From assembly GCA_963850295.1 (NCBI GenBank), contig CAWKKU010000014.1:334010-398009 (forward strand): a DNA stretch of 64,000 bases, in the 5' to 3' direction. The notes under the pieces are model-generated. The model searched no databases and was not told the origin of the DNA. It saw only the letters and a list, made by a program, of their open reading frames with translations. Source of the stretch: Vicinamibacterales bacterium (GTDB lineage Bacteria; Acidobacteriota; Vicinamibacteria; Vicinamibacterales; JAMQPK01). Below are positions 1 through 64,000 of this stretch, piece by piece (within the stretch, counting starts at the first letter, position 1; each line of letters opens with the position of its first letter). The position numbers and the translations under genes were made by a program.

Positions 1-272
1 TGCTCCGTCTGAGCAGCGGAAGGGCCCCGGGTGTCGCACCGGCAAAGATCACAGTGAGCATCGGACCGCATGAGCTCGGCGCGGCGGAGCCGACCGCCGA
101 GTTCAAGGATTATGTCTTCCGTTTATCAGAGTCGGCCCTCGCCGATGTCGCCCTGCATGACGGCCTCGCCGAGTTCGAGCTGCGCAGCACCACCTGGTCG
201 CCGCGCGATCAGGTGAGCGGACGCGACATTCGCAATCTTGGTGTAATGGTCGATCGAGCAGAGATTCGCTAG
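1..272 (+). CDS. 3' end of an unidentified gene (5' end upstream of window); C-terminal tail domain only
   Basis: Frame 3 is open from base 3 to TAG 270-272 (the ORF track shows it only from 54). The tail ...TTWSPRDQVSGRDIRNLGVMVDRAEIR resembles the extreme C-terminus of the 47191..49299 product (...TPTWSSPDKPPGTPDTKDMGVMVGEVRAV). No catalytic motif is visible. Confidence 0.4.
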   Translation, partial: LRLSSGRAPGVAPAKITVSIGPHELGAAEPTAEFKDYVFRLSESALADVALHDGLAEFELRSTTWSPRDQVSGRDIRNLGVMVDRAEIR

Positions 273-1453
273 TGTTTGAACACCTGCAGATTCCGTATCA
301 ACGGGATCGTCTCCTGGTCGGCATGGCCGACGGTGGACTCGAGCTCGTCAAGCTGCTGGGATGGCCCCCCGCCGGGATCCCGCAGGCGCACGACGCACCT
401 CGACGAATTCTACTTTTGCGCCTCGAGCGGGTCGGAGACTTGCTCATGGCGCTCGACGCCATCGCCTTGGCACGCGCGCTCGCGCCGCAATCGGAAATCA
501 CACTTGCCGTGGGTAGCTGGAATCTGGCAATCGCGCGGCTCATCCGCGACGTTGACCGCATCGATGTCATCGATGCGCCGTGGATGGCACGCGGGTCCAG
601 TGGCGCGTCATGGACGGCGCTGGCACAGATGACGCGAGTCTGGCGCCGCCGCCACTACGATCTTGGGGTCAACCTGGAACCCGACATCCGAAGCAACCTG
701 CTCCTCGCCTTGTCGGGCGCCAGACGCCGTGTCGGATTTCTCTCCGGGGGAGGCGGCGCGCTGTTGACCGACGCGTTGGCCCTGGATCCCGCAGCTCACG
801 TTGCCCAGAACGCGACGAGGGTCGTCCGGCTCGCGCTCGGCGCCCGCGATGCGCGGATAGAGCAAGCGACCGGAAGATTGCACATCCCCGACGAAGCGCG
901 GCGCCGCGCCTCGGAACTGTTGTCGCACGCCCGGACCGGCACGCAGTTGATCGGCATCCAACCCGGTGCGGGACGAAGCATCAAAGAATGGGATCCCGCC
1001 CGCTTCGCCGAAGTCGGAGCCCGGCTGGCGGTAAGGCCCGGCACATCGGTCATCCTCATTGGTTCCGCGGCAGACCGGCCAGCCCTGGACGGGTTCCGTG
1101 CAGCCTGGCCCGGCGATGTTCCGCTCACGCAGCTGCCGGTCGACGCCGATCTCGTGGTGCTCGCGGCCGTACTGGAGCAGCTCAGTCTGTTCATCACCGG
1201 TGACACCGGGCCTATGCATCTCGCCGCAGCGGTCGGGACGCCGGTACTCGCCATTTTTGGCCCGTCGCTGCCGACGCGTTACGCGCCGCTTGCCGCGCGT
1301 TCCCGGATCGTCCGCATCGACATTGCGTGCAGCCCATGCAACCTGCTGCGGCGGCCGCCGGCGCGGTGTGTTGGCCACGTGCCCGATTGTCTAGCGGGCA
1401 TCACGTCCGCCGAGGTGCTTCAGGCTGCCGACGAGCTGCTCCACGCGTCATGA
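272..1453 (+). CDS. Glycosyltransferase family 9 (ADP-heptose:LPS heptosyltransferase-like)
   Basis: 393-aa ORF. The GTG start at 272 overlaps the upstream TAG by 1 nt (TAGTG). GT9-typical segments: RILLLRLERVGDLLMALDAI, IGIQPGAGRSIKEWDPARFAEVG, FITGDTGPMHLAAAVGTPVLAIFGPS. Confidence 0.8.
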   Translation: MFEHLQIPYQRDRLLVGMADGGLELVKLLGWPPAGIPQAHDAPRRILLLRLERVGDLLMALDAIALARALAPQSEITLAVGSWNLAIARLIRDVDRIDVIDAPWMARGSSGASWTALAQMTRVWRRRHYDLGVNLEPDIRSNLLLALSGARRRVGFLSGGGGALLTDALALDPAAHVAQNATRVVRLALGARDARIEQATGRLHIPDEARRRASELLSHARTGTQLIGIQPGAGRSIKEWDPARFAEVGARLAVRPGTSVILIGSAADRPALDGFRAAWPGDVPLTQLPVDADLVVLAAVLEQLSLFITGDTGPMHLAAAVGTPVLAIFGPSLPTRYAPLAARSRIVRIDIACSPCNLLRRPPARCVGHVPDCLAGITSAEVLQAADELLHAS

Positions 1454-4284
1454 CCTCGACGCCGGCACGGGCGGCGCTTCTCTACGCCGCCGCTACTATC
1501 ATCGTCTCCGCGCTGCCGGCGATCATCGAAGCAGTCACACCGCGGCCCGGGCTGGTTCGCTCGTTCTACCCGCGATCGGACTTCAGCGGCGCCCCCATCG
1601 AGGCTCGCACCACAGAGCTCAGCCTGCGCTTCCTCGACGACAGTCCGGCGCTGCCGCGGCAACAGTTCAGCGCGCGATGGAGAGGCTACTTCTACATCGC
1701 AGAATCGCAAACGGTCGAGTTCTTCGCAGGCGGCGACGATGAGGTGCAGCTGCGTGTGAACGGCGAGGTGTTGCTCAACCGCAACGCTCGCGAAGGCATG
1801 GGCACCCGCGGCCGAACGCTGGCACTTGCGGCCGGAGCGCACGAGATTGCGGTCGACTACAGGCAGTTCGGCGGCAATTTGCGATTGAACATCCAGCGCA
1901 CGCTCGCCGGTCAACAGCCTCACCCGTTCCTGCCGGCCGAACTGTTTTCCGAGTCCGTCGGACCACGGCAGATCTTCGTCCTCGACGTGGCGCGCACGCT
2001 GCGCCGCGTCGCTGCAGGAGCGCGCGCGGCTCTCGCTGTTCTGGTGGTGATTGCCTTCGGCGCGCATTACTTCGTGTGGTGGCGCGCGGCAGGCGCGCCG
2101 CGCAGCGCGTCAGAGTATGCCGGCCGATTGTGGCTCGTCGCAGCCCCCGCTCTGCTGGCGCCGGCAGTGGTGTTCCTGATCGGTCCGTCCACGATTTTCA
2201 ACAGCAACACCGGTGAGTTCGCGCTGCCGTTCACGCAGCTCGCCGCCCCCTGGCTGCTGAGAACGACCGCCATCAACTGGGCAGCTCTTTTTACCGTCGG
2301 CTGCGCGGTTGCGGCCGTGTCCATGCGCGCAACGCAGACATATACCGCGGTGCTGTTCGCGGTTGGGCTGATGCTCTGGGGGCAGGGTCATCTGTGGAAC
2401 CCAGACTATGGGGTCATGAACGGGCGCGATATCGAGTTCTCCGAGCACGCCTGGCGTACGCCCTACGAGCTCTCGGCGCTGACCGGCGTTCTCATCGCGG
2501 CGGTCGTCTTCTCACGCCGGGTGAGTCACATCGCACCGTTCGCATCGCTGGTGTTCCTCGGCATTCAACTCACAGCGGCGGTTGCATCGGGTGCCGATAC
2601 GTCGGCGCAGGGGCCGCGATGGAGCGAGCCGCCGGCCGACATCTTCAGGTTCTCGAGCCGCCACAACATCATTCACGTGGTGCTGGATGAGTTTCAGGCG
2701 GACGTGTTTGCCGACATTCTGGAGCAGGATCGACGCGCGCTCGATCCGATGTTCAGCGGGTTCACCTACTTCGCCGACCATGCCGCCGCGTTTCCGACGA
2801 CCTCGATGAGTATGCCGGCGATGATGACCGGTGAGGTGTATCGCAATCAACAGCCCGCGCCCGAGTTTATCCGGCAGGTCTTTCAGCGGTCGTCGATATT
2901 CGAGAAGACGAGCCGAACCGGCTACGACATCGATGGCATTTCGATTGTGCCCACTCACACCTTCGCGCAGTGGTTCGGACCCGAGGGTCAACCGAATTGG
3001 CCTGGATCGCTCTTCAGGATCCGAAGGCCTTTCATCAGCCAGATCGATTACCGCGAAGTGACGGCGCGGCAGCTTCTCGAACTCTCGCTGTTCCGTCATG
3101 TCCCCCATGTGGTCAAAGCGATCAGCATCGAACATCCCGAGACTGTTTACCGGCCGATCTGGATGGATCGCAGCGAGTCCCCCGCGCAGATCCGGCGGTT
3201 TGAAGCGAGCAGCTCGGTGGCGTTTTTTCAGCAGTTCACGTCGGTGATGGGCATCGGGCGGGAGAAACCGGTCTACAAGTTGCTCCATGTCGGAGTTCCA
3301 CACCGCCCGATCGTCGTCGACCGCGAATGCCGCTTCATCGGGGAGACGGCGATGTCGAGAGCCTCCTATACGGAGCAGTCGCGCTGCGCCATCAAACTGG
3401 TCGGTGAGCTTCTCGAGCGGGCTCGCTCGCTCGGCATTTACGACAGCAGTCTCATCATCATCTCATCGGATCACGGCACCGATCTGCCGATCGGCTTGGC
3501 TGGTCGAAGCGACAGCCTTTCACTACAGGCCGGTCCGTCGACGTCGCACCTGGCCGGTATCGTCTCGCGCTCGCATGCCGTCATGCTGATCAAGCCTCCG
3601 CAAAGTGCCGGTTCGATCAGAATTTCGGACGCGCCCACCGCCCATATCGACCTGCAGGCCACGATCGCGGATCTCATCAAATTGCCTGGTGCATCCGCGG
3701 AGGATTCGATGTTCCGCAGGGACGCGCGGCAGCCCCGCACTCGTCTGTTCGGGATGTACGATCCCCGTGAGCGGTTCCCTGCTGAATATTTCGAGCGGCT
3801 CGACGTTATCTCCATCGACGGACGCATCACCGACGCAGCGTCATGGAACGTGGTGCGATCGATATGGCGGCCCGATCTTCGCCTCGACGCGTCACGCGTC
3901 GACGTCGGTCCTCGCGACGCCCATCGATTCCTCGGTCCGGGCTGGTCGTTCGAAGGCAGGGACAAAAGCGAGTCTGGCGACGTTACCTTCGCTCGCACGG
4001 TGACCAAACGGGCCGTGTTGTTCGCCTCTCTGGGAAGTGGAGGCGCTGAATTGATTTTCCGCGCTTCAGGCCCCCGCCTCGATGGCCCAACGCTGCGTCT
4101 CAGCGTCGACGGCCAGGAAGCCGGCCGGTTCACGGTATCCCCGCGCGCCGGATATGCCGAGTACCGCGTCCGTATCCCAGCGGCGCCGTTGCGACCGGCA
4201 ATCAGTGAAATCACGCTGGAATTCGCGTCAGACGAGGAGAACCTCGAGATCAGGGTCGATCGCTTCGATGTCAGGCGCGGCTGA
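1450..4284 (+). CDS. Large membrane protein: PA14-like domain + polytopic membrane region + alkaline-phosphatase/sulfatase-fold (LtaS/EptA-like) domain + C-terminal tail domain
   Basis: An in-frame ATG at 1450 forms an ATGA overlap with the GT9 stop. PA14-like stretch: FSARWRGYFYIAESQTVEFFAGGDDEVQLRVNGEVLL...HEIAVDYRQFGG. This is followed by many hydrophobic helices, then a sulfatase-fold core (NIIHVVLDEFQADVF, FPTTSMSMPAMMTG, LIIISSDHGTD). No Cys/Ser-x-Pro-x-Arg formylglycine motif was seen. Confidence 0.7.
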   Translation: MTSTPARAALLYAAATIIVSALPAIIEAVTPRPGLVRSFYPRSDFSGAPIEARTTELSLRFLDDSPALPRQQFSARWRGYFYIAESQTVEFFAGGDDEVQLRVNGEVLLNRNAREGMGTRGRTLALAAGAHEIAVDYRQFGGNLRLNIQRTLAGQQPHPFLPAELFSESVGPRQIFVLDVARTLRRVAAGARAALAVLVVIAFGAHYFVWWRAAGAPRSASEYAGRLWLVAAPALLAPAVVFLIGPSTIFNSNTGEFALPFTQLAAPWLLRTTAINWAALFTVGCAVAAVSMRATQTYTAVLFAVGLMLWGQGHLWNPDYGVMNGRDIEFSEHAWRTPYELSALTGVLIAAVVFSRRVSHIAPFASLVFLGIQLTAAVASGADTSAQGPRWSEPPADIFRFSSRHNIIHVVLDEFQADVFADILEQDRRALDPMFSGFTYFADHAAAFPTTSMSMPAMMTGEVYRNQQPAPEFIRQVFQRSSIFEKTSRTGYDIDGISIVPTHTFAQWFGPEGQPNWPGSLFRIRRPFISQIDYREVTARQLLELSLFRHVPHVVKAISIEHPETVYRPIWMDRSESPAQIRRFEASSSVAFFQQFTSVMGIGREKPVYKLLHVGVPHRPIVVDRECRFIGETAMSRASYTEQSRCAIKLVGELLERARSLGIYDSSLIIISSDHGTDLPIGLAGRSDSLSLQAGPSTSHLAGIVSRSHAVMLIKPPQSAGSIRISDAPTAHIDLQATIADLIKLPGASAEDSMFRRDARQPRTRLFGMYDPRERFPAEYFERLDVISIDGRITDAASWNVVRSIWRPDLRLDASRVDVGPRDAHRFLGPGWSFEGRDKSESGDVTFARTVTKRAVLFASLGSGGAELIFRASGPRLDGPTLRLSVDGQEAGRFTVSPRAGYAEYRVRIPAAPLRPAISEITLEFASDEENLEIRVDRFDVRRG

Positions 4285-5560
4285 ATGGAGCCTGCGAGTC
4301 AGTGAGCAGCTCGCGATACACGTCGAGCAGCCGATCGGTCACCGCGTCGAGCGAAAAATCGCGCTCCACGATGGCGCGGCTCGCCTCGCCCATTTCAGCA
4401 AGACGAGCGCGCTCGACGATCGCCCGTTCGCACGCATCCGCGAGTGCGTGCGCGTCGCCGGGTGCTACGAGCCATCCGTTGACACCGTCGAACACTTTGT
4501 CCGGCAGCCCACCGGCCCGCGTGGCGATTACCGGACGACGGTGAGCCATCGCCTCGAGCGTGACCAGTGAGCTCCCTTCATACAGCGTCGGGTGAACGAA
4601 CACGGTGGCCGCCCGGTACCATGCGTGAAGGTCCTCGGACGTCGCACGCCCCCAGATGACGACATGACGCTGCAGGCCGGCAGCGGCGATTTCACGCTCG
4701 AGGCCGCTTCGTTGCGGCCCATCGCCGACCAGAACCCATCGCCAGTGTCCCTCCGTCGCGCCCCGCTCGCGCAGCATGACAAGCGCGCGCATCAGCACGT
4801 CGAAGCCCTTGCTGCTGTCGATGCGCCCCGCGCTCAATAACAGAACGTCGTCCGGCCTCAGTCCGATGCGCTCCGTGAGGGCCGAGGCACGAGCTGCGAT
4901 GGCCGGCCGATCGAACTCGCTCAGGTCAACCGCATTCGGAATGACACGCACGACGTCGAGACTGACGCCGAGGTGGGCCGCCACAGGATCGACCAACGCC
5001 CGGTCCGTTGCGATGATCCGATCTGCGGCCCGGCCGCAACGGCGCACGGCGAGCCGCAAAGGCCAATAAGCCATGCGCTTGAGAGGCGCGCGCGCCGGAT
5101 CCGTCGATCCAAATTCCTCCAGGCCGTGTGGGTTCATGACGAGCGGCGCTCGCCGGCTTCCACGGGGAACGTTCGCATATCCCAGCACGCTCGCGCCCAT
5201 GCCATGAACGACATCAATCTCATCACGCGCGGACAGGTCGGCGGCCACACGACCCGCGCGCATGCCGAAGGCGGGATACGCGGTAATGCGATCGAGAATC
5301 GTTGTTCCGCGCCGGTTCGAAAAAGGAAACGTGAGGTAAGGAACCGGTCTGAACGTGAGGTGCGGGTGACGGTAAACACCTTCGGCGTCAGGCTCCCGGG
5401 GCCGCTGTGAGGCGGGCGGAGGCGCAATTAACGTAATCCGTACGTTTCGAGCGAGCAGGCTGCGGACGAGGTCATAACCGTGGCGTTCGAGCCCGCCATA
5501 ACGATGCAGTGGATAGATAGACCGCGTCACCACCGCAACGCGCAGCGGACTACGATCCAT
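4271..5560 (-). CDS. Glycosyltransferase, GT4 family (GT-B fold)
   Basis: The likely start is ATG 5560 (MDRSPLRVAVVTRSIYPLHRYGGLERH), just inside the upstream stop at 5550-5552. C-terminal GT4 pattern: VHPTLYEGSSLVTLEAMAHRRPVIATRAGGLPD. Confidence 0.8.
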   Translation of the reverse strand: MDRSPLRVAVVTRSIYPLHRYGGLERHGYDLVRSLLARNVRITLIAPPPASQRPREPDAEGVYRHPHLTFRPVPYLTFPFSNRRGTTILDRITAYPAFGMRAGRVAADLSARDEIDVVHGMGASVLGYANVPRGSRRAPLVMNPHGLEEFGSTDPARAPLKRMAYWPLRLAVRRCGRAADRIIATDRALVDPVAAHLGVSLDVVRVIPNAVDLSEFDRPAIAARASALTERIGLRPDDVLLLSAGRIDSSKGFDVLMRALVMLRERGATEGHWRWVLVGDGPQRSGLEREIAAAGLQRHVVIWGRATSEDLHAWYRAATVFVHPTLYEGSSLVTLEAMAHRRPVIATRAGGLPDKVFDGVNGWLVAPGDAHALADACERAIVERARLAEMGEASRAIVERDFSLDAVTDRLLDVYRELLTDSQAPFSRA

Positions 5561-6800
5561 GCACGACTTCCGTGTACAGCTTTTCCATGCGACTGACGAC
5601 AACCGGCAGGTCGAACTCCGACTGCGCACGGGCAGCCGCGCCTTCGGCGAGCCGTGCGCGGAGCCCGGCATCACCCGTAAGCCTGGCGACGTCAGCTGCC
5701 AGACCGGCCACCGACGTCGACAGCAGACCTGTCTTGTCATGGACGAGGATATCTTCGGTGCCACCGGTGTTCATTGCCGCGATCGGCACTCCGAGCGCGC
5801 TCGCTTCGATGAGCACCCGGCTCAGAGTTTCGAGACAGTTCGACGGAAATATCAGCACCGCCGCGTGATACATCCATCGGAAGACCTCGTCCCTGCTCTG
5901 CCAACCCACGACGCGGAGATCACGCGTTGCGGCCGTAGCAGCAGCCTCGATCGCGGGTCGTTCCGGGCCGTCGCCAACAACGACGAGCGGCATCTCAAGG
6001 CCCGCGCGTTCGGCGACATCGACGAGTAAATGGGCGCCCTTGTTCTTCGCCAGTTTGCCGACAAAGAGCGCGTATGGCTGGCCAATCGGTGAACGCGTTG
6101 TCTTCACGGCCGCCCGGACCGCTGCCACGTCGACGCCATTTGGAATGGTTTCGATCCTCGTATCGATCAGATCGCGCGCGTGCCTGCGCAAATCGGCGGC
6201 GACACGGTGACTCACAGCGACGATGGCGTCCGCTCGAGCCAGGCTCGCCTGTTTGCGCCGCAGATTCGCGCGCATGTAGGGAATCAGCGGAATCGCTGCC
6301 GGCCAGGCACCGCGCGCTCTCGGCCGAACGCAGCGCGTCATTGCCGAAGCTGAACAGCCGCCGCAGACGGCTCCGCTTTCGGGATCCACGAGGAGATCGC
6401 TCCAGTAGCACAACGGCCAGTAGTCGCGAACGGTGCACACCGACGGGATGCGTGCCTGCGCGGCGGCGATCACCGCAGCCGGCCCGGTGAGGACGTGCTG
6501 AGCATGGACGAGCTCGATCCGCTCCCGCTCGATCACCTTCGTGAGATAACGCGCCAGCCGGGGATAGAGCCGCTCGTTGCGAAAGTAATTCCTCAGAAAC
6601 GGCACGCGCGGCGCGCGCGCGGAAAACGCAGAAACCGTGAACCCATCGTAGCCGGCCGGAACCGGCGAGGACTCGGAGTAGGGCTGCACGATGGTGATGT
6701 CATGCCCTTTCGCGCGCAGCCCTTTCGCCAGCTCGTATGTACTCCAGCCGCTCCCGCCAGAACCCGGCGGAAAGGCGTCGGTGGCGATCAGGATACGCAT
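5550..6800 (-). CDS. Glycosyltransferase, GT4 family
   Basis: Start ATG 6800 (MRILIATDAFPPGSGGSGWSTYELAKGL). C-terminal segment IFPSNCLETLSRVLIEASALGVPIAAMNTGGTEDI. Overlaps the neighbouring genes by a few nt. Confidence 0.8.
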   Translation of the reverse strand: MRILIATDAFPPGSGGSGWSTYELAKGLRAKGHDITIVQPYSESSPVPAGYDGFTVSAFSARAPRVPFLRNYFRNERLYPRLARYLTKVIERERIELVHAQHVLTGPAAVIAAAQARIPSVCTVRDYWPLCYWSDLLVDPESGAVCGGCSASAMTRCVRPRARGAWPAAIPLIPYMRANLRRKQASLARADAIVAVSHRVAADLRRHARDLIDTRIETIPNGVDVAAVRAAVKTTRSPIGQPYALFVGKLAKNKGAHLLVDVAERAGLEMPLVVVGDGPERPAIEAAATAATRDLRVVGWQSRDEVFRWMYHAAVLIFPSNCLETLSRVLIEASALGVPIAAMNTGGTEDILVHDKTGLLSTSVAGLAADVARLTGDAGLRARLAEGAAARAQSEFDLPVVVSRMEKLYTEVVHGS

Positions 6801-7951
6801 GTCATGCGATCGCGCGCCGCTCGGATGGCGTCCTGCAGGCCGCGGCAGTGCGCTTCCCAACTGAAGTCCCGCACGGCGTGGGCTCGCGCGGCCGCACCAA
6901 ATTGACGGCGCAGCGCGGGATCCGACAGTCGCTCCAGCGCACCGGCGAGCCCGTCAGGATCGGCGCCGTCGTACAGGATGCCATCGGTGCCGTCACTTAC
7001 AAGCTGCGCGATTCGCTCGATCCGCGGGGCGACTACGGGCAGGCCGGACGACATGTACTCGAATATCTTCAGCGGCGACCAGTGAAATTCGTGCGCCAGC
7101 GACGGGTGCGCCTTCACGTCGAACGGGGCCGCCCCGATGTCGGCGGCGGCGAGGATCGCCGGTACCTGCGAGTGAGGTACGGCACCGAGCACCGCAATGC
7201 CGTCAACCCCTTCGGCCGCCCGGCGCACTCGCTGAAGCTCGGGACCATCCCCGACCAGTACCGCTTTGATCGTCGAATGCCCCCGGGCACGCAGGCGGCG
7301 AATCGCGTCGACGAGGTGGACTGCACCGTGCCAGGCGCGGAACGCTCCCGCAAAAACGACGATGGTGTCGCCGGGATTCCTCTGAAACGGTACCGGGCCC
7401 GTCGCGTCTGGACGGAAGCGCACGGTGTCGGCTCCCCACTCGGTCGTGAAAATCTTCGAGCGTGGCACCTGCGGCGGGATGATCCGAGTGCTCGGGGTGA
7501 CGATCAAGTGACTCGACCGGCACTGCCATTCCCGCCAGCGCCGCATCGGCTCGATCACGAGACACTTGTCGACGATCCGCTTCGTTGATCCGGGATAGTC
7601 GCTCACCGGAGCATTGATTTCCAGCACGGCCGCGGCGCCGATCCGCCGCGCCGCGAGCACGCCTTCACCGCCAAAGTTGTAGTACCGCTCGATGATCACA
7701 TCGGGCCTGAACGCGCGGGCCGCGGCAAGGACAGCTGGGGCGCGAAAAAGCCGCAGCCGCCGGCTGCCGAATGGTGGCGCGATCGGCGACCATGTCGCCG
7801 CGCCGGCGGGCCGAACGTCGTGGCCTGGCGAAGCCAGCACGTGGACGTCATGGCCCAGTTGAGCGAGACCTTCGGCTACCGACATCACGTGGACTGATCC
7901 GCCATCGTAACTCGGCACACGCTGGTCGATGGCACTGTAGAGAATTCTCAT
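6788..7951 (-). CDS. Glycosyltransferase, GT4 family
   Basis: Start ATG 7951 in an ATGA overlap with the upstream stop at 7948-7950. MRILYSAIDQRVPSYDGGSVHVMSVAEGLAQLGHDVHV; C-terminal SPLKIFEYMSSGLPVVAPR. Confidence 0.8.
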   Translation of the reverse strand: MRILYSAIDQRVPSYDGGSVHVMSVAEGLAQLGHDVHVLASPGHDVRPAGAATWSPIAPPFGSRRLRLFRAPAVLAAARAFRPDVIIERYYNFGGEGVLAARRIGAAAVLEINAPVSDYPGSTKRIVDKCLVIEPMRRWREWQCRSSHLIVTPSTRIIPPQVPRSKIFTTEWGADTVRFRPDATGPVPFQRNPGDTIVVFAGAFRAWHGAVHLVDAIRRLRARGHSTIKAVLVGDGPELQRVRRAAEGVDGIAVLGAVPHSQVPAILAAADIGAAPFDVKAHPSLAHEFHWSPLKIFEYMSSGLPVVAPRIERIAQLVSDGTDGILYDGADPDGLAGALERLSDPALRRQFGAAARAHAVRDFSWEAHCRGLQDAIRAARDRMTCVS

Positions 7952-9147
7952 CCGACCTGCGCTCCGCCGGCGATGTGCTCCAGCAGGGAGTCGAGGCGCT
8001 CCGCGCGGCGATCCCACGTGTAGTCTGACACCAGGTCGTAAGCGCTCCGGGCACGCCGCTCCGCGGAATCCCAGTCGTCCAGAGTGCGGCGGATGCCTGC
8101 AGCAAGCGCCGCGGGATCCCCTGGGGCGACGAGCACGGCGGCCTCGTCGGTAAGTACCTCCCGAATTGATGCGAGATCCGATGCGACGATTGGTCGTCCC
8201 GCCGCCATATATTCGAAAAGCTTCAGCGGCGACGCGTAACGCTCCGAGATCGGCGTGGACGTGTGCGGCAGCACGAGCACGTCCATTCCGGCGAGAAGCG
8301 CGGGGATGCGATTGCGCTCGACATAGCCGGTGAAAGTGACGCGTGCAGTGAGGCCAAGCGTCTGCGCTTGCTGCTGAAGGCGCTGCAGGTCACGCTCCGC
8401 CGGGTGTCCGCCGACGATGATCGCGCGGACGTGTTCGAGGGTGGCGAGCGCCTCGAGGAGAAGGTGCGGCCCCTTCCAGGGATACAGGTGGCCGATGTAG
8501 CCGACGACAGGATGTGTGGGCCGGGGCCGCCAATCAAAGTGACGTTGTGCCATCAGCCTGACACCGTCCGGAACGATTTTCAGTGAACCGGGACTGCGAG
8601 GCCCGAAGTGCCGCTCGAGATCCTCCGCCAGGCCTCGCGTAATCGCGACATACCCATCTGCCGTTCGCCAGACGCCGGCATCGCGCTCGCGCAATCGCCG
8701 CTGCTTACGCGGAGATGCCGGCACGGCGCCGGTGAGGAGCTCTGGCAGCGTGGCTGCCGATACCGCCGCGAGGCCATGAGACTCGAAGACCACCGGCGGC
8801 CGCAGGCCGCGAGGGATGCGAACGAGGTACGATGCGAGGCCCAAATCGCGCGTGAAGATAATGTCAGCCGCGGCGCGGCCGACGGCGCGGCCGAGAGCAG
8901 CCGCCAGGTACTCCATACGCCTGAGCACATGCGGCCCCGCCACCGGCACGCGTTGCACTGAAAAATTCGGCAGAGGCGCAAGCTCGTAGAACGCAAACGG
9001 ATCGCGCACCGGGCGTGCGGTGTCGGGCCGCACGACGAGCGTCACCGCGTGCCCGCGCTTGGCCAACGCGTAACACGTCTCCATCGACTGGATGCCGTTG
9101 GCGCGATCGAGTGGAAACCGGATGTCGGTGAAATAGCGTATCCGCAC
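7948..9147 (-). CDS. Glycosyltransferase, GT4 family
   Basis: 399-aa ORF. MRIRYFTDIRFPLDRANGIQSMETCYALAKRGHAV; C-terminal SPLKLFEYMAAGRPIVASDLASIREV. Confidence 0.8.
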   Translation of the reverse strand: MRIRYFTDIRFPLDRANGIQSMETCYALAKRGHAVTLVVRPDTARPVRDPFAFYELAPLPNFSVQRVPVAGPHVLRRMEYLAAALGRAVGRAAADIIFTRDLGLASYLVRIPRGLRPPVVFESHGLAAVSAATLPELLTGAVPASPRKQRRLRERDAGVWRTADGYVAITRGLAEDLERHFGPRSPGSLKIVPDGVRLMAQRHFDWRPRPTHPVVGYIGHLYPWKGPHLLLEALATLEHVRAIIVGGHPAERDLQRLQQQAQTLGLTARVTFTGYVERNRIPALLAGMDVLVLPHTSTPISERYASPLKLFEYMAAGRPIVASDLASIREVLTDEAAVLVAPGDPAALAAGIRRTLDDWDSAERRARSAYDLVSDYTWDRRAERLDSLLEHIAGGAQVG

Positions 9148-9150
9148 CGG

Positions 9151-10200
9151 TTATGGCGCTCCCTGCGGCCCGCTTTCCCCGTCGTCTTTCACCAGCAACG
9201 CGAAAAAGGGGCCGGCACGCCATCGCCCGAACAGCACGACGTCGAGCATCGCCAGGGCCGTGAGCGCGCTCAGGGCGCGGTAGACGAGACCGCGCCTCGC
9301 AATCGCGCCCTTCGCGTGCGCTCGCGTGTTCTCAACCGCTTTGCTGTCGACGTTCCGGAACCGCCGTCGCGCCCACATATGAGCGGCAAACGGAACGATC
9401 AGGTTTTCCGCCAGTCCCGAGAAGAGGGGCGTGTAATAGGTGAGTTTCTTTATGCGGAACCCGGCAGCCGCCGCCACCGCATGAAGATCGTCGAAACCGT
9501 TCAGCGGATTGAGGTGGTCGCTCTTCCGCAGCTTGTCGTAACTCAGATCCGCCAGTCCGCGCCGTTCGAACGATTGCGCTGTCGCGCGAATCGCCTGTAT
9601 CAGCGGCTGCAGCGGCGTGCGCTCCGCGACGTGCGTGTACACAAAGAGCGAGCCGCCGGGCTTCAACACGCGGTTCGCTTCGCGCAGGGTGGTGAGCAGG
9701 CCTTCACGTGACAGGTGTTCGAACACATCGAGGCTGTACGCTTTCGCAATGCTTGCGCTCGCCAGGGGCAGCGTTCGGAGATCTCCAACGATCAGGTCCA
9801 CGGCGGCGCGAGCTTCTGCGGCGAAGAAGGCGCCCGCGTCGATGCCGACCAGGTGCGCTCCCGACGCGAGATTCCAGACCGAAAATTTTCCGCTCCCACA
9901 TCCGAGGTCCAGCACGGAATCCGATGGGCCGAGGCGCAAGAATTTCTGCAGCATTTTGAGCCGCACGCCCGCCGCCAGCAGCGGCGGCGCGACTGTCGCA
10001 TCGCGTCCGGCTGTATGGAAGCTCTCATTCAGAAATTTCGTCGTCTGCTCGAACGACGCTTCGGGAGCGAGGAGGAGATAGTCGGGCCTGCCCTCGAACG
10101 CGCGACCGCACGAACGGCACGTCAGGGTCCGGGCATCACCGCCGAGCACACCCCGGCATTCGGGACATCTGACGATCTCCAGCAGCCTGGACGAAATCAA
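9151..10200 (-). CDS. Class I SAM-dependent methyltransferase with N-terminal Cys4 zinc-ribbon and C-terminal hydrophobic helix
   Basis: The proposed start is TTG 10200, in a TTGA overlap with the upstream stop at 10197-10199. The longer track ORF lies inside the upstream gene. Zinc ribbon CPECRG...CRSCGRAF; SAM motif VLDLGCGSGKF; LKPGGSLFVYTH. The start codon is inferred. Confidence 0.7.
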   Translation of the reverse strand: MISSRLLEIVRCPECRGVLGGDARTLTCRSCGRAFEGRPDYLLLAPEASFEQTTKFLNESFHTAGRDATVAPPLLAAGVRLKMLQKFLRLGPSDSVLDLGCGSGKFSVWNLASGAHLVGIDAGAFFAAEARAAVDLIVGDLRTLPLASASIAKAYSLDVFEHLSREGLLTTLREANRVLKPGGSLFVYTHVAERTPLQPLIQAIRATAQSFERRGLADLSYDKLRKSDHLNPLNGFDDLHAVAAAAGFRIKKLTYYTPLFSGLAENLIVPFAAHMWARRRFRNVDSKAVENTRAHAKGAIARRGLVYRALSALTALAMLDVVLFGRWRAGPFFALLVKDDGESGPQGAP

Positions 10201-11645
10201 GGCGCGATATCGGTCCGCACCGACTGATAAAAGGATGACCGATCGAATAGGTACCGATACGTCAGCCCCGGCAAACTCCTCGGGATCACCACGAAATTGT
10301 TGTATGCGTTGCGCGAGAGCTCCAACCGCTGGCGATTCATCGTGCCGCTGCCGAACTGCGCGATGAGCCCGAGATTCCACCAGACGCAGACGGCGATGAG
10401 CAGCGGCAACGCGAGCGATGTCGCGCCTGTTGGCCGGCTGCGAAGCAGAACCGCGAGGCCGACGGAGAGAAATACGGTCAGCCCTACCAGCCGCCGTTGT
10501 CCAAACGATCCGGCAGCCGACCAGGTGTTGATGCTGCCAGAGACGTAAAGCTGGCTCGCCACCATGACGAGCATCAGCAGCCCAATCCACTTGGCGTCGC
10601 GCATGCTTTCCGGCCGGTTTCCGGCATCGCGTCCCGCCGCCAGGCGGATGAGCCCGGCGACCGCGAGTACAAACAGCGGTGTCCAGAAGACAACTCCGTG
10701 ATTCGGTGAGAAGAGTACGCGCAACAGGTGCGGCGACGACCAGAACATCTTCTGCTCGACCAGCGGGTCGGGCGCGAGCCGGCCGTTGACGATCAGGTAG
10801 GCCGCCGCTTGAGGGAGATAGCAGATACAAAACGCCATGACTCCCGCAAGAGCCTTCCCGATCAACGGTCGAACGCGGTGAAACCCGTCCCGGCTCGCTC
10901 GCACCATCGTGGCGCCGTAGTCGACGGCCGGGCCGATCGCCAGAAAGACGTCCTGCTCTCGGACCATGCCCATGAGCGCGGCCAACCCACCCAGCGCCAT
11001 GACCCCGCCCACCGTCCAGTCACGCCGCACGCGCAGCCACACGAGCACGAACGCCGCTACCGCGAACGCGGAGCATGCGTGGGAAAACCCGGGCGCCACA
11101 TACATGTAGAAGATCAATGGCGTGCCGGCGCACACGGCCAGCGCCGCAACACGCCCGGTACCGAGCACGGTGCGAATCACCACGACCGAAATGAGGACCG
11201 CGAAGAATCCGTAGAGTGCCGACGCGTAGGTTATAGCGACGAGGTAGGGACGCGAATATCCGTCGGCTGTCACCGCCACGCCGGCCGCGGCGGCGATGCG
11301 CGTCGCCACATCGGCGACGGCGTAGAACGGCGCCCACAGCAGCGCCGTGCCGACCGGGGCGTAGTTCGGACGCAGTCCGGTGGCGGTCGTCTGTCCGAGA
11401 AACGTTGTTTCAAAACCCCACGCGCGCGCGATCCCACGATCGTAGAAATAGCGGTACTCGTTGTCGAATGAGAGATCGCCGTCGAACCATACCGACCTGA
11501 GATACGCGAAGTACTCGATTTCGTCAGCTGCGTGCAGACGCGGCGTGATCGCTGGTGCCGACAGAAGGAACAGCGCGATCACTCCCGCAGTCAATCGATC
11601 GCGGATTCCGAGGTTGCGCGGATTCAACCGGCGGACTATTCTCAT
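10197..11645 (-). CDS. Polytopic membrane protein, GT-C fold glycosyltransferase-like (GT39/ArnT/PMT-like)
   Basis: The start is probably ATG 11645 (MRIVRRLNPRN...). First extracytoplasmic loop ADEIEYFAYLRSVWFDGDLSFDNEY is followed by at least 10 hydrophobic helices. This is the first gene of the leftward operon. Confidence 0.55.
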   Translation of the reverse strand: MRIVRRLNPRNLGIRDRLTAGVIALFLLSAPAITPRLHAADEIEYFAYLRSVWFDGDLSFDNEYRYFYDRGIARAWGFETTFLGQTTATGLRPNYAPVGTALLWAPFYAVADVATRIAAAAGVAVTADGYSRPYLVAITYASALYGFFAVLISVVVIRTVLGTGRVAALAVCAGTPLIFYMYVAPGFSHACSAFAVAAFVLVWLRVRRDWTVGGVMALGGLAALMGMVREQDVFLAIGPAVDYGATMVRASRDGFHRVRPLIGKALAGVMAFCICYLPQAAAYLIVNGRLAPDPLVEQKMFWSSPHLLRVLFSPNHGVVFWTPLFVLAVAGLIRLAAGRDAGNRPESMRDAKWIGLLMLVMVASQLYVSGSINTWSAAGSFGQRRLVGLTVFLSVGLAVLLRSRPTGATSLALPLLIAVCVWWNLGLIAQFGSGTMNRQRLELSRNAYNNFVVIPRSLPGLTYRYLFDRSSFYQSVRTDIAP

Positions 11646-11719
11646 GCGGCGTGTTCGGGGAGTGCACTGCAACGCTCTAATCGAGCGATTCTACACGCAA
11701 TCGCGACGACCGCCACCGA
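11646..11719. promoter_or_regulatory. Divergent intergenic region (candidate bidirectional promoter region)
   Basis: The only non-coding gap between the minus-strand gene starting at 11645 and the plus-strand gene starting at 11720. Contains a short imperfect inverted repeat GCGATT-n8-AATCGC. No confident -35/-10 assignment. Confidence 0.3.
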
Positions 11720-12892
11720 ATGACCACCATGCGCATCGCTCTTCTCTGCCATAAGTACTGGCCGGCGGTCGGAGGTCTGTGCACTTACACAGGACGCCTG
11801 GTGGAATATCTCGTCGAACGCGGACATCGCGTCGACATCTTCACGACGCAAACTCCGGCAAACACGCCGGAGTTCGAACGCATTGGCCCGAGCTCTGCGA
11901 TCAGGCGGTTCAAGCCGCGATCGAGGAATCACCTTCCGTTCTATATAATGCCGGGTCTCGTCGCGCAAGCTGGTTCGCGCGCGTTCGGCGACGCCGACGT
12001 CGTTCACAGCGTTGGCTATTACTTCTTCCCTTCGGTATTCGCGCATGTCGCGTCGTGGATCCGCCGCAAGCCGCATGTCTGTACGCCGGTCTTCGCGCTC
12101 AATCCGGCGACATGGGAACGCGAGATGTTCGACAAGACGATGGGCCGCCGGCTCGTGCGCAAGGCCAGCCACGTCATCGTGCAGTCCGAGAATGAACGTC
12201 GTCTCATGCACGAGCACCGGTTCAGCCTGCCGCGCCAGACGGTCGTGCCGTTCGGCGTCGATTCGTGGATCTTCGATCGCGAGTACGACGTCTCCGACCT
12301 GCGGACGCGGCACGCGATCGGTGAGTCGGAGCACGTGCTGCTGTTCGTGGGCAAGATCATGTCGCCGAAGGGCGCGTTCGACTGCCTGGAGGCGGTCGCC
12401 CGGCTGCGTGCGTCGGGGCGCCGTGTTCGGCTCATCATGATCGGCGACGTGCATGCACGCGAGCGGACGAAGTTCACAAATGATATCGAGCGTCTGGCGC
12501 TCGGAGACTCGGTGATTCTGACCGGTCCGCTGACCGATCGCGTCGAGATTGCCCGCTACTATCAACTCGCTGACGCTGTCGTCTTCCCTTCCCAGTACGA
12601 ACAGTTCGGCATCGTCGCGATCGAGGCCGGCGCCAGCGGCAAGCCGCTGCTCTCAACGCCGGTCGGCATCATGCAAACGCTCGTCCCCCGCTACGAGAAC
12701 GGCCTGCTCCACCCGTTTGGCGATCTCGATCGCTTCACCCGGAATCTGGTGGAGGTGCTCGATACGCCGCGCTTCCGGAACAACGCCGTCCGCCACCGCG
12801 CCGAGTTTCTGCAAGCGTATTCGTGGCGCGAGATCGGCCGGCAGACCGAAAACATCTACGCCGATCTTCTTCGGGAGAACAGCGCGAGTTGA
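11720..12892 (+). CDS. Glycosyltransferase, GT4 family
   Basis: 390-aa ORF. MRIALLCHKYWPAVGGLCTYTGRLVEYLVERGHRVDIFT; C-terminal VFPSQYEQFGIVAIEAGASGKPLLSTPVGI. Confidence 0.8.
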   Translation: MTTMRIALLCHKYWPAVGGLCTYTGRLVEYLVERGHRVDIFTTQTPANTPEFERIGPSSAIRRFKPRSRNHLPFYIMPGLVAQAGSRAFGDADVVHSVGYYFFPSVFAHVASWIRRKPHVCTPVFALNPATWEREMFDKTMGRRLVRKASHVIVQSENERRLMHEHRFSLPRQTVVPFGVDSWIFDREYDVSDLRTRHAIGESEHVLLFVGKIMSPKGAFDCLEAVARLRASGRRVRLIMIGDVHARERTKFTNDIERLALGDSVILTGPLTDRVEIARYYQLADAVVFPSQYEQFGIVAIEAGASGKPLLSTPVGIMQTLVPRYENGLLHPFGDLDRFTRNLVEVLDTPRFRNNAVRHRAEFLQAYSWREIGRQTENIYADLLRENSAS

Positions 12893-14436
12893 GCGCGTCG
12901 CCGCGGCAAAACGCGACGACTCTGCACGAAATCTCGAATTCCGTATTCTGGAATACGGCGCTGCTTCCGCTGATCGCGGCTGCCAACATCCTCGTCTCAG
13001 TGCTCGTCCGCCGCAGCTTCGAGCTCGAATCGGGCACCTACGACGTCCTCATGGGGCTGTCGACATCGATCTTGTTCTACTCCGGTCTCGGCCTCACATC
13101 GAGTCTGCCGAAGTTTCTCCCGGAAGTGCAGGTGCGATCGGGCCGGCAGAAGACCATCACCGTGCTCGGTCGCATCGCTGCGGCGCGAATGGCTGTGCTG
13201 GCGCTGCTGCTCGTCGCCTTGAACGTGTGGGCGGAGCCGCTGGCGAGGAAATTCAGCCTCGGCGAGAGCGGTAGTCTCTACATCCACCTGCTGACCCTTG
13301 TCATCGCGGGAAAGGCGCTCATGGACTTGAGCTATCGGGCGCTCGAGTCGTTCCTCGCCCAACTCGCCGTCAACGCGCTCATGCTGCTGTACGCCCTCTC
13401 GAGGTTCGCCCTGATCGGCCTCGCCGTCGCCATTGGCGGAGGGATAGCCGGTGTGATCGGGGCGCTCGGCGTGGCAGCAGCGATAGTGGCCGTGGGCGGC
13501 ATGACAGCCCTGGTTCGGCGACTGCGGCGGCTGCCAGCTGAACCAGAGGTGGAGCGGGTCCCAGAGCCGTCGGGCGAGCGCATCGGGCGGTTTGCGGCGC
13601 TCACCTACGCGAACGAGCTCTGCCTGTATTTCTCGAGCCCGGCGTTCGGCAGTCCGGCACTCGCGGCGGCGCTCGGCGGACCGGAACCCGTTGCCTTGTT
13701 CGCCACCAGCTTCTTCGTGGCGGCAAGCGGCGTTTCCCTGACGGTTTCGAGCTTCCGTGGTGTCTATCGTCCGCTCTTTGCGCGGCTTCGCGCGGCTGGC
13801 GACCCGGCGCAGTTTCGGCGCGCATTCGAACTTGCCTGCAAGGCGCAGATCCTCGCTGTAGTGCCCGCGGGATTCGGATTGGCGGTCATGGTCCCCGACT
13901 ATCTCACGCTGATGTACGGGCCGGCATTCACCGCCGGCGCTCCGGTCGCGCGCATTCTCGTGGCGTTGCTCTTCGCCGAGACGGTCTTTGCGCTTGGAGT
14001 GCTCGTGCTGTGGGTCGATGAGCGTTACCGTCTCGTGCTCACGGCGCAGGCGACCCTGGTGCTCGGCGCGCCGCTGTTCATCGTGGCGGCCGCGCGCGGC
14101 GGCCTCGAGACGGCAGCGCTCGTACTCGGCGGCTCCCGTCTGGCAGCGTCCCTGATCGGATATCGCGCAGCCCGTCGCGTTTATGGAGTGGCCTTCCCAT
14201 GGCGGTTCGCGGCGCGCGTAAGCCTCGCGTCGGCAGCGATGGCCGCAATACTTCAGCTGATCAGGTTGGTGTGGGCGACATCGCCGATAGAGGCGATTAC
14301 GCTGACGCTGCTTGGCGTCTCACTCGTCGCGGCGGCCCTGCGCGTGTTTCGCATTCTTGGCCCCGACGAACTCGGCATCCTGGAACGTACCCGTATCCCC
14401 GGCCGCAAGTGGCTGGTGCAGTGGCTTGCGCGTTGA
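12889..14436 (+). CDS. Polysaccharide biosynthesis membrane protein, Wzx/MOP-type flippase-like
   Basis: The proposed start is TTG 12889, in a TTGA overlap with the upstream stop at 12890-12892. About 12-14 hydrophobic helices. The N-terminus NSVFWNTALLPLIAAANILVSVLVRR resembles oligosaccharide flippase family proteins. No soluble domain. Confidence 0.55.
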   Translation: MSASPRQNATTLHEISNSVFWNTALLPLIAAANILVSVLVRRSFELESGTYDVLMGLSTSILFYSGLGLTSSLPKFLPEVQVRSGRQKTITVLGRIAAARMAVLALLLVALNVWAEPLARKFSLGESGSLYIHLLTLVIAGKALMDLSYRALESFLAQLAVNALMLLYALSRFALIGLAVAIGGGIAGVIGALGVAAAIVAVGGMTALVRRLRRLPAEPEVERVPEPSGERIGRFAALTYANELCLYFSSPAFGSPALAAALGGPEPVALFATSFFVAASGVSLTVSSFRGVYRPLFARLRAAGDPAQFRRAFELACKAQILAVVPAGFGLAVMVPDYLTLMYGPAFTAGAPVARILVALLFAETVFALGVLVLWVDERYRLVLTAQATLVLGAPLFIVAAARGGLETAALVLGGSRLAASLIGYRAARRVYGVAFPWRFAARVSLASAAMAAILQLIRLVWATSPIEAITLTLLGVSLVAAALRVFRILGPDELGILERTRIPGRKWLVQWLAR

Positions 14437-14539
14437 TCGCTAGAAGTGATTTCAAAACCTGTTCGCGGGTCCTGTCGCCGGTCTGCTCGGCCTGTTCGGC
14501 CGACGCCGACATTAGGGACCGCGGTCATTATGCGGTTGG

Positions 14540-14777
14540 CGGATCCGTCTGCAAGGCAGCCGCTTGCCCCCCGTAGCTCGCTGGACCGAAAGCTCGAGCG
14601 AGCGTAGGAGGGTGTCTGTGCAGCGGTCGTGGGCCGTAGCGCGCAAGCATGCTAATGAGAGCGACGGCGTGGCGCTAGCTATGATGTTCGTGAGGACAGT
14701 GCCGAGATGCGCGAGGCAATGAAGACATTCGCAAGCACGCGCGAAGGGTGGGCTCCGGCTGCCGGCAGACGGATCCG
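14540..14777. repeat. Long-range imperfect inverted repeat inside a 416-bp convergent intergenic region
   Basis: Left arm 14540-14562 is CGGATCCGTCTGC-AAG-GCAGCCG. The right arm 14756-14777 reverse-complements to CGGATCCGTCTGC-CG-GCAGCCG (13 + 7 matching nt). The arms are separated by about 190 nt, which contain a further 7-bp inverted repeat (GCTCGCT...AGCGAGC). Confidence 0.45.
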
Positions 14778-14852
14778 ACGGCCGCGTTCATCGCCCATCA
14801 ACAATCCCGACACGACGCTCGTGACAGAAACGCCGCGGTTTGGAAACCGCTT

Positions 14853-16295
14853 CTACTGCTCTACCGATACGCCGAAATAACCGAGCAGGCGGCGACCCGC
14901 TGGATCGAACCGCGGCCCCGCCCGCAGGCACGAGGCGATCTCGTTATCACTCCAGCTCCACAGACGATATCTATACGGAGGATTTCCGCTGAGAGTCCAC
15001 GGTGAAGGCCAGCAGAACGCGCCGATGGCCTGAACCGCGATCGAGCACACGAGAAGGGCAATCGCGGCGATCGGCGTTCCCTTCCAGCCGGCCGGGTCAT
15101 CGAGCAACGCTTTGCGAGGAAGAAAGCCGAATGCGAGCAGAAGGCCGACGAACGGCATCGCGTCGGTCAGATAGCGGGGTCCATAGCCGTGTCCTCCCCA
15201 CCAGACGATGAATTTCGAGTAGGTGAGAAGGATGGCGATGGCTGCCACACTCGCATAACGAGCCAGAAGGAGCGTATCTCCCCGGTCGGTTGCGCCGCCA
15301 TTCAGGCGCGTCCTCCACACCCTGACGGCGCCGACGATAGCGACAATCACGACCGGCGAGAAGATGAAGATCCCTCGGCTCGGGCTGATCGTCAGACCGG
15401 CGAAGCCCGCCGCCAGCGACCCCGAAAACATCCCTGCTGTCCCGAGCTCGTCGACCCGGTACTGAGTCCGCGTCGGTGCTCCGCCGACGATGTTCCCGAA
15501 GAGCCACAGATTGTAGGTCGCGCCGGCGATGCCGACGAGCGCCGCGGCGCCAGTGAACCACAGCGCGTCGGTGACGCTCGCGCGCAGCGCCTCACGATCT
15601 TCTCGAAGCCGCATCACGATCCTGTGCGCGAGGTAGAGGGCGAGCAGCGCCGCCGCGGGTGCCGTTGCCGGCCGTGCGATCACCGCCGCCGCCGCGGCGA
15701 TGCCGGCGGCGGCCGGCAGCCCGGCGATCAATGCCCAGATCGCCGCGGCATACCCAAGCACGGCCGGCGTGTGTGTCCACATCGCAAGGCTCGCGGTCGA
15801 CCAGACGGGCGTGCCCAGCCCATAGGCGATGGCGGCAAGCAGCGCCGCGCGGTTGCTGGCGTCGCGGCCTGGCCTGAATACATCGAGCACGCGCCGTGAC
15901 GCGGCGAACACGAGCAACGCCGACAGTGCCGCCATCGTCGACGCCGCGAGCTTGGAATACAGATTCGCGGCGAGCTCGGCGTTGCCGGGTATTCCCGTCC
16001 ATGCAGGGAATGCGTAGACTGGGAGCGCGAGAATCGGTCCCACGGGCGGATGGCTGTCGAAGAAATGCCCATTCGCCAATGCGAAATAATTCGAGAAGAA
16101 ATCGGGGCCGGCTTGCTGCTTCACGCGATCGGGCACGAATTCGTCCAGCACCAGGTCGCCATCTCGCAGAATACTGAGCGGAACGAACCGTGACGCGTAC
16201 GTGTCGTATGACGAGACCTGCCTGAGATTCGCGTTGTACATCACCAACAGACCGATCACGAGCAGACCCGCACGGCGAAGGGACATGGCGAACAT
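14853..16295 (-). CDS. Polytopic membrane protein, GT-C-like glycosyltransferase candidate
   Basis: 480-aa ORF (alternative ATG at 16286). N-terminus LLVIGLLVMYNANLRQVSSYDTYASRFVPLSILRDGDLVLDEF, followed by at least 10 hydrophobic helices. No soluble catalytic domain. The family call is tentative. Confidence 0.45.
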   Translation of the reverse strand: MFAMSLRRAGLLVIGLLVMYNANLRQVSSYDTYASRFVPLSILRDGDLVLDEFVPDRVKQQAGPDFFSNYFALANGHFFDSHPPVGPILALPVYAFPAWTGIPGNAELAANLYSKLAASTMAALSALLVFAASRRVLDVFRPGRDASNRAALLAAIAYGLGTPVWSTASLAMWTHTPAVLGYAAAIWALIAGLPAAAGIAAAAAVIARPATAPAAALLALYLAHRIVMRLREDREALRASVTDALWFTGAAALVGIAGATYNLWLFGNIVGGAPTRTQYRVDELGTAGMFSGSLAAGFAGLTISPSRGIFIFSPVVIVAIVGAVRVWRTRLNGGATDRGDTLLLARYASVAAIAILLTYSKFIVWWGGHGYGPRYLTDAMPFVGLLLAFGFLPRKALLDDPAGWKGTPIAAIALLVCSIAVQAIGAFCWPSPWTLSGNPPYRYRLWSWSDNEIASCLRAGPRFDPAGRRLLGYFGVSVEQ

Positions 16296-17955
16296 GCTAC
16301 CGCAAGTACAACGCGCGCACTGGACCGCACAGCCGGCGTTCGATGCCGTCGTCGCGTCGATTGCGATTGTCGTGCTCCCGCTTTTTGTTTACGGGTTGGG
16401 CAATACGTATCTGTGGCAGGACGAAGCGCAGACAGCGCTCCTCGGCCGGTCCGTACTGATCCATGGCGTGCCGATGGTGGGAGAAGGCGCGGAGAGCCTC
16501 TCGGCCGTGCTCGGGAAGGATGCAGGAATAGGCGGCGTCTATTTTCAGATCGCCTGGCTGCAGGCCTACGTCGAAGCGGCCAGCCTGGGTCTATTCGGCG
16601 AATCCAGCTGGTCTGCCCGTCTTCCGTTTGCCATAACCGGCTGGCTCTGCATTCCGCTCGCGGCGTGGGCGATGCGGGTTGCCGGATCGACCGTTCTCGC
16701 CGCTCGAATTGCCGCGTTATCGATCGCGCTCAGCGTTCCGTTCATCATCATCTCCCGTCAGGCGCGGTACTACGCGATGACGGCTGCGATCGTCCTCGTC
16801 ACAACCGGTGCTTATGCTGCGTTGATGCGCGCGGTGAAATCACCGCAACGACGGACGGACGCCGCGGCGTCTGCCTTTGCATTCGCGTTTGCCGCAAGCC
16901 TGCTCGTCGTGAGCTTCGACATCACTGCCATTGGCGTGCTGGGTGCGATAGCGTGTCATTGGCTGCTGTCCGCGCGGTCGAACGACGATAGGTGGAGCGC
17001 GACGTTCTGGTTGGCGTGGGCGCTGCCGTGCGTCGTGTTGGCAGCGTGGCTCGCGGCCAGCCTCACGGCCGCATCTCGCGCGGACAATGCCGGGCTTACT
17101 GCAATTCCGGGACGGCTGCAGTACGCCACGACCTACTACCTCGGGCAGATCAATTCGCACATTGTGCCGCTGCCGGTGCTGCTCCTGCTGATGCTGTTGC
17201 GCCGCGGCGCGCCGAACGATCGCAAGGCCGAAGCGGATGACAGCCGCAGGGCGGCGGCGCTGCTGGCGGCCGTCGCACTGGGTGGACTGGCCGGAACCTT
17301 GCTCTCACCGCACCGGTTCTTCCGCTACATCGTCCCGGTCTTTCCGGTTCTGTTGGCCTTGAGCGCCATCGGCATTGCAGCTCTGTGGTCGCTCGGACAG
17401 CGGATGCGCATTGGCGCCGCCGTGCTGCTCGCGGCGCTCGTGAGCACCAACGTGTTGTTCGTGTGGTCCCACGCCGGCCTCGAGGGAGTCGCCCGCGCGA
17501 CCGGCCTGGTGACCGTTCGCGAACGCGCATTCCACGCACGAGTGCCCATGGCGGACCTCATTTCGGAACTGCGCGATCCGCCACGTGGACCGGTGGCCGC
17601 GACGATTGAATATTTATTGCAACACGCGGGGCCCCGTGACGTGGTCGTCGCCGCGTACGGCGATCTCCCACTGAAGTTCCATACGCCATTGCAGGTGTAC
17701 GGCGGTGAGACCGGCGAACTACCGCCGCCGGACGTCGTGCCGCAATGGATCTGGCCGCGAGCGTTGAAGGTTTACTCGGAGGTACGGCCGGTAACCGACT
17801 GGATCGGAAGGGAACTTGAATCGGGCAGGTACTGGCGGGTGGAGTTGCAGGCGATCGATCGACGATGGGAGAACCGCGAAGATCCCGAAACGCACATCTT
17901 TTCGAATCCGGGCCCGCCCGGGCCGCGCGTGGTGCTCTACAGAGCGCGCGATTGA
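16285..17955 (+). CDS. Polytopic membrane protein, GT39/ArnT/PMT-like GT-C glycosyltransferase
   Basis: Start ATG 16285 or 16294. N-terminus IAIVVLPLFVYGLGNTYLWQDEAQTALLGRSVLIHGVP is typical of ArnT/PMT_2-type proteins. About 12 helices plus a C-terminal soluble region. The 3' end overlaps the convergent GT2 gene by 19 nt. Confidence 0.6.
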   Translation: MANMLPQVQRAHWTAQPAFDAVVASIAIVVLPLFVYGLGNTYLWQDEAQTALLGRSVLIHGVPMVGEGAESLSAVLGKDAGIGGVYFQIAWLQAYVEAASLGLFGESSWSARLPFAITGWLCIPLAAWAMRVAGSTVLAARIAALSIALSVPFIIISRQARYYAMTAAIVLVTTGAYAALMRAVKSPQRRTDAAASAFAFAFAASLLVVSFDITAIGVLGAIACHWLLSARSNDDRWSATFWLAWALPCVVLAAWLAASLTAASRADNAGLTAIPGRLQYATTYYLGQINSHIVPLPVLLLLMLLRRGAPNDRKAEADDSRRAAALLAAVALGGLAGTLLSPHRFFRYIVPVFPVLLALSAIGIAALWSLGQRMRIGAAVLLAALVSTNVLFVWSHAGLEGVARATGLVTVRERAFHARVPMADLISELRDPPRGPVAATIEYLLQHAGPRDVVVAAYGDLPLKFHTPLQVYGGETGELPPPDVVPQWIWPRALKVYSEVRPVTDWIGRELESGRYWRVELQAIDRRWENREDPETHIFSNPGPPGPRVVLYRARD

Positions 17956-18744
17956 GGGCGCGCGCGGCGCGCGAACAGGGACTGCGATTTCCACCCGGCG
18001 CGATACAGCAGATACCGGCCGAGCGCCGCGATCGTGCCGAACGCGTACTTCGTGCTGCGGCCGAGGGGAATACTGCTCGACTCGGGACCGTAGTGCGTCG
18101 GGACCGGCACCGCCCCAATGCGAAATCCGTGCGCGCGGGCCTGGACGAGGAACTGCTGATCGAACACGAAATCATCCGAGCACGCTTCGAAGTCGAGCGT
18201 CTCGAGCACGCGCCTGTGGTACGCACGATAGCCGGTGTGATACTCCGGCAGATTCAGGCCGAGCACGACGTTCTCCATGATCGTCAGGACTCGATTCGCC
18301 ACGTATTTGATCAACGGCATGCCGCCGGCGAGCACCTCTTCGCGGCGCCTGATACGCGACCCCAGCACGATATCGACGACATCGGCTTTGATGAAGCCTG
18401 CCATGTACGGCACGAGCGCGCCATCGTACTGATTGTCCGGGTGCAGCATGATCGACAATCTCGGCTTCGGTCTGAAGGGCCAGCTGATAGCAGGTCTTCT
18501 GGTTACCGCCGTAGCCGCGGTTATGCGGGTGCCGGTGCACCGTGATTCCGAGGCGGCGAGCGACGCCAATCGTATCGTCGGCGCTCGCGTCGTCGACGAG
18601 GATGATGTCCTCGCATGAACCCGGAGGCAGCCGGCGCAGTGTCGCCTCCAGCGTCTTCGCGGCGTGGTAGGCCGGCAGCACAACACACGCACGCAAATCG
18701 CGCACGGCCGGAAAGTGGTCGACTTCGGCGGCTCGCGGCGTCAC
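17937..18744 (-). pseudogene. GT2 glycosyltransferase (polyprenyl-phosphate sugar synthase / ArnC-DPM1-like), interrupted by one frameshift near 18450-18460
   Basis: The N-terminal half is in the 18172..18744 frame (VVLPAYHAAKTLEATL...DIILVDDASADDT...HNRGYGGNQKTCYQLALQTEAEIV). The C-terminal half is in the 17937..18692 frame (IMLHPDNQYDGALVPYMAGFI...GSRIRRRE...EYHTGYRAYHRRVLE). Removing 1 nt in GAGATTGTC-G-ATCATGCTG restores a continuous protein. The GTG start at 18744 is in a GTGA overlap with the upstream stop. Confidence 0.7.
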
Positions 18745-20159
18745 AAGCGCTCTCCGACCACCGCATAGTCCAGGTGAGTGAACAGCAGGCTGTTGAGCTT
18801 CTTCATGTTTTCATTGATTGTAACGCTGCGGTCGATGTCGCCGTCGGCGAGCGTCACCGGCTGCAGCTTCGCTTCTTCCGGATATGGCGCCGTGTAGCGG
18901 ATGTCCACGCGCTGAAACCCGCTGGCGATGACGAGGTAGCGGAGCGTCTCGGGGTGGATCGGCCGCACGTGCGTGAGATCGCGGATATAACTCGAAAAGA
19001 ACGCATACCAGCAAGCCGCGTTGATCGTTTCGAGCACGATCTTCGCGCCCGGCCGGAGCTTGTGGTATGCCGTCTCGAGAAATTCCAGCAGATACGCGGG
19101 CTCGAGGTGCTCGACCACCTGCGCCGCAAAAAGGCCGCCCAGCGATGCATCGGGCTGGGCACGGAGATAGCTGAGGGCGTCGGAGGCCGTCGCATCGAGG
19201 CCCCGCTCCCGCGTCTTCTCCGCCATTTCCTCGTTGAGATCGATGCCGCGGGCGGTAATGCCCTTCTCGCGCAGGAGCTCGAGAAACTCGCCGCGGCCAC
19301 AGCCGACGTCGAGCACGTCGCGCGCTCCCTCGAAGAGGGGGACGTACGCGGCAAGACGGTCGGCAATCTCGTCTGGCGAGCCCCGGAAGTGGTCCTCGAA
19401 GCCGACGTACTTGTACGAATGAAGCTTGCGCTCGGCGGCACTCGCGTGCTCCAGTCGTCCATCGCCCGCGTCCGGTGGCGGCGCCCCGGTGTTTGCCGCA
19501 CCGTCGAACCGCTGCTCGACTTCGCGCTTCAACATCTGCACCGCCTGCTGCATGACGCCGAAGGTCGCGCGCACCTCGTCGACCTGTGTGGCGTGCCGGC
19601 GCTCCCGCGTGAGCATGGCCTCCCATCGCTGCTGCATTTCGTCGCTCAGCGTGCTCAGCGCAACGGCTAATCCGTGCTTCAGACCGGTCACGTGACGATC
19701 CTTCGTATCCACGTACGGGGTGATCTGCTGCGCCCACAAGATCAGCATCGTCTGAAAATCGAGGAGCCGGTTGTGCTCGTGCTGGAGCTCGGCAAGCATG
19801 GCTTCGAGCGTCTTCATCGTGGCGCGCTGGGTGGCGACGTTTCGATTCAGGTGATCGACCAGCGCCGAGTTGAAAGCCTGCTGACGCTCGAACAGGGGCG
19901 CCACCATGGCCCACGCGTGGGCACGTATGCGGCGCAGCCATCCGTGGCCCTCGTCCGGCTTCGAGGACATCAGCTCCCAGCGCTGATTCAACAACGCGAG
20001 CTGAGACTCGTCATACGCCGCCGGCGGCGCCGGCAACTCGCGCGGCGGGCGAATCGCCGCGTCGAGCGCGGTCAGCGCGTCGTTGTATCGCCGATCGGCG
20101 TCTTCGCGCTCGCGATCGAGCCGCTCACGCTCCTCGACACTGCCCTTCTCTTCAATCAT
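18741..20159 (-). CDS. Class I SAM methyltransferase with about 230-aa N-terminal predicted coiled-coil region
   Basis: The start is probably ATG 20159 (MIEEKGSVEERERLDREREDADRRYNDALTALD); 20198 is also possible. Long heptad-like charged region, then VLDVGCGRGEFLELLREKGITARGIDLNEEM...VVEHLEP...LRPGAKIVLETIN. Confidence 0.7.
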   Translation of the reverse strand: MIEEKGSVEERERLDREREDADRRYNDALTALDAAIRPPRELPAPPAAYDESQLALLNQRWELMSSKPDEGHGWLRRIRAHAWAMVAPLFERQQAFNSALVDHLNRNVATQRATMKTLEAMLAELQHEHNRLLDFQTMLILWAQQITPYVDTKDRHVTGLKHGLAVALSTLSDEMQQRWEAMLTRERRHATQVDEVRATFGVMQQAVQMLKREVEQRFDGAANTGAPPPDAGDGRLEHASAAERKLHSYKYVGFEDHFRGSPDEIADRLAAYVPLFEGARDVLDVGCGRGEFLELLREKGITARGIDLNEEMAEKTRERGLDATASDALSYLRAQPDASLGGLFAAQVVEHLEPAYLLEFLETAYHKLRPGAKIVLETINAACWYAFFSSYIRDLTHVRPIHPETLRYLVIASGFQRVDIRYTAPYPEEAKLQPVTLADGDIDRSVTINENMKKLNSLLFTHLDYAVVGERL

Positions 20160-21532
20160 TGAAATAACCTGGTGTGTCCGTCCAAAGGCCGGTGACATCG
20201 CGCGCGGAAAGTCTGGATGCCTCCAGCAGCTCGCGGGTGAACTCGACGCCGTCGCTTCGAAGATGCGGCGGCTGTCCCACCGCGGCGGCGGGCGCCACGC
20301 TCGCGAGGGCCGCTGTGATGGCGTTCTCGTAGGCAGGAATCATTCTGTCGATGCGAAAGCGTCGCGCCCACAATTCGCGCGCATTGGCACCAAGCCGCGC
20401 GCGCATACGGCCATCGCGAGCGAGTCTGCGCATGGCGAATGTCAGGAGCGCCGGCTCGTCGATCATCTCGACGCTCACCGAGACGGCACCATCCGAATTT
20501 CCGGCGCCAAGCACCGTCCAGTCACGAGGATTGATAACCGGCACGTCTGCCGTATGCACGAGATCGGTGACGATCGACGGCTTCCCCGCGGCAAGACAGC
20601 GCAGCCAGGATGCCGACGTCTCGCGTGAAGTCGGCCAACGCATGCAGAGGGTCACGTCCGACGCTTCCAGCACGTCGTCTACGGCGTCCTCTTGAAGATA
20701 GCCGAGTACCAGCACTTTATCCTCGACGCCGAGCCGCCGCGCCTCGGCACGCATGTCGTAGGTTGGCACCGGCTCTCCGGCCAGGAGCAGCCGCACCTCA
20801 GGCGCGCTCTCCGTGATCGCGGCCAGCGAGCGAATGGCTTCGCGGATGCGCTTCTCCGGCGTGACCTTTCCGAGGGCCGTGAATACAACCGCCTGCTCGT
20901 GAAGCCCGTACCGCGATCGAACGGCCTGCCGGGCGCCCTCCCGTGGAGCAAATTCCGGAACGCCCATCTCGATGACGTCGATTCGGGTGCGCCGGATACC
21001 GCTGGCGAAGCTGATCGGCCAGCCAGTGATTATGCACGACGACCGTACGGCTCGATTCGACGAGTGCGCGAAGCATCGGCCACAGATATGTGAGCGAGCC
21101 CAACAGGCCGGCCTCGCCGAGCTCGACCAGGCCGGAATCGGCGTCGGGATGGTTGTACTGGAACTCGGCGCGGTAGTCGTCGATCCGTTTACGCTGGAGG
21201 AGCATTCTGGCGCGCGCGTGATGGAGCTGCCCGTCGTGCAGCACCACAAGGCCGGGATACCGGAACGCGTACGCCCACATGTAATCGTGATACGGCGCAT
21301 TTCCGATCTGATAGACGACCAGGTCGTAAGGCGCGCGGCGGTGCCGCCAGATAAATTCATGCGCTGCGAACACCGCGGCAACGCCTGATGGACGGAGGCA
21401 GCTATCCGGCTCGGCATCGACGAAGACGTCGATGCTGTGCGGCGTGAAGAGCCGCGACAGGAGCGCCTCGCTGTACCAGGCGATACCCGACTTTGCGGGC
21501 CGCAGCGGTGTGAACCACGCGACGCGGGCCAT
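20152..21532 (-). pseudogene. GT4-type glycosyltransferase interrupted by one frameshift near 20980-21000
   Basis: The N-terminal domain is in the 20798..21532 frame (MARVAWFTPLRPAKSGIAWYSEALL...VVVHNHWLADQLRQRYP). The C-terminal domain is in the 20152..21417 frame (RIDVIEMGVPEF...VVFTALGKVTPEKRI...RLLLAGEPV...LCMRWPTSRETSASWLRCLAAGKPSIVTD). Confidence 0.7.
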
Positions 21533-23366
21533 CAGCCGCCGCTCGCAGTGCGCGGCACCCGCAATGCAGCTCCGGAATCGCCTACGTCTTCGATCGAGAC
21601 GTGCAGACGCTTCAAACGGCAGCCATGCGCCACGATGAGCTGCCCGAGCTCTTCCTCCCGCTCGACGCTCAACCGTCTGCAGCTTACGAGCACCGTATCG
21701 ACTTCACCCCTTTTCATCATCCGATCAGCTTTGCGAACCCGCCGAGCACCTGATAGCCATGAACCCGGGTCCGATGCTTGAGCGCGTCGTCGTCGATGTA
21801 GCCGAGCACGCGATACGGGACCGTGCTGGCGCTGACTTCCCGCATGGCGACCACAGCGGCTGCCCCGGCGCCGTAGATGACGAGCCGGTCGCCGATCTGC
21901 CGCCGCCGCGCAACGAACTCACTGATGAGCCGGAACGACGCTCTGGAAACACTCAACAGGACGAAACAGCAATGCCCCGTAAATCACGAAAACCGTTCGA
22001 GAGTAGGTGCGATTCGGGAACAGCACCAGAAGCGCGGCGATACTGGTGCCGACGAACACTCCTTTCCCGAACACGACTGTGTCGATCAGGCCGAACAGGC
22101 GCCACACGCCCCGGTACGCGCCGACGATGAAAAGGGCGACGAATTGCGACGCAATGACGATGGGCAAGGACGTCAGGAACTCGCGGAAGTGCCCTTCGAA
22201 TTCCGGTCCTTCGAACCGCAGGCGATACGCGGCGTAATACGCCATCGAGATGAGCGCCAGGTCCAGGAACACCTCGGCCACCCGGCGCTTGTACATGAAC
22301 GTCACCAGAAGCGGGGTGGCGCCTCTGCGACGCAGCGCGCTGAGATCCGCGCCGTCATAGACGCGTACGTTGCCGAGATATACGGTGAAGACCGCAAGCG
22401 GCAACATCACCGCGAGTATCAGCAGCACGGACCAGCTGGTGTCGAGGGAACGCGCGAAATAGCCGGTGAGCCCGGTGATTGCCGCCAGTGACCACAGGAC
22501 GGCCACGGCCCGCTGCTCCGATAGGCCCATGGCGACCAGCCGATGGGACGAATGATCGCGTCCGCCTGTCGAAGCGGCCCGGCCGGACAGCCAGCGGGAC
22601 AGCGTCACCAGCGTCGTGTCGAGTATGGGAATGACCATCACGAGGATCGGCGCCGAGATTACTGACAGCAACGACGGCTGTGTGGCGTGTCCCGGTTCGC
22701 TGCCGAGCCCCATCACGGCGAGACTGAAGCCGAGGAACAAGCTGCCTGTGTCGCCCATGAAGATGGACGCCGGATAGATGTTGTATAGCAGGAAGCCGGC
22801 AGCGGCCCCGATCAGCAGCGTCAGGATAGAGCCCCTGATAGAAGACAGAGCTATTCGGCGCCGCCGAGGGCAACCCAGCCAGGAATGCTGTGCCGGCGAT
22901 TATCGCGATACCGGCGCAGAGGCCGTCCATGTTGTCGAGCAGGTTGAACGCGTTCGTGATGCCGACCACCCACATGATCGTGAGCAGGCTGTCGAGCGTC
23001 ATCGACTCGACCCAGTACGAACCTGTGGCCGAACAGCAGGAGCAATGACGCCAGTACGATTTGTGCAATCAGTTTCGTCGCCGGCTTGAGCGACATCACG
23101 TCATCGATGAAGCCGACAGCGGCCATGAGCGCCGCACAGGCCACGAGCACGGCATGGTGACTGAATCCCCCCGCCAGGCCGATTCCGGCGATCACCGGAA
23201 CGGCGACGGCCACGCCGCCAAGGAAGGGGGTCGACTGCTGGTGCCATCGATCGATCCTGGGCTTCGCGACATACCCGAACCGCAATGCCACCCGGCGGCA
23301 GAGCGGAACCAGCGCGGCTGAGGCCGTCATCGCGCCCACGAACGCCACGAGGTATGCGGTCGTCAC
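21532..23366 (-). pseudogene. WecA/MraY-family polyprenyl-phosphate HexNAc-1-phosphate transferase fused to a PglF/WbaP-type membrane + CoA_binding_3-like module; 3-4 frame changes
   Basis: Five segments in five ORFs and alternating frames:
- 22851..23366: GYVAKPRIDRWHQQSTPFLGGVAV...VGFIDDVMSLKPATK.
- 22355..23068 frame: [26 protein letters not shown].
- 21919..22758 frame: [22 protein letters not shown], then 4 TM helices.
- 21717..21956: LVIYGAGAAAVVAMRE...YRVLGYIDDDALKHRTRVHGYQVLG.
- 21532..21720: VDTVLVSCRRLSVEREEELGQL.
The last junction is an ATGA overlap, so it could alternatively be a gene boundary. Confidence 0.7.
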
Positions 23367-23420
23367 CGAACCAACCCCCTTACGTGAGCGCGCGAATTTG
23401 CCCGGCCGGCGCCGTGATGC

Positions 23421-24215
23421 TCATGCAAGGCGCCAACCCCACTTGTTGAAATAGCGGACGGCGCTGGCGCAGAACAGCAGCGTTCCCCGATAGCTGCGAT
23501 GCGCATCACGCCGCCACTCGTGCAGCACCACAGCATCAGGGCAGTACACGGTCCGCCACCCCGACTGTTGCACTTGCCGCGACAGATCCGCGTCCTCGAG
23601 ATACAGGAAGAACCTGGCGTCGAACCCGCCCAGCGCCCTGACAATTTCGGTGCGGCACACCATGAACGCCCCGGACACGAACGGAACATCGTAGCTCTCG
23701 TCGTAGCCGCGGTCGAGCATGTCATAACGCCGCATGCGGTCGGCAAAATACCGTTGAAACGGCCGTGGCATGAAGCGCCGGAGAAACAGATCGGAGACCG
23801 TCGGGTGACGCTTGTTGAGCGGCTGCAGGCGTCCGTCTTCGAAGTGCACGCGCGGACACACGATCGCCACCTCTGGACGGCTGCGCAGGAAACCGATCAG
23901 CGTGTCCAGTGCACCCGGCGTCACCGTGATGTCCGGATTGCAGAAGACGTGATAGGTGGAGTTCACGAGCTGCAGGATGCGATTATTGCCCCGCGCGAAG
24001 CCCTCGTTGCGCGGGTTGGCGATGACGGACACACGCGAATCCTCTGCCGCAATCTGACGCACGGCCGCCAACGTGCCGTCTACCGAGCGGTTGTCGAGCA
24101 CCCAGATGTGCGCGGGTACATTCACGGGCAGTGACGCGAGCACGGACCGCAACGTCTTCTGGACGGTCCGCTCATGGTTGAAGGTCACGAGACCGATCGA
24201 CAACTGTTCGGTCAT
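23421..24215 (-). CDS. Glycosyltransferase family 2
   Basis: 264-aa intact ORF. IGLVTFNHERTVQKTLRSVLAS...VLDNRSVDGT...NEGFARGNN...EDADLSRQV. ATGA overlap with the upstream stop. Confidence 0.75.
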   Translation of the reverse strand: MTEQLSIGLVTFNHERTVQKTLRSVLASLPVNVPAHIWVLDNRSVDGTLAAVRQIAAEDSRVSVIANPRNEGFARGNNRILQLVNSTYHVFCNPDITVTPGALDTLIGFLRSRPEVAIVCPRVHFEDGRLQPLNKRHPTVSDLFLRRFMPRPFQRYFADRMRRYDMLDRGYDESYDVPFVSGAFMVCRTEIVRALGGFDARFFLYLEDADLSRQVQQSGWRTVYCPDAVVLHEWRRDAHRSYRGTLLFCASAVRYFNKWGWRLA

Positions 24216-24775
24216 GCGGCTCGAAAGAGCGCATAGACGCAGTACTGGCGGACGGCGGCCGACAGGGCGGCAGACCGAAACGGAATATGAAAGCTAGTTT
24301 GATGGCTGAAACCCTGCTGTCGCATGGTGCCGACCAGTTTCGGCTCGTCGTAATACATCTTGTGGTCGGAGTCCCACGCATACCCACGTTCGCCTGGTAC
24401 GCCGACGAGCACGACACCGTCAGGTTTCAAGACGCGGTGCGTCTCATCCAGCAGGCGGTGAGGATCGGCAAGGTGCTCCAGCACGTTGTCGAGAATCGCC
24501 GAGTCGAAGCTGTGACTGCGAAACGGAAGGCTGTCAGGCGCCATCAGAGCGACCTGCAACCCGCGGCGACGGCAATACTCTACCGTCTTGGGATTGACGT
24601 CGGCCCCGACGGTACGCGGACGAAATGCCAGCATGTCGCCGACGCCGCAGCCGATGTCGATGGCGTCGCCGTGCAGATGACGGCACAGTCGCGGATAGAG
24701 AAACCACCGTCGATACATCGCGGCGGCGCGACTGCGTCCTTTCAAATATTCGAAATATCGGTCGTGCTCACTCAC
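24212..24775 (-). CDS. Class I SAM-dependent methyltransferase
   Basis: 187 aa; GTG start in a GTGA overlap. AIDIGCGVGDMLAF...FDSAILDNVLEHLADP...LKPDGVVLVGVP. Confidence 0.75.
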   Translation of the reverse strand: MSEHDRYFEYLKGRSRAAAMYRRWFLYPRLCRHLHGDAIDIGCGVGDMLAFRPRTVGADVNPKTVEYCRRRGLQVALMAPDSLPFRSHSFDSAILDNVLEHLADPHRLLDETHRVLKPDGVVLVGVPGERGYAWDSDHKMYYDEPKLVGTMRQQGFSHQTSFHIPFRSAALSAAVRQYCVYALFRAA

Positions 24776-25851
24776 GACGTATGGCTCTCGAGCAACTCCA
24801 GGTACATTCGCGCGGCTGGCATCTGCCGAAACGAGTCGGGAAGGAGATTGCCGCGCTCCCCTGCCCTCGTGCGCGACCAGGACGCCGCATTCAACATCGC
24901 GGTGGCAAGCTCATTGTCGGAAGTGAACACCGACCCGTTGCAGCCCGGCTGGATGAGCTCGCGGTTGCCGTCGACGTCCCGCACCACGCAAGGCACGCCG
25001 AGATACAACGCCTCGAGCGCCGATCGCGAGATCCCTTCGGTGAACGACGGCAGCACGAGCGCGTCGGCTGCCGACACTGCGGCGCTCGGGTCGTCGACAT
25101 GTCCGTGGAAACGCACCGAATCGGGGACCGGCATCGAACGCGCCTTCTCTCGAAGGTCGTTCAACAGCGGCCCGTCGCCGTAGGCGTCGAGCCGTGCCGG
25201 AATGCCCTGCTCCTGAAGGCGGCGAATCGCGTCGAGCAGCAGCTGAGGGCGCTTGTTCGGCAGCATCGAACCGGTGAATACAAAACGTAATGGCCCGCTG
25301 TCCGGTCCCGGACCGCGGCGCGAGGCCAGCGCCGCTTCGTCAATGAAGTTGCCGATGACGGGACTCGGGCGGCCGATATGCGCCTCCACCTGTTCTGCCA
25401 TCGCGCGCGTCATCGAGACGACATGATCGAGCGGGCGAAGCATGCGGAGATGCCGATGCGCGAGCCATTTGCCTGCGCTGCCGTATTTCTCCGGGTAGAT
25501 GGCGGGCAGGTTGCCGCGCACGCTGGCGCACGTGACCGCCAGATCGCGGCAGCACCTGTTCACGGCATCGGCGGACAGACAGTAGGACACCGCCGCGATG
25601 TCGCGTTTCCCGCCCGCCCGCGCGAGCAGCCGTCGAGCGGCGACGACCCGGGACGGCCATGACCCGGAGGTCCATAGGGGAATCCGCTCGACCTGTTCGT
25701 CGAGCAGGCCGAACGCGTCACTGCTGGGTTTGACGGCGACGAAGGTGACCTGCCGTTCTCGCGCGAGCGCATTGGCGAGCGCGACGGCTCCTCGGATCGG
25801 ACTCGAGATTGTTCCCGTAGGTACGAAGATGAAGAAACGGCGGAGGGGCAT
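24772..25851 (-). CDS. Glycosyltransferase, GT4 family
   Basis: The likely start is ATG 25851 (MPLRRFFIFVPTGTISSPIRGAVALANALA), 1-nt overlap with the upstream TAA. C-terminal VLPSFTEGISRSALEALYLGVPCVVRDVDGNRELI. Confidence 0.75.
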   Translation of the reverse strand: MPLRRFFIFVPTGTISSPIRGAVALANALARERQVTFVAVKPSSDAFGLLDEQVERIPLWTSGSWPSRVVAARRLLARAGGKRDIAAVSYCLSADAVNRCCRDLAVTCASVRGNLPAIYPEKYGSAGKWLAHRHLRMLRPLDHVVSMTRAMAEQVEAHIGRPSPVIGNFIDEAALASRRGPGPDSGPLRFVFTGSMLPNKRPQLLLDAIRRLQEQGIPARLDAYGDGPLLNDLREKARSMPVPDSVRFHGHVDDPSAAVSAADALVLPSFTEGISRSALEALYLGVPCVVRDVDGNRELIQPGCNGSVFTSDNELATAMLNAASWSRTRAGERGNLLPDSFRQMPAARMYLELLESHTS

Positions 25852-26996
25852 TACGACGCCGCCAGCAGTGCGCGGGCGCGATGTTGCCAGGTGTGCTGCC
25901 GTTCGTATTGCGAATACGCTGAGCTGGCGAGGCGGCGGGACAATGCGGCATCGCTCAACAGACGGTCGATGGCGTCCCCCCACGCATCGACGGCGTCGGG
26001 CGGGACCAGAAGGGCATTGGCGTCGTGAGACAGCACCTCACGAAGAACGGGAAGATCGGACGACACGATCGGTACACCGGCCGCCATGTACTCGAACATC
26101 TTCATCGGCGACATCCAGCGCGCGGTGTCGTATCGGCCAACACCGATAGACACCTTCCTCTGGTAGGGCATCAGCAGCACGTCAACGCATTGCGCAAGCT
26201 GAAGCGCTGACTGATGCGGCAGATGTCCGACGAAGATGAGGTTGCGCCGGCGATTGCGGGCCCGCCTGACGGCAATCTCTGCTTCATCTCCGCCAGCGGC
26301 GAGAAACAACACGTTGGGCCGGCGCTCGGCAAGCGCTTCAATCAGCTCCACGCCGCGGCCCGCATACAGATGTCCGACATACCCGCAGACTCCGTCCCAG
26401 GCCTCGCGCGCCGCCGGAACCAGTTCCTGCAGCTGCGGCCGGCGGCGGTCCCATGGCACCGGCGTGATCCCCGCCGGCGCCGCGTCGTGCAGAACCTGCC
26501 GTCGCGAGGGAGCGACGCCGTGCTCGGTAGCCACGAATTCCAGCAACTGGTGCGAAATGCTGACGACCCGGATGCCGGGCTGGCGAAGTACTGCCCGTTG
26601 CATCGCTCCCCTTACTCCGGTCTCGATGTCGTGCAACTCGAATATCAGCGGCCGGCGTGCCAGGACGCCAAGGATGTACGCCGCGTACAGGTTGCGACTG
26701 ATGACGAGTTGGGGCCAACGGCCGCCCGCAAGCCGGCGCACGGCAAGCGCGGCAATCCTGAGACTCAACGCGCGAGGAGAACGTGTAAATGTGGTGACAA
26801 ATCGAATGCCGTCGGTCGAGGTGCCGTACTGCCGCTCGATTTCGGCGGGAAGATCGGTTTCCCGAGCGAGACTGCGGCACGCGTACAGCGTGACTGACGC
26901 GCCGGAGTCGGCTAACGCTCGCGTCTGCATGATCACGTGGACTGAATTCGCGCTTCTGGAGGGGAGAGTGGACGGCGAGATGTAGTGAACGTCCAC
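25851..26996 (-). CDS. Glycosyltransferase, GT4 family
   Basis: The proposed GTG start at 26996 overlaps the upstream TAG by 1 nt (TAGTG). VDVHYISPSTLPSRSANSVHVIMQTRALADSGASVTLY; C-terminal SPMKMFEYMAAGVPIVSSDLPVLREV. Confidence 0.7.
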   Translation of the reverse strand: MDVHYISPSTLPSRSANSVHVIMQTRALADSGASVTLYACRSLARETDLPAEIERQYGTSTDGIRFVTTFTRSPRALSLRIAALAVRRLAGGRWPQLVISRNLYAAYILGVLARRPLIFELHDIETGVRGAMQRAVLRQPGIRVVSISHQLLEFVATEHGVAPSRRQVLHDAAPAGITPVPWDRRRPQLQELVPAAREAWDGVCGYVGHLYAGRGVELIEALAERRPNVLFLAAGGDEAEIAVRRARNRRRNLIFVGHLPHQSALQLAQCVDVLLMPYQRKVSIGVGRYDTARWMSPMKMFEYMAAGVPIVSSDLPVLREVLSHDANALLVPPDAVDAWGDAIDRLLSDAALSRRLASSAYSQYERQHTWQHRARALLAAS

Positions 26997-28181
26997 TACG
27001 CGATTTCGGCCACGGATTGGGCGTGATGTCCAATGCCTGGATATGTGAGGAAGCCCCACGGCAGCGCCCGGCCGCCATTCAGGGCCACATCCATCCGCGC
27101 CAATGCCAGCAATCTGAAATAGGTGTCCCAGAGGTTCGACTCGTCCCAGCCGCGCCCGTCAGCGCTCCAGTGCGTGTGAATCTCGTCATGTTTGGGGCGC
27201 TGCAAGGTGAGCGCATAGCGAAGGCGCTCGACGAAAAGGGACGGACGGTTCCACGCCGACACGACCTGGTGACCAAACTTCTGAACATTCGCGATGGTGC
27301 GGGGACGCACGTACCTCGACTCGCAGAATCCCCCTTCTTCCCCCTGCTGATCGAAAATAGACGCCCGCGGTTCTCTCGAGCAGCGAGCGAACGCCGGCGT
27401 CCGGAACACTGCCGCCCGCCGTGAGCACGAACACAGCGTCGTAGTCGTAACAGCTGCCGCCCCCCGGATACGGTGCGAAATGTCCCGACGGATCGGCGAG
27501 TGTCGCCACAGCCTGCCTGGCTGCCGAAAGCCGCGGATTGTCGACCTCGAGATATTCGAAAATTTCGTACTGGTGATACCCGTTCTGGAACTGCAGGTGC
27601 GTCATTCCCTGATCGCGACCCCAGAACCCGAATCTGTTCATGTGCGCGAGATGCAACTCCACCCATGTGTCGAGGCCGGCGGCGGTATCGCCGAGGAATC
27701 GGCGGGCGTGAATCAGGACCACTGCGAGACACATTGCGAGGTTGCCGCTCTGGGGCCGGCCATGCAGCGCACCAACCTCGTCCAGGACAGCACGAACATC
27801 GACCGGCAGGATCGGCTGGATGAGGTCCTCGAGCGGATCCTCGTCGAGACTGCCGAGGGCCGACAGCGCGCTCAAGGTGAGCGTGAGAGCCTGCATGAGC
27901 GGTTTGTCCGTGATGGCTTGGCCGCCTCGCCGCTCGTGAAAATAGGACCGTAGATCGGCGCGAAGCTTCGACGCCAACAGGCCTCGATCGGCCGGCAACT
28001 GGTCGACACCACCGAGCAACGCCGCGGCAAGCACCGCTGTGGGGCGGGCAAACAAACTGGGTGTTCCCGAGTGGACCAGGGCAAAATCGCCTTGGCCGAT
28101 CTCAGACGCCCGGACGAACATCGCGGCCCGTTCGCGCGCGACATTCAGTCGTTCAGCGGTGAGGACAGTGCTGGGTGTCAC
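26996..28181 (-). pseudogene. Alpha/alpha-toroid (prenyltransferase / terpene-cyclase-repeat-like) protein, one frameshift near 27360-27385
   Basis: The N-terminal part is in the 27186..28316 frame (possible GTG start 28181, just after the upstream stop), containing ...QNGYHQYEIFEYL...HFAPYPGGGSCYDYDAVFVL. The C-terminal part is in the 26996..27409 frame (IFDQQGEEGGFCESRYVRP...DESNLWDTYFRLLALARM). The family assignment is tentative. Confidence 0.4.
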
Positions 28182-28191
28182 GGAGGAGCGA

Positions 28192-28986
28192 TCAACGTTT
28201 GAGGGCGACGACCCGGCAGCTGCCGAGAAACGGGTGCAGCAGTCGCGGCCATTCCGGATGCATGTACTTCGCTGACGTTGCGGCCTCGACGAGCTCACAA
28301 TCAGTGCGGTGCGCAATCGTCCGGCGCCACCACCTGGGCGTCTTCACGTCTTCGTCGCGACCCTGCGGCAAATAGCCATACAGGTTCCGATGCACGCGGC
28401 GTTTTGTGAGCAGCCATACGATTCCACCGTGCCGCCCTCTCGTCCGCAGCGGATACATCACGAGCAAATCGAGGAGCAATCGAGGATTGAGGAGATTTCC
28501 ATCCAGAATGAGCAGGAGCCCGCCCGGACGGATGACGCGAAGCTGCTCGGTAATCGCGAGGTCGCGATCGTAAACGTGCTCGAAAAACGACCGCGACATC
28601 ACCGCATCGAAGCTGGCGTCGGCGAATGGTAATCTGCACGCGTCGGCGGCAATGGCTCGCGCGCGCACATCGAAGTGGCGAGCCGCGTCAGACACGAGGG
28701 CGCACAGCCGCGGATCCATATCAACGCCGACCGTGTTGAATCCGCGGGCCGACAACTCGAGGACGCCGAAACCGGTCCCGCACGCCACATCCAGCACCTT
28801 CGCCCCCTCGCCGGAGTGCTGGCGAAGCAACTTCTCGACCATCGACACTTCACGGCGCCAGGTTTCAAGGTGCTCGCGCGCCTTGAGGAGCCGGCGCCGC
28901 AGTACCGCTGCCTTGGGATTTGCACGGTCGACCGGCCAGTCCCTGGACACCAGCAGCGCTTGATCGGCACTGCGGTTCAGGCCCAT
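28192..28986 (-). CDS. Class I SAM-dependent methyltransferase
   Basis: 264 aa. VLDVACGTGFGVLELSARGFNTVGVDMD...FDAVMSRSFFEHV...IRPGGLLLILDGN. Confidence 0.75.
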   Translation of the reverse strand: MGLNRSADQALLVSRDWPVDRANPKAAVLRRRLLKAREHLETWRREVSMVEKLLRQHSGEGAKVLDVACGTGFGVLELSARGFNTVGVDMDPRLCALVSDAARHFDVRARAIAADACRLPFADASFDAVMSRSFFEHVYDRDLAITEQLRVIRPGGLLLILDGNLLNPRLLLDLLVMYPLRTRGRHGGIVWLLTKRRVHRNLYGYLPQGRDEDVKTPRWWRRTIAHRTDCELVEAATSAKYMHPEWPRLLHPFLGSCRVVALKR

Positions 28987-28989
28987 CAG

Positions 28990-29994
28990 CTAAGGCTTCC
29001 TCGCATACATCCGAATGTTCTTGCCCCATCCGGAGCCATTGATCAGGAACTGCAGCTGGTGCCGAAACGATCGGGCGAACCCCATATCGTGCCGGCCGGT
29101 CTCTTCGAAGAACCAGATCATGTCTTCGACATCGAGCCCCTGCGTTTCGGCGTGCTCTACTTTGAATCCCGCCCGCTGGAGCGCCCCCGCGAGCGTGTGG
29201 ACCGTGAAATAGGTCAGGTGGTTCGATCCCCAGATGAAGTGGGCATCCAGGCCCATGATCAGGCGCGAGGCGCATTCGAAATTCGGTGTGTACAGGAATA
29301 ACATGCCGCCTGGCCGCAGCAGCCGATATGACTTCCGTAAAATGGCCATCGGCTGCTTCACATGCTCGATGATCTCGAACAGCGTCACGGCATCGAACGT
29401 CCCCTCGGGAAACGTGGTGTCTTCAATCGTTTCGTTGCGCACGTCGAGATCGGACTGCCGCGCGAAGTCCGCCTGAAATGGATTCGCCTCGACGCCCGAG
29501 GCGATCCAGCCCGCATCCTGCGCCGCCCTGACGAAAAATCCGGTGGCGCATCCGACGTCGAGCAGGCGCATCGCGCCGCGGCGCTGCGGCCGCAGAAACC
29601 GGTCGATGATCTCGACCCGCTCCTTGCCGAACCGCTCGCGCCGGTATTCATCGCTCGGTTCCATCAGCGCGCGCGTCAGATCCGAGTAACTTTCATGCTT
29701 GTAGACCTGGCGGACGTGTTCGTCCCGAAGCGCCGGATTCACGAAGACGAGGGCGCAACCGGCGCACTTCACGAAGCGGAACCCTTCCTTGTGGAATTGC
29801 ACCTCGTAGTCCGTTCCCTCACAAACCGGACACGCAATCTCCTCGACGAACTCCGGACGCACCCGGCCGGCTTCGTCCACGTAGACGCGCATCCGTTCGC
29901 GACGGATCTCGACCATCCTTCCGTATGCCTGATTGGGACGGAGTTTCTCGATATCGATCGGCAGGTAGTCTTCGAAACGCGCCGACTGGCTCAT
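28990..29994 (-). CDS. Class I SAM-dependent methyltransferase with N-terminal Cys4 zinc-ribbon
   Basis: 334 aa. CPVCEG...CAGCALVF; LLDVGCATGFFVRAAQDAG; FDAVTLFEIIEHVKQP; LRPGGMLFLYTPN. ATGA overlap upstream. Confidence 0.75.
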   Translation of the reverse strand: MSQSARFEDYLPIDIEKLRPNQAYGRMVEIRRERMRVYVDEAGRVRPEFVEEIACPVCEGTDYEVQFHKEGFRFVKCAGCALVFVNPALRDEHVRQVYKHESYSDLTRALMEPSDEYRRERFGKERVEIIDRFLRPQRRGAMRLLDVGCATGFFVRAAQDAGWIASGVEANPFQADFARQSDLDVRNETIEDTTFPEGTFDAVTLFEIIEHVKQPMAILRKSYRLLRPGGMLFLYTPNFECASRLIMGLDAHFIWGSNHLTYFTVHTLAGALQRAGFKVEHAETQGLDVEDMIWFFEETGRHDMGFARSFRHQLQFLINGSGWGKNIRMYARKP

Positions 29995-31544
29995 CGCACT
30001 CCAGCCTGAACGCCGGCGTCGATTTCGTGGACGAGCCCCAGGGCCTCCCGGGCGCGCGCGCAGGTGTACCGCACGAATGTGTCGAATTCGACAGCATCGC
30101 TCTCGCTGCCGTACCGGCCCTGTTTGTTCAGATAATGCGCGTAGAAGTTCATCGGCACCGAGGTCTTCATACAGGCGGCGACGAATTGCACGAGAGCCAG
30201 GCGATCGTAGCGGTAGCTCGACAGCGCTTCCTGCAACGCTTCACCGATGCGCGAGGGTTCCGTGACATGCCGCACCATGGTCGATGGCAGGAGCGTATAC
30301 AGGGGCGTGCCGAGCGAGATGACCGGCTTGCGCGCAAGCACGCCTTCGAAGCCGACAAACGACCATACCGCGGCGATGGCCGCAGCGTGCCGGACAATGT
30401 CGCTCGATTCGACCTGCGAATCGACGATCTTCAGGTTGGGGATCCGCAACAGTTTTTCGTAATAGCCGGGCGGCCGGTAGCCAATGGACCGGGGATGCTC
30501 CTTGGTGACGACGACCATGCCGGCCGGAAGGCTGCGTGCGAGGTTTCTGATCGTCTCGATCTGATTGACGTACGCGCGGCCGTGAATCGACAACGCGACC
30601 TCGGGTTCGGCGTGCAGCGGGTAAAAGACGTAATCGAGATTCGGCAGGTCCGCGGCGCTGACATAGCGTGACGACAAATAGCGTCTCACCCGGAATCGTC
30701 TCAGTGGAGCAAGAATGCGGTGTTGCACCTGCAACAACAGCGGCGACTCGACATGATTGTCCTCGGCAGCCGGGCTCGTCCGGTACGCATATTCGGCGCG
30801 CAGCAGTCGCCAGATCGACCGCCGCGGTCGCTGAACCGCCACACGGCCCGGAATGGCAATCATGCCTTCATGACGAACCTCGCCGCCTTCGGCGTCGTCA
30901 ATGTACTGTGCGGCTTCCGACAGCCATTCGTCGACAACCCCTTCGCGGTACTCGTCGTACGCACGCCGGATGTTCGGTGGCCGCCCGAAGAACCCGTCCA
31001 TCCAGCACATGAAGTTCTGAATTTTCGTCGGGTAGAAAAACAGGCCGGGCACCGCCCGCGAGCGGGCCACCATCCAGATCAGGTATTCACCAAACGTGAC
31101 GGGCACGAGCCCGAACAGCAGATCGGGTTTCACCCGATCGAACCATGCCTCGATCTTTCGCAGCGCAACGGTCAGAATCCGCAGAAATTCATCGTGGGTA
31201 AAGCGCGGCCGGTAATCCTGCCGCTCCTTGCACCAGCGCCCCTGCATCATGCGCCGATCGCACACCAGCGCATCCCACAACGGACCGCACGCCATTTCGC
31301 GTTCGCGGCGGGCAAGCCATGCGACGTCGGCGGAGGCCGAACGTGCTTCGCGGAGGATCTCCCATTCGGACAGCACGTGGGGTTCAGAGCTGAACGCCGG
31401 TGTTTCGCCGACAAAAGTCTGGTGAAACTGCGCTTCGCACACGTAAAAACCACGGCGCTCCAGGGGAAGCGCCGGAGCCAGCGCATTGGCGAGCCGGTAG
31501 TGAAATCGCAGGCCGAGACCCTGTGTCGCAAATATCGCGTTCAT
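29991..31544 (-). CDS. Capsule polysaccharide biosynthesis protein family (KpsS/KpsC / Capsule_synth-like)
   Basis: Start ATG 31544, 2 nt after the upstream TAA. YVFYPLHAEPEVALSIHGRAYVNQIETIRNLARSLPAGMVVVTKEHP...AVWSFVGFEGVLARKPVISLG. The intact paralogue of the broken gene at 52250..53781. Confidence 0.6.
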   Translation of the reverse strand: MNAIFATQGLGLRFHYRLANALAPALPLERRGFYVCEAQFHQTFVGETPAFSSEPHVLSEWEILREARSASADVAWLARREREMACGPLWDALVCDRRMMQGRWCKERQDYRPRFTHDEFLRILTVALRKIEAWFDRVKPDLLFGLVPVTFGEYLIWMVARSRAVPGLFFYPTKIQNFMCWMDGFFGRPPNIRRAYDEYREGVVDEWLSEAAQYIDDAEGGEVRHEGMIAIPGRVAVQRPRRSIWRLLRAEYAYRTSPAAEDNHVESPLLLQVQHRILAPLRRFRVRRYLSSRYVSAADLPNLDYVFYPLHAEPEVALSIHGRAYVNQIETIRNLARSLPAGMVVVTKEHPRSIGYRPPGYYEKLLRIPNLKIVDSQVESSDIVRHAAAIAAVWSFVGFEGVLARKPVISLGTPLYTLLPSTMVRHVTEPSRIGEALQEALSSYRYDRLALVQFVAACMKTSVPMNFYAHYLNKQGRYGSESDAVEFDTFVRYTCARAREALGLVHEIDAGVQAGVR

Positions 31545-31546
31545 GG

Positions 31547-32236
31547 TTACGCGCGGCCCTCCGCCACAGCGTGCACCGCGCCGAAACGGCTGAAACATTC
31601 GCGTGTCACGAAACCAGCCGCCTCCAGCTCACGCGTAAGCGTGTCGGTCGTATATTCGATCTGGTGATCGGCGTGTAGGCGCCACGGAAGGCCGAGCTCC
31701 CGTCTATAGGGGACAAGCCAGTCACGATCGATCGCGGGCACACGAATGAGTAAACGCCGCCCGCGTTCTCCGCATTTACCGAGAAACGTCTGGCGATCCG
31801 CGATGTGTTCGAGCACGTTGCCCAGCAAGATGACGTCGAACTTCTCGCTGTCAGGAATATCCTCGATCGTGCCGACGCGGTACTCGACATTGCTCCGGGT
31901 TCGCTCGCGCCGCGCGCGCTCGACCGCCTCCGGCCGAATCTCGATGCCGACCACGAACGAAGCGCGCTCGGCAACCGCCACAGCGTTGTGGCCGTAAGCC
32001 GCACCCACGTCGAGCACGCGATCTCCCTCGCGAACGTGGCCGGCAAAGAACTGACGGGCATCGGTAACACGGTGCCGCGGGTGACTGTTCCCTTCCGTAA
32101 TTTTGATGACGCCCAACATGAAGAAATACAGCCAGTCATGGAGACGCAGCAGCCATTTCACGCCACGGCGATCGGGCAGTGCGGCCAGACGGCGCGTGAG
32201 CCAGCGCCCCGCTACTGCCCTAGGCCTCGCCGCCAT
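31547..32236 (-). CDS. Class I SAM-dependent methyltransferase
   Basis: 229 aa. VLDVGAAYGHNAVAVAERASFVVGIEIRPEAVERA...FDVILLGNVLEHIADRQ. Confidence 0.7.
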   Translation of the reverse strand: MAARPRAVAGRWLTRRLAALPDRRGVKWLLRLHDWLYFFMLGVIKITEGNSHPRHRVTDARQFFAGHVREGDRVLDVGAAYGHNAVAVAERASFVVGIEIRPEAVERARRERTRSNVEYRVGTIEDIPDSEKFDVILLGNVLEHIADRQTFLGKCGERGRRLLIRVPAIDRDWLVPYRRELGLPWRLHADHQIEYTTDTLTRELEAAGFVTRECFSRFGAVHAVAEGRA

Positions 32237-33392
32237 GTTCGTAGGTCAGCCGCTTCTGAACCGACACGTGCACCTTCGACAGCACTTCGGCAATGCGCTG
32301 CCCGGCGCAACCATCGCCGTAAATCAGCTCCTGCCGGTACCTGCCATGCCCCACCTGGTCCTCGATCGCCGAAGCGATCGCGGCACGATCGTGACCGACA
32401 TCCACAACGTTGTGGCCGCGTTGTCTGGACTGCTGGCGCGAGCCGATGTTGACCGCCGGCACACCGATAAACGACCCCTCGCGGATGGCACTGCTCGAAT
32501 TGCCGACGAGGCAGGCGGTTCTGTTCATCAACCGGATGTACACATCGGGCGGCAAATTGATGAACAGATGGAGCCATTGAGGAGCATGCCGCTCACGGAA
32601 TGTCCTGATGCCCTTCGCGATTTCATCCGATCCGGCGTCGGAGTTCGGCCACAGCATGATCGTCGGCATTTCGAGCGAAGCGAGGGCCCACAACGTCTCT
32701 TCGATCTGGCGGCGGGCGTCGCCATATTCGGTCGTCACAGGATGCTGACTGACCAGCAGAAACGGCTGATTGAGGTCGAGATCCGGTCCCACCCCGCGAT
32801 ACTGCGCGAAAAAATCCGGCGGCAGCTCGCCGTCGCTGAGGATCTCCTTTACGAGATCGATGCGCGGGCAGCCAACGAGAAACACGCGGTCCCGCCGCTC
32901 ACCCATCCGGATGATCCGCTCGGCGCTCTCAGCATTCGCAGGGAAGTGCACGTGGGCCAGTTTCGTCACCGCGTGCCGCACGCTCTCATCGATCGTCCCG
33001 GTAATCTCCCCTCCCATCGTATGCGCAATGGGGATGTTCATGTATGCCGCCGCCAGCGCCACCGCGGCGATCTCGAAGCGATCGCCGACAATGAGCACGA
33101 AATCGGGCCTCAGGTTGTCGAGAATGGTGGCCATCTCGATCAGCCCGAGGCCTGTCGACTTGGCCATGGTCGTCGGGTTCTCACCCTCGATCAGCATGTG
33201 AAAGGTCGCGTGGACCTCGAAGCCATCCCTGCGCACCAAGTCGATCACGCGGCCGAACCGGTCCAGCATCGCCGACGCCCCCGCGACCGTAATCAGCTCG
33301 ACATCGGGCATCGCCACCAGCGCGCGCATGACGGATTTGATGCTCGAGTAGTTGGCGCGGCTGCCGACGAAGGTGAGCACTTTTCGCGGCAT
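32220..33392 (-). CDS. neuC: UDP-N-acetylglucosamine 2-epimerase, hydrolysing type (NeuC family)
   Basis: Start ATG 33392, sharing 1 nt with the upstream TGA. KVLTFVGSRANYSSIKSVMRAL...LIVGDRFEIAAVALAAAYMNIPIAHTMGGEITGTIDESVRHAVTKLAHVHF...GNSSSAIREGSFIGVPAVNIGSRQ. The symbol is used at family level only. Confidence 0.75.
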   Translation of the reverse strand: MPRKVLTFVGSRANYSSIKSVMRALVAMPDVELITVAGASAMLDRFGRVIDLVRRDGFEVHATFHMLIEGENPTTMAKSTGLGLIEMATILDNLRPDFVLIVGDRFEIAAVALAAAYMNIPIAHTMGGEITGTIDESVRHAVTKLAHVHFPANAESAERIIRMGERRDRVFLVGCPRIDLVKEILSDGELPPDFFAQYRGVGPDLDLNQPFLLVSQHPVTTEYGDARRQIEETLWALASLEMPTIMLWPNSDAGSDEIAKGIRTFRERHAPQWLHLFINLPPDVYIRLMNRTACLVGNSSSAIREGSFIGVPAVNIGSRQQSRQRGHNVVDVGHDRAAIASAIEDQVGHGRYRQELIYGDGCAGQRIAEVLSKVHVSVQKRLTYEHGGEA

Positions 33393-35182
33393 CAGCGGTC
33401 CCCCGACCTCGCTGGCTGAGAAACCGCCTCTCTGATAGTGCGATCGTCGAGATCGAGCGTCATCGAAAAATCGACGCCGACCGGCGCGCGATGCGTCACC
33501 AGGAGAACGATCGCGTTGCGATCGATGTTCGCCCACAAGTCGCGGAGAATTGCGGCTTCGTTCTCCAGGTCCAGGTTCGTGGTCGCTTCGTCCATCAACA
33601 CCAACAGCGGTCGCTTGAGAAAGATTCGCGCCAGCATGATTCGCTGGCGCTCGCCCAGCGACAAGTGACAGCCGTCGTCTCCGATGTCCGAGTCGAGCCC
33701 CTCCGGCAATCGGTTCACGACGCCGCGCAGACGCGCCAGATCGATCGCGCGCTCGAGCTCGGCGTCCGGATAATCGGTGTCGAGGCAGAGATTTTCGCGA
33801 ATCGATCCGCGGAACAGGTATACGTTCGGCGCGAGATATGTGACAACGCTCCTGACGCGGTAGAACACGGCGTCGTCCAGGGTCTCACCGTTGATTGTGA
33901 CAGAGCCATGCGACGGCCGCAAAAGGCCGGCCGCAAGAAAGAGCAAGGTTGACTTCCCTCTCCCCGACGGGCCCTGGATGAGAACGCGGTCACCGGGTTT
34001 GAACGCGAGGTTCACGTTCGACAGCACCTGACGCCCGGCATCGTAGCCGAACGTGACGTCGTCGAAGGTCAGCGCCAGACTGCCTGGACGCGAGCTCACA
34101 GCCTCGAGATTCGCCGGGCGCGTTGACTCCGTCTCGCATACCTCGAGTACGTCAGCGATGGCGTTCACGCTCGGGGCCGCGTGCTGAACGTGTATCCACG
34201 CCTGCTGGAGCCCCGTGACGTACTTCTGGAGCCTCCCAAGCACGACCAGGAACATCAGCATGAGCGAGGCGGGCAGTCCGAACACCGTGGTGGCCAGGAC
34301 GATCATCGCCAGCAAGGCGACGTACAGCGTCGCTTCAGAACCGAGTTTGATGAACTGCTCGTTGTTCTGCTTCGTCAGCCGCCATTTCTGCCCGCGTTGC
34401 AGATCGCGCCAGAGGAGATCGAGCAGCTTCCGCTCGCCGGCCTCTATCTTGATCGTCCGGTATCCGTTCAGAATCTCCCAGACACGGCCGAGCAACGACG
34501 TCTGCACCTTAATGCGCTGCGCCCCAAGTTTCTTCTGGAGGGCGAAGCCGCGATGCGTGATCAGAAACGTGACCATCGCGATGACCACGGCCAGGACGAC
34601 GAGACCAGGCGCCATCGTGGTGGCGGCGGCCGCGAACAGAATTGCGCCGACGACGTTGGTGAGCGCGTCGAGGAGCGAAAATACGACTTTGCCGTACAGA
34701 CCCGTCTCGATCACCGCGACGTTGGCCACCCGCGCGCGGTCAAGCGTCATGGCGCGTGACGGCGTCGCTGCCAGATACGCCGCCACGATTCGGCGGGATT
34801 GCGTAATGAAACTTCGAAACAGAAACTGGGCCTGGAGATACCCGTAGACGCCCTTTGCCGCAATCGTCACGCAGAGCAACACGACAGCCGCGGTGGCGGT
34901 CAGTGCGATATAGCCCGTGTCGGTCGACAGTGCCGCCTGCAACGATGGGATGCCCACCGCGCGAAGCCTCTCCGTGAGAGCCGCTCTTTGCGTGGGTTCG
35001 ACCAGGGCATAGAGCAGAACGATGAACCCGATCTCCGCGAGCGGCGCAACCATCGAGGCGAAGACGGTCACGCTCAATCGCCATCGCGATCGGCTGAGGT
35101 CTCGCACCAAATCTTCGGCCGATCGCCGCTGGAACCCGACACGGACCAGCGTTGCAGCTGCCGTTGCGAACATCCACTTCAC
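33392..35182 (-). CDS. ABC exporter, fused permease + ATPase (MsbA-like type I exporter)
   Basis: 596 aa. Six N-terminal helices; Walker A GPSGRGKST; signature LSLGERQR; Walker B LLVLMDEATTNLD. ATGA overlap with the upstream gene. Confidence 0.85.
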   Translation of the reverse strand: MKWMFATAAATLVRVGFQRRSAEDLVRDLSRSRWRLSVTVFASMVAPLAEIGFIVLLYALVEPTQRAALTERLRAVGIPSLQAALSTDTGYIALTATAAVVLLCVTIAAKGVYGYLQAQFLFRSFITQSRRIVAAYLAATPSRAMTLDRARVANVAVIETGLYGKVVFSLLDALTNVVGAILFAAAATTMAPGLVVLAVVIAMVTFLITHRGFALQKKLGAQRIKVQTSLLGRVWEILNGYRTIKIEAGERKLLDLLWRDLQRGQKWRLTKQNNEQFIKLGSEATLYVALLAMIVLATTVFGLPASLMLMFLVVLGRLQKYVTGLQQAWIHVQHAAPSVNAIADVLEVCETESTRPANLEAVSSRPGSLALTFDDVTFGYDAGRQVLSNVNLAFKPGDRVLIQGPSGRGKSTLLFLAAGLLRPSHGSVTINGETLDDAVFYRVRSVVTYLAPNVYLFRGSIRENLCLDTDYPDAELERAIDLARLRGVVNRLPEGLDSDIGDDGCHLSLGERQRIMLARIFLKRPLLVLMDEATTNLDLENEAAILRDLWANIDRNAIVLLVTHRAPVGVDFSMTLDLDDRTIREAVSQPARSGDR

Positions 35183-36498
35183 GAGTGCGCCGCCCTCGCT
35201 GCGGCCGGCGCCCTGGATGCGCTAGCGCCGAGGAGAAATCGCGTGTACCCGGCTAATACATCGTCATCGCCAGTTTCGCCGCCCACCAACGCGTGGAGAA
35301 AGGCGCTGATACGTTCGGGAGGCGGGAGAGCCGAATCGGTGCCGCGCTTCATCCGCGCGATTGCCTCCACTAATTCGCCGGCGCTATCAACCGTCACGCA
35401 GACATTGTCGCGGGTGAAGACGGTCGGAAGATCGCTGACGAACCGCAGACAGATGACCGGTTTGCCGCGCATGATCGGTTCGATCAGGATGCTGGACATC
35501 GTCCCGACAACGACGTCGCACCAGTCGATGAGGCGCGCCGACGAGTCGCGACTGATGCGAACACCCTCCGGCCAGCGAGCGAGCGTCGTGGCATCGTTCC
35601 GCGTAGCGGGCCTGACCACGACATCCACATCCTCCATCGCCGCCAGTGCGCGAATGGCCGACTGCATGGCTTCAGCTCGATTCGCTGTCGGCTTGTCCAT
35701 GAGCAGCACCCGTACGCGGCCGTTCGCCCGCGGCCTCGACTCGAATGACAACGTTGGACTCAGCTCGAGATTCTTCTGCACCCACTCGGAACAAAATCTG
35801 GCGCTGCCGAGGACTTTCAGCTTCTCCGCCGCCACGCCGCAACGCTCGCAATAGGCAGCCTGGTCTGCATGCGGCGCGACCACGAAGTCATAGGGCAGTT
35901 TCCCGCTCCAGTCCGGCAACGTCCCTGTCTTGATCGCCTGATATCCGCGGAGCTCGCCCGTGTACACCTCCACACCGTGCGGGAGTGCGACGGTCGCCAC
36001 GCCACGGCGGCGGGCGGCCGCCAACAACGCCCCGACGTTGTGCTGATTCGGCTTGGCCCAGTCGAAGACCAGCACCGTGGCCCCTGCGCGCGCGAGCAGC
36101 CCTTCTGCCCATCTGTCATGGTACACGCGCTCGAGCAGCCACTTGTACTTCCACTCGAAGAACGGCGTCATGGTGACGGCGTGTATCCCCCGCGCCAGCT
36201 CCCCGCGGAGCCGGTCGAACCAGCGGCGTGGCCGGGGCGATCGGCGGAACGTCGACCGCCCGCACAACAGCTTCGCCAGCAGTCGATGTCCGATCGTCGG
36301 TGCGTGGTAGGCGAACTGGTAGGTGACGGTCACGCGCGGCAATGTCGACAGGAAGTTCAGACGGTAGTCGGATTCGATGTCGTATCGTGGACTCAGGCAC
36401 AGGACGAGAATCGGCTGTTGTGTTTCTCTCGACAGCCGGTACACCACTGGCGTGAGGTGATCGATGTCATTCGCTTTTCTGACGAAGAACACAATCAT
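35179..36498 (-). CDS. GT-B-like protein of uncertain function (TagF / surface-carbohydrate-biosynthesis-protein-like)
   Basis: 439 aa, soluble. C-terminal LIDWCDVVVGTMSSILIEPIMRGKPVICL resembles the donor-binding end of TagF-type and other GT-B enzymes. Similar in layout to the 44966..46438 product. No firm family motif. Confidence 0.35.
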   Translation of the reverse strand: MIVFFVRKANDIDHLTPVVYRLSRETQQPILVLCLSPRYDIESDYRLNFLSTLPRVTVTYQFAYHAPTIGHRLLAKLLCGRSTFRRSPRPRRWFDRLRGELARGIHAVTMTPFFEWKYKWLLERVYHDRWAEGLLARAGATVLVFDWAKPNQHNVGALLAAARRRGVATVALPHGVEVYTGELRGYQAIKTGTLPDWSGKLPYDFVVAPHADQAAYCERCGVAAEKLKVLGSARFCSEWVQKNLELSPTLSFESRPRANGRVRVLLMDKPTANRAEAMQSAIRALAAMEDVDVVVRPATRNDATTLARWPEGVRISRDSSARLIDWCDVVVGTMSSILIEPIMRGKPVICLRFVSDLPTVFTRDNVCVTVDSAGELVEAIARMKRGTDSALPPPERISAFLHALVGGETGDDDVLAGYTRFLLGASASRAPAAARAAHS

Positions 36499-36532
36499 CG
36501 GTCTGGAACAGGCCGAGCCTTCTGCAGCAGGC

Positions 36533-37264
36533 CTACAGTTTGCGGAAATGCGCCAGTGAGCCGCACGGATTGTGCCAGTGGAGTGAGTTGATGAAAGGCG
36601 TCTGGATGATCTCGGAGGGATGGGACCGAACGAAATCGATCACCGCGCGTTGTACTTCGTTGCCGTGGTACGAGTCGTGAAGAACGACGTGACCGCCGGT
36701 CGCGAGCAGCGGCCACCAGTTCTCGAGATCGTTACTGCATCCTTCGTACGAGTGATCGCCGTCGATGAAGAGCACGTCGAATCCGGTAACGCCCGGATCG
36801 CGCTGGCGCTGCGAATCGCCGACGATCAGTCGCACGTTCCGGCCGATTCCGTGGGAATCGAAAAACTGGCGGAGCAGCTCATCGTTGCGCGGCGCGAGGT
36901 CGATGGACCAGATGGGCACGGTGCGGTTCGCCCAGGACATGAGAAACACGCTGCCGCCGTTGAACCGTCCCGTTTCGAGAATGCCGACCTTCGCGAGGCT
37001 CGCAATCGTGAACAGATAGTCCATCTCCCACGGGTCGAGCCGGATGAATTTCGGAGGCAGCGACGATCTGGCGGGGAGCGGGTAGGTTCGGAGCGCGATC
37101 CGCGGCTTCGGGGTTTTCCCCGCCAGACGGCTGCGAACATCCTGGATCCACATCTGAAGCCTGCCCGGGTGCAGGTGCTTGCGCCGGCACGATGCGCCGA
37201 ACTGGGCGAAGAACTCCTGGTAGGTGGGCGTGCTCCTGGCAGCGCCGCCTGCTGCGTCAGACAT
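36533..37264 (-). CDS. SAM-dependent O-methyltransferase, Methyltransf_24 / CmcI-like
   Basis: 243 aa. GILETGRFNGGSVFLMS...IVGDSQ...FDVLFIDGDHSYEGCSNDLENWWPLLATGGHVVLHD. Confidence 0.6.
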   Translation of the reverse strand: MSDAAGGAARSTPTYQEFFAQFGASCRRKHLHPGRLQMWIQDVRSRLAGKTPKPRIALRTYPLPARSSLPPKFIRLDPWEMDYLFTIASLAKVGILETGRFNGGSVFLMSWANRTVPIWSIDLAPRNDELLRQFFDSHGIGRNVRLIVGDSQRQRDPGVTGFDVLFIDGDHSYEGCSNDLENWWPLLATGGHVVLHDSYHGNEVQRAVIDFVRSHPSEIIQTPFINSLHWHNPCGSLAHFRKL

Positions 37265-37964
37265 GGGGTGCGCGCGTCGCTGAAAGAAATGGGAGCGCTT
37301 CGCTCGACCCCGACGGCCCCTTGCTGTCGAGATAGGCGTGGTAGTACTTCAACCACACATCGCCGTAGGGATGGTCCTTATATCGCTCGAACCAGGGACC
37401 CCCTTCGGTGTAATGGATGAGCTGCGTGTCGTCGGCATACCGATCGAGGACGTTCCACGTAAACGGCAAATCGCCGATCTGCTCGTCAGGAATATCTTCG
37501 AACCGGTGCAGCCAGCTCGGGGGCCGTGTTTCCACTGCCTCGGGCGTCCAGAGCTTCAGCTTGGCGCAGTTCATGAGCATGAAGCTCGACCAGTTCTTTC
37601 TCGGATACACCGTTTGCACTTTGCCGTCCATTTTGACCGCTGAGGTCGGGCGGTAGTCGTGCTTGACGACACGGAGCGCCAGGTCTGACATGTCCAGATC
37701 GAACAGCGGATTCAGGTCGGCGAGCGCGACCATGTCGCAATCCATGAACAGCGCGAGACCTCGATACGCGCACAGTGACGGCACGAGAAACCTGGTAAAG
37801 GTGAACTCGGTCGATGCGAGCGGATCGTGGCGGCTGAAATTGAGTTCCGCAATTTTCAGCGGACGAATGTCGAGAGGACGTGAGGCGTGCGCCTCGATGG
37901 AATATTTGAGGACCTGATAGGCAATGTCCTCGCGACTGTCGTAGCCGATGAACACTGTATTCAT
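37257..37964 (-). CDS. Nucleotide-diphospho-sugar transferase, GT8-like (DxD)
   Basis: 235 aa. TEFTFTRFLVPSLCAYRGLALFMDCDMVALADLNPLF. A GT-A-like layout with a DxD motif (DCD). Confidence 0.45.
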   Translation of the reverse strand: MNTVFIGYDSREDIAYQVLKYSIEAHASRPLDIRPLKIAELNFSRHDPLASTEFTFTRFLVPSLCAYRGLALFMDCDMVALADLNPLFDLDMSDLALRVVKHDYRPTSAVKMDGKVQTVYPRKNWSSFMLMNCAKLKLWTPEAVETRPPSWLHRFEDIPDEQIGDLPFTWNVLDRYADDTQLIHYTEGGPWFERYKDHPYGDVWLKYYHAYLDSKGPSGSSEALPFLSATRAPHV

Positions 37965-38974
37965 GATCGCCGGACTCCTTGGCGTGCTTCTTTGGCTGGT
38001 GCGTTATTCACATTGAACCCGTATCTGAGGATGTCGTGAATATGGACGACCCCAACCGGGCTGTCGGCATGATCCAACACCAGTAGCGAGGTCACGCGCT
38101 CCCGCTCCATGTCGACCAGCGCGTCCATGCTCAAGGTTCCAACCCGCACCGATCGGACCGGCACCGACATGAGCTCCGCCGCCCGCCGGGTGTCGAGGCC
38201 GGGCCGGCCCATCGCACGCCGTACATCGCCATCGGTGATGATGCCAATGGTTCCCGAGCGTGCGTCTTCGACGATCACCAGACCCATCGCGCCGTCGGTC
38301 ATCACCTGAACGACTTCGCGCATCGGCCGTTCGCCGGCGACACGTGGAAAATCCGTGCGCATCAACTGCTCCACGGATGTCTGCAGCTTCTGGCCGAGCG
38401 CGCCGGCTGGATGCAATCCGGCGAAATCGCTGACCTGAAATCCTTTGACGCCGCTGGCCGCAACCGCGAGCGCATCGCCAAGGGCCAGCGACGCGGTACT
38501 GGACGATGTGGGCGCGAGCCCGAGCGCACACGCCTCGTCGGTCACGCCCGTTTCGAGGATGATGTCGGCGCTCGCATCGACTTTTCCTCCGCCGCGGCTC
38601 ACGATCGCAATCGTCACAGGTTTGCAGCGCCCGCGGGCCGCCGAAAGAAACGCCACCAGCTCATCGCTGTTGCCGCTGTGCGAAATGGCAACGACAACAT
38701 CGCCGGGCTGGATCATGCCCAGGTCGCCATGCATCCCCTCAATTGGATGGATGAACATGGCCGAGCAGCCGAGGCTCGAGAGCGTGCTCGCAAGCTTCCG
38801 GGCGATGGCGCCCGACTTGCCGACAGCCGTCGTCACGATTCGTCCGGAACAGCCGGCAATCGCCCGGGCGGCTCGGCAGAATCGATCGTCGAGACCATCC
38901 CGCAATGCCAGCAGCGCTGCCGCCTCGTCGGCGATTACGCGCCGCCCTTCGTGGAGGAGAGCTTCGTCAGTCAC
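37961..38974 (-). CDS. kdsD: KpsF/GutQ/KdsD-family sugar-phosphate isomerase (arabinose-5-phosphate isomerase; SIS + CBS pair)
   Basis: 337 aa; GTG start in a GTGA overlap. GRIVTTAVGKSGAIARKLASTLSSLGCSAMFIHPIEGMHGDLGMIQPGDVVVAISHSGNSDEL, then two CBS-like repeats. Confidence 0.85.
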   Translation of the reverse strand: MTDEALLHEGRRVIADEAAALLALRDGLDDRFCRAARAIAGCSGRIVTTAVGKSGAIARKLASTLSSLGCSAMFIHPIEGMHGDLGMIQPGDVVVAISHSGNSDELVAFLSAARGRCKPVTIAIVSRGGGKVDASADIILETGVTDEACALGLAPTSSSTASLALGDALAVAASGVKGFQVSDFAGLHPAGALGQKLQTSVEQLMRTDFPRVAGERPMREVVQVMTDGAMGLVIVEDARSGTIGIITDGDVRRAMGRPGLDTRRAAELMSVPVRSVRVGTLSMDALVDMERERVTSLLVLDHADSPVGVVHIHDILRYGFNVNNAPAKEARQGVRRS

Positions 38975-40185
38975 GTTGTGTCTCCAGCGCGACCTACGCC
39001 GATTGTCTGGCGTTCCGTGACGCTCTCGTCGACACCCCGTTTCCAGCTGATCCGGGGTCGAAACACCAGTTTGTCCACGCGCGCCGCGTTCTCGCGAACG
39101 ACGGCAAGCATACGGTCCAGCACCTCGTCCGTCAGAAGATGCGACTTCAATCCGAGCTCGGGCAGCTTCGTATGGACCGCATTGTAATAATGCTGCTCGG
39201 CCTCGACTCGCGGATTGGGCAGGTGATCGACGGCGACCGTCAGCCCGGCACGGCGTCCAGCGGCTTCGACGCGGTGCGCCAGGTCCATTACCGAAAATCG
39301 CTCGGTGAACTGATTGAAGACGCGAAACTCACCGGGCGCGGCGGGATTGTCGGAGGCGAGCGCGACGCACTGGATCGTATCGCGTATGTTGAGAAACCCT
39401 CGGGTCTGTCCGCCCGCACCATAGACCGTCAGCGGTTCTCCGACCGCGGCCTGCACCATGAATCGATTCAGCACCGTCCCGAAAACGTCGTCGTAGTGAA
39501 AAGACGTTCTCAGATCCGAGTGCAATGCGGTCTCGTCGGTCTCGATTCCATAGACGACACCCTGGTTGAGATCGGTACAGCGGAAGCCCCATACCCTGCA
39601 TGCGAACTCCAGGTTCGCCGAGTCGTGAACCTTCGAGAGATGGTAAAAGCTGCCCGGCCGCTTCGGAAACAGCACGGTGTCCTTGCGGCCTTTGTGCTCG
39701 AGGGTGATCCAGCCCTCTTCGATATCGATGTTCGGCGTGCCGTACTCACCCATCGTCCCGAGTTTCACGAGGTGGGCATCGGGGCAGTGACTTTGCATCG
39801 CGAACAACACGTTCAGCGTGCCGATGATGTTGTTGTGCTGCGTGTACACCGCAGCGGAGCGGCTTTGCATCGAATACGGCGCCGACGGCTGTTCGGCGTA
39901 ATGAATGACCGCATCCGGGCGAAATTCCCGAATCGCCTTGTAGACGAACCGGTGGTTGCAGAGATCGCCGACGAACAGCCCGATCTCCCGGCCGCCGATC
40001 GACTGCCACAGTCTCAGCCGCCGATGCAGCGGGAGAATCGGCTGTAGCGGCTCGATGCCCTCTTCGAGCTCCCATTGCCGCTTTGCAAAATTATCGAGCA
40101 CGGCCACGTCATCGCCGCGCGCGGAAAAATACATTGCTGTCGGCCACCCCAGATAGCCATCGCCGCCGAGAATCAGTATCCGCAT
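38971..40185 (-). CDS. sqdB: SQD1/SqdB-like UDP-sulfoquinovose synthase family (extended SDR)
   Basis: 404 aa. MRILILGGDGYLGWPTAMYF...VAVLDNFAKRQWE...HYAEQPSAPYSMQSRSAAVYTQHNNIIGTLNVLFA...LVKLGTMGEYGTPNIDIEEGWITLEHKGRKDTVLFPKRPGSFYHLSKVHDS...TDLNQGVVYG. These blocks match the SQD1 family as I remember it. The substrate is not proven. Confidence 0.7.
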   Translation of the reverse strand: MRILILGGDGYLGWPTAMYFSARGDDVAVLDNFAKRQWELEEGIEPLQPILPLHRRLRLWQSIGGREIGLFVGDLCNHRFVYKAIREFRPDAVIHYAEQPSAPYSMQSRSAAVYTQHNNIIGTLNVLFAMQSHCPDAHLVKLGTMGEYGTPNIDIEEGWITLEHKGRKDTVLFPKRPGSFYHLSKVHDSANLEFACRVWGFRCTDLNQGVVYGIETDETALHSDLRTSFHYDDVFGTVLNRFMVQAAVGEPLTVYGAGGQTRGFLNIRDTIQCVALASDNPAAPGEFRVFNQFTERFSVMDLAHRVEAAGRRAGLTVAVDHLPNPRVEAEQHYYNAVHTKLPELGLKSHLLTDEVLDRMLAVVRENAARVDKLVFRPRISWKRGVDESVTERQTIGVGRAGDTT

Positions 40186-40204
40186 CGTGGTAAATGTCCT
40201 TTCT

Positions 40205-40932
40205 TCAGGAGGTGCCCCAGTTGAGATGGTCCAGCCGAACGGCTCCGGCGGCCAGCAGGGCTTCGGCGGCTTCGAGATCGTGAGGGTCGTCCACCTCCAG
40301 CTCGTACGGCGGGTCGATCACCTGTGCGTAAGCTGGTTCCGCGTAGAAACTGCCGCCGCGCTCCAGCGCATCGGTGCGGGCAGCAATCAGATTACCAAAC
40401 GCCCACAACGCCGGTTTTTCCTGCTTGTGTCTGGCTATGTTCCGCTCGGCCGCGAACAAGAACGACACTCTGCCGTCGGATCCAGTCGTTCGCTGGTTCC
40501 ACGCGTGGCACTTATGCGTGACGCGCACCACGTTGTGAACCGACGCTGCCTCCGGCCGGTTCTCGAGAAGGTCAGCAGGGCGGAGATGTGCTCTGGAAGA
40601 AGAAACGGGCTGGAGGGCTGAACCAGGACAATGACGTCGGGCCTGCTGCCCGGCTGAAGCGACGCGAGGAAGTCGCGCGCGACGTCATCCACCCTCGCCT
40701 CATCTGTCGCAAGATGATCGGGTCGCCGAACGACATCGACCCCCAACTGGCGCGCTCGCGCCGCGATCGGTTCGCTGTCGGTCGAACACACGATGCGGCC
40801 CAGAGACGGGCTGGCCTTAGCCGCGGCGATACCGTAATCGATCAATGGGCGACCCGCCAGTGGCGCAATGTTCTTCAACGGTATGCCGCGCGAGCCGCCA
40901 CGCGCCGGAATCAAGGCCCAGTGGGTTGTCAT
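40205..40932 (-). pseudogene. neuA: Acylneuraminate (CMP-nonulosonate) cytidylyltransferase, NeuA family, one frameshift near 40565-40585
   Basis: N-terminal part in 40435..40932 (ALIPARGGSRGIPLKNIAPLAGRPLIDYGI...VQPSSPFLLPEHISALL). C-terminal part in the 40205..40531 frame (DLLENRPEAASVHNVVRVTHKCHAWNQ...GNLIAARTDAL...DDPHDLEAAEALL). Confidence 0.7.
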
Positions 40933-40938
40933 TGACGC

Positions 40939-42114
40939 TTAGTAGGCAATCGTCTTCTCGAGTGGAGGCAGCGGCGAAGCGAGCAGCGCGGCGATCCGCT
41001 GTCCGGCGCGGCCGTCTCCATAAAGCATGTCAGGTTCATACCGGCCGTGGGCAATCTGCTGCCGCGCTGCCGTCACGATCGACGCACGGTCGTCGGGTGC
41101 GTCGATCACATTACCGGCACGAGCCCGCCCTTGCTGCCGTGCTCCGACATTGACCACAGGTACGCCGAGGAACGCCCCTTCGCGGAGGCCGCTCGAGGTG
41201 TTTCCGATGAGACATCTGGCATGGTGCAGCAGGGTCGCATACGCGTCGAACGGCAGGCTGCCGACACAGCGCACCGGCGGCGCGCCGGGATCGCGCTGAA
41301 GTGATTCGACCGGGCCGAGCGCTTCCGCGGCGCCGGCATCCATATTCGGCAGAACCCAGACGGCAGGCAGCTGCAGCTCGCGCACCGCTCCCGCAATCTC
41401 GGCAAAGTGCCGGGCCGCGTCGGCAATCCTCGTGACGATTGGATGATGTGAGACCACGACGAAATCCGACCGCAGGTTCACAACCGGCCCGGTTCCGCGC
41501 TCGTCGCACACCCGCTCGACATGGTCCAGGTTCTCCAGGTCGATATCGGCAAGTTGATCGAGGCTCGGCGTTCCGACGATATGGACGCCTTCCGGGGGTT
41601 CACCCATGCGGCATACCCGCACCGCGGCTTCCTCGTTCGCGACGAAGTGGAGATGAGCGAGCTTCGTCACGGCGTGACGGATCCGTTCGTCGATCGAACC
41701 GGAGACCTCTCCGCCTTCGACATGCGCGATCGGCACGTTCATACACACGGCGGCTTGAGCCTGCGCCAGGGCTTCGTAACGATCGGCAATGATGACGACA
41801 ATCTCCGGACGAAGCCTGGCAAGCGTATCGGCGAACACGCCAAGACACTTCGAAGCCGACCGCGCCATCGCGTGCAGCGTGTCGCCCTCATCAACGTAGT
41901 CGAACACGCCGTCAATGGTGAATCCGTCCTTGGCCAGGATGGGCTCGAACCGGCCGTATCGTTCGAGCACGAGGCCGCCGCCGACAACAGTCTGCAGGGT
42001 GAGACGGGGATCCGCAACGATCGCCTGCATGGTGGATTTCATCTTCGCGTAGTTGCCGCGTGTCGTCAGCGCGACCAGCACCTTTCTCGTCGTCACGTGG
42101 TTACAAGAGGTCAT
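40939..42114 (-). CDS. neuC: UDP-N-acetylglucosamine 2-epimerase, hydrolysing type (NeuC family), second copy
   Basis: The likely start is ATG 42114 (or GTG 42096), just inside the upstream NeuB stop. KVLVALTTRGNYAKMKSTMQAI...IIADRYEALAQAQAAVCMNVPIAHVEGGEVSGSIDERIRHAVTKLAHLHF...GNTSSGLREGAFLGVPVVNVGARQ. Confidence 0.75.
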   Translation of the reverse strand: MTSCNHVTTRKVLVALTTRGNYAKMKSTMQAIVADPRLTLQTVVGGGLVLERYGRFEPILAKDGFTIDGVFDYVDEGDTLHAMARSASKCLGVFADTLARLRPEIVVIIADRYEALAQAQAAVCMNVPIAHVEGGEVSGSIDERIRHAVTKLAHLHFVANEEAAVRVCRMGEPPEGVHIVGTPSLDQLADIDLENLDHVERVCDERGTGPVVNLRSDFVVVSHHPIVTRIADAARHFAEIAGAVRELQLPAVWVLPNMDAGAAEALGPVESLQRDPGAPPVRCVGSLPFDAYATLLHHARCLIGNTSSGLREGAFLGVPVVNVGARQQGRARAGNVIDAPDDRASIVTAARQQIAHGRYEPDMLYGDGRAGQRIAALLASPLPPLEKTIAY

Positions 42115-43138
42115 CCAGGCGGAACGCGTCCTCGGCCGCCACCCGCAAGCGCAGCACGCGGCCTTCGATCTCATCGAATCGATCCGGGGGGATACCGCCG
42201 CCGGGCCGCATGGCAAGCACGTCGGCGCGAGTGATGCGGTGCCCCGCATCGAGATCCCGCGCCGCGACCAGTGACTTCGTGGCCCACACCTGGCCCGGCT
42301 GTTCGCAGGCAGCCGGCTCCTTTGCCGCCCGCCCGAGCATCGCCTCGATGCGCCGAATCGACGTGACGATTCCGGCAAAATCGTCCCGGCCCGCCGACAC
42401 CTTCCAGTCTTGTGCGTTTGGCACGTCTCTAAGGATGGTGATGTGTTTCTCAATCACCTTCGCGCCTCTCGCAACCGCGGCGTACACGGCCAACGCGTCC
42501 GCGGTATGGTCCGACCAACCCACCGGGACGGGCGCGATCTGCGAGAGCACGTCCATCGCGCGCAAATTCAGCGCCTCATCGGGCGCCGGGTACGCGGTCA
42601 CGCAGTGCAGGAGCGCCACCTCGCGGCATCCGCCCTGCGCGCACGCGTCCAGGGCCTGCCGCACGTCGTGCTCGCGATACATACCAGTCGAGACGATCAC
42701 CGGCTTGCCCAGCGATGCCAATGCGCGGATGAATGAAGGGTTGTTTCGCTCGCCGGATCCGACTTTCACGGCGGGCACGTCGAGGTGCACCAGCCACGGG
42801 ATTCGGCTCTCGTCGTGCGCGGTCGCGAGGAAGAGCATGCCTCGAGAGACACACCGGTCGCGCAGCTCCTCGCATTGTTCCAACGTCAGGTTGCGCGGTC
42901 GCAATCGCTGGCGCCAATCATCGGCGCGCCGTGCGATGAGAAGATCGACGTCGAAGACCTGAGTTTTGAAGGCGTCGGCGCCGGCGTCGGCCGCAAGATC
43001 CACGAGCTCTCTCGCCAGGCCCATATCGCCGAAGTGACTGACGCCTGCCTCGGCGATGATCAGGCACGCAGCCCCGGGACCCACTTCGCGCCCACCGATA
43101 CGAAATGACGCGGCGAAATTCGCGGCCTGATTCAGCAC
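42101..43138 (-). CDS. neuB: NeuB-family nonulosonic acid synthase (N-acetylneuraminate / pseudaminate / legionaminate synthase type)
   Basis: 345 aa. CLIIAEAGVSHFGDMGLARELVDLAADAGADAFKTQ...VKVGSGE...VIVSTGM...LLHCVTAYPAP...GWSDHT, plus a C-terminal SAF-like domain. The symbol is family-level only. Confidence 0.8.
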   Translation of the reverse strand: MLNQAANFAASFRIGGREVGPGAACLIIAEAGVSHFGDMGLARELVDLAADAGADAFKTQVFDVDLLIARRADDWRQRLRPRNLTLEQCEELRDRCVSRGMLFLATAHDESRIPWLVHLDVPAVKVGSGERNNPSFIRALASLGKPVIVSTGMYREHDVRQALDACAQGGCREVALLHCVTAYPAPDEALNLRAMDVLSQIAPVPVGWSDHTADALAVYAAVARGAKVIEKHITILRDVPNAQDWKVSAGRDDFAGIVTSIRRIEAMLGRAAKEPAACEQPGQVWATKSLVAARDLDAGHRITRADVLAMRPGGGIPPDRFDEIEGRVLRLRVAAEDAFRLDDLL

Positions 43139-43917
43139 CGGTCACCGCCGGTGATCAGCGCGGGAAGGAGGTCGCGACGATGCGCCACCAGATGCGTCAC
43201 CCGTTTGGTCGGGTAGTACCGGATGCGAGCTCCGGGCATGAGCTGACGGAACGCCCACAGCGTCGTAATGCGTTGATCGATCATCGCAGCCACCGGCCGG
43301 TCCGGCGTGCGCAAGAGGAGGTTGATGAAATCGCTATTGAATGGCTTTTCCTCCGTAGGGCTGCGTGGAGGGCCAGCCGGACCGTCCACGAACACGAACT
43401 CGTACGGATGTTCGGGTACGTCGCGATAGAAGATGCCGGGCAATCCCGCGTATTGCCGCGACCCGAGCTCCGAATGGTGAAATTCCACCCACTGCCGCAG
43501 CTGCGGCGGCAAACGGGCCGCGGCTCGCTCCACGTACGAGAGGGACTCGTCGAGGGAGATCAGGCGGCCGCGCTGATTTTCGGCCAGCGCCGTGGCAATG
43601 ACCCCCGAGCTGACGCCACTGCCGCATTCGAGCACCCATAAAGGCGCGTTCCGGCGTACCCAGCTGTACAGCTCCCAATAATCCGAAAAACTGCAGCCGG
43701 TGGAACCGGTCGGCGTCATCCCCTGGACGACCTCGTACAGCCCCGGATGATGCAGGCGAACGTGGGCATCCATCTTCCTGTCGTTGACCACGCGGGCATA
43801 GTGAATCGGATTCAGCGCGTGCGGCTTGGCCGCATAGTAGAGGTAATTCGCGGCCATACGTTTCAGCTGCACGGCGCGTGTCTTCACGGTATGGCCCGGT
43901 CGCACGATGGCGTTCAC
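43132..43917 (-). CDS. Methyltransferase-like protein (class I SAM fold, Methyltransf_24-like), weak call
   Basis: 261 aa; GTG start in a GTGA overlap. WVLECGSGVSSGVIATALAENQRGRLISLDES...YEFVFVDGP. Lies between two NeuB paralogues. Confidence 0.4.
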   Translation of the reverse strand: MNAIVRPGHTVKTRAVQLKRMAANYLYYAAKPHALNPIHYARVVNDRKMDAHVRLHHPGLYEVVQGMTPTGSTGCSFSDYWELYSWVRRNAPLWVLECGSGVSSGVIATALAENQRGRLISLDESLSYVERAAARLPPQLRQWVEFHHSELGSRQYAGLPGIFYRDVPEHPYEFVFVDGPAGPPRSPTEEKPFNSDFINLLLRTPDRPVAAMIDQRITTLWAFRQLMPGARIRYYPTKRVTHLVAHRRDLLPALITGGDRC

Positions 43918-44969
43918 GCGATATCGCTTTCGGTCAACAGCGAGTTCTTCGGCAGGAACACCACTGTGCGGCGGCCAAGCAGTTCCGGAAGACGCCGAGG
44001 CGCGAACCCCGTGCCCGGCTTCTTCGTCGTCAGGTCGTGCTCGGACAGAATCGTGCCCGCCGGCAGGTCGCGAGCCGTGACGATGCTCTTCTCGAAAATC
44101 GCTTTCATTTCGCGGAATTGATCGATGTCGTCCTTGTCGATTGGATTGGCCAGCGCCGCCTCGACCTCACGAATCCCGCGCACGAGGTCGGCGAACTCGG
44201 CGGGTTCATGCGAGAACGGCGAGTCCGGGCCGAACATCCGTTTGCTCAAGGTGAAGTGCTTTTCGATGACATGTGCGCCGAGGGCAACAGCGGCAATCGA
44301 CGCAAATATCGTCGTCGTATGGTCGGACAGCCCGACCGGCCGCCGATAGCGCTCCCGCATGTCCTCGAGCAGATTCAGGCCGACGCTGTGCGGCGGACAT
44401 GGATAGGTCGACGTACATTGAAGGATGACGATCTGATCGTGGTGCCTGCTGACCGCGGCGTAGGCCTGGTCCAGCTCGGCCCACGAGCTCATTCCGGAAG
44501 AGAGAAACACCGGCCGGCGCAGACGTCCGACCCGGTCGAGAAGTGGAAGATTGGTCACTTCTCCCGATGGAATCTTGTAGCCGTCGATCCCGACCTCTTC
44601 CAGAAGGTCGACCGCTTCGATGCTGAATGGTGACGACAGCAGCAGGACACCGCGCTGTCTGGCAAATTCCCGCAACTCGAGGTATTGCTCTCTGCCGAAC
44701 GCGATGCGTCGAAAGTAGTCGCCGCGTGATTCGTTCGGACGAAAGTACGGCGGGAACGGCGCCTGGGGAATCATCTCGGCGTCCGCGATATGGGTCTGCA
44801 GCTTCACCGCGTCGGCGCCCGATTCCGCCGCCGCCGCGATGAGCGCCTGCGCCTGCCCGAGGCTGCCTTCGTGCGTGTTGCCAATCTCCGCGACGATGAG
44901 CGCCGGAAAGCCCTCGCCGATGCGGCGATTCGCGATGATGACCGGCGGCATCGCTACATCGTGCTTCAT
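43914..44969 (-). CDS. neuB: NeuB-family nonulosonic acid synthase, second copy
   Basis: Start ATG 44969 in an ATGA overlap. ALIVAEIGNTHEGSLGQAQALIAAAAESGADAVKLQTH...YKIPSGE...VFLSSGM...ILQCTSTYPCP...GLSDHT, plus a SAF-like C-terminus. Confidence 0.8.
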   Translation of the reverse strand: MKHDVAMPPVIIANRRIGEGFPALIVAEIGNTHEGSLGQAQALIAAAAESGADAVKLQTHIADAEMIPQAPFPPYFRPNESRGDYFRRIAFGREQYLELREFARQRGVLLLSSPFSIEAVDLLEEVGIDGYKIPSGEVTNLPLLDRVGRLRRPVFLSSGMSSWAELDQAYAAVSRHHDQIVILQCTSTYPCPPHSVGLNLLEDMRERYRRPVGLSDHTTTIFASIAAVALGAHVIEKHFTLSKRMFGPDSPFSHEPAEFADLVRGIREVEAALANPIDKDDIDQFREMKAIFEKSIVTARDLPAGTILSEHDLTTKKPGTGFAPRRLPELLGRRTVVFLPKNSLLTESDIA

Positions 44970-46438
44970 CGATTCGATCCCGATGCCGCGAGCTGCAGCA
45001 AGTGTTCGCCGATCCGTCTCCCGGCGGTGCCGGGATAGGGACCGCACTCCCGTTCGCGGATACGCGTGCGTCCCTCCCGATCCATTTCGGGTCGAGTCAG
45101 GTAGCCGTTGATGCACTCGAGCAGTTCCGCGGGCGTCGTTGCCGTCCGCGTGCCCCCGGTCGCGACAATCCGCTTCAGGTGAGCATAGTTGGCAACCGCC
45201 GTGTACGGCTGTCCCATCCGATGGCTGTAGCGCGCAAAAGCGACGTTCACCACGGGCTTGTCGAAGATGCAGGCCTCGAGCATCACCGTTGAGAATGTCG
45301 TGACCAGCACGTCGCAATGGCGCAGCAGATCCTGCAGATCGGCCGCGTCCTCGGCGGCAAGATCGAACGACACGGCCCGCGTATTCAATCTGGGGCGGGT
45401 CAAGCGCATATGCGGGTAGGCCGCCGCCGCTTCTTCAATCTGCGGCAGCGCCTCCCGCGCGATTGCCTCGCGCGTCCGGCTGAAGTAATTCGGATGGAGT
45501 CGCACGAGCACCTGACAGTCGCCGACCAGCGCATTTTCCGCAACAGCTTTTCCGAGAATGTGCACGACGTCCGCATTCAACTCGGCGAAGCCCGTCGGTG
45601 CCGCGGTCGCGAACAGCACGAGCCGTTTCCGCGGATCGAGCCCGAAGTGACGAAACAGCTCCTCGCGCGTACGGCTCTCGCCCCGGTAGTAGCGATCCCA
45701 GTGGGCAACACCACCCACGAAGATCTGCCCGCCGGTGAGGTCCTGGTACTCGACGAGCTCCTGCTTCATCGTCGGCGTCCATGCCACGACAAAGTCCGGC
45801 GCCGCCCCTCCGATACCCCGGCTGCTGGAGTTGTCCCAGCTCAGCACCACCGACGCCACACGGCATCCGAAACGCCGGGCCTGTCTCATCAACAGCACAT
45901 CAGGTCCGCGCAGGTTGCCGACGCTGGTCACAACGAGAAGATCCGGACGGTGAGTCCGGAACAGCGGCTCGTACAGTCGCGGCGTATACAGCATCGATTC
46001 GAAGGCGACGAGGCTTCGCCGGAGCAGCCGGCTCCGCCGCAGCAGCCAAACCGGCGCTCTCCTGAGGCCGTCGATGACGCGAATCCGCCACTCGCCTCTC
46101 GCGACTTCGCGCTTCCGGCGTGCCTCGAACGTCGCGAGATCGGCTGTCTGTTTCGCGGTCATGTCTCTCAACAGCCGGAGGTGGCGGTGCAGCCGGGAAC
46201 TCTTGAAATAGGCGAGTCCCGCATCGACGTCGTAGTGTTCGAGCGAGACGTTCTCGCCGGAAAACTCCTGAATGAAATACGGCTCGCGAGCGTGAGGACT
46301 GAGGATAACGAGATGTGCCCCCGATTCCTTCAACGTCCGGTAAATGTCGGTACGCAACAGGTAGCGTGAAGAAAAACCCTGATCGGTCGCGAGCAGCACC
46401 GTTGGCCGGCGACCCGTCCGTTCTGGCGCATCGATCAC
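44966..46438 (-). CDS. GT-B-like protein of uncertain function (TagF / surface-carbohydrate-biosynthesis-protein-like), paralogous in layout to 35179..36498
   Basis: The proposed GTG start at 46438 is in a GTGA overlap with the regulator stop. RPTVLLATDQGFSSRYLLRTDIYRTLKESGAHLVILSP; C-terminal LLRHCDVLVTTFSTVMLEACIFDKPVVNVAF. Confidence 0.35.
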   Translation of the reverse strand: MIDAPERTGRRPTVLLATDQGFSSRYLLRTDIYRTLKESGAHLVILSPHAREPYFIQEFSGENVSLEHYDVDAGLAYFKSSRLHRHLRLLRDMTAKQTADLATFEARRKREVARGEWRIRVIDGLRRAPVWLLRRSRLLRRSLVAFESMLYTPRLYEPLFRTHRPDLLVVTSVGNLRGPDVLLMRQARRFGCRVASVVLSWDNSSSRGIGGAAPDFVVAWTPTMKQELVEYQDLTGGQIFVGGVAHWDRYYRGESRTREELFRHFGLDPRKRLVLFATAAPTGFAELNADVVHILGKAVAENALVGDCQVLVRLHPNYFSRTREAIAREALPQIEEAAAAYPHMRLTRPRLNTRAVSFDLAAEDAADLQDLLRHCDVLVTTFSTVMLEACIFDKPVVNVAFARYSHRMGQPYTAVANYAHLKRIVATGGTRTATTPAELLECINGYLTRPEMDREGRTRIRERECGPYPGTAGRRIGEHLLQLAASGSNR

Positions 46439-47052
46439 AACCAGTGCACCCGGTCGAGCGGCACATCGGCCTCGGTCAGCGTCGCCGCTGTCCGCTCCCG
46501 ATCGTCGAACGACATGACCAGCAGCCAATCGAACGGCTCGCCGCCGAGTTGCTGCCCCCGCAGGTCGGTCATCGGATAGATCGGCACGTTGAAGAACCGG
46601 GCGCGGCGCGTGTCACCAATGACGCCGATCAGCTGCAGCTCGGTTTCCTGCAGGCACACATACCCGATTTCGGCGACCTCACCAGCTCCGAGAAATACGA
46701 TACGGCGCTCGCCCGGCGCGCCATCGCCGCCGGGTGTGCCGTTCGGACCGATGTTGGCGAACTGCTCACGGATGCGATTGCGTGCGTCCGTATAGAACCG
46801 GACGGAATACTGCAACGAATCCCTCGACATCCGTGCCTTTTCGGCAATGCCGGTGGGCGTCAGGAGATATCTCACCCGATTCGGCCTGATCTGAATCATG
46901 CGCACCCAGCCCTTTTTCACCAGCCGGCGCAGCAGCAGGTTGGTGAGGCCGAGCGCAATCCCGAGGCTCCGAGCCAACGAGCGCTGCGATTGATGCTGAT
47001 CGGCCTCTATGGCCGTGAGCAGCTTGTGGGTGTGTTGGTCGTGGGAAGCCAA
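46435..47052 (-). CDS. Winged-helix (MarR-like) DNA-binding domain fused to a Rossmann/CoA_binding_3-like domain; putative locus regulator
   Basis: 205 aa. QRSLARSLGIALGLTNLLLRRLVKKGWVRMIQIRPNRVRYLLTPTGIAEK, then RIVFLGAGEVAEIGYVCLQETELQLIGVIGD...VPIYPMTDL. Preceded by the only sizeable lower-GC gap on this strand. Confidence 0.55.
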   Translation of the reverse strand: MASHDQHTHKLLTAIEADQHQSQRSLARSLGIALGLTNLLLRRLVKKGWVRMIQIRPNRVRYLLTPTGIAEKARMSRDSLQYSVRFYTDARNRIREQFANIGPNGTPGGDGAPGERRIVFLGAGEVAEIGYVCLQETELQLIGVIGDTRRARFFNVPIYPMTDLRGQQLGGEPFDWLLVMSFDDRERTAATLTEADVPLDRVHWL

Positions 47053-47190
47053 AGCAGTACCAGAGACACTTCGTGCCCTTCGGTTACAGATGAACTTACA
47101 GACAGGATGGTGCTTAGGGGGAGACCGTTCACGACGTGAACGACTGAATTCTGAAGTGAGAAGGGGCTCATGTCAAGGATTAACCGGTGG
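47053..47190 (-). promoter_or_regulatory. Candidate promoter/operator region upstream of the wHTH regulator gene
   Basis: A 138-bp gap, visibly less GC-rich than its surroundings. It contains a perfect palindrome CGTTCAC-GAC-GTGAACG at 47126-47142 and a direct repeat TTACAGA at 47084-47090 and 47096-47102 (12-bp spacing), 30-50 nt upstream of the ATG at 47052. Confidence 0.35.
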
Positions 47191-49299
47191 CTATTTCGCC
47201 GCCTGTGCAACTGCACGCACTTCGCCGACCATCACCCCCATGTCCTTCGTATCCGGCGTACCGGGCGGCTTGTCGGGTGAACTCCAGGTTGGCGTCACTC
47301 GCAGGTCCAATCGCACGTATCGCCCGCTCACCGCCGGCAGCGGCACTCTTACCCGCCGCCACGCCGAATCCGTCAGCGTCACTCGATCGATGGCGTGGCC
47401 GTCCATGAACATCTCCACCGACACCGGTCCGGTGAAGCGCGCGAACAATGCGCGGAGCGGAATTTCGACGTCGGTCGCGTGCCGTTCGAGGAAAAGTGTC
47501 GCCCGTTCCGATGTCCAGACATGCGTGAGATCGGTGGTGCTCTTGCGCCAGCCGCCGTGCGTGCCGTAAGTGATGCCGGCGAAATCGATCCGCTGCATTT
47601 CGCGCCCGATTCGCACCGGCACCGACGCCAGGAGGATTCCAGCAGCGACGGCAACGCTCCAGCTCCACGATGTCGCGTGCGACCGCACCGCCGATGCCGC
47701 AGGCAGTGCGCGCGGTCGGCCCACTACGGAATCTGTACTGCCATGGAAGGCCCAGCCCGCAGTCAGGCCCAACACAATCCAGAATGGGTAGGCGGTCACT
47801 TCGAGCAGTAGCGGATGTCCCGAAGACGCTGTTGTCAGGAGGAACGCCGTAATACCGCCGGCAGCGCCGAGCAGGACCGCATCGTGAGGGCGCTTGCGTA
47901 AACCCGATGCGATGATCCAGAGCGCCGCGCCGATCATCCAGACGAATGTGATGAGTCCAACAACGCCGAGCTCGGCTGCCACCTGCAGGAATGCGTTGTG
48001 CGCCTGCGCGCGCCGGAACAACGATGACACCGCAAACAGCTCTTCCGGTGCGAACCGCTCCGATAGCAGGTAATACTGCCCGACACCCACTCCAAACAGG
48101 GGTTGGGACGCGAACATGTTGACCGCCGTCTGGGTGAACATCCCCCGTGTCCGTAATGCATAGTTGACGGCAACGCTCTCGGATAACCGTTGGTAGGTGG
48201 TGGCCGCCAGGCCCAAGGTCAGTGCGGCCACTCCGACAATCGCCCACCGCGGCGCCAGCTGACGTGTGACGCGTCGCGAAGCGAGCCACCCGAACACACC
48301 CACCAGCACGACGATGGCAGCCAATAACGCCGCGCGAGTGCCGTTGATCCACAGCGCCGCAACGATGAGGCTGCCCGCGGCGATCCATCCGATTCGGCCC
48401 TTGCCTCGGCTCGCCGCCGCCGCGCCAAAGGCGAGGGGTGCAGTCAGCACGAACAGCGATGCGGCGGTGTTTACCTTCGGCGTGAACATCGACCACCGCA
48501 TGGCGAGCAGTTCCCGCCACGTCGCGGAAGCACCCACCTCACCAACAGCGGCCATCGCCAGAGCCACGAAGCTCAGCGCTCCCGCGCCGGCCGCGCCTGC
48601 GACAGACATGGCAATAAGCCGCTGCCGGTACACAGCATCGCGCGAGAGTGCGAAGGCCACGAGAAACAGCGCCACCCCTTCAACGATCAGCGCCGTCGCA
48701 ACAAAGAAGCCGAAGCCTCCCGGCCGTGCTGTTGGATCGATGTGGCCGAGATCATCGTGATATGCGCGAGTGAGGAATTCGAAGAATCTCCGGAAGTAAG
48801 GCCAGGGATGGTCGTTCCACACCTGCGCGACGTGATACACCACCAAACAGGACGCAACGGCGACAACGCCGAACAGCAGTGCCGGTGCGAGCAGGCGCGC
48901 CGGGGGATCGAACGGTGCTTCGGCAACCGCCGTCCCGGCCGCCGGTGGGGACCCTTTCCCAGAATGACGTGCCAGCAAGTGGACGGCATAACCGGCAAGA
49001 AACGTCAGAACGATCGCCTCGGTGACGCGCGCCGGGTACGCGCCGAACACACGCGTCGTCAACATCCAGCCGAGCGGCGACAGCGCGGCGACGACGAGAA
49101 GGCCATCGCCCGGCCGGACGACGCTGAGCACCAGGAGCGCCGCCATCCCGAGCTTTAACGTGTGCGGAACGTGAGGAGCCCAGAAAATTGATTGGGCCAG
49201 CACCAGAAGCACCATCGAGATCAGCAGCGCACACGCAAGTCCAGCAAAAGCGGTGAGCCCGCTTCTCGCGCGATTCGCGCCGCCGGTGAGAGAAAACAT
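47191..49299 (-). CDS. O-antigen ligase / polymerase family (Wzy_C-like) membrane protein with about 200-aa C-terminal extracytoplasmic tail domain
   Basis: Start ATG 49299, 2 nt after the upstream TAG. At least 12 helices. Signature region NGTRAALLAAIVVLVG...PLFGVGVGQYY...RAQAHNAFLQVAAELGVVGLITFVWMIG. The tail ends ...YVRLDLRVTPTWSSPDKPPGTPDTKDMGVMVGEVRAV. Confidence 0.7.
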   Translation of the reverse strand: MFSLTGGANRARSGLTAFAGLACALLISMVLLVLAQSIFWAPHVPHTLKLGMAALLVLSVVRPGDGLLVVAALSPLGWMLTTRVFGAYPARVTEAIVLTFLAGYAVHLLARHSGKGSPPAAGTAVAEAPFDPPARLLAPALLFGVVAVASCLVVYHVAQVWNDHPWPYFRRFFEFLTRAYHDDLGHIDPTARPGGFGFFVATALIVEGVALFLVAFALSRDAVYRQRLIAMSVAGAAGAGALSFVALAMAAVGEVGASATWRELLAMRWSMFTPKVNTAASLFVLTAPLAFGAAAASRGKGRIGWIAAGSLIVAALWINGTRAALLAAIVVLVGVFGWLASRRVTRQLAPRWAIVGVAALTLGLAATTYQRLSESVAVNYALRTRGMFTQTAVNMFASQPLFGVGVGQYYLLSERFAPEELFAVSSLFRRAQAHNAFLQVAAELGVVGLITFVWMIGAALWIIASGLRKRPHDAVLLGAAGGITAFLLTTASSGHPLLLEVTAYPFWIVLGLTAGWAFHGSTDSVVGRPRALPAASAVRSHATSWSWSVAVAAGILLASVPVRIGREMQRIDFAGITYGTHGGWRKSTTDLTHVWTSERATLFLERHATDVEIPLRALFARFTGPVSVEMFMDGHAIDRVTLTDSAWRRVRVPLPAVSGRYVRLDLRVTPTWSSPDKPPGTPDTKDMGVMVGEVRAVAQAAK

Positions 49300-49301
49300 T
49301 G

Positions 49302-50519
49302 CTACGAGCGCAGGACTTGCAGCGGAATGATCTGTGGAACGGGCGCAGCCTCGGCGACGGTCACCGCCTCGGGCGAGAGCTCGACCTTGCAGCACCGCCC
49401 GCACACAGGGAACAGCTCATTTTCCAGCAGCCGGCGCCGCAGCGCCACGTAGCGCTCGCCGTTCCAGATCTCCTCCAGCGGAGTTTTGGTGAGATCGCCG
49501 ACCTCTATGCGGATGAGCGGACAGAAGTACATCTTGCCGCTGAACGACACGCGGGCATTCAGGAAGGGGTACAGGCAGCGGCCTTTCAACGGCGCGCCGG
49601 GACGGTAGTAGTTGTCGAGAACGGCGTCGCTGATGAGCGGACGAGGACCGAATCGGATGCCCTTGCTCCGGCACTTTTCCGCAAGCCCCGTGATCTTCTT
49701 GCGAACCTCATCAGATGACAGGCCCGGATTCGGCGTGACGAAGGTTTGTATGAGCGTCGGATCGCTCTCGCCAAGCAGCCGCAGAGTTTCCGACACCTCT
49801 TCGGGCGTGCTGAACATCAGATGATTGAGTCCGATGGAATCGACCCCGAGCTCCTCCGCGACGTCGGCCATCCTGTCCAGCTCTTCGAGCCCTTCATGCG
49901 TCACGGTCGTGTTGATGCTGACCGGCAGGTGGACCCCTTTGCGCCGCGCGGCCTGCTGAAGGCGCCTCAGCCCCGCTGCCGTTCGCTCGAACGTGCCTTT
50001 CATTCCCCGGGCGAGATCGTGGAGATCTTTCGGACCGTCAATCGATACGCTGACGTGCTTGAGAAAGCCGGCCCGGCCGAGCTCGGCGAGCGCATCGGCA
50101 CGCGCCTCGTCGATGATCGTTCCGTTCGTCGTCAGGTAGCCGCAGGAATACCCTTTTTCATGAAACAGCGCCAGGACCTCGAAAATGTCCTTGCGCATGA
50201 AGATCTCCCCGCCCGTGATGCTGATCTGAAATCCAGACGAAGCAGGGAATGCCTGCTGCAGACGCTCGAGCGACAACTCCTGCTTCCATTCACCCTCGAT
50301 ATTCAGCTGATCACCAATCCAGCAGAACTCGCAGTGAAGATTGCAGCGCATCGTCGCTTCATACACGGCGCCGCTCGGGAGCCGGTCCGCGCGACCGGAT
50401 TTTTCGCGGACGAACCTCTCGATTTTCCGTTCGTAGTCGCGCCGCCGGCGGGCACTGATGACGCGTCGAGCCCACGGCACCAGCGCGCGCGGGACGAGCC
50501 GCCTGATGGCACTACGCAT
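49302..50519 (-). CDS. Radical SAM enzyme with C-terminal SPASM/twitch-like Cys-rich domain
   Basis: 405 aa. CxxxCxxC motif in YEATMRCNLHCEFCW; ISITGGEIFMRKD. C-terminal Cys cluster: GRCLYPFLNARVSFSGKMYFCPLI...FPVCGRCCKV. Confidence 0.8.
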   Translation of the reverse strand: MRSAIRRLVPRALVPWARRVISARRRRDYERKIERFVREKSGRADRLPSGAVYEATMRCNLHCEFCWIGDQLNIEGEWKQELSLERLQQAFPASSGFQISITGGEIFMRKDIFEVLALFHEKGYSCGYLTTNGTIIDEARADALAELGRAGFLKHVSVSIDGPKDLHDLARGMKGTFERTAAGLRRLQQAARRKGVHLPVSINTTVTHEGLEELDRMADVAEELGVDSIGLNHLMFSTPEEVSETLRLLGESDPTLIQTFVTPNPGLSSDEVRKKITGLAEKCRSKGIRFGPRPLISDAVLDNYYRPGAPLKGRCLYPFLNARVSFSGKMYFCPLIRIEVGDLTKTPLEEIWNGERYVALRRRLLENELFPVCGRCCKVELSPEAVTVAEAAPVPQIIPLQVLRS

Positions 50520-50534
50520 ACCTAGAAGAGTATC

Positions 50535-51555
50535 TCAACTTGACTGGCCGGCGTCGATTGCCGTTCGCAGTTCATCTGCGGATGCCGAGGCCGGGCCGAA
50601 TTTCGCGACCGTCACACCGGCCGCGGCGTTGGCGAGCGCTGCCGCCTCGACAAAATCGGCTCCTGCAGCCATCGCCAGAGCAAGCGCTGCGACAACGGTG
50701 TCGCCGGCGCCTGTGACATCGGCCACCTCTCTCGCCATTGCCGGCAGATACCCTTCGACGGCATCGCTCAGGAGCCACATGCCCGACTCGCCGCGCGTGA
50801 TCAGCACCGCTTTACATCCCACGCGTGTGCGGATAATCCGCGCTGCCCGCCTGGCGTCGCCATTCGAACGGATTCGCATCTGAGCGGCTGCCTCGGCCTC
50901 AGCATTGTTCGGCGTAATCACCGAAGCCCCCGAGAAGTACTCGAAGTGCCCAACCTTTGGATCGACCACCAGCGGAATCCTGAGATCGGCGCACAACGCC
51001 ACGGCCTTCGCCATCAGGGGCTGCGTCACCGATCCCTTCAAGTAATCAGAGATAACGAGCGCCCGCGCCAGACCGCGCTCCGTGCTCCATCGCGGAGACC
51101 AGCGAGTCCTGAACGTCGCCGGTCACTTCCCGATCGCTTTCGTAATCGATGCGCGCGACCTGCTGATGCCGGCTGGTCACGATTCTGACCTTCCTGGTCG
51201 TCGGGCGCTGGCGGTCGACGAGAATGCGGGCGGCGTCGATACCCGAGCGGTGCAAAGACTCGGTGAGCGTTGATCCGTGTTCGTCGGCACCCACGACACC
51301 AGCCACCGTGACCGAACCTCCCAGAGCGCGAACGTTGGCCGCGACATTGGCGGCGCCGCCGATTCGGAATTCCTCGCGATCGAACTCGACAACGGGAACA
51401 GGCGCCTCAGGCGAGATGCGCGACACCCGGCCGACGATGAAGTGGTCGAGCATGACGTCGCCAACGATCGCGATGGGCAGTCCGGCAAATCCATCGATGA
51501 GGCGTCGCGCACGATCGCTCTCGATTGCCGGCAGCAGTTCGTCAGTTGTCGTCAT
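50535..51555 (-). pseudogene. hldA: D-glycero-beta-D-manno-heptose-7-phosphate kinase (RfaE/HldE domain I, PfkB family), one frameshift near 51060-51085
   Basis: N-terminal half in 51046..51555 (IAIVGDVMLDHFIVGRVSRISPEAPVPVVEFDREEFRIGGAANVAANVRALGG). C-terminal half in the 50535..51041 frame, which reads ALVISDYLKGSVTQPL...VVDPK...ITPNNAEAE...LITRGESGMWL...DVTGAGDTVVAAL upstream of its first Met. Confidence 0.75.
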
Positions 51556-52243
51556 GACCGCCCGATCTCGAACGTCTGGCGCTCAGGCCAGTTTTCAGCC
51601 GCTGGACGAAACGCTCGAGCAGGTTCTCCTCGAAAAACGACCGGCCATCGTTGACCTGCTCGACAGGCACGGGCAACCGGCCGGCCCAACGATCGGGAAA
51701 CCGGCTGGCCACGCAAAGGTGGTAGATCGGCGAGTTCCGGTGCTGTGACGACACCAGATAGATGGTCGTGAAGCCGTTCGCGGCGAACAGCTGCCTGACG
51801 CCACCACTCATGAATCGCCAATAGTCACCGAAGCTCTCGCTGGCGTGCTCTTCCTGGAACGCCGGCACCACGACGAGGACGACATCCCGCGTCATATTGC
51901 AGAGGTTTGAGACGGCTTTGAATACGTCGAAAATGTGCTCGAGTGTCGTGTGATTGAATATCACGTCGGCGCATCCGTGCAGCTCCGGGGGCAGATTCCC
52001 TTCCAGGTTCAGCGAGATATCCCCGCCGGAAATGTCACCGCGATGGCCGCCGTAATTGGTCAGCGTATATGAACGCGCGTTGGAGAAGTAGTGGCGATAC
52101 TTCCCGCCTTCTTTGTCATCGTCACGCCATCCGCTGACATTGATCACGTCACCATGGAACAGCGGCGCAAGCTCGCGCAGCACACTGTTCGACCAGAGGC
52201 GTGGCGCTCGAAATCTGCGACCCGGTTGAAAACGCATCAGCAT
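51542..52243 (-). CDS. Methyltransferase-like protein (class I SAM fold), weak call
   Basis: 233 aa. GDVINVSGWRDDDKEGGKYRHYF...ADVIFNHTTLEHIFDVFKAVSNLCNMTRDVVLVVVP. Resembles small methyltransferase-type proteins of polysaccharide loci; the glycine-rich SAM loop is atypical. Confidence 0.4.
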   Translation of the reverse strand: MLMRFQPGRRFRAPRLWSNSVLRELAPLFHGDVINVSGWRDDDKEGGKYRHYFSNARSYTLTNYGGHRGDISGGDISLNLEGNLPPELHGCADVIFNHTTLEHIFDVFKAVSNLCNMTRDVVLVVVPAFQEEHASESFGDYWRFMSGGVRQLFAANGFTTIYLVSSQHRNSPIYHLCVASRFPDRWAGRLPVPVEQVNDGRSFFEENLLERFVQRLKTGLSARRSRSGGHDDN

Positions 52244-52249
52244 CGCCGG

Positions 52250-53781
52250 CTACCAGGCAGCGGCTGCCGGTTCGACTGGTGTCGTGACATTGCGCAGGCA
52301 AGCGTGCGCGTAGTCGGCGAGCTTGCGGATTTCCTCCGCATGCGTAGCCTGGCCGCTCGCGTGAACGCGCTGCTTCCCGAGCAGCACGGAATAGAGATTC
52401 ACGCTCTCGGACACTTCGAACACGGCGGCCACGTAGGCAGCCAGCGCGGCTTCATCGTGTTGATGCTCGGCGAGCAGCGTCGCGATGAGCGACGGCAGCT
52501 CGCGAAGGTCTGCGCAGCGCCGGACCATCGTCGGCGGCAGCGCGTTGAAGGGACGTCGCCGAATGTCATCGCCGGCTTCTGCAGGATCACGCGCCTCGAG
52601 CGCAACGGATCCGGTGATGACGGCAACGAGGGAAGCTGGCGAATGAGATCGCGCGCCTGCATCTCGGGCCTGGCAACGGCGACGCGCGGGATGTTGAGGA
52701 GCTTGCGGTAAAACGACTGCGATGCGCTTGCCCACCATCCACGGGTGCTCCTTGACGACGAGCTGCATGTCAATCGGCAGGCTGATCGCAAGCTGCCGGA
52801 TGACTTCGATCTGATTCAGAAATGGCCGGCCGTACACGAGGAGCGATACCTCCGGCTCCGCGTGCAGCGGGTAGAACACATAGCGCGATGTGCCGCAGGC
52901 GCTCCTCGGTGACGTAGTGCGCGCTCATCCGCCTGGCCGTCAGCCGGGCTCGCGCCGGGTTGACTATCGCCGCAAACATGCAGGCTGCGTAGCGGGTCGG
53001 GAACATGGTTGTCGGCCCGGCTTTCACTCTTCAGGTAGTCGTAATAGTTCCTGATAACACGCAGCGACGGCTTTCGCGGCCGACTCGCGCCGCGCATTCA
53101 CCACGAGCGCGGTCCCTGCGGAGGGGCGGCACCACGCCTTCGTATCAGTCCGTGGTCCTCGCGGACGCGGCGGATGTACTGCCGCGCGTCTTCGATGTCG
53201 CGGCGAACCGCCGGCGAGCGCTCGGCGATACGCATGCAGAAACTCCGGAGCAGGATCGTTGATGGCCGACCCGAAGATCACCCGGTCGGCAATTCGTGTC
53301 GGCCGGAGATTGAGGACGCGGATGCCGCGCGATCGCGCGAAGAGATATGCCAGATAGTCGAGAAACGTGACGCAGATGAACCCGATGACAACCTCGGGTT
53401 TGAGCGCGTCGAACAGCCGTTCGGTCGCAACCAGCCCCTCTTGCAAGATGCAGAGGAGTTGGTCATCGGTAAAGCGACGGCGGTAATCCTGCGTATTGGT
53501 GCAGTCCGGCCCCATGAACAGCCGCCGATCGGCGACGATGGCAGCGAACAGGTCTGGCTTCGCCACCCAACTGACGCTCATACCGCGCGAGCAGCTCGCG
53601 ATCGGGCTTGGCATGTCTCCTGGCCGTGACCTCCCATTCCTTCACGATGCAGGTGGCCGGCAGTTTCGAAATCGGGGGCTCTCGCGAGCCACTGCCGATA
53701 GAACATGCTGTCGGCAACGATGTAGCCGGCGCGTTCAACTTCAATTTTCTGTGAGAGCGCTGCCCGCAATCCGTCGAACAT
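52250..53781 (-). pseudogene. KpsS/KpsC (Capsule_synth)-like gene, heavily disrupted (at least 6 frame changes); paralogue of 29991..31544
   Basis: Collinear segments are scattered over at least 6 ORFs in alternating frames:
- MFDGLRAALSQKIEVERAGYIVADSMFYRQW (53578..53787).
- CIVKEWEVTARRHAKPDRELLARYERQLGG (tail of 53463..54518).
- DYRRRFTDDQLLCILQEGL...KPEVVIGFICVTFLDYLAYLFARSRG (53024..53614).
- RVIRNYYDYLKSE (52816..53097).
- FYPLHAEPEVSLLVYGRPFLNQIEVIRQLAISLPIDMQLVVKEHP (52250..52879).
- SFYRKLLNIPRV (52399..52791). Confidence 0.65.
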
Positions 53782-53817
53782 GCGCAAGACTCGTCCCCTG
53801 CGTGGCGAACAGGATTC

Positions 53818-54827
53818 TCATCGCGCGTAGGACTTCGGGGCTGAAGTGGTGAGGTTCTGCTCAATCCATTGGACGGTGCGTTCGAGGCCGGCCCGAAACG
53901 GCACCTGGCTGCGCCACCCGGTGAGCTCCGTGATGCGCCGGTTGTCCGCGACAAGCCGTTGAACCTCGCTCGGGCCCGGTCTGACGCGGCCTGCGTCGGT
54001 TTCGAACGGGCACGCGCCGATGAACGATCTCGCAGAGCAAGCTCCACCGTTTGCTTGATCGACCACTCTGTACCCGATCCGATGTTGACGACCTGGCCTT
54101 CGGCCTCACGGCACAGCGCCAGCGCGAGCATGCCGGCGGCCGTGTCGGTCACGTAATTGAAGTCGCGAGTGGGGTCGAGCGAGCCGAGCTTGAGGACCTC
54201 GCATCCTGCGAGCAGCTGGGCTGCGATCGTCGGGATGACGGCGCGCGCTGTCTGCCGCGGCCCGTATGTGTTGAAGGGACGGGCAATCACGACCGGAAGA
54301 TCGAACGACCGATGGAAGCTCTCTGCCAGCTTGTCCGCGGCAATCTTTGTCGCCGAATACGGTGACTGGCCGACGAGCGGGTGAGACTCCGGAATCGGCA
54401 CCTGCTGTGCCGTGCCGTATACCTCGGAGGTCGACACGTGCACCAGTCTGACGAGCGTCGAGCTCTCGCGGCACGCCTGAAGCACGTTCAGACGCGCCGA
54501 CGATATTGGTGTCGACATAGGAGCGCGACGCGTCGTAGCTGTACGGAATGGCGATGAGGCTGGAGAGGTGGAAGACGTACTCGCACCCGTTCACGCCTTG
54601 CCGGACACGCTCGATGTCGCGGATGTCGCCAGTGAGGATCTCGACCTGGCGGCGAACGTGCCTGCCGGGACGTCACGCAGCCAGCCGATCTCGTTCCACG
54701 AGTTGTACAAGACCAGACGCGCGCACGCGCGCTCCGGCGGCGACCAGCAGCTCGACGAGGTGACTGCCGATGAAGCCGTCCGCGCCGGTCACGAATACGC
54801 GTCCGTCCCTCGAATCGTTTCACTCAT
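53818..54827 (-). pseudogene. LegB-like NAD-dependent sugar-nucleotide 4,6-dehydratase/epimerase, about 5 frame changes
   Basis: The original ATG at 54827 still sits in an ATGA overlap with the upstream stop. Segments in different frames:
- VFVTGADGFIGSHLVELLVAAGARVRA.
- LVLYNSWNEIGWLRDVP.
- VEILTGDIRDIERVRQGVNGCEYVFHLSSLIAIPYSYDASRSYVDTNIVG.
- LNVLQACRE...HVSTSEVYGTAQQVPIPESHPLVGQSPYSATKIAADKL...ARPFNTYGPRQTARAVIPTIAAQ.
- RPGPSEVQRLVADNRRITELTGW.
The blocks match my recollection of C. jejuni LegB. Confidence 0.7.
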
Positions 54828-55885
54828 CGTCTGCGTCCCGGCTCGGCGAACAGCGCGCGCGCCCTGTCGAGATCGTCGGGTGTCCCGACGTCGCTCCAGT
54901 ACTCGTGCACGGGGAATACGGCGACGGGCAACCCTTCCTCGAGGCATCGCTGAATCAGGTCGGTGATGTCCTGGAACGTCGACTCGTGGAGCAGATTCAA
55001 TAGCGTCGGTGAAACCGCGTAGATTCCCGCATTGCACAGAAACCTCTGCGACGGCTTTTCCGTCAGTCCGGTGACGAATGCCCCTTCGGCCTGCAGTACT
55101 CCGTAAGGGATGTTGACCCGGTAATCCACCGCCGCAACGGTGATATGCGCTCCGTGCGACCGGTGGAACGCGAAGAGACTGCCGAAGTCCGACGTCGTCA
55201 GGATGTCTCCATTCATGACCAGCACCGGCGACTCGGGACGCTCCGGCAGCAACGACAGCGCCCCCGCCGTACCGAGCCGCTCCTGCTCGCGAAGATATCG
55301 GACCTCTATACCGAAATCGGCGCCATCGCGGAAATGCTCCTCGATGACGTGTGCGAGATAGTTCACCGACAGGTAGACCCGCTTGATGCCGGCACGTGCG
55401 AGCCGCTCAATCTGACGCGCCAGCATCGGCATGCCGCCAATCTCGAGCATCGGCTTCGGCACTTCATGCGTCATCGGGCGCAGCCGCGTTCCTTCCCCGC
55501 CGGCCATGATCACCGCGAACGCGAACCCGCGCGCATCGTCGATCGGCTCCTCATGGCCCAGGTCGGTGAGGTGAACCACGCGCTGGAACACGCCGGCCGC
55601 ATCCACCAGCGGGAGCGCCATGACGTTTGCGCGTCGAAGCAGGTCGATCAGGTATCCGTGCGTGCTGTTGACCTGGCCGACGACCGGATTCGGATTCATC
55701 GCACGCGACACCGGCGTCTCGAGCGTGCCGCCCGCGAGGAGACAGCGGCGCACGTCGCCGTCGGTCAGCGTGCCGACGACCCGGCCGCACTCGTCGGTCA
55801 CGATGGCGATTCGACGCTGGCTCGTTTCGATGGCGTTGACGGCATCGACGAGCAGCGCGACAGGTTGCAGCGGCCGCTCACTCAT
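54824..55885 (-). CDS. CBS-pair + nucleotidyltransferase (PtmE-like sugar-1-phosphate nucleotidylyltransferase)
   Basis: Intact. The likely start is ATG 55885 (MSERPLQPV...); the 28 codons upstream in the same frame look like the C-terminus of the preceding NeuC-like gene. CBS region RRIAIVTDECGRVVGTLTDGDVRR; NTP-transferase VIMAGGEGTRLRPMTHEVPKPMLEIGG...LGTAGAL...VMNGDILT. Confidence 0.75.
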   Translation of the reverse strand: MSERPLQPVALLVDAVNAIETSQRRIAIVTDECGRVVGTLTDGDVRRCLLAGGTLETPVSRAMNPNPVVGQVNSTHGYLIDLLRRANVMALPLVDAAGVFQRVVHLTDLGHEEPIDDARGFAFAVIMAGGEGTRLRPMTHEVPKPMLEIGGMPMLARQIERLARAGIKRVYLSVNYLAHVIEEHFRDGADFGIEVRYLREQERLGTAGALSLLPERPESPVLVMNGDILTTSDFGSLFAFHRSHGAHITVAAVDYRVNIPYGVLQAEGAFVTGLTEKPSQRFLCNAGIYAVSPTLLNLLHESTFQDITDLIQRCLEEGLPVAVFPVHEYWSDVGTPDDLDRARALFAEPGRRR

Positions 55886-55907
55886 TGAGTATCGCGCTGC
55901 CAGAGCT

Positions 55908-57106
55908 TCACCGCGAAGGGTCATCCGTTTGCGCAGGAGACGCTGGTCGATTGCAACGGTCGCCAGCACATCGGCAATCTTGGGACCGGCATCGCCGAGA
56001 TAATAGGGATTGTCGGCGCCGCGGCAGCGCGCCCGAAACTCTTCGTCGAACAGGCACCGATCGAATCGCCTGCCGGATCGACGAGCAGTCGTATCCGACG
56101 TCGATCACGTTGCCGCCTCGCAGGCGCCCGTCCTGCCGGGAGCCGATATTCACCGTCGGGCACTGGAAGGCGGGCGTCTCCTTGATGCCCGAAGATGAGT
56201 TGCCCGCACACACGACGCGCCGGCTCGGGTCCTGCGCGAGCGCGAGAACTCCATGGTAAAGATGCCGCCCCAGTGAGCGGTGTATCTGCACGTTGTCCAG
56301 ATTTCTCGCAGCGAACGCCTCGAGCTCCTCGATGATCGCCTGCCCGCCGGCGTCATTGTTCGGATACGTGACGATCACCTGAATGCCGTCCGCTGCCAGC
56401 CCGGCGATCGCCTCCAGCGCCGGGCGCACCTGGTCGCGCGCGCGGTCGAACTCCGTCGTCACGGAATGCTGAGTGAACAGGACGACGCCGCGGGAGAGAT
56501 CCAACCCCAGCCGGTCGCTCACTTCCCGGGCGGTCGCAAATCGACCCTCCTGAATGAGATCGATCGCCGGAAAGCCGACCGTATGGACCCGCCACGGTTC
56601 TTCGCCGAGCTCCAGAATGCGGTTCGATCGCCTGACGTGTTGGTGGTGAAATGCAGATGCGACAGCTTCGTCATCGCGTGCCGAACCGAGTCGTCCAGCG
56701 CACCGCCTTCCGTCAGGTCCCCGCCTTCCACGTGCGCAGTTGGAATGTTCATCTGGGTCGAGGCGATCACCGCGGCAAAGCCCTCGAACCGATCGGCATA
56801 GACCACCATGAAGTCGGGTTTCATCTCCGCGAGCACGCGGCTGACGGCAAGAACGCCGGAACCAATCGCCTGCGCCGTCGCCACGAGCGATGAGGCATCC
56901 ATCTCGATCTTGATTTCCGCATCGACGCGAAATCCGTCAGCGTGGATTTCGTCGAGCGTCCGGCCGAAGTTGCGATCGAGATGCGCGCCGGATACGAGAA
57001 GCCGGTAGTCGAGTGCCGGATGACGGTTCACGGCGCGAAGAATCGGATACTGCAGGCCGTATTCGGCGCGATTGCCGGTGAAAATCGCGATCGTGCGGCT
57101 GCGCAT
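55908..57106 (-). pseudogene. NeuC/LegG-like hydrolysing 2-epimerase, at least 2 frame changes; 3' end ambiguous (55885-55910)
   Basis: Start ATG 57106 (MRSRTIAIFTGNRAEYGLQYPILRAV...VVYADRFEGFAAVIASTQMNIPTAHVEGGDLTEGGALDDSVRHAMTKLSHLHFTTN). There is a shift near 56630-56645 to RILELGEEPWRVHTVGFPAIDL...VTYPNNDAGG...GNSSSGIKETPAFQCPTVNIGSRQ. A second shift near 56050-56070 leads to LFDEEFRARCRGADNPYYLGDAGPKIADVLATV, which then runs in-frame into the next ORF. Confidence 0.7.
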
Positions 57107-57952
57107 CACCGAGGCACCGGCGAAGTGGACAGCAGAAACGCAAGACCATCGCGCAGTCCTACGCGTGCCTGCCAGCCGTATTCTCGAGCACATGCGCCCG
57201 GCGATCGGCCACGATCGTGGACACACGGCCGCTGCCGCGTGGCCACGACCTCCCGGCCGCTTTCACCGGCGATTTCCAGCGCCAGCCGGGCCACGCTCGC
57301 CAATCGACGTCCCAACGCCGGTCGCGAGATTGAAGATGCCCTGCGCCGCCGGCGCGGTGGCGAGCTCGGCGAACCTTCCGCCGCATCGTCCACCCAGAGA
57401 AAGTCACGTACCGGAATGGTGTGCATGACGACGAGCGGCCCCGGCCCGGGAATCTGACCGAGAATCGTGCTGATCACGTTGCGCGATGACATACCCGATC
57501 CGTACAAGTTGGAAAGGCGCGCGACTGCCCCGCGTCGGCGATTCGAGCACCGCGAGCTCAGCCGTGCGTTTGAGGCGGGTATATTCATCGCTGACGTACA
57601 CGGCGTCATTCGGCATGTGCGGATGTGCTCGATGCGTCGCCGTACACCGCCGTCGACGAAGCGTAGATGACACGGGCGTAAGAACGTCCGAACAAGGTCT
57701 GTAACTGTTCGAACGGCGCTGGATTCGTAGGGAGCTCCCATGGCCGCAACCTTCGTACGCGAGTCGCCTCCTCTGCCAGATGGATGAGCACGTCACCCGC
57801 AGGGGTCGCTGCGTAGCTGTCGACGCGAACGGCATCGGCCATCGGCTGTCGTGAAACCGGCATGCACTCGGACGCCGCTGCGATTGCGCCAGCGCCCGAA
57901 CGACTGCACGCCCCAGGAAGCCCGATGCGCCGGTCACGACGACGGTTACCAC
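57106..57952 (-). pseudogene. Small NAD-dependent epimerase/dehydratase-family gene, at least 3 frame changes
   Basis: The GTG at 57952 overlaps the upstream TAA (GTGGTAA). Segments VVTVVVTGASGFLGRAVVRALAQS, DVLIHLAEEA...RVIYASSTAVYGD, VYVSDEYTRLKRTAELAVLE and RLSNLYGSGMSSRNVISTILGQI...VRDFLWVDDAAEG lie in three frames. Confidence 0.55.
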
Positions 57953-58775
57953 GCGCTCAGCCCGCCGTCGACGATAAAACGCTGTCCCGTGCAGTACCGC
58001 GACGCATCGCTGGCGAGGTACACCATCGTGCCCACGAGATCCTCGGGGTTCGCCATCCTGCCCATCGGCGTTCGATCCGCATACCGGCGGACGAACTCGG
58101 GGTCTTGTCCGTTGTAAACGCCGCCGGGACACACCGTATTCACGCGGATGCCGGATCGCGCCCAATAGGTTGAAAGCCACAGCGTCAGCCCATGCACGCC
58201 AGCCTTGCTCGCCGAGTACGGGGCAAAGGACGAGAACGGCATCCCTTCGTAGATTCGATGGTCCGGAGCGACGACGCCATAAATACTCGCCGACGTTGAT
58301 CAGGCTCCCGCCACCAGCCGCCAGCATGCGCTTGCCGCCTTCGCGGGCGACCAGAAATACGCCCGTGAGGTTGGTGCGAAGCACTTCGTCCCACAAAGCG
58401 ACCGGGTAATCCTCGAACCTGGCAAACACGTCGCCGGTGCGCAGAAGATGCTCGCCCGTCGCCGCCGCGTTGTTCAACACGACGTCCACCCGTCCGAACC
58501 GTTGAACGGCGGTGTCGAAGAGCTTCCTGACATCGTCTTCGCTGCGCACGTCGCAGGCGACCGCGACCGCAGGAGTGTCGAACTCGCGCGCCAGCGTCGC
58601 GGCCTGCGCGGCCGGATCGCATTCAGCCAGATCGGCGAGCACCAGCGAAGCGCCGCGCTCGGCGAACGCCCGGCAATAGCATGCGTCCGAGGACGCCGCC
58701 GCTGCCCGTGATTACGATCACGCGCGAGCGGACCTCGAGGAGATCGCGCGCGGGCGCGGGTACGGCGTCAGTCAT
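57946..58775 (-). pseudogene. Short-chain dehydrogenase/reductase (PtmA-like), 2 frame changes
   Basis: The ATG at 58775 is in an ATGA overlap with the upstream stop. RVIVITGSGGVLGR, then a shift near 58680 to YCRAFAERGASLVLADL...VDVVLNNAA...TNLTGVFLVAREGGKRMLAAGGGSLINVG. A second shift near 58285-58295 leads to SIYGVVAPD...YSASKAGVHGLTLWLSTYWARSGIRVNTVCPGGV...GQRFIVDGGLSAW. Confidence 0.65.
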
Positions 58776-59476
58776 GCCGGCAAACCCATGCGCCGGCGCA
58801 GCAGGAAGGAAACGAGCTCGAAATCGAAGTCGCTGTCGATGTCGAGGCTCTTTTCCTGACCGATGTCGTACCCTTGCGTGCAGCCGGAGAGCAGACCCGT
58901 ACCGCGCCGGATGTATGCGGGAGAAAGCACGTAAATAGACGCGACGTGCTCCAGCACGCGCGGAGCGTCCTGCCGCCGCACGATCGGGCGCGGAAGCGGC
59001 TTGCAGATCCGCTGGCAGCCGGCCTCGACTTCGAGCATGTTGAAGTACGGATTCTTCCGCGCTTCGCAGACGGAGAACACGGCATCGACGCCTGCCGAGA
59101 CAAACTGCGCGAGGGCGCGGCTGATGTCGTCCACCTCACGCAGCGGCGACGTGCAATCGAGATCCACGTAGACGTCCACCGGCACGCCGTAATGCCGCTC
59201 GCACGCCTCGAGCGCGTGTTTCCACACATCCCATTTGCCGGCCGTGTCGTTGGCGAGCGCGGCAGGGCGGATAAAGGGAACCTCGGCGCCGTAATCGCGG
59301 GCAACGTCCGCGATGGCTTCGCTGTCGGTTGATACCACGACTCTGTTGATCTCCGGACAGGCCTTGGCCTGTTCGATGCTCCAGGCAATCAGCGGCTTGC
59401 CGAGCAGCGGGCGGAGATTCTTGCCGGGCAGTCCCTTCGATCCTCCGCGCGCCCCGATGACACAGACAATATTCAC
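58772..59476 (-). CDS. neuA: Acylneuraminate (CMP-nonulosonate) cytidylyltransferase, NeuA/LegF-like
   Basis: 234 aa, intact; GTG start in a GTGA overlap. VCVIGARGGSKGLPGKNLRPLLGKPLIAWSIEQA...VVVSTDSEAIADVA...DCTSPLRE. Confidence 0.8.
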   Translation of the reverse strand: MNIVCVIGARGGSKGLPGKNLRPLLGKPLIAWSIEQAKACPEINRVVVSTDSEAIADVARDYGAEVPFIRPAALANDTAGKWDVWKHALEACERHYGVPVDVYVDLDCTSPLREVDDISRALAQFVSAGVDAVFSVCEARKNPYFNMLEVEAGCQRICKPLPRPIVRRQDAPRVLEHVASIYVLSPAYIRRGTGLLSGCTQGYDIGQEKSLDIDSDFDFELVSFLLRRRMGLPA

Positions 59477-60497
59477 GACGCTGAAGCCAGCGAGAACGCC
59501 GCGGTCACGTCAGCGGGTCGCACGAGGCGCTCTTCGGCGGCGGACTGATGGCAGGCCAGCGCTGTTCGAAGCGCGGCAACGCCGTCCGCGAGCGACGAGA
59601 GCGGCGCCAGCGACGAATCGGAAAGCCGCGCGACGAAATGCCGCATTTCCGTCAAAAAGAGCTCATTGCGGGCAAAGCTCGCGGGCACCTGATGAGCAGT
59701 TCGGGTGCCGTTCCCGGGCGTGGCGATCGAGATGGTGCCATCCACGTAGTTCCAGCTCACCACACCCCGGCTGCCGACCACCTCCAGCGTTCTCCCGTAC
59801 ACCGGGCGGACGTAGTCCATGTGAACCTGTGCCAGCAGACCACCGGCCGTGCGCAGGCCGACCTGAGCGATCGCTTCCGACTCGATTTGAAGACGCTCCA
59901 CATGCGCCGTCATCGCATGCACGGCTTCAATCGGACCGAACAGCCACGCCACGAGGTCGAGCTCGTGCACCAGGTCGAAAATCGCTCCGCCACAGTCGGC
60001 GCTCGCGCTGTAGCTGCGGCGGTGGTCCTGCAGCGGCCGCCAGTCGGGCAAGTGCTGGCCGACGACGGCCCGGCAATAGAACAGATCGCCCAACTCCCCT
60101 GCGTCGAGAAATGACTTCAGCCATACCAGGTTCGGATGCAGGCGCAGCATGAAGCCGGTCTCGACGACGAGCGCGCGATCTTCAGATTCGCGGACCAGAT
60201 CGTCGATACCTGTCAGTGAGTGAGACAGTGGCTTTTCGATGAAGAGGGCACGACCATCTCGTGCGCCGCGCAGCGCGATATCGAGATGCTGATCGGTCCG
60301 GTTGGCAATGACGATCGCATCGGGTGCGGCGGCGAACGCGGCGTCCAGGTGGTCGAACGACCGGACATTTTCGCGCCACGGCTCGGTCCGGGCTTCGCGC
60401 CGGTAACTGTAGGTGGAAACGTTCTCGCCAAGGCTCAGCAGGTTGGCAATATGCCGCGCCCCGATCGAACCAGTGCCGACCACCAGGACGTTGTGCT

Positions 60498-60501
<4 letters not shown>
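59473..60501 (-). CDS. Gfo/Idh/MocA-family NAD(P)-dependent oxidoreductase (PtmF-like position)
   Basis: 342 aa, intact; ATGA overlap. MKHNVLVVGTGSIGARHIANLLSLG...ALFIEKPLSHSL. Confidence 0.75.
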
Positions 60502-62515
<2,014 letters not shown>

Positions 62516-62520
62516 TTACT

Positions 62521-63814
62521 TCAAGTATTCTGCGGTCGTGCCGCGCGGCTGCATTCCGACAGAGCCAATGCAACGAGGAAGGCCAGGGTAAGGTTCATCC
62601 GGAAGCTGGCGTGCACGCGGGCACCGATCATCACTTCGGTTATCGACAGCACCAGAAATGCAAATAGAGCCCACAATGGGCCCGCGAGCATCGGCCGATC
62701 GGGCAGGCTGGCTCTTCGCCACGCGCGAAATACCAGGAGGAGGATCGCCGACCATAGATAGCACCATGCGGCCAGGCCGAAAATTCCCGTTTCAGCCATC
62801 AGGTGCAAATACACATTGTGTGCGTGCCAGCCGGCGCCACGATAAACCTCTTCGGCTGCGCCGCCGGGGACCGTATACGCGACGGCATCGTAGGTGCCGA
62901 GGCCATGACCGGTAATTGGCCGGGCCTGGAAGAGACGTATCGTGTCCCGCCAAATCGCGAGCCGCATCGCCACGCCCAGGTTCAGCGACGGATCGGCGAT
63001 CGTCGACACGACGTGACGTGCCATCTCCCAGGTCCGTCCGACGAGCGTCACACCGGCGATCGCCGCAACGAGGACGATGCCAAGCGTGCGTCGCCACTGG
63101 CTGAGCGTGAACATCAACACGCCCAGGGTCGTCATCCCGAACACCATCACACCCATCCGGGAGTACAAGACATACATCGTCGCGGCAGTGACGAACCACG
63201 CGATCGCGTAGAACACGGCCAAGCTTCGTCTCGGAACTCCGATGGCCCATCCCAGCAGCACCGGAGCGATCAGGTTGAATACCCAGGTGAGCTGCAGCTT
63301 GCCGACCCACGCATTGTTGTTCAGCTGAAACGCCTCCGTGTTCAAACCTTCGCGATACCGCCACGAGATGACGACGGCGTCGAGCAGGAGAACGGCAATC
63401 GCAACGACGGGTCCCATCGCGCCGCGAAAGCGCGCGTCTTTCATCAGCTGAACGAAGACCCACCCCGCTGTGAAGATGCAGAGGACGGCCACGAACGACC
63501 GCGCGCTGAGTGCAGGATTATCGGAGAGGACAGTCGACACCAGAAAACGCGGCAACGAGCAATACCAGGGGTCTGATGAGGGCCTCGAGGCCGGGAATTC
63601 CCCTCGGTTCCACGAGGCCCGCTGCGGCGGCACACAGGAATCCGAGAAACAGGAGCGCAAGGTAGAGCGGAGGCGATGCGATGAACGGCAGGGGCGTCGG
63701 CCACCTCGCCAGTCCTAATGTCAGGAATGGGCCATCGCCACTGATCATCAGCAACACGCCTGCGAGGCAGAGCCAAATCCCCGTGGAGTGTAAGACGCGA
63801 AGTCCTCGTCCCAT
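62521..63814 (-). pseudogene. O-antigen ligase / Wzy-like membrane protein, apparently split by one frameshift near 63545-63575
   Basis: The N-terminal helices are in the 63518..63862 frame from ATG 63814 (MGRGLRVLHSTGIWLCLAGVLLMISG...PLYLALLFLGFLCAAAAG). The remainder is in the 62521..63660 frame, with the signature GHGLGTYD...GWHAHNVYLHLMAETGIFGLAAW. The combined length (about 430 aa) fits the family. Confidence 0.55.
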
Positions 63815-63819
63815 CCGGA

Positions 63820-64000
63820 CTACGACGAGGGCCTGAGGTAGCGCCGCACGGCATCCTGCCACGCGGGCATGTGGAAACCCGCTCGCGACAACTTGTCGTT
63901 GGCAAGCGCCGCGTACTGAGGGCGCGGTGCGCGGAGCGAGACGTCGGCAACCGACACAGGCAGCAGCCTCGCCTCCCCTTCCTTTCCCAGGACGCGCGCG
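63820..64000 (-). CDS. rfbD: 3' end of dTDP-4-dehydrorhamnose reductase-like gene (5' part outside window)
   Basis: The minus-strand frame reads ...LLPVSVADVSLRAPRPQYAALANDKLSRAGFHMPAWQDAVRRYLRPSS, then TAG at 63822-63820. The A-RP-YS/A-L-N-KL...W pattern is typical of RmlD C-termini. Only 59 codons are visible. Confidence 0.55.
   Translation of the reverse strand, partial: ARVLGKEGEARLLPVSVADVSLRAPRPQYAALANDKLSRAGFHMPAWQDAVRRYLRPSS

Follow-up and report, generated by a model that had tools for sequence, protein, structure and literature searches.

Introduction

Indel errors in genomes and metagenomes assembled from long reads, as treated in work on proovframe and Polypolish and in R10.4 benchmarking, leave adjacent open reading frame (ORF) fragments that jointly match a single orthologue; they lie scattered along a contig, and removal of the indels restores the genes. 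According to two published studies (PMC8812927, PMC9262707), what usually persists in long-read assemblies is errors in homopolymer length. All of these features except the last recur in the current study, which concerns a block at positions 52250-58775 of the window (the whole 64,000-nucleotide stretch of a Vicinamibacterales contig that was analysed), where five minus-strand genes are frame-broken and a CBS-domain sugar-1-phosphate nucleotidyltransferase gene (CBS-NT) between them is whole. Unlike the usual long-read errors, which concern homopolymer length and, in Nanopore data, lean towards deletions, the events of this block avoid homopolymers, are insertions in about 90% of cases and show an enrichment of about 30-fold within a single 6-kb patch.

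Errors of a different kind, which arise from collapsed haplotypes or mixed strains, are informally familiar from the polishing of diploid genomes and metagenomes. The block resembles such mixed-strain consensus errors in that extra bases at strain-variable sites copy an alternative allele beside the retained one, and in that a gene-content breakpoint flanks the patch on one side. It differs from them in that this signature is carried by only 16 of 35 insertions and that such errors do not predict a spared CBS-NT, and the block is known from sequence alone. Genuine pseudogenes have been described in Burkholderia leaf-nodule symbionts (Danneels et al. 2018, PMC6054270), where several independent indels per gene are likewise found and neighbouring genes are hit too; in contrast to the block, deletions there outnumber insertions (396:300), mean indel sizes are much larger, nonsense codons are present and constraint is relaxed. 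Concerning function, the Leg/Ptm legionaminic-acid-type pathway of Campylobacter bears a likeness to the module of the window, in gene content only.

Results

Extent of the frame breaks

Codon-usage Viterbi segmentation divided nearly all of the window into segments the size of genes, closed by stop codons, and between 52197 and 58785 it returned fragments of 84-560 nt. In tblastn searches with orthologues, each of the five broken genes was spread across two to three frames. Indels private to the window, placed by alignment with four to eight intact relatives, comprised 35 insertions (33 of 1 nt and two of 2 nt, 37 nt in total) and four 1-nt deletions, all within 52555-58681. The 39 events in the 6.5-kb block compare with three in 15.8 kb of equally alignable flank (p=6e-18); they are clustered (overdispersed), and their overall rate is 0.6%. 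These three lines of evidence agree with the claim of the initial annotation that five adjacent minus-strand genes are broken, and its counts of frame changes (2, at least 3, at least 2, about 5 and at least 6, in the direction of transcription) are valid as lower bounds, the events found being 2, 11, 4, 9 and 13, respectively. Its description of the damage as mostly of the indel type was likewise borne out, given that the indels are nearly all 1-nt insertions and that nonsense codons number zero.

The products of the broken ORFs, including their out-of-frame tails, occur verbatim in a public protein collection under the same 409,761-nt NCBI/ENA contig, and the breaks are thus part of the deposited record and were not introduced into the window afterwards. 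Exact-protein look-ups returned nothing beyond this single contig, so that no second assembly of the strain was found by this route, while a scan of genome contigs yielded only distant relatives (at most 69% amino acid identity), which are usable for frames and not for single bases. Rfam and tRNA scans were empty.

The broken genes and their spared neighbour

All genes of the block lie on the minus strand and are described here in the direction of transcription. The first, a short-chain dehydrogenase/reductase (SDR, adh_short; 57946..58775), carries two one-base insertions, at about 58681 and 58292; tblastn with the orthologue of one relative (L052) spans three frames, and the corrected ORF has the 275 aa of that orthologue. 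It had been proposed as a PtmA-like SDR, of which the SDR assignment stands by generic NCBIfam SDR matches, while the likeness to PtmA is only loose (134 bits, where the cut-off is 350). The small gene of the NAD-dependent epimerase/dehydratase fold (57106..57952) contains ten insertion events (11 nt) and one deletion, and these 11 events form the densest cluster, at 13 per kb. Its corrected ORF is free of stops and equals its orthologue at 278 aa, and the orthologues carry the Pfam domains Epimerase/RmlD_sub_bind.

The NeuC-type hydrolysing UDP-GlcNAc 2-epimerase (55882..57109) is interrupted by four one-base insertions, at 56636, 56627, 56062 and about 55887, with tblastn frames of -1/-3/-1. 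Through the last of these, an extra base within 55886-55888, the ATGA stop overlap is lost and the tail is fused in frame to CBS-NT; the gene is broken as first described; its end had been set at 55908, and the true end is 55882, in the ancestral ATGA overlap with CBS-NT. The corrected protein of 407 aa scores 373 bits against TIGR03568 (NeuC_NnaA), above the cut-off of 236.

CBS-NT itself (54824..55885) is intact, encodes 353 aa and contains no private indel. It was matched by one full-length tblastn HSP, with 94% amino acid identity to L052 and a dN/dS of 0.05, and its protein is identical to a database protein (P0001) from the NCBI/ENA contig; the earlier statement that this central gene is uninterrupted is hence correct. 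Downstream of it, the LegB-like NAD-dependent 4,6-dehydratase (53818..54827) contains eight insertion events (9 nt) and one deletion, and its corrected ORF of 333 aa, the length of the orthologue, scores 443 bits against TIGR04180 (LegB), just below the cut-off of 475. The last gene, Capsule_synth (KpsS/KpsC-like, PF05159; 52250..53821), contains 11 insertions and two deletions; its corrected ORF of 520 aa is without stops, and its orthologues measure 515-520 aa and carry PF05159. That it is broken was recognised previously, with a start at 53781 that has to be moved to 53821. At 54827, 57952 and 58775, inspection of the sequence also confirmed the claimed overlaps, which are of the ATGA and GTG...TAA kinds.

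The wider module includes the NeuC-type epimerase, the LegB-like dehydratase, the CBS-nucleotidyltransferase (of PtmE-like architecture, when compared with Campylobacter Leg/Ptm), the SDR, a NeuB-type synthase, a CMP-sugar synthetase and a GFO/MocA oxidoreductase, arranged in a single operon-like series whose stop and start codons overlap. Of the NCBIfam models, NeuC_NnaA alone exceeds its cut-off, and those for LegB, NeuB and PtmA fall short of theirs; NeuB_NnaB (TIGR03569; 363 bits against 400), like LegB, is nevertheless the best match. Neither an aminotransferase nor an acetyltransferase was identified inside the block.

Comparison with relatives and signs of selection

Eight independent related contigs from at least five soil metagenome samples, at 83-90% nucleotide identity, have the same gene order with all genes intact. 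None of the 39 events is present in any of these eight relatives in the alignment; shared interruptions, which according to the initial annotation would have pointed to old, fixed pseudogenes, were thus not encountered. Removal of 37 bases and padding of four restored ORFs of 275, 278, 407, 333 and 520 aa, exactly the lengths of the orthologues, all of which end on the ancestral stop and none of which contains an internal stop codon. The broken genes have dN/dS values of 0.08-0.20, which match those of their intact counterparts: comparisons between the relatives give 0.06-0.23 for these genes, and undamaged genes of the window lie at 0.05-0.18. Window-specific substitutions are not raised and are still biased towards third positions (71:129 for positions 1+2 against position 3, compared to 98:222 on the branch of relative L057; Fisher p=0.25). 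No sign of relaxed selection was therefore seen in the five broken genes, whether as nonsense codons, raised dN/dS or an excess of lineage-specific changes.

Indel spectrum and the tandem-allele pattern

The ratio of insertions to deletions (35:4, all of 1-2 nt) departs strongly from the 300:396 of real Burkholderia pseudogenes (binomial p=1.5e-9). No link of the events to homopolymers was found: 25% fall in runs of at least 2 nt, where chance predicts 38%, and 3% in runs of at least 3 nt, where it predicts 9%; 27 of 36 inserted bases stand in runs of length 1, and neither of the two 5-nt runs, the longest in the block, carries an event. Homopolymer slippage, be it natural or derived from sequencing, is ruled out by these run-length counts. 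A strand asymmetry of the inserted base was dropped as alignment-dependent, with T:A at 14:1 in one alignment and 8:3 in another. Creation of CpG by the insertions seemed enriched by eye, the placement of insertions being ambiguous.

In 16 of the 35 insertions, the added base and the one beside it correspond to the two alleles that relatives carry at a single alignment column. This tandem-allele pattern, observed in 46% of insertions, was obtained in 17% when insertions were placed at random and realigned (p=7e-5), and in 20%, after realignment, of a control matched for trinucleotide context (p=6e-4). It is missing from over half of the insertions; where present, it suggests that the consensus was derived from more than one strain.

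Frameshifts outside the block, its edges and the spared gene

Sporadic frameshifts occur outside the block at 18.4, 21-23, 27.4, 40.6 and 51.1 kb; in addition to the gene at 51.1 kb, at least four or five others in the window carry single frameshifts, and the genes described here are all on the minus strand. Just downstream of the block, a PfkB-family sugar kinase (50535..51555) is split by one extra G, placed by alignment at about 51069, its Pfam profile positions 5-108 and 167-297 lying in two adjacent ORFs and tblastn returning two frames. The CMP-sugar synthetase CTP_transf_3 (40205..40932) has a single-base deletion at about 40567-40570, seen as one gap in 4.3 kb of blastn alignment to L052 and as two tblastn frames, and a hypothetical gene (26996..28181; 395 aa in relative L055) is split by one extra G at about 27362. 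The genes frameshifted at 27362, 40567 and 51069 are intact in relatives. Further along, a GT2 glycosyltransferase (17937..18744) is split near 18450, as seen from a Viterbi frame switch and from Pfam Glycos_transf_2 positions 1-76 and 83-166 in two overlapping ORFs of different frames, and Glycos_transf_4, a polyprenyl-phosphate sugar-phosphate transferase (21919..23366), occupies at least three frames by Viterbi and Pfam, with Pfam positions 3-44 and 64-104 in different ORFs and a single 613-aa gene as its L055 orthologue. The background frameshifts of this part of the window lie at about 18450, 20980 and 22800-23000. Because of these single-event frameshifts elsewhere in the window, the edges of the block are less sharp than they had appeared, and the sharp boundaries described earlier were overstated; the accompanying view that the process was not uniform is upheld by the clustering of events and the event-free CBS-NT.

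The lower edge of the patch adjoins a gene-content breakpoint, the gene hyp233 (51542-52243) being missing from L052 and L057, which fits mis-recruited reads that covered only the shared module. The CBS-NT ORF has its nearest events 3 nt and 12-15 nt beyond its ends, and under uniform placement the longest event-free gap has a p of about 0.03, which is of modest significance. This exact sparing is only weakly explained and is predicted by none of the error models tested. The nucleotide divergence of CBS-NT from relatives equals that of its neighbours, and strain mixing alone consequently fails to explain the sparing. Correction by a gene-aware tool of the proovframe kind was also considered as its cause and is judged unlikely, since the database homologues of the neighbouring genes are equally good and these genes would have been corrected too.

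Discussion

The findings of this study indicate that the breaks very probably constitute a localised consensus-error patch, in a contig with a low background of single-base indels, and not biological decay, a reading drawn from the sequence. Sporadic single-base frameshifts along the contig are typical of a long-read-derived consensus (10.1101/2021.08.23.457338). Over the stretch from about 52.5 to 58.7 kb, a consensus or polishing step would have inserted a superfluous base at about 35 sites, and the same step would have dropped one base at four sites. As the most likely mechanism, we infer that reads of more than one closely related strain piled up over the shared gene module, and that at some strain-variable positions both alleles, rather than a chosen one, would have been written side by side, at a gain of one base per position. 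The source organism most probably possesses an intact legionaminic-acid-type nonulosonate/capsule module, like its relatives.

A consensus error need not involve strain mixing, as random errors of an insertion-prone long-read technology could have entered where depth was very low or where a gap was filled by one or a few uncorrected reads. The dominance of insertions and scarcity of substitutions resemble the error profile of raw PacBio CLR reads (about 8% insertions, 3% deletions and 2% substitutions; proovframe preprint, 10.1101/2021.08.23.457338). The clustered and overdispersed events, the sporadic indel background across the window and the insertions without the tandem-allele pattern, more than half of the total, would also be accommodated, whereas the enrichment of that pattern (46% against 17-20%, p=7e-5 to 6e-4) is unexpected, the 9:1 ratio is more skewed towards insertions than raw CLR and a rate of 0.6% is far under that of a single raw CLR read, all of which renders purely random errors unlikely. 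Recent inactivation had been offered by the initial annotation alongside an indel-error patch, and it is the latter that survives the spectrum, the lack of stops, the dN/dS values and the tandem alleles. In bacteria, inactivation or phase variation frequently affects loci for surface glycans, and a genuine, very recent pseudogenisation of five nonulosonate/capsule genes, with CBS-NT kept by selection, would agree with breaks that belong to the deposited record and with a central ORF spared right to its edges. Such an event is very improbable, as 9-13 independent hits per gene would need long neutral evolution, yet the signals of selection are unchanged, and the ratio of 35:4 stands against about 0.76:1 in real pseudogenes. 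Mutation-accumulation studies place spontaneous indels in bacteria at roughly a tenth of substitutions, whereas here indels exceed any excess of substitutions; in addition, the events have neither repeat nor homopolymer context, none is common to the relatives, and natural mutation gives no reason for the tandem-allele signature.

The indels might also be real as a localised, insertion-only mutational burst in this 6-kb glycan module, for example if error-prone repair or recombination of an unknown kind acted on a DNA heteroduplex between diverged strain alleles and wrote both in tandem, with selection keeping only the CBS-NT ORF, a scenario that we regard as hardly credible. Programmed recoding or phase variation, whereby the frameshifts would be decoded or switched by the cell, has as its sole point in favour that the genes belong to the surface-glycan class, which is known for slipped-strand phase variation. 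With up to 11 shifts in one gene of 847 nt, with homopolymer and short-repeat tracts missing at the sites and with no shift conserved in the orthologues of the eight relatives, it retains next to no probability and is effectively refuted by the missing repeats and the missing conservation.

If the block is indeed a consensus artefact, annotation of the public contig would yield five apparent pseudogenes together with several spurious ORFs whose tails are out of frame, and spurious products from the block have already entered protein databases. For mixed-strain consensus errors in metagenome-assembled genomes, the tandem-allele signature may serve as a read-free diagnostic, its parts being an extra base identical to the allele of a sister strain, the lack of a homopolymer link, the lack of stop codons and an unchanged dN/dS. 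In biological terms the finding is minor, in that the nonulosonate/capsule module of the organism is most likely as ordinary and intact as that of its soil relatives.

Frame breaks in the block

Viterbi segmentation by codon usage, for which the window's own long ORFs served as the training set, resolved nearly the whole window into gene-sized segments with 3' ends at stop codons. Within 52197–58785 it returned pieces of 84–560 nt, whose coding signal gives out hundreds of bases short of the following stop. In tblastn searches with orthologues from distant and then close loci, each of five genes was found to be split across two or three frames and the CBS-nucleotidyltransferase (CBS-NT) gave a single full-length match, bearing out the initial annotation, which had described five frame-broken genes around an intact CBS-NT. 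Its start/stop overlaps at 54827 (ATGA), 57952 (GTG...TAA) and 58775 (ATGA) are likewise present, while two of its gene limits required amendment: the NeuC-like end lies at 55882, not 55908, and the Capsule_synth start at 53821, not 53781. One base inserted shortly before the CBS-NT ATG destroys the ancestral ATGA stop and joins the NeuC-like and CBS-NT frames.

With the intact CBS-NT as query, a protein search retrieved one identical sequence, P0001, encoded on a single 409,761-nt NCBI/ENA contig, and further relatives at 84–95% identity. Five broken ORF products, out-of-frame tails included, occur verbatim in the public protein collection and attributed to that contig, and the breaks were therefore not made by cutting out the window.

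Comparison with related loci

Eight contigs (L052–L059), from at least five samples of farmland, forest and other soil metagenomes, formed the comparison set. At 83–90% nucleotide identity to the window, they share its gene order (NeuB, GFO/MocA, CTP_transf_3, adh_short, small epimerase, Epimerase_2, CBS-NTP_transferase, LegB-like epimerase, Capsule_synth, (hypothetical), PfkB), and every gene they carry there is intact.

The multiple alignment of 52555–58681 revealed 35 insertions (33 of 1 nt and two of 2 nt) and four 1-nt deletions private to the window, each in cleanly aligned, conserved surroundings; none is shared by any of the eight relatives. On the minus strand, two events fall in adh_short (57946–58775), 11 in the small epimerase (57106–57952), four in the NeuC-like gene (55882–57109), none in CBS-NT (54824–55885), nine in the LegB-like gene (53818–54827) and 13 in Capsule_synth (52250–53821). 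Removal of the 37 inserted bases and padding of the four deletions restores five unbroken ORFs of 275, 278, 407, 333 and 520 aa, their lengths being exactly those of the orthologues, and all five end on the ancestral stop and are free of internal stop codons. Pairwise blastn against L052 also gave compensating +1/−1 pairs, 4–5 nt apart, in intact genes (59893–59897, 59649–59653 and 55002–55007); the multiple alignment shows that these pairs are not window-private, and they probably reflect quirks of aligning variable codons.

The damage extends beyond the block, although sharp boundaries were described initially, and the contig as a whole bears a low indel load. In the flanking 15.8 kb that are equally alignable to the relatives, three single-base events each split a gene that is intact there: an inserted G at about 51069 in the PfkB-family kinase just downstream of the block (50535–51555, minus; 336 aa in relatives), a one-base deletion near 40567 in the second CTP_transf_3 gene, a CMP-sugar synthetase (40205–40932, minus; 242 aa in L052), and an inserted G at 27362 in a hypothetical gene (26996–28181, minus; 395 aa in L055). 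The context of the last insertion, GC[G]TCT, recurs at the block insertions 54492 and 54717. Elsewhere in the window, Pfam profiles are split across two or three frames in a GT2 gene (17937–18744, minus) and a Glycos_transf_4 gene (21919–23366, minus), and the Viterbi segmentation places a candidate shift near 20980 in a GT1 gene (20152–21532). Event density is 6.4 per kb in the patch versus 0.19 in the flank (~30-fold, p = 6e-18). The background events weaken the argument from sharp boundaries.

The glycan island

The window (G+C ~63%) is in essence one large island of glycan-biosynthesis genes, predominantly minus-strand, with numerous GT1, GT2 and GT4 glycosyltransferases and methyltransferases, two Wzy_C-like proteins, two Capsule_synth genes, three NeuB paralogues, two NeuC-type epimerases and several CMP-sugar synthetases. 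Neither tRNA genes nor Rfam families turned up in scans of the window. Rfam hits are thus also lacking at 14429–15012, a stretch of ~580 nt between divergent genes that has no coding signal and is one of few non-coding gaps. A 985-aa protein with PA14 and sulfatase domains (1327–4284) lies at the island edge.

When corrected, the broken module resembles a nonulosonate pathway of legionaminic/neuraminic type, accompanied by a KpsS/KpsC-like capsule transferase. The family labels given initially are reasonable and only partly demonstrable: the NeuC_NnaA model passes its NCBIfam cut-off, LegB and NeuB are best matches with scores just under theirs, and the block SDR is a generic SDR by NCBIfam and no clear PtmA. 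Three NeuB-type synthase paralogues (42101–43138, 43914–45317 and 60498–61538), two NeuC-type epimerases and three CMP-sugar synthetases lie within 23 kb (38800–45320 and 55880–61540), a multiplicity suggesting that the island encodes two or three nonulosonic-acid pathways in parallel.

Compared with L052, the window has three extra gene cassettes (47053–50535, 43139–44957 and 51535–52260), containing a 737-aa Wzy_C-like protein with a radical SAM/SPASM enzyme, a Methyltransf_24 gene with the third NeuB, and a 233-aa hypothetical gene, respectively; in L055, a Glyphos_transf gene is relocated between adh_short and the small epimerase. From strain to strain, the locus is thus a mosaic built of modules.

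Discussion

The frame breaks are real in the public record and, on the comparative evidence, are very probably a localised consensus artefact. Very recent inactivation, one of two readings offered initially, is unlikely, with several independent tests speaking against it. The dN/dS of the corrected genes against L052 is 0.08–0.20, compared with 0.06–0.23 for the same genes between L055 and L052 and 0.05–0.18 for intact window genes. In a three-taxon comparison, the damaged genes carry fewer window-specific substitutions than the L057 branch and keep the third-position bias (71:129 versus 98:222 for L057; Fisher p = 0.25). Counting on the corrected genes, as had been proposed, gave 39 indels against at most ~15 substitutions that could be neutral, with no stops and no substitution excess; in mutation-accumulation work, natural substitutions exceed indels, the reverse of what is seen here. 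Curated multi-hit pseudogenes of high-GC Burkholderia have 300 insertions and 396 larger deletions (means ~4.5 and 19 nt; PMC6054270), whereas the patch has 35 insertions to four deletions, of 1–2 nt only (p = 1.5e-9). Events also avoid homopolymers (25% versus 38% by chance in runs of at least 2, 3% versus 9% in runs of at least 3), by which slipped-strand mutation and phase variation are ruled out. Recoding can, in effect, be discounted as well. What speaks for genuine pseudogenisation of the five genes is that CBS-NT is spared closely to its ORF edges, the nearest events lying 3 nt before its ATG and 12–15 nt after its stop. The longest event-free gap, 1076 nt, has p ~0.03 under uniform placement, although events are overdispersed (dense at 52.55–54.81 and 57.19–57.89 kb, sparse at 54.8–57.2 kb), making long gaps somewhat likelier than this implies. 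CBS-NT is no less divergent in nucleotides from the relatives than its neighbours, and none of the error models tested predicts a gap matching its edges so closely; mainly for this unexplained sparing, we keep a very small probability for the biological reading.

As to the kind of artefact, homopolymer errors, the commonest residual long-read error (PMC8812927, PMC9262707), are disfavoured by the same avoidance. We favour strain mixing, with low-depth, insertion-prone reads as its main rival. PacBio CLR raw errors (about 8% insertions, 3% deletions and 2% substitutions; proovframe preprint 10.1101/2021.08.23.457338) are, like the patch, insertion-dominated and substitution-poor. More telling than this likeness is a tandem-allele signature in 16 of the 35 insertions, where the added base and the one beside it match the two alternative alleles found in the relatives at one homologous column; at 54492 the window reads GCGC-G-T-CTGAAC, whereas at that position T occurs in three relatives and G in four. 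Simulated random insertions, realigned alike, gave the signature in 17% (p = 7e-5), and a control preserving trinucleotide context in 20% (p = 6e-4). Natural mutation would have no reason to copy a sister-strain allele beside the resident one. Under strain mixing, reads of two related strains would have piled up and consensus or polishing would have kept both alleles at variable sites. Foreign reads may have been recruited solely across the shared module, which would fit the lower edge of the patch, adjoining a gene-content breakpoint (the hypothetical gene 51542–52243, absent from L052 and L057). The background indel load favours a shared origin of all these events in an error-prone consensus. 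Caution is warranted over the broken genes of the public contig, and a by-product of this analysis is a read-free diagnostic for such consensus-error patches.
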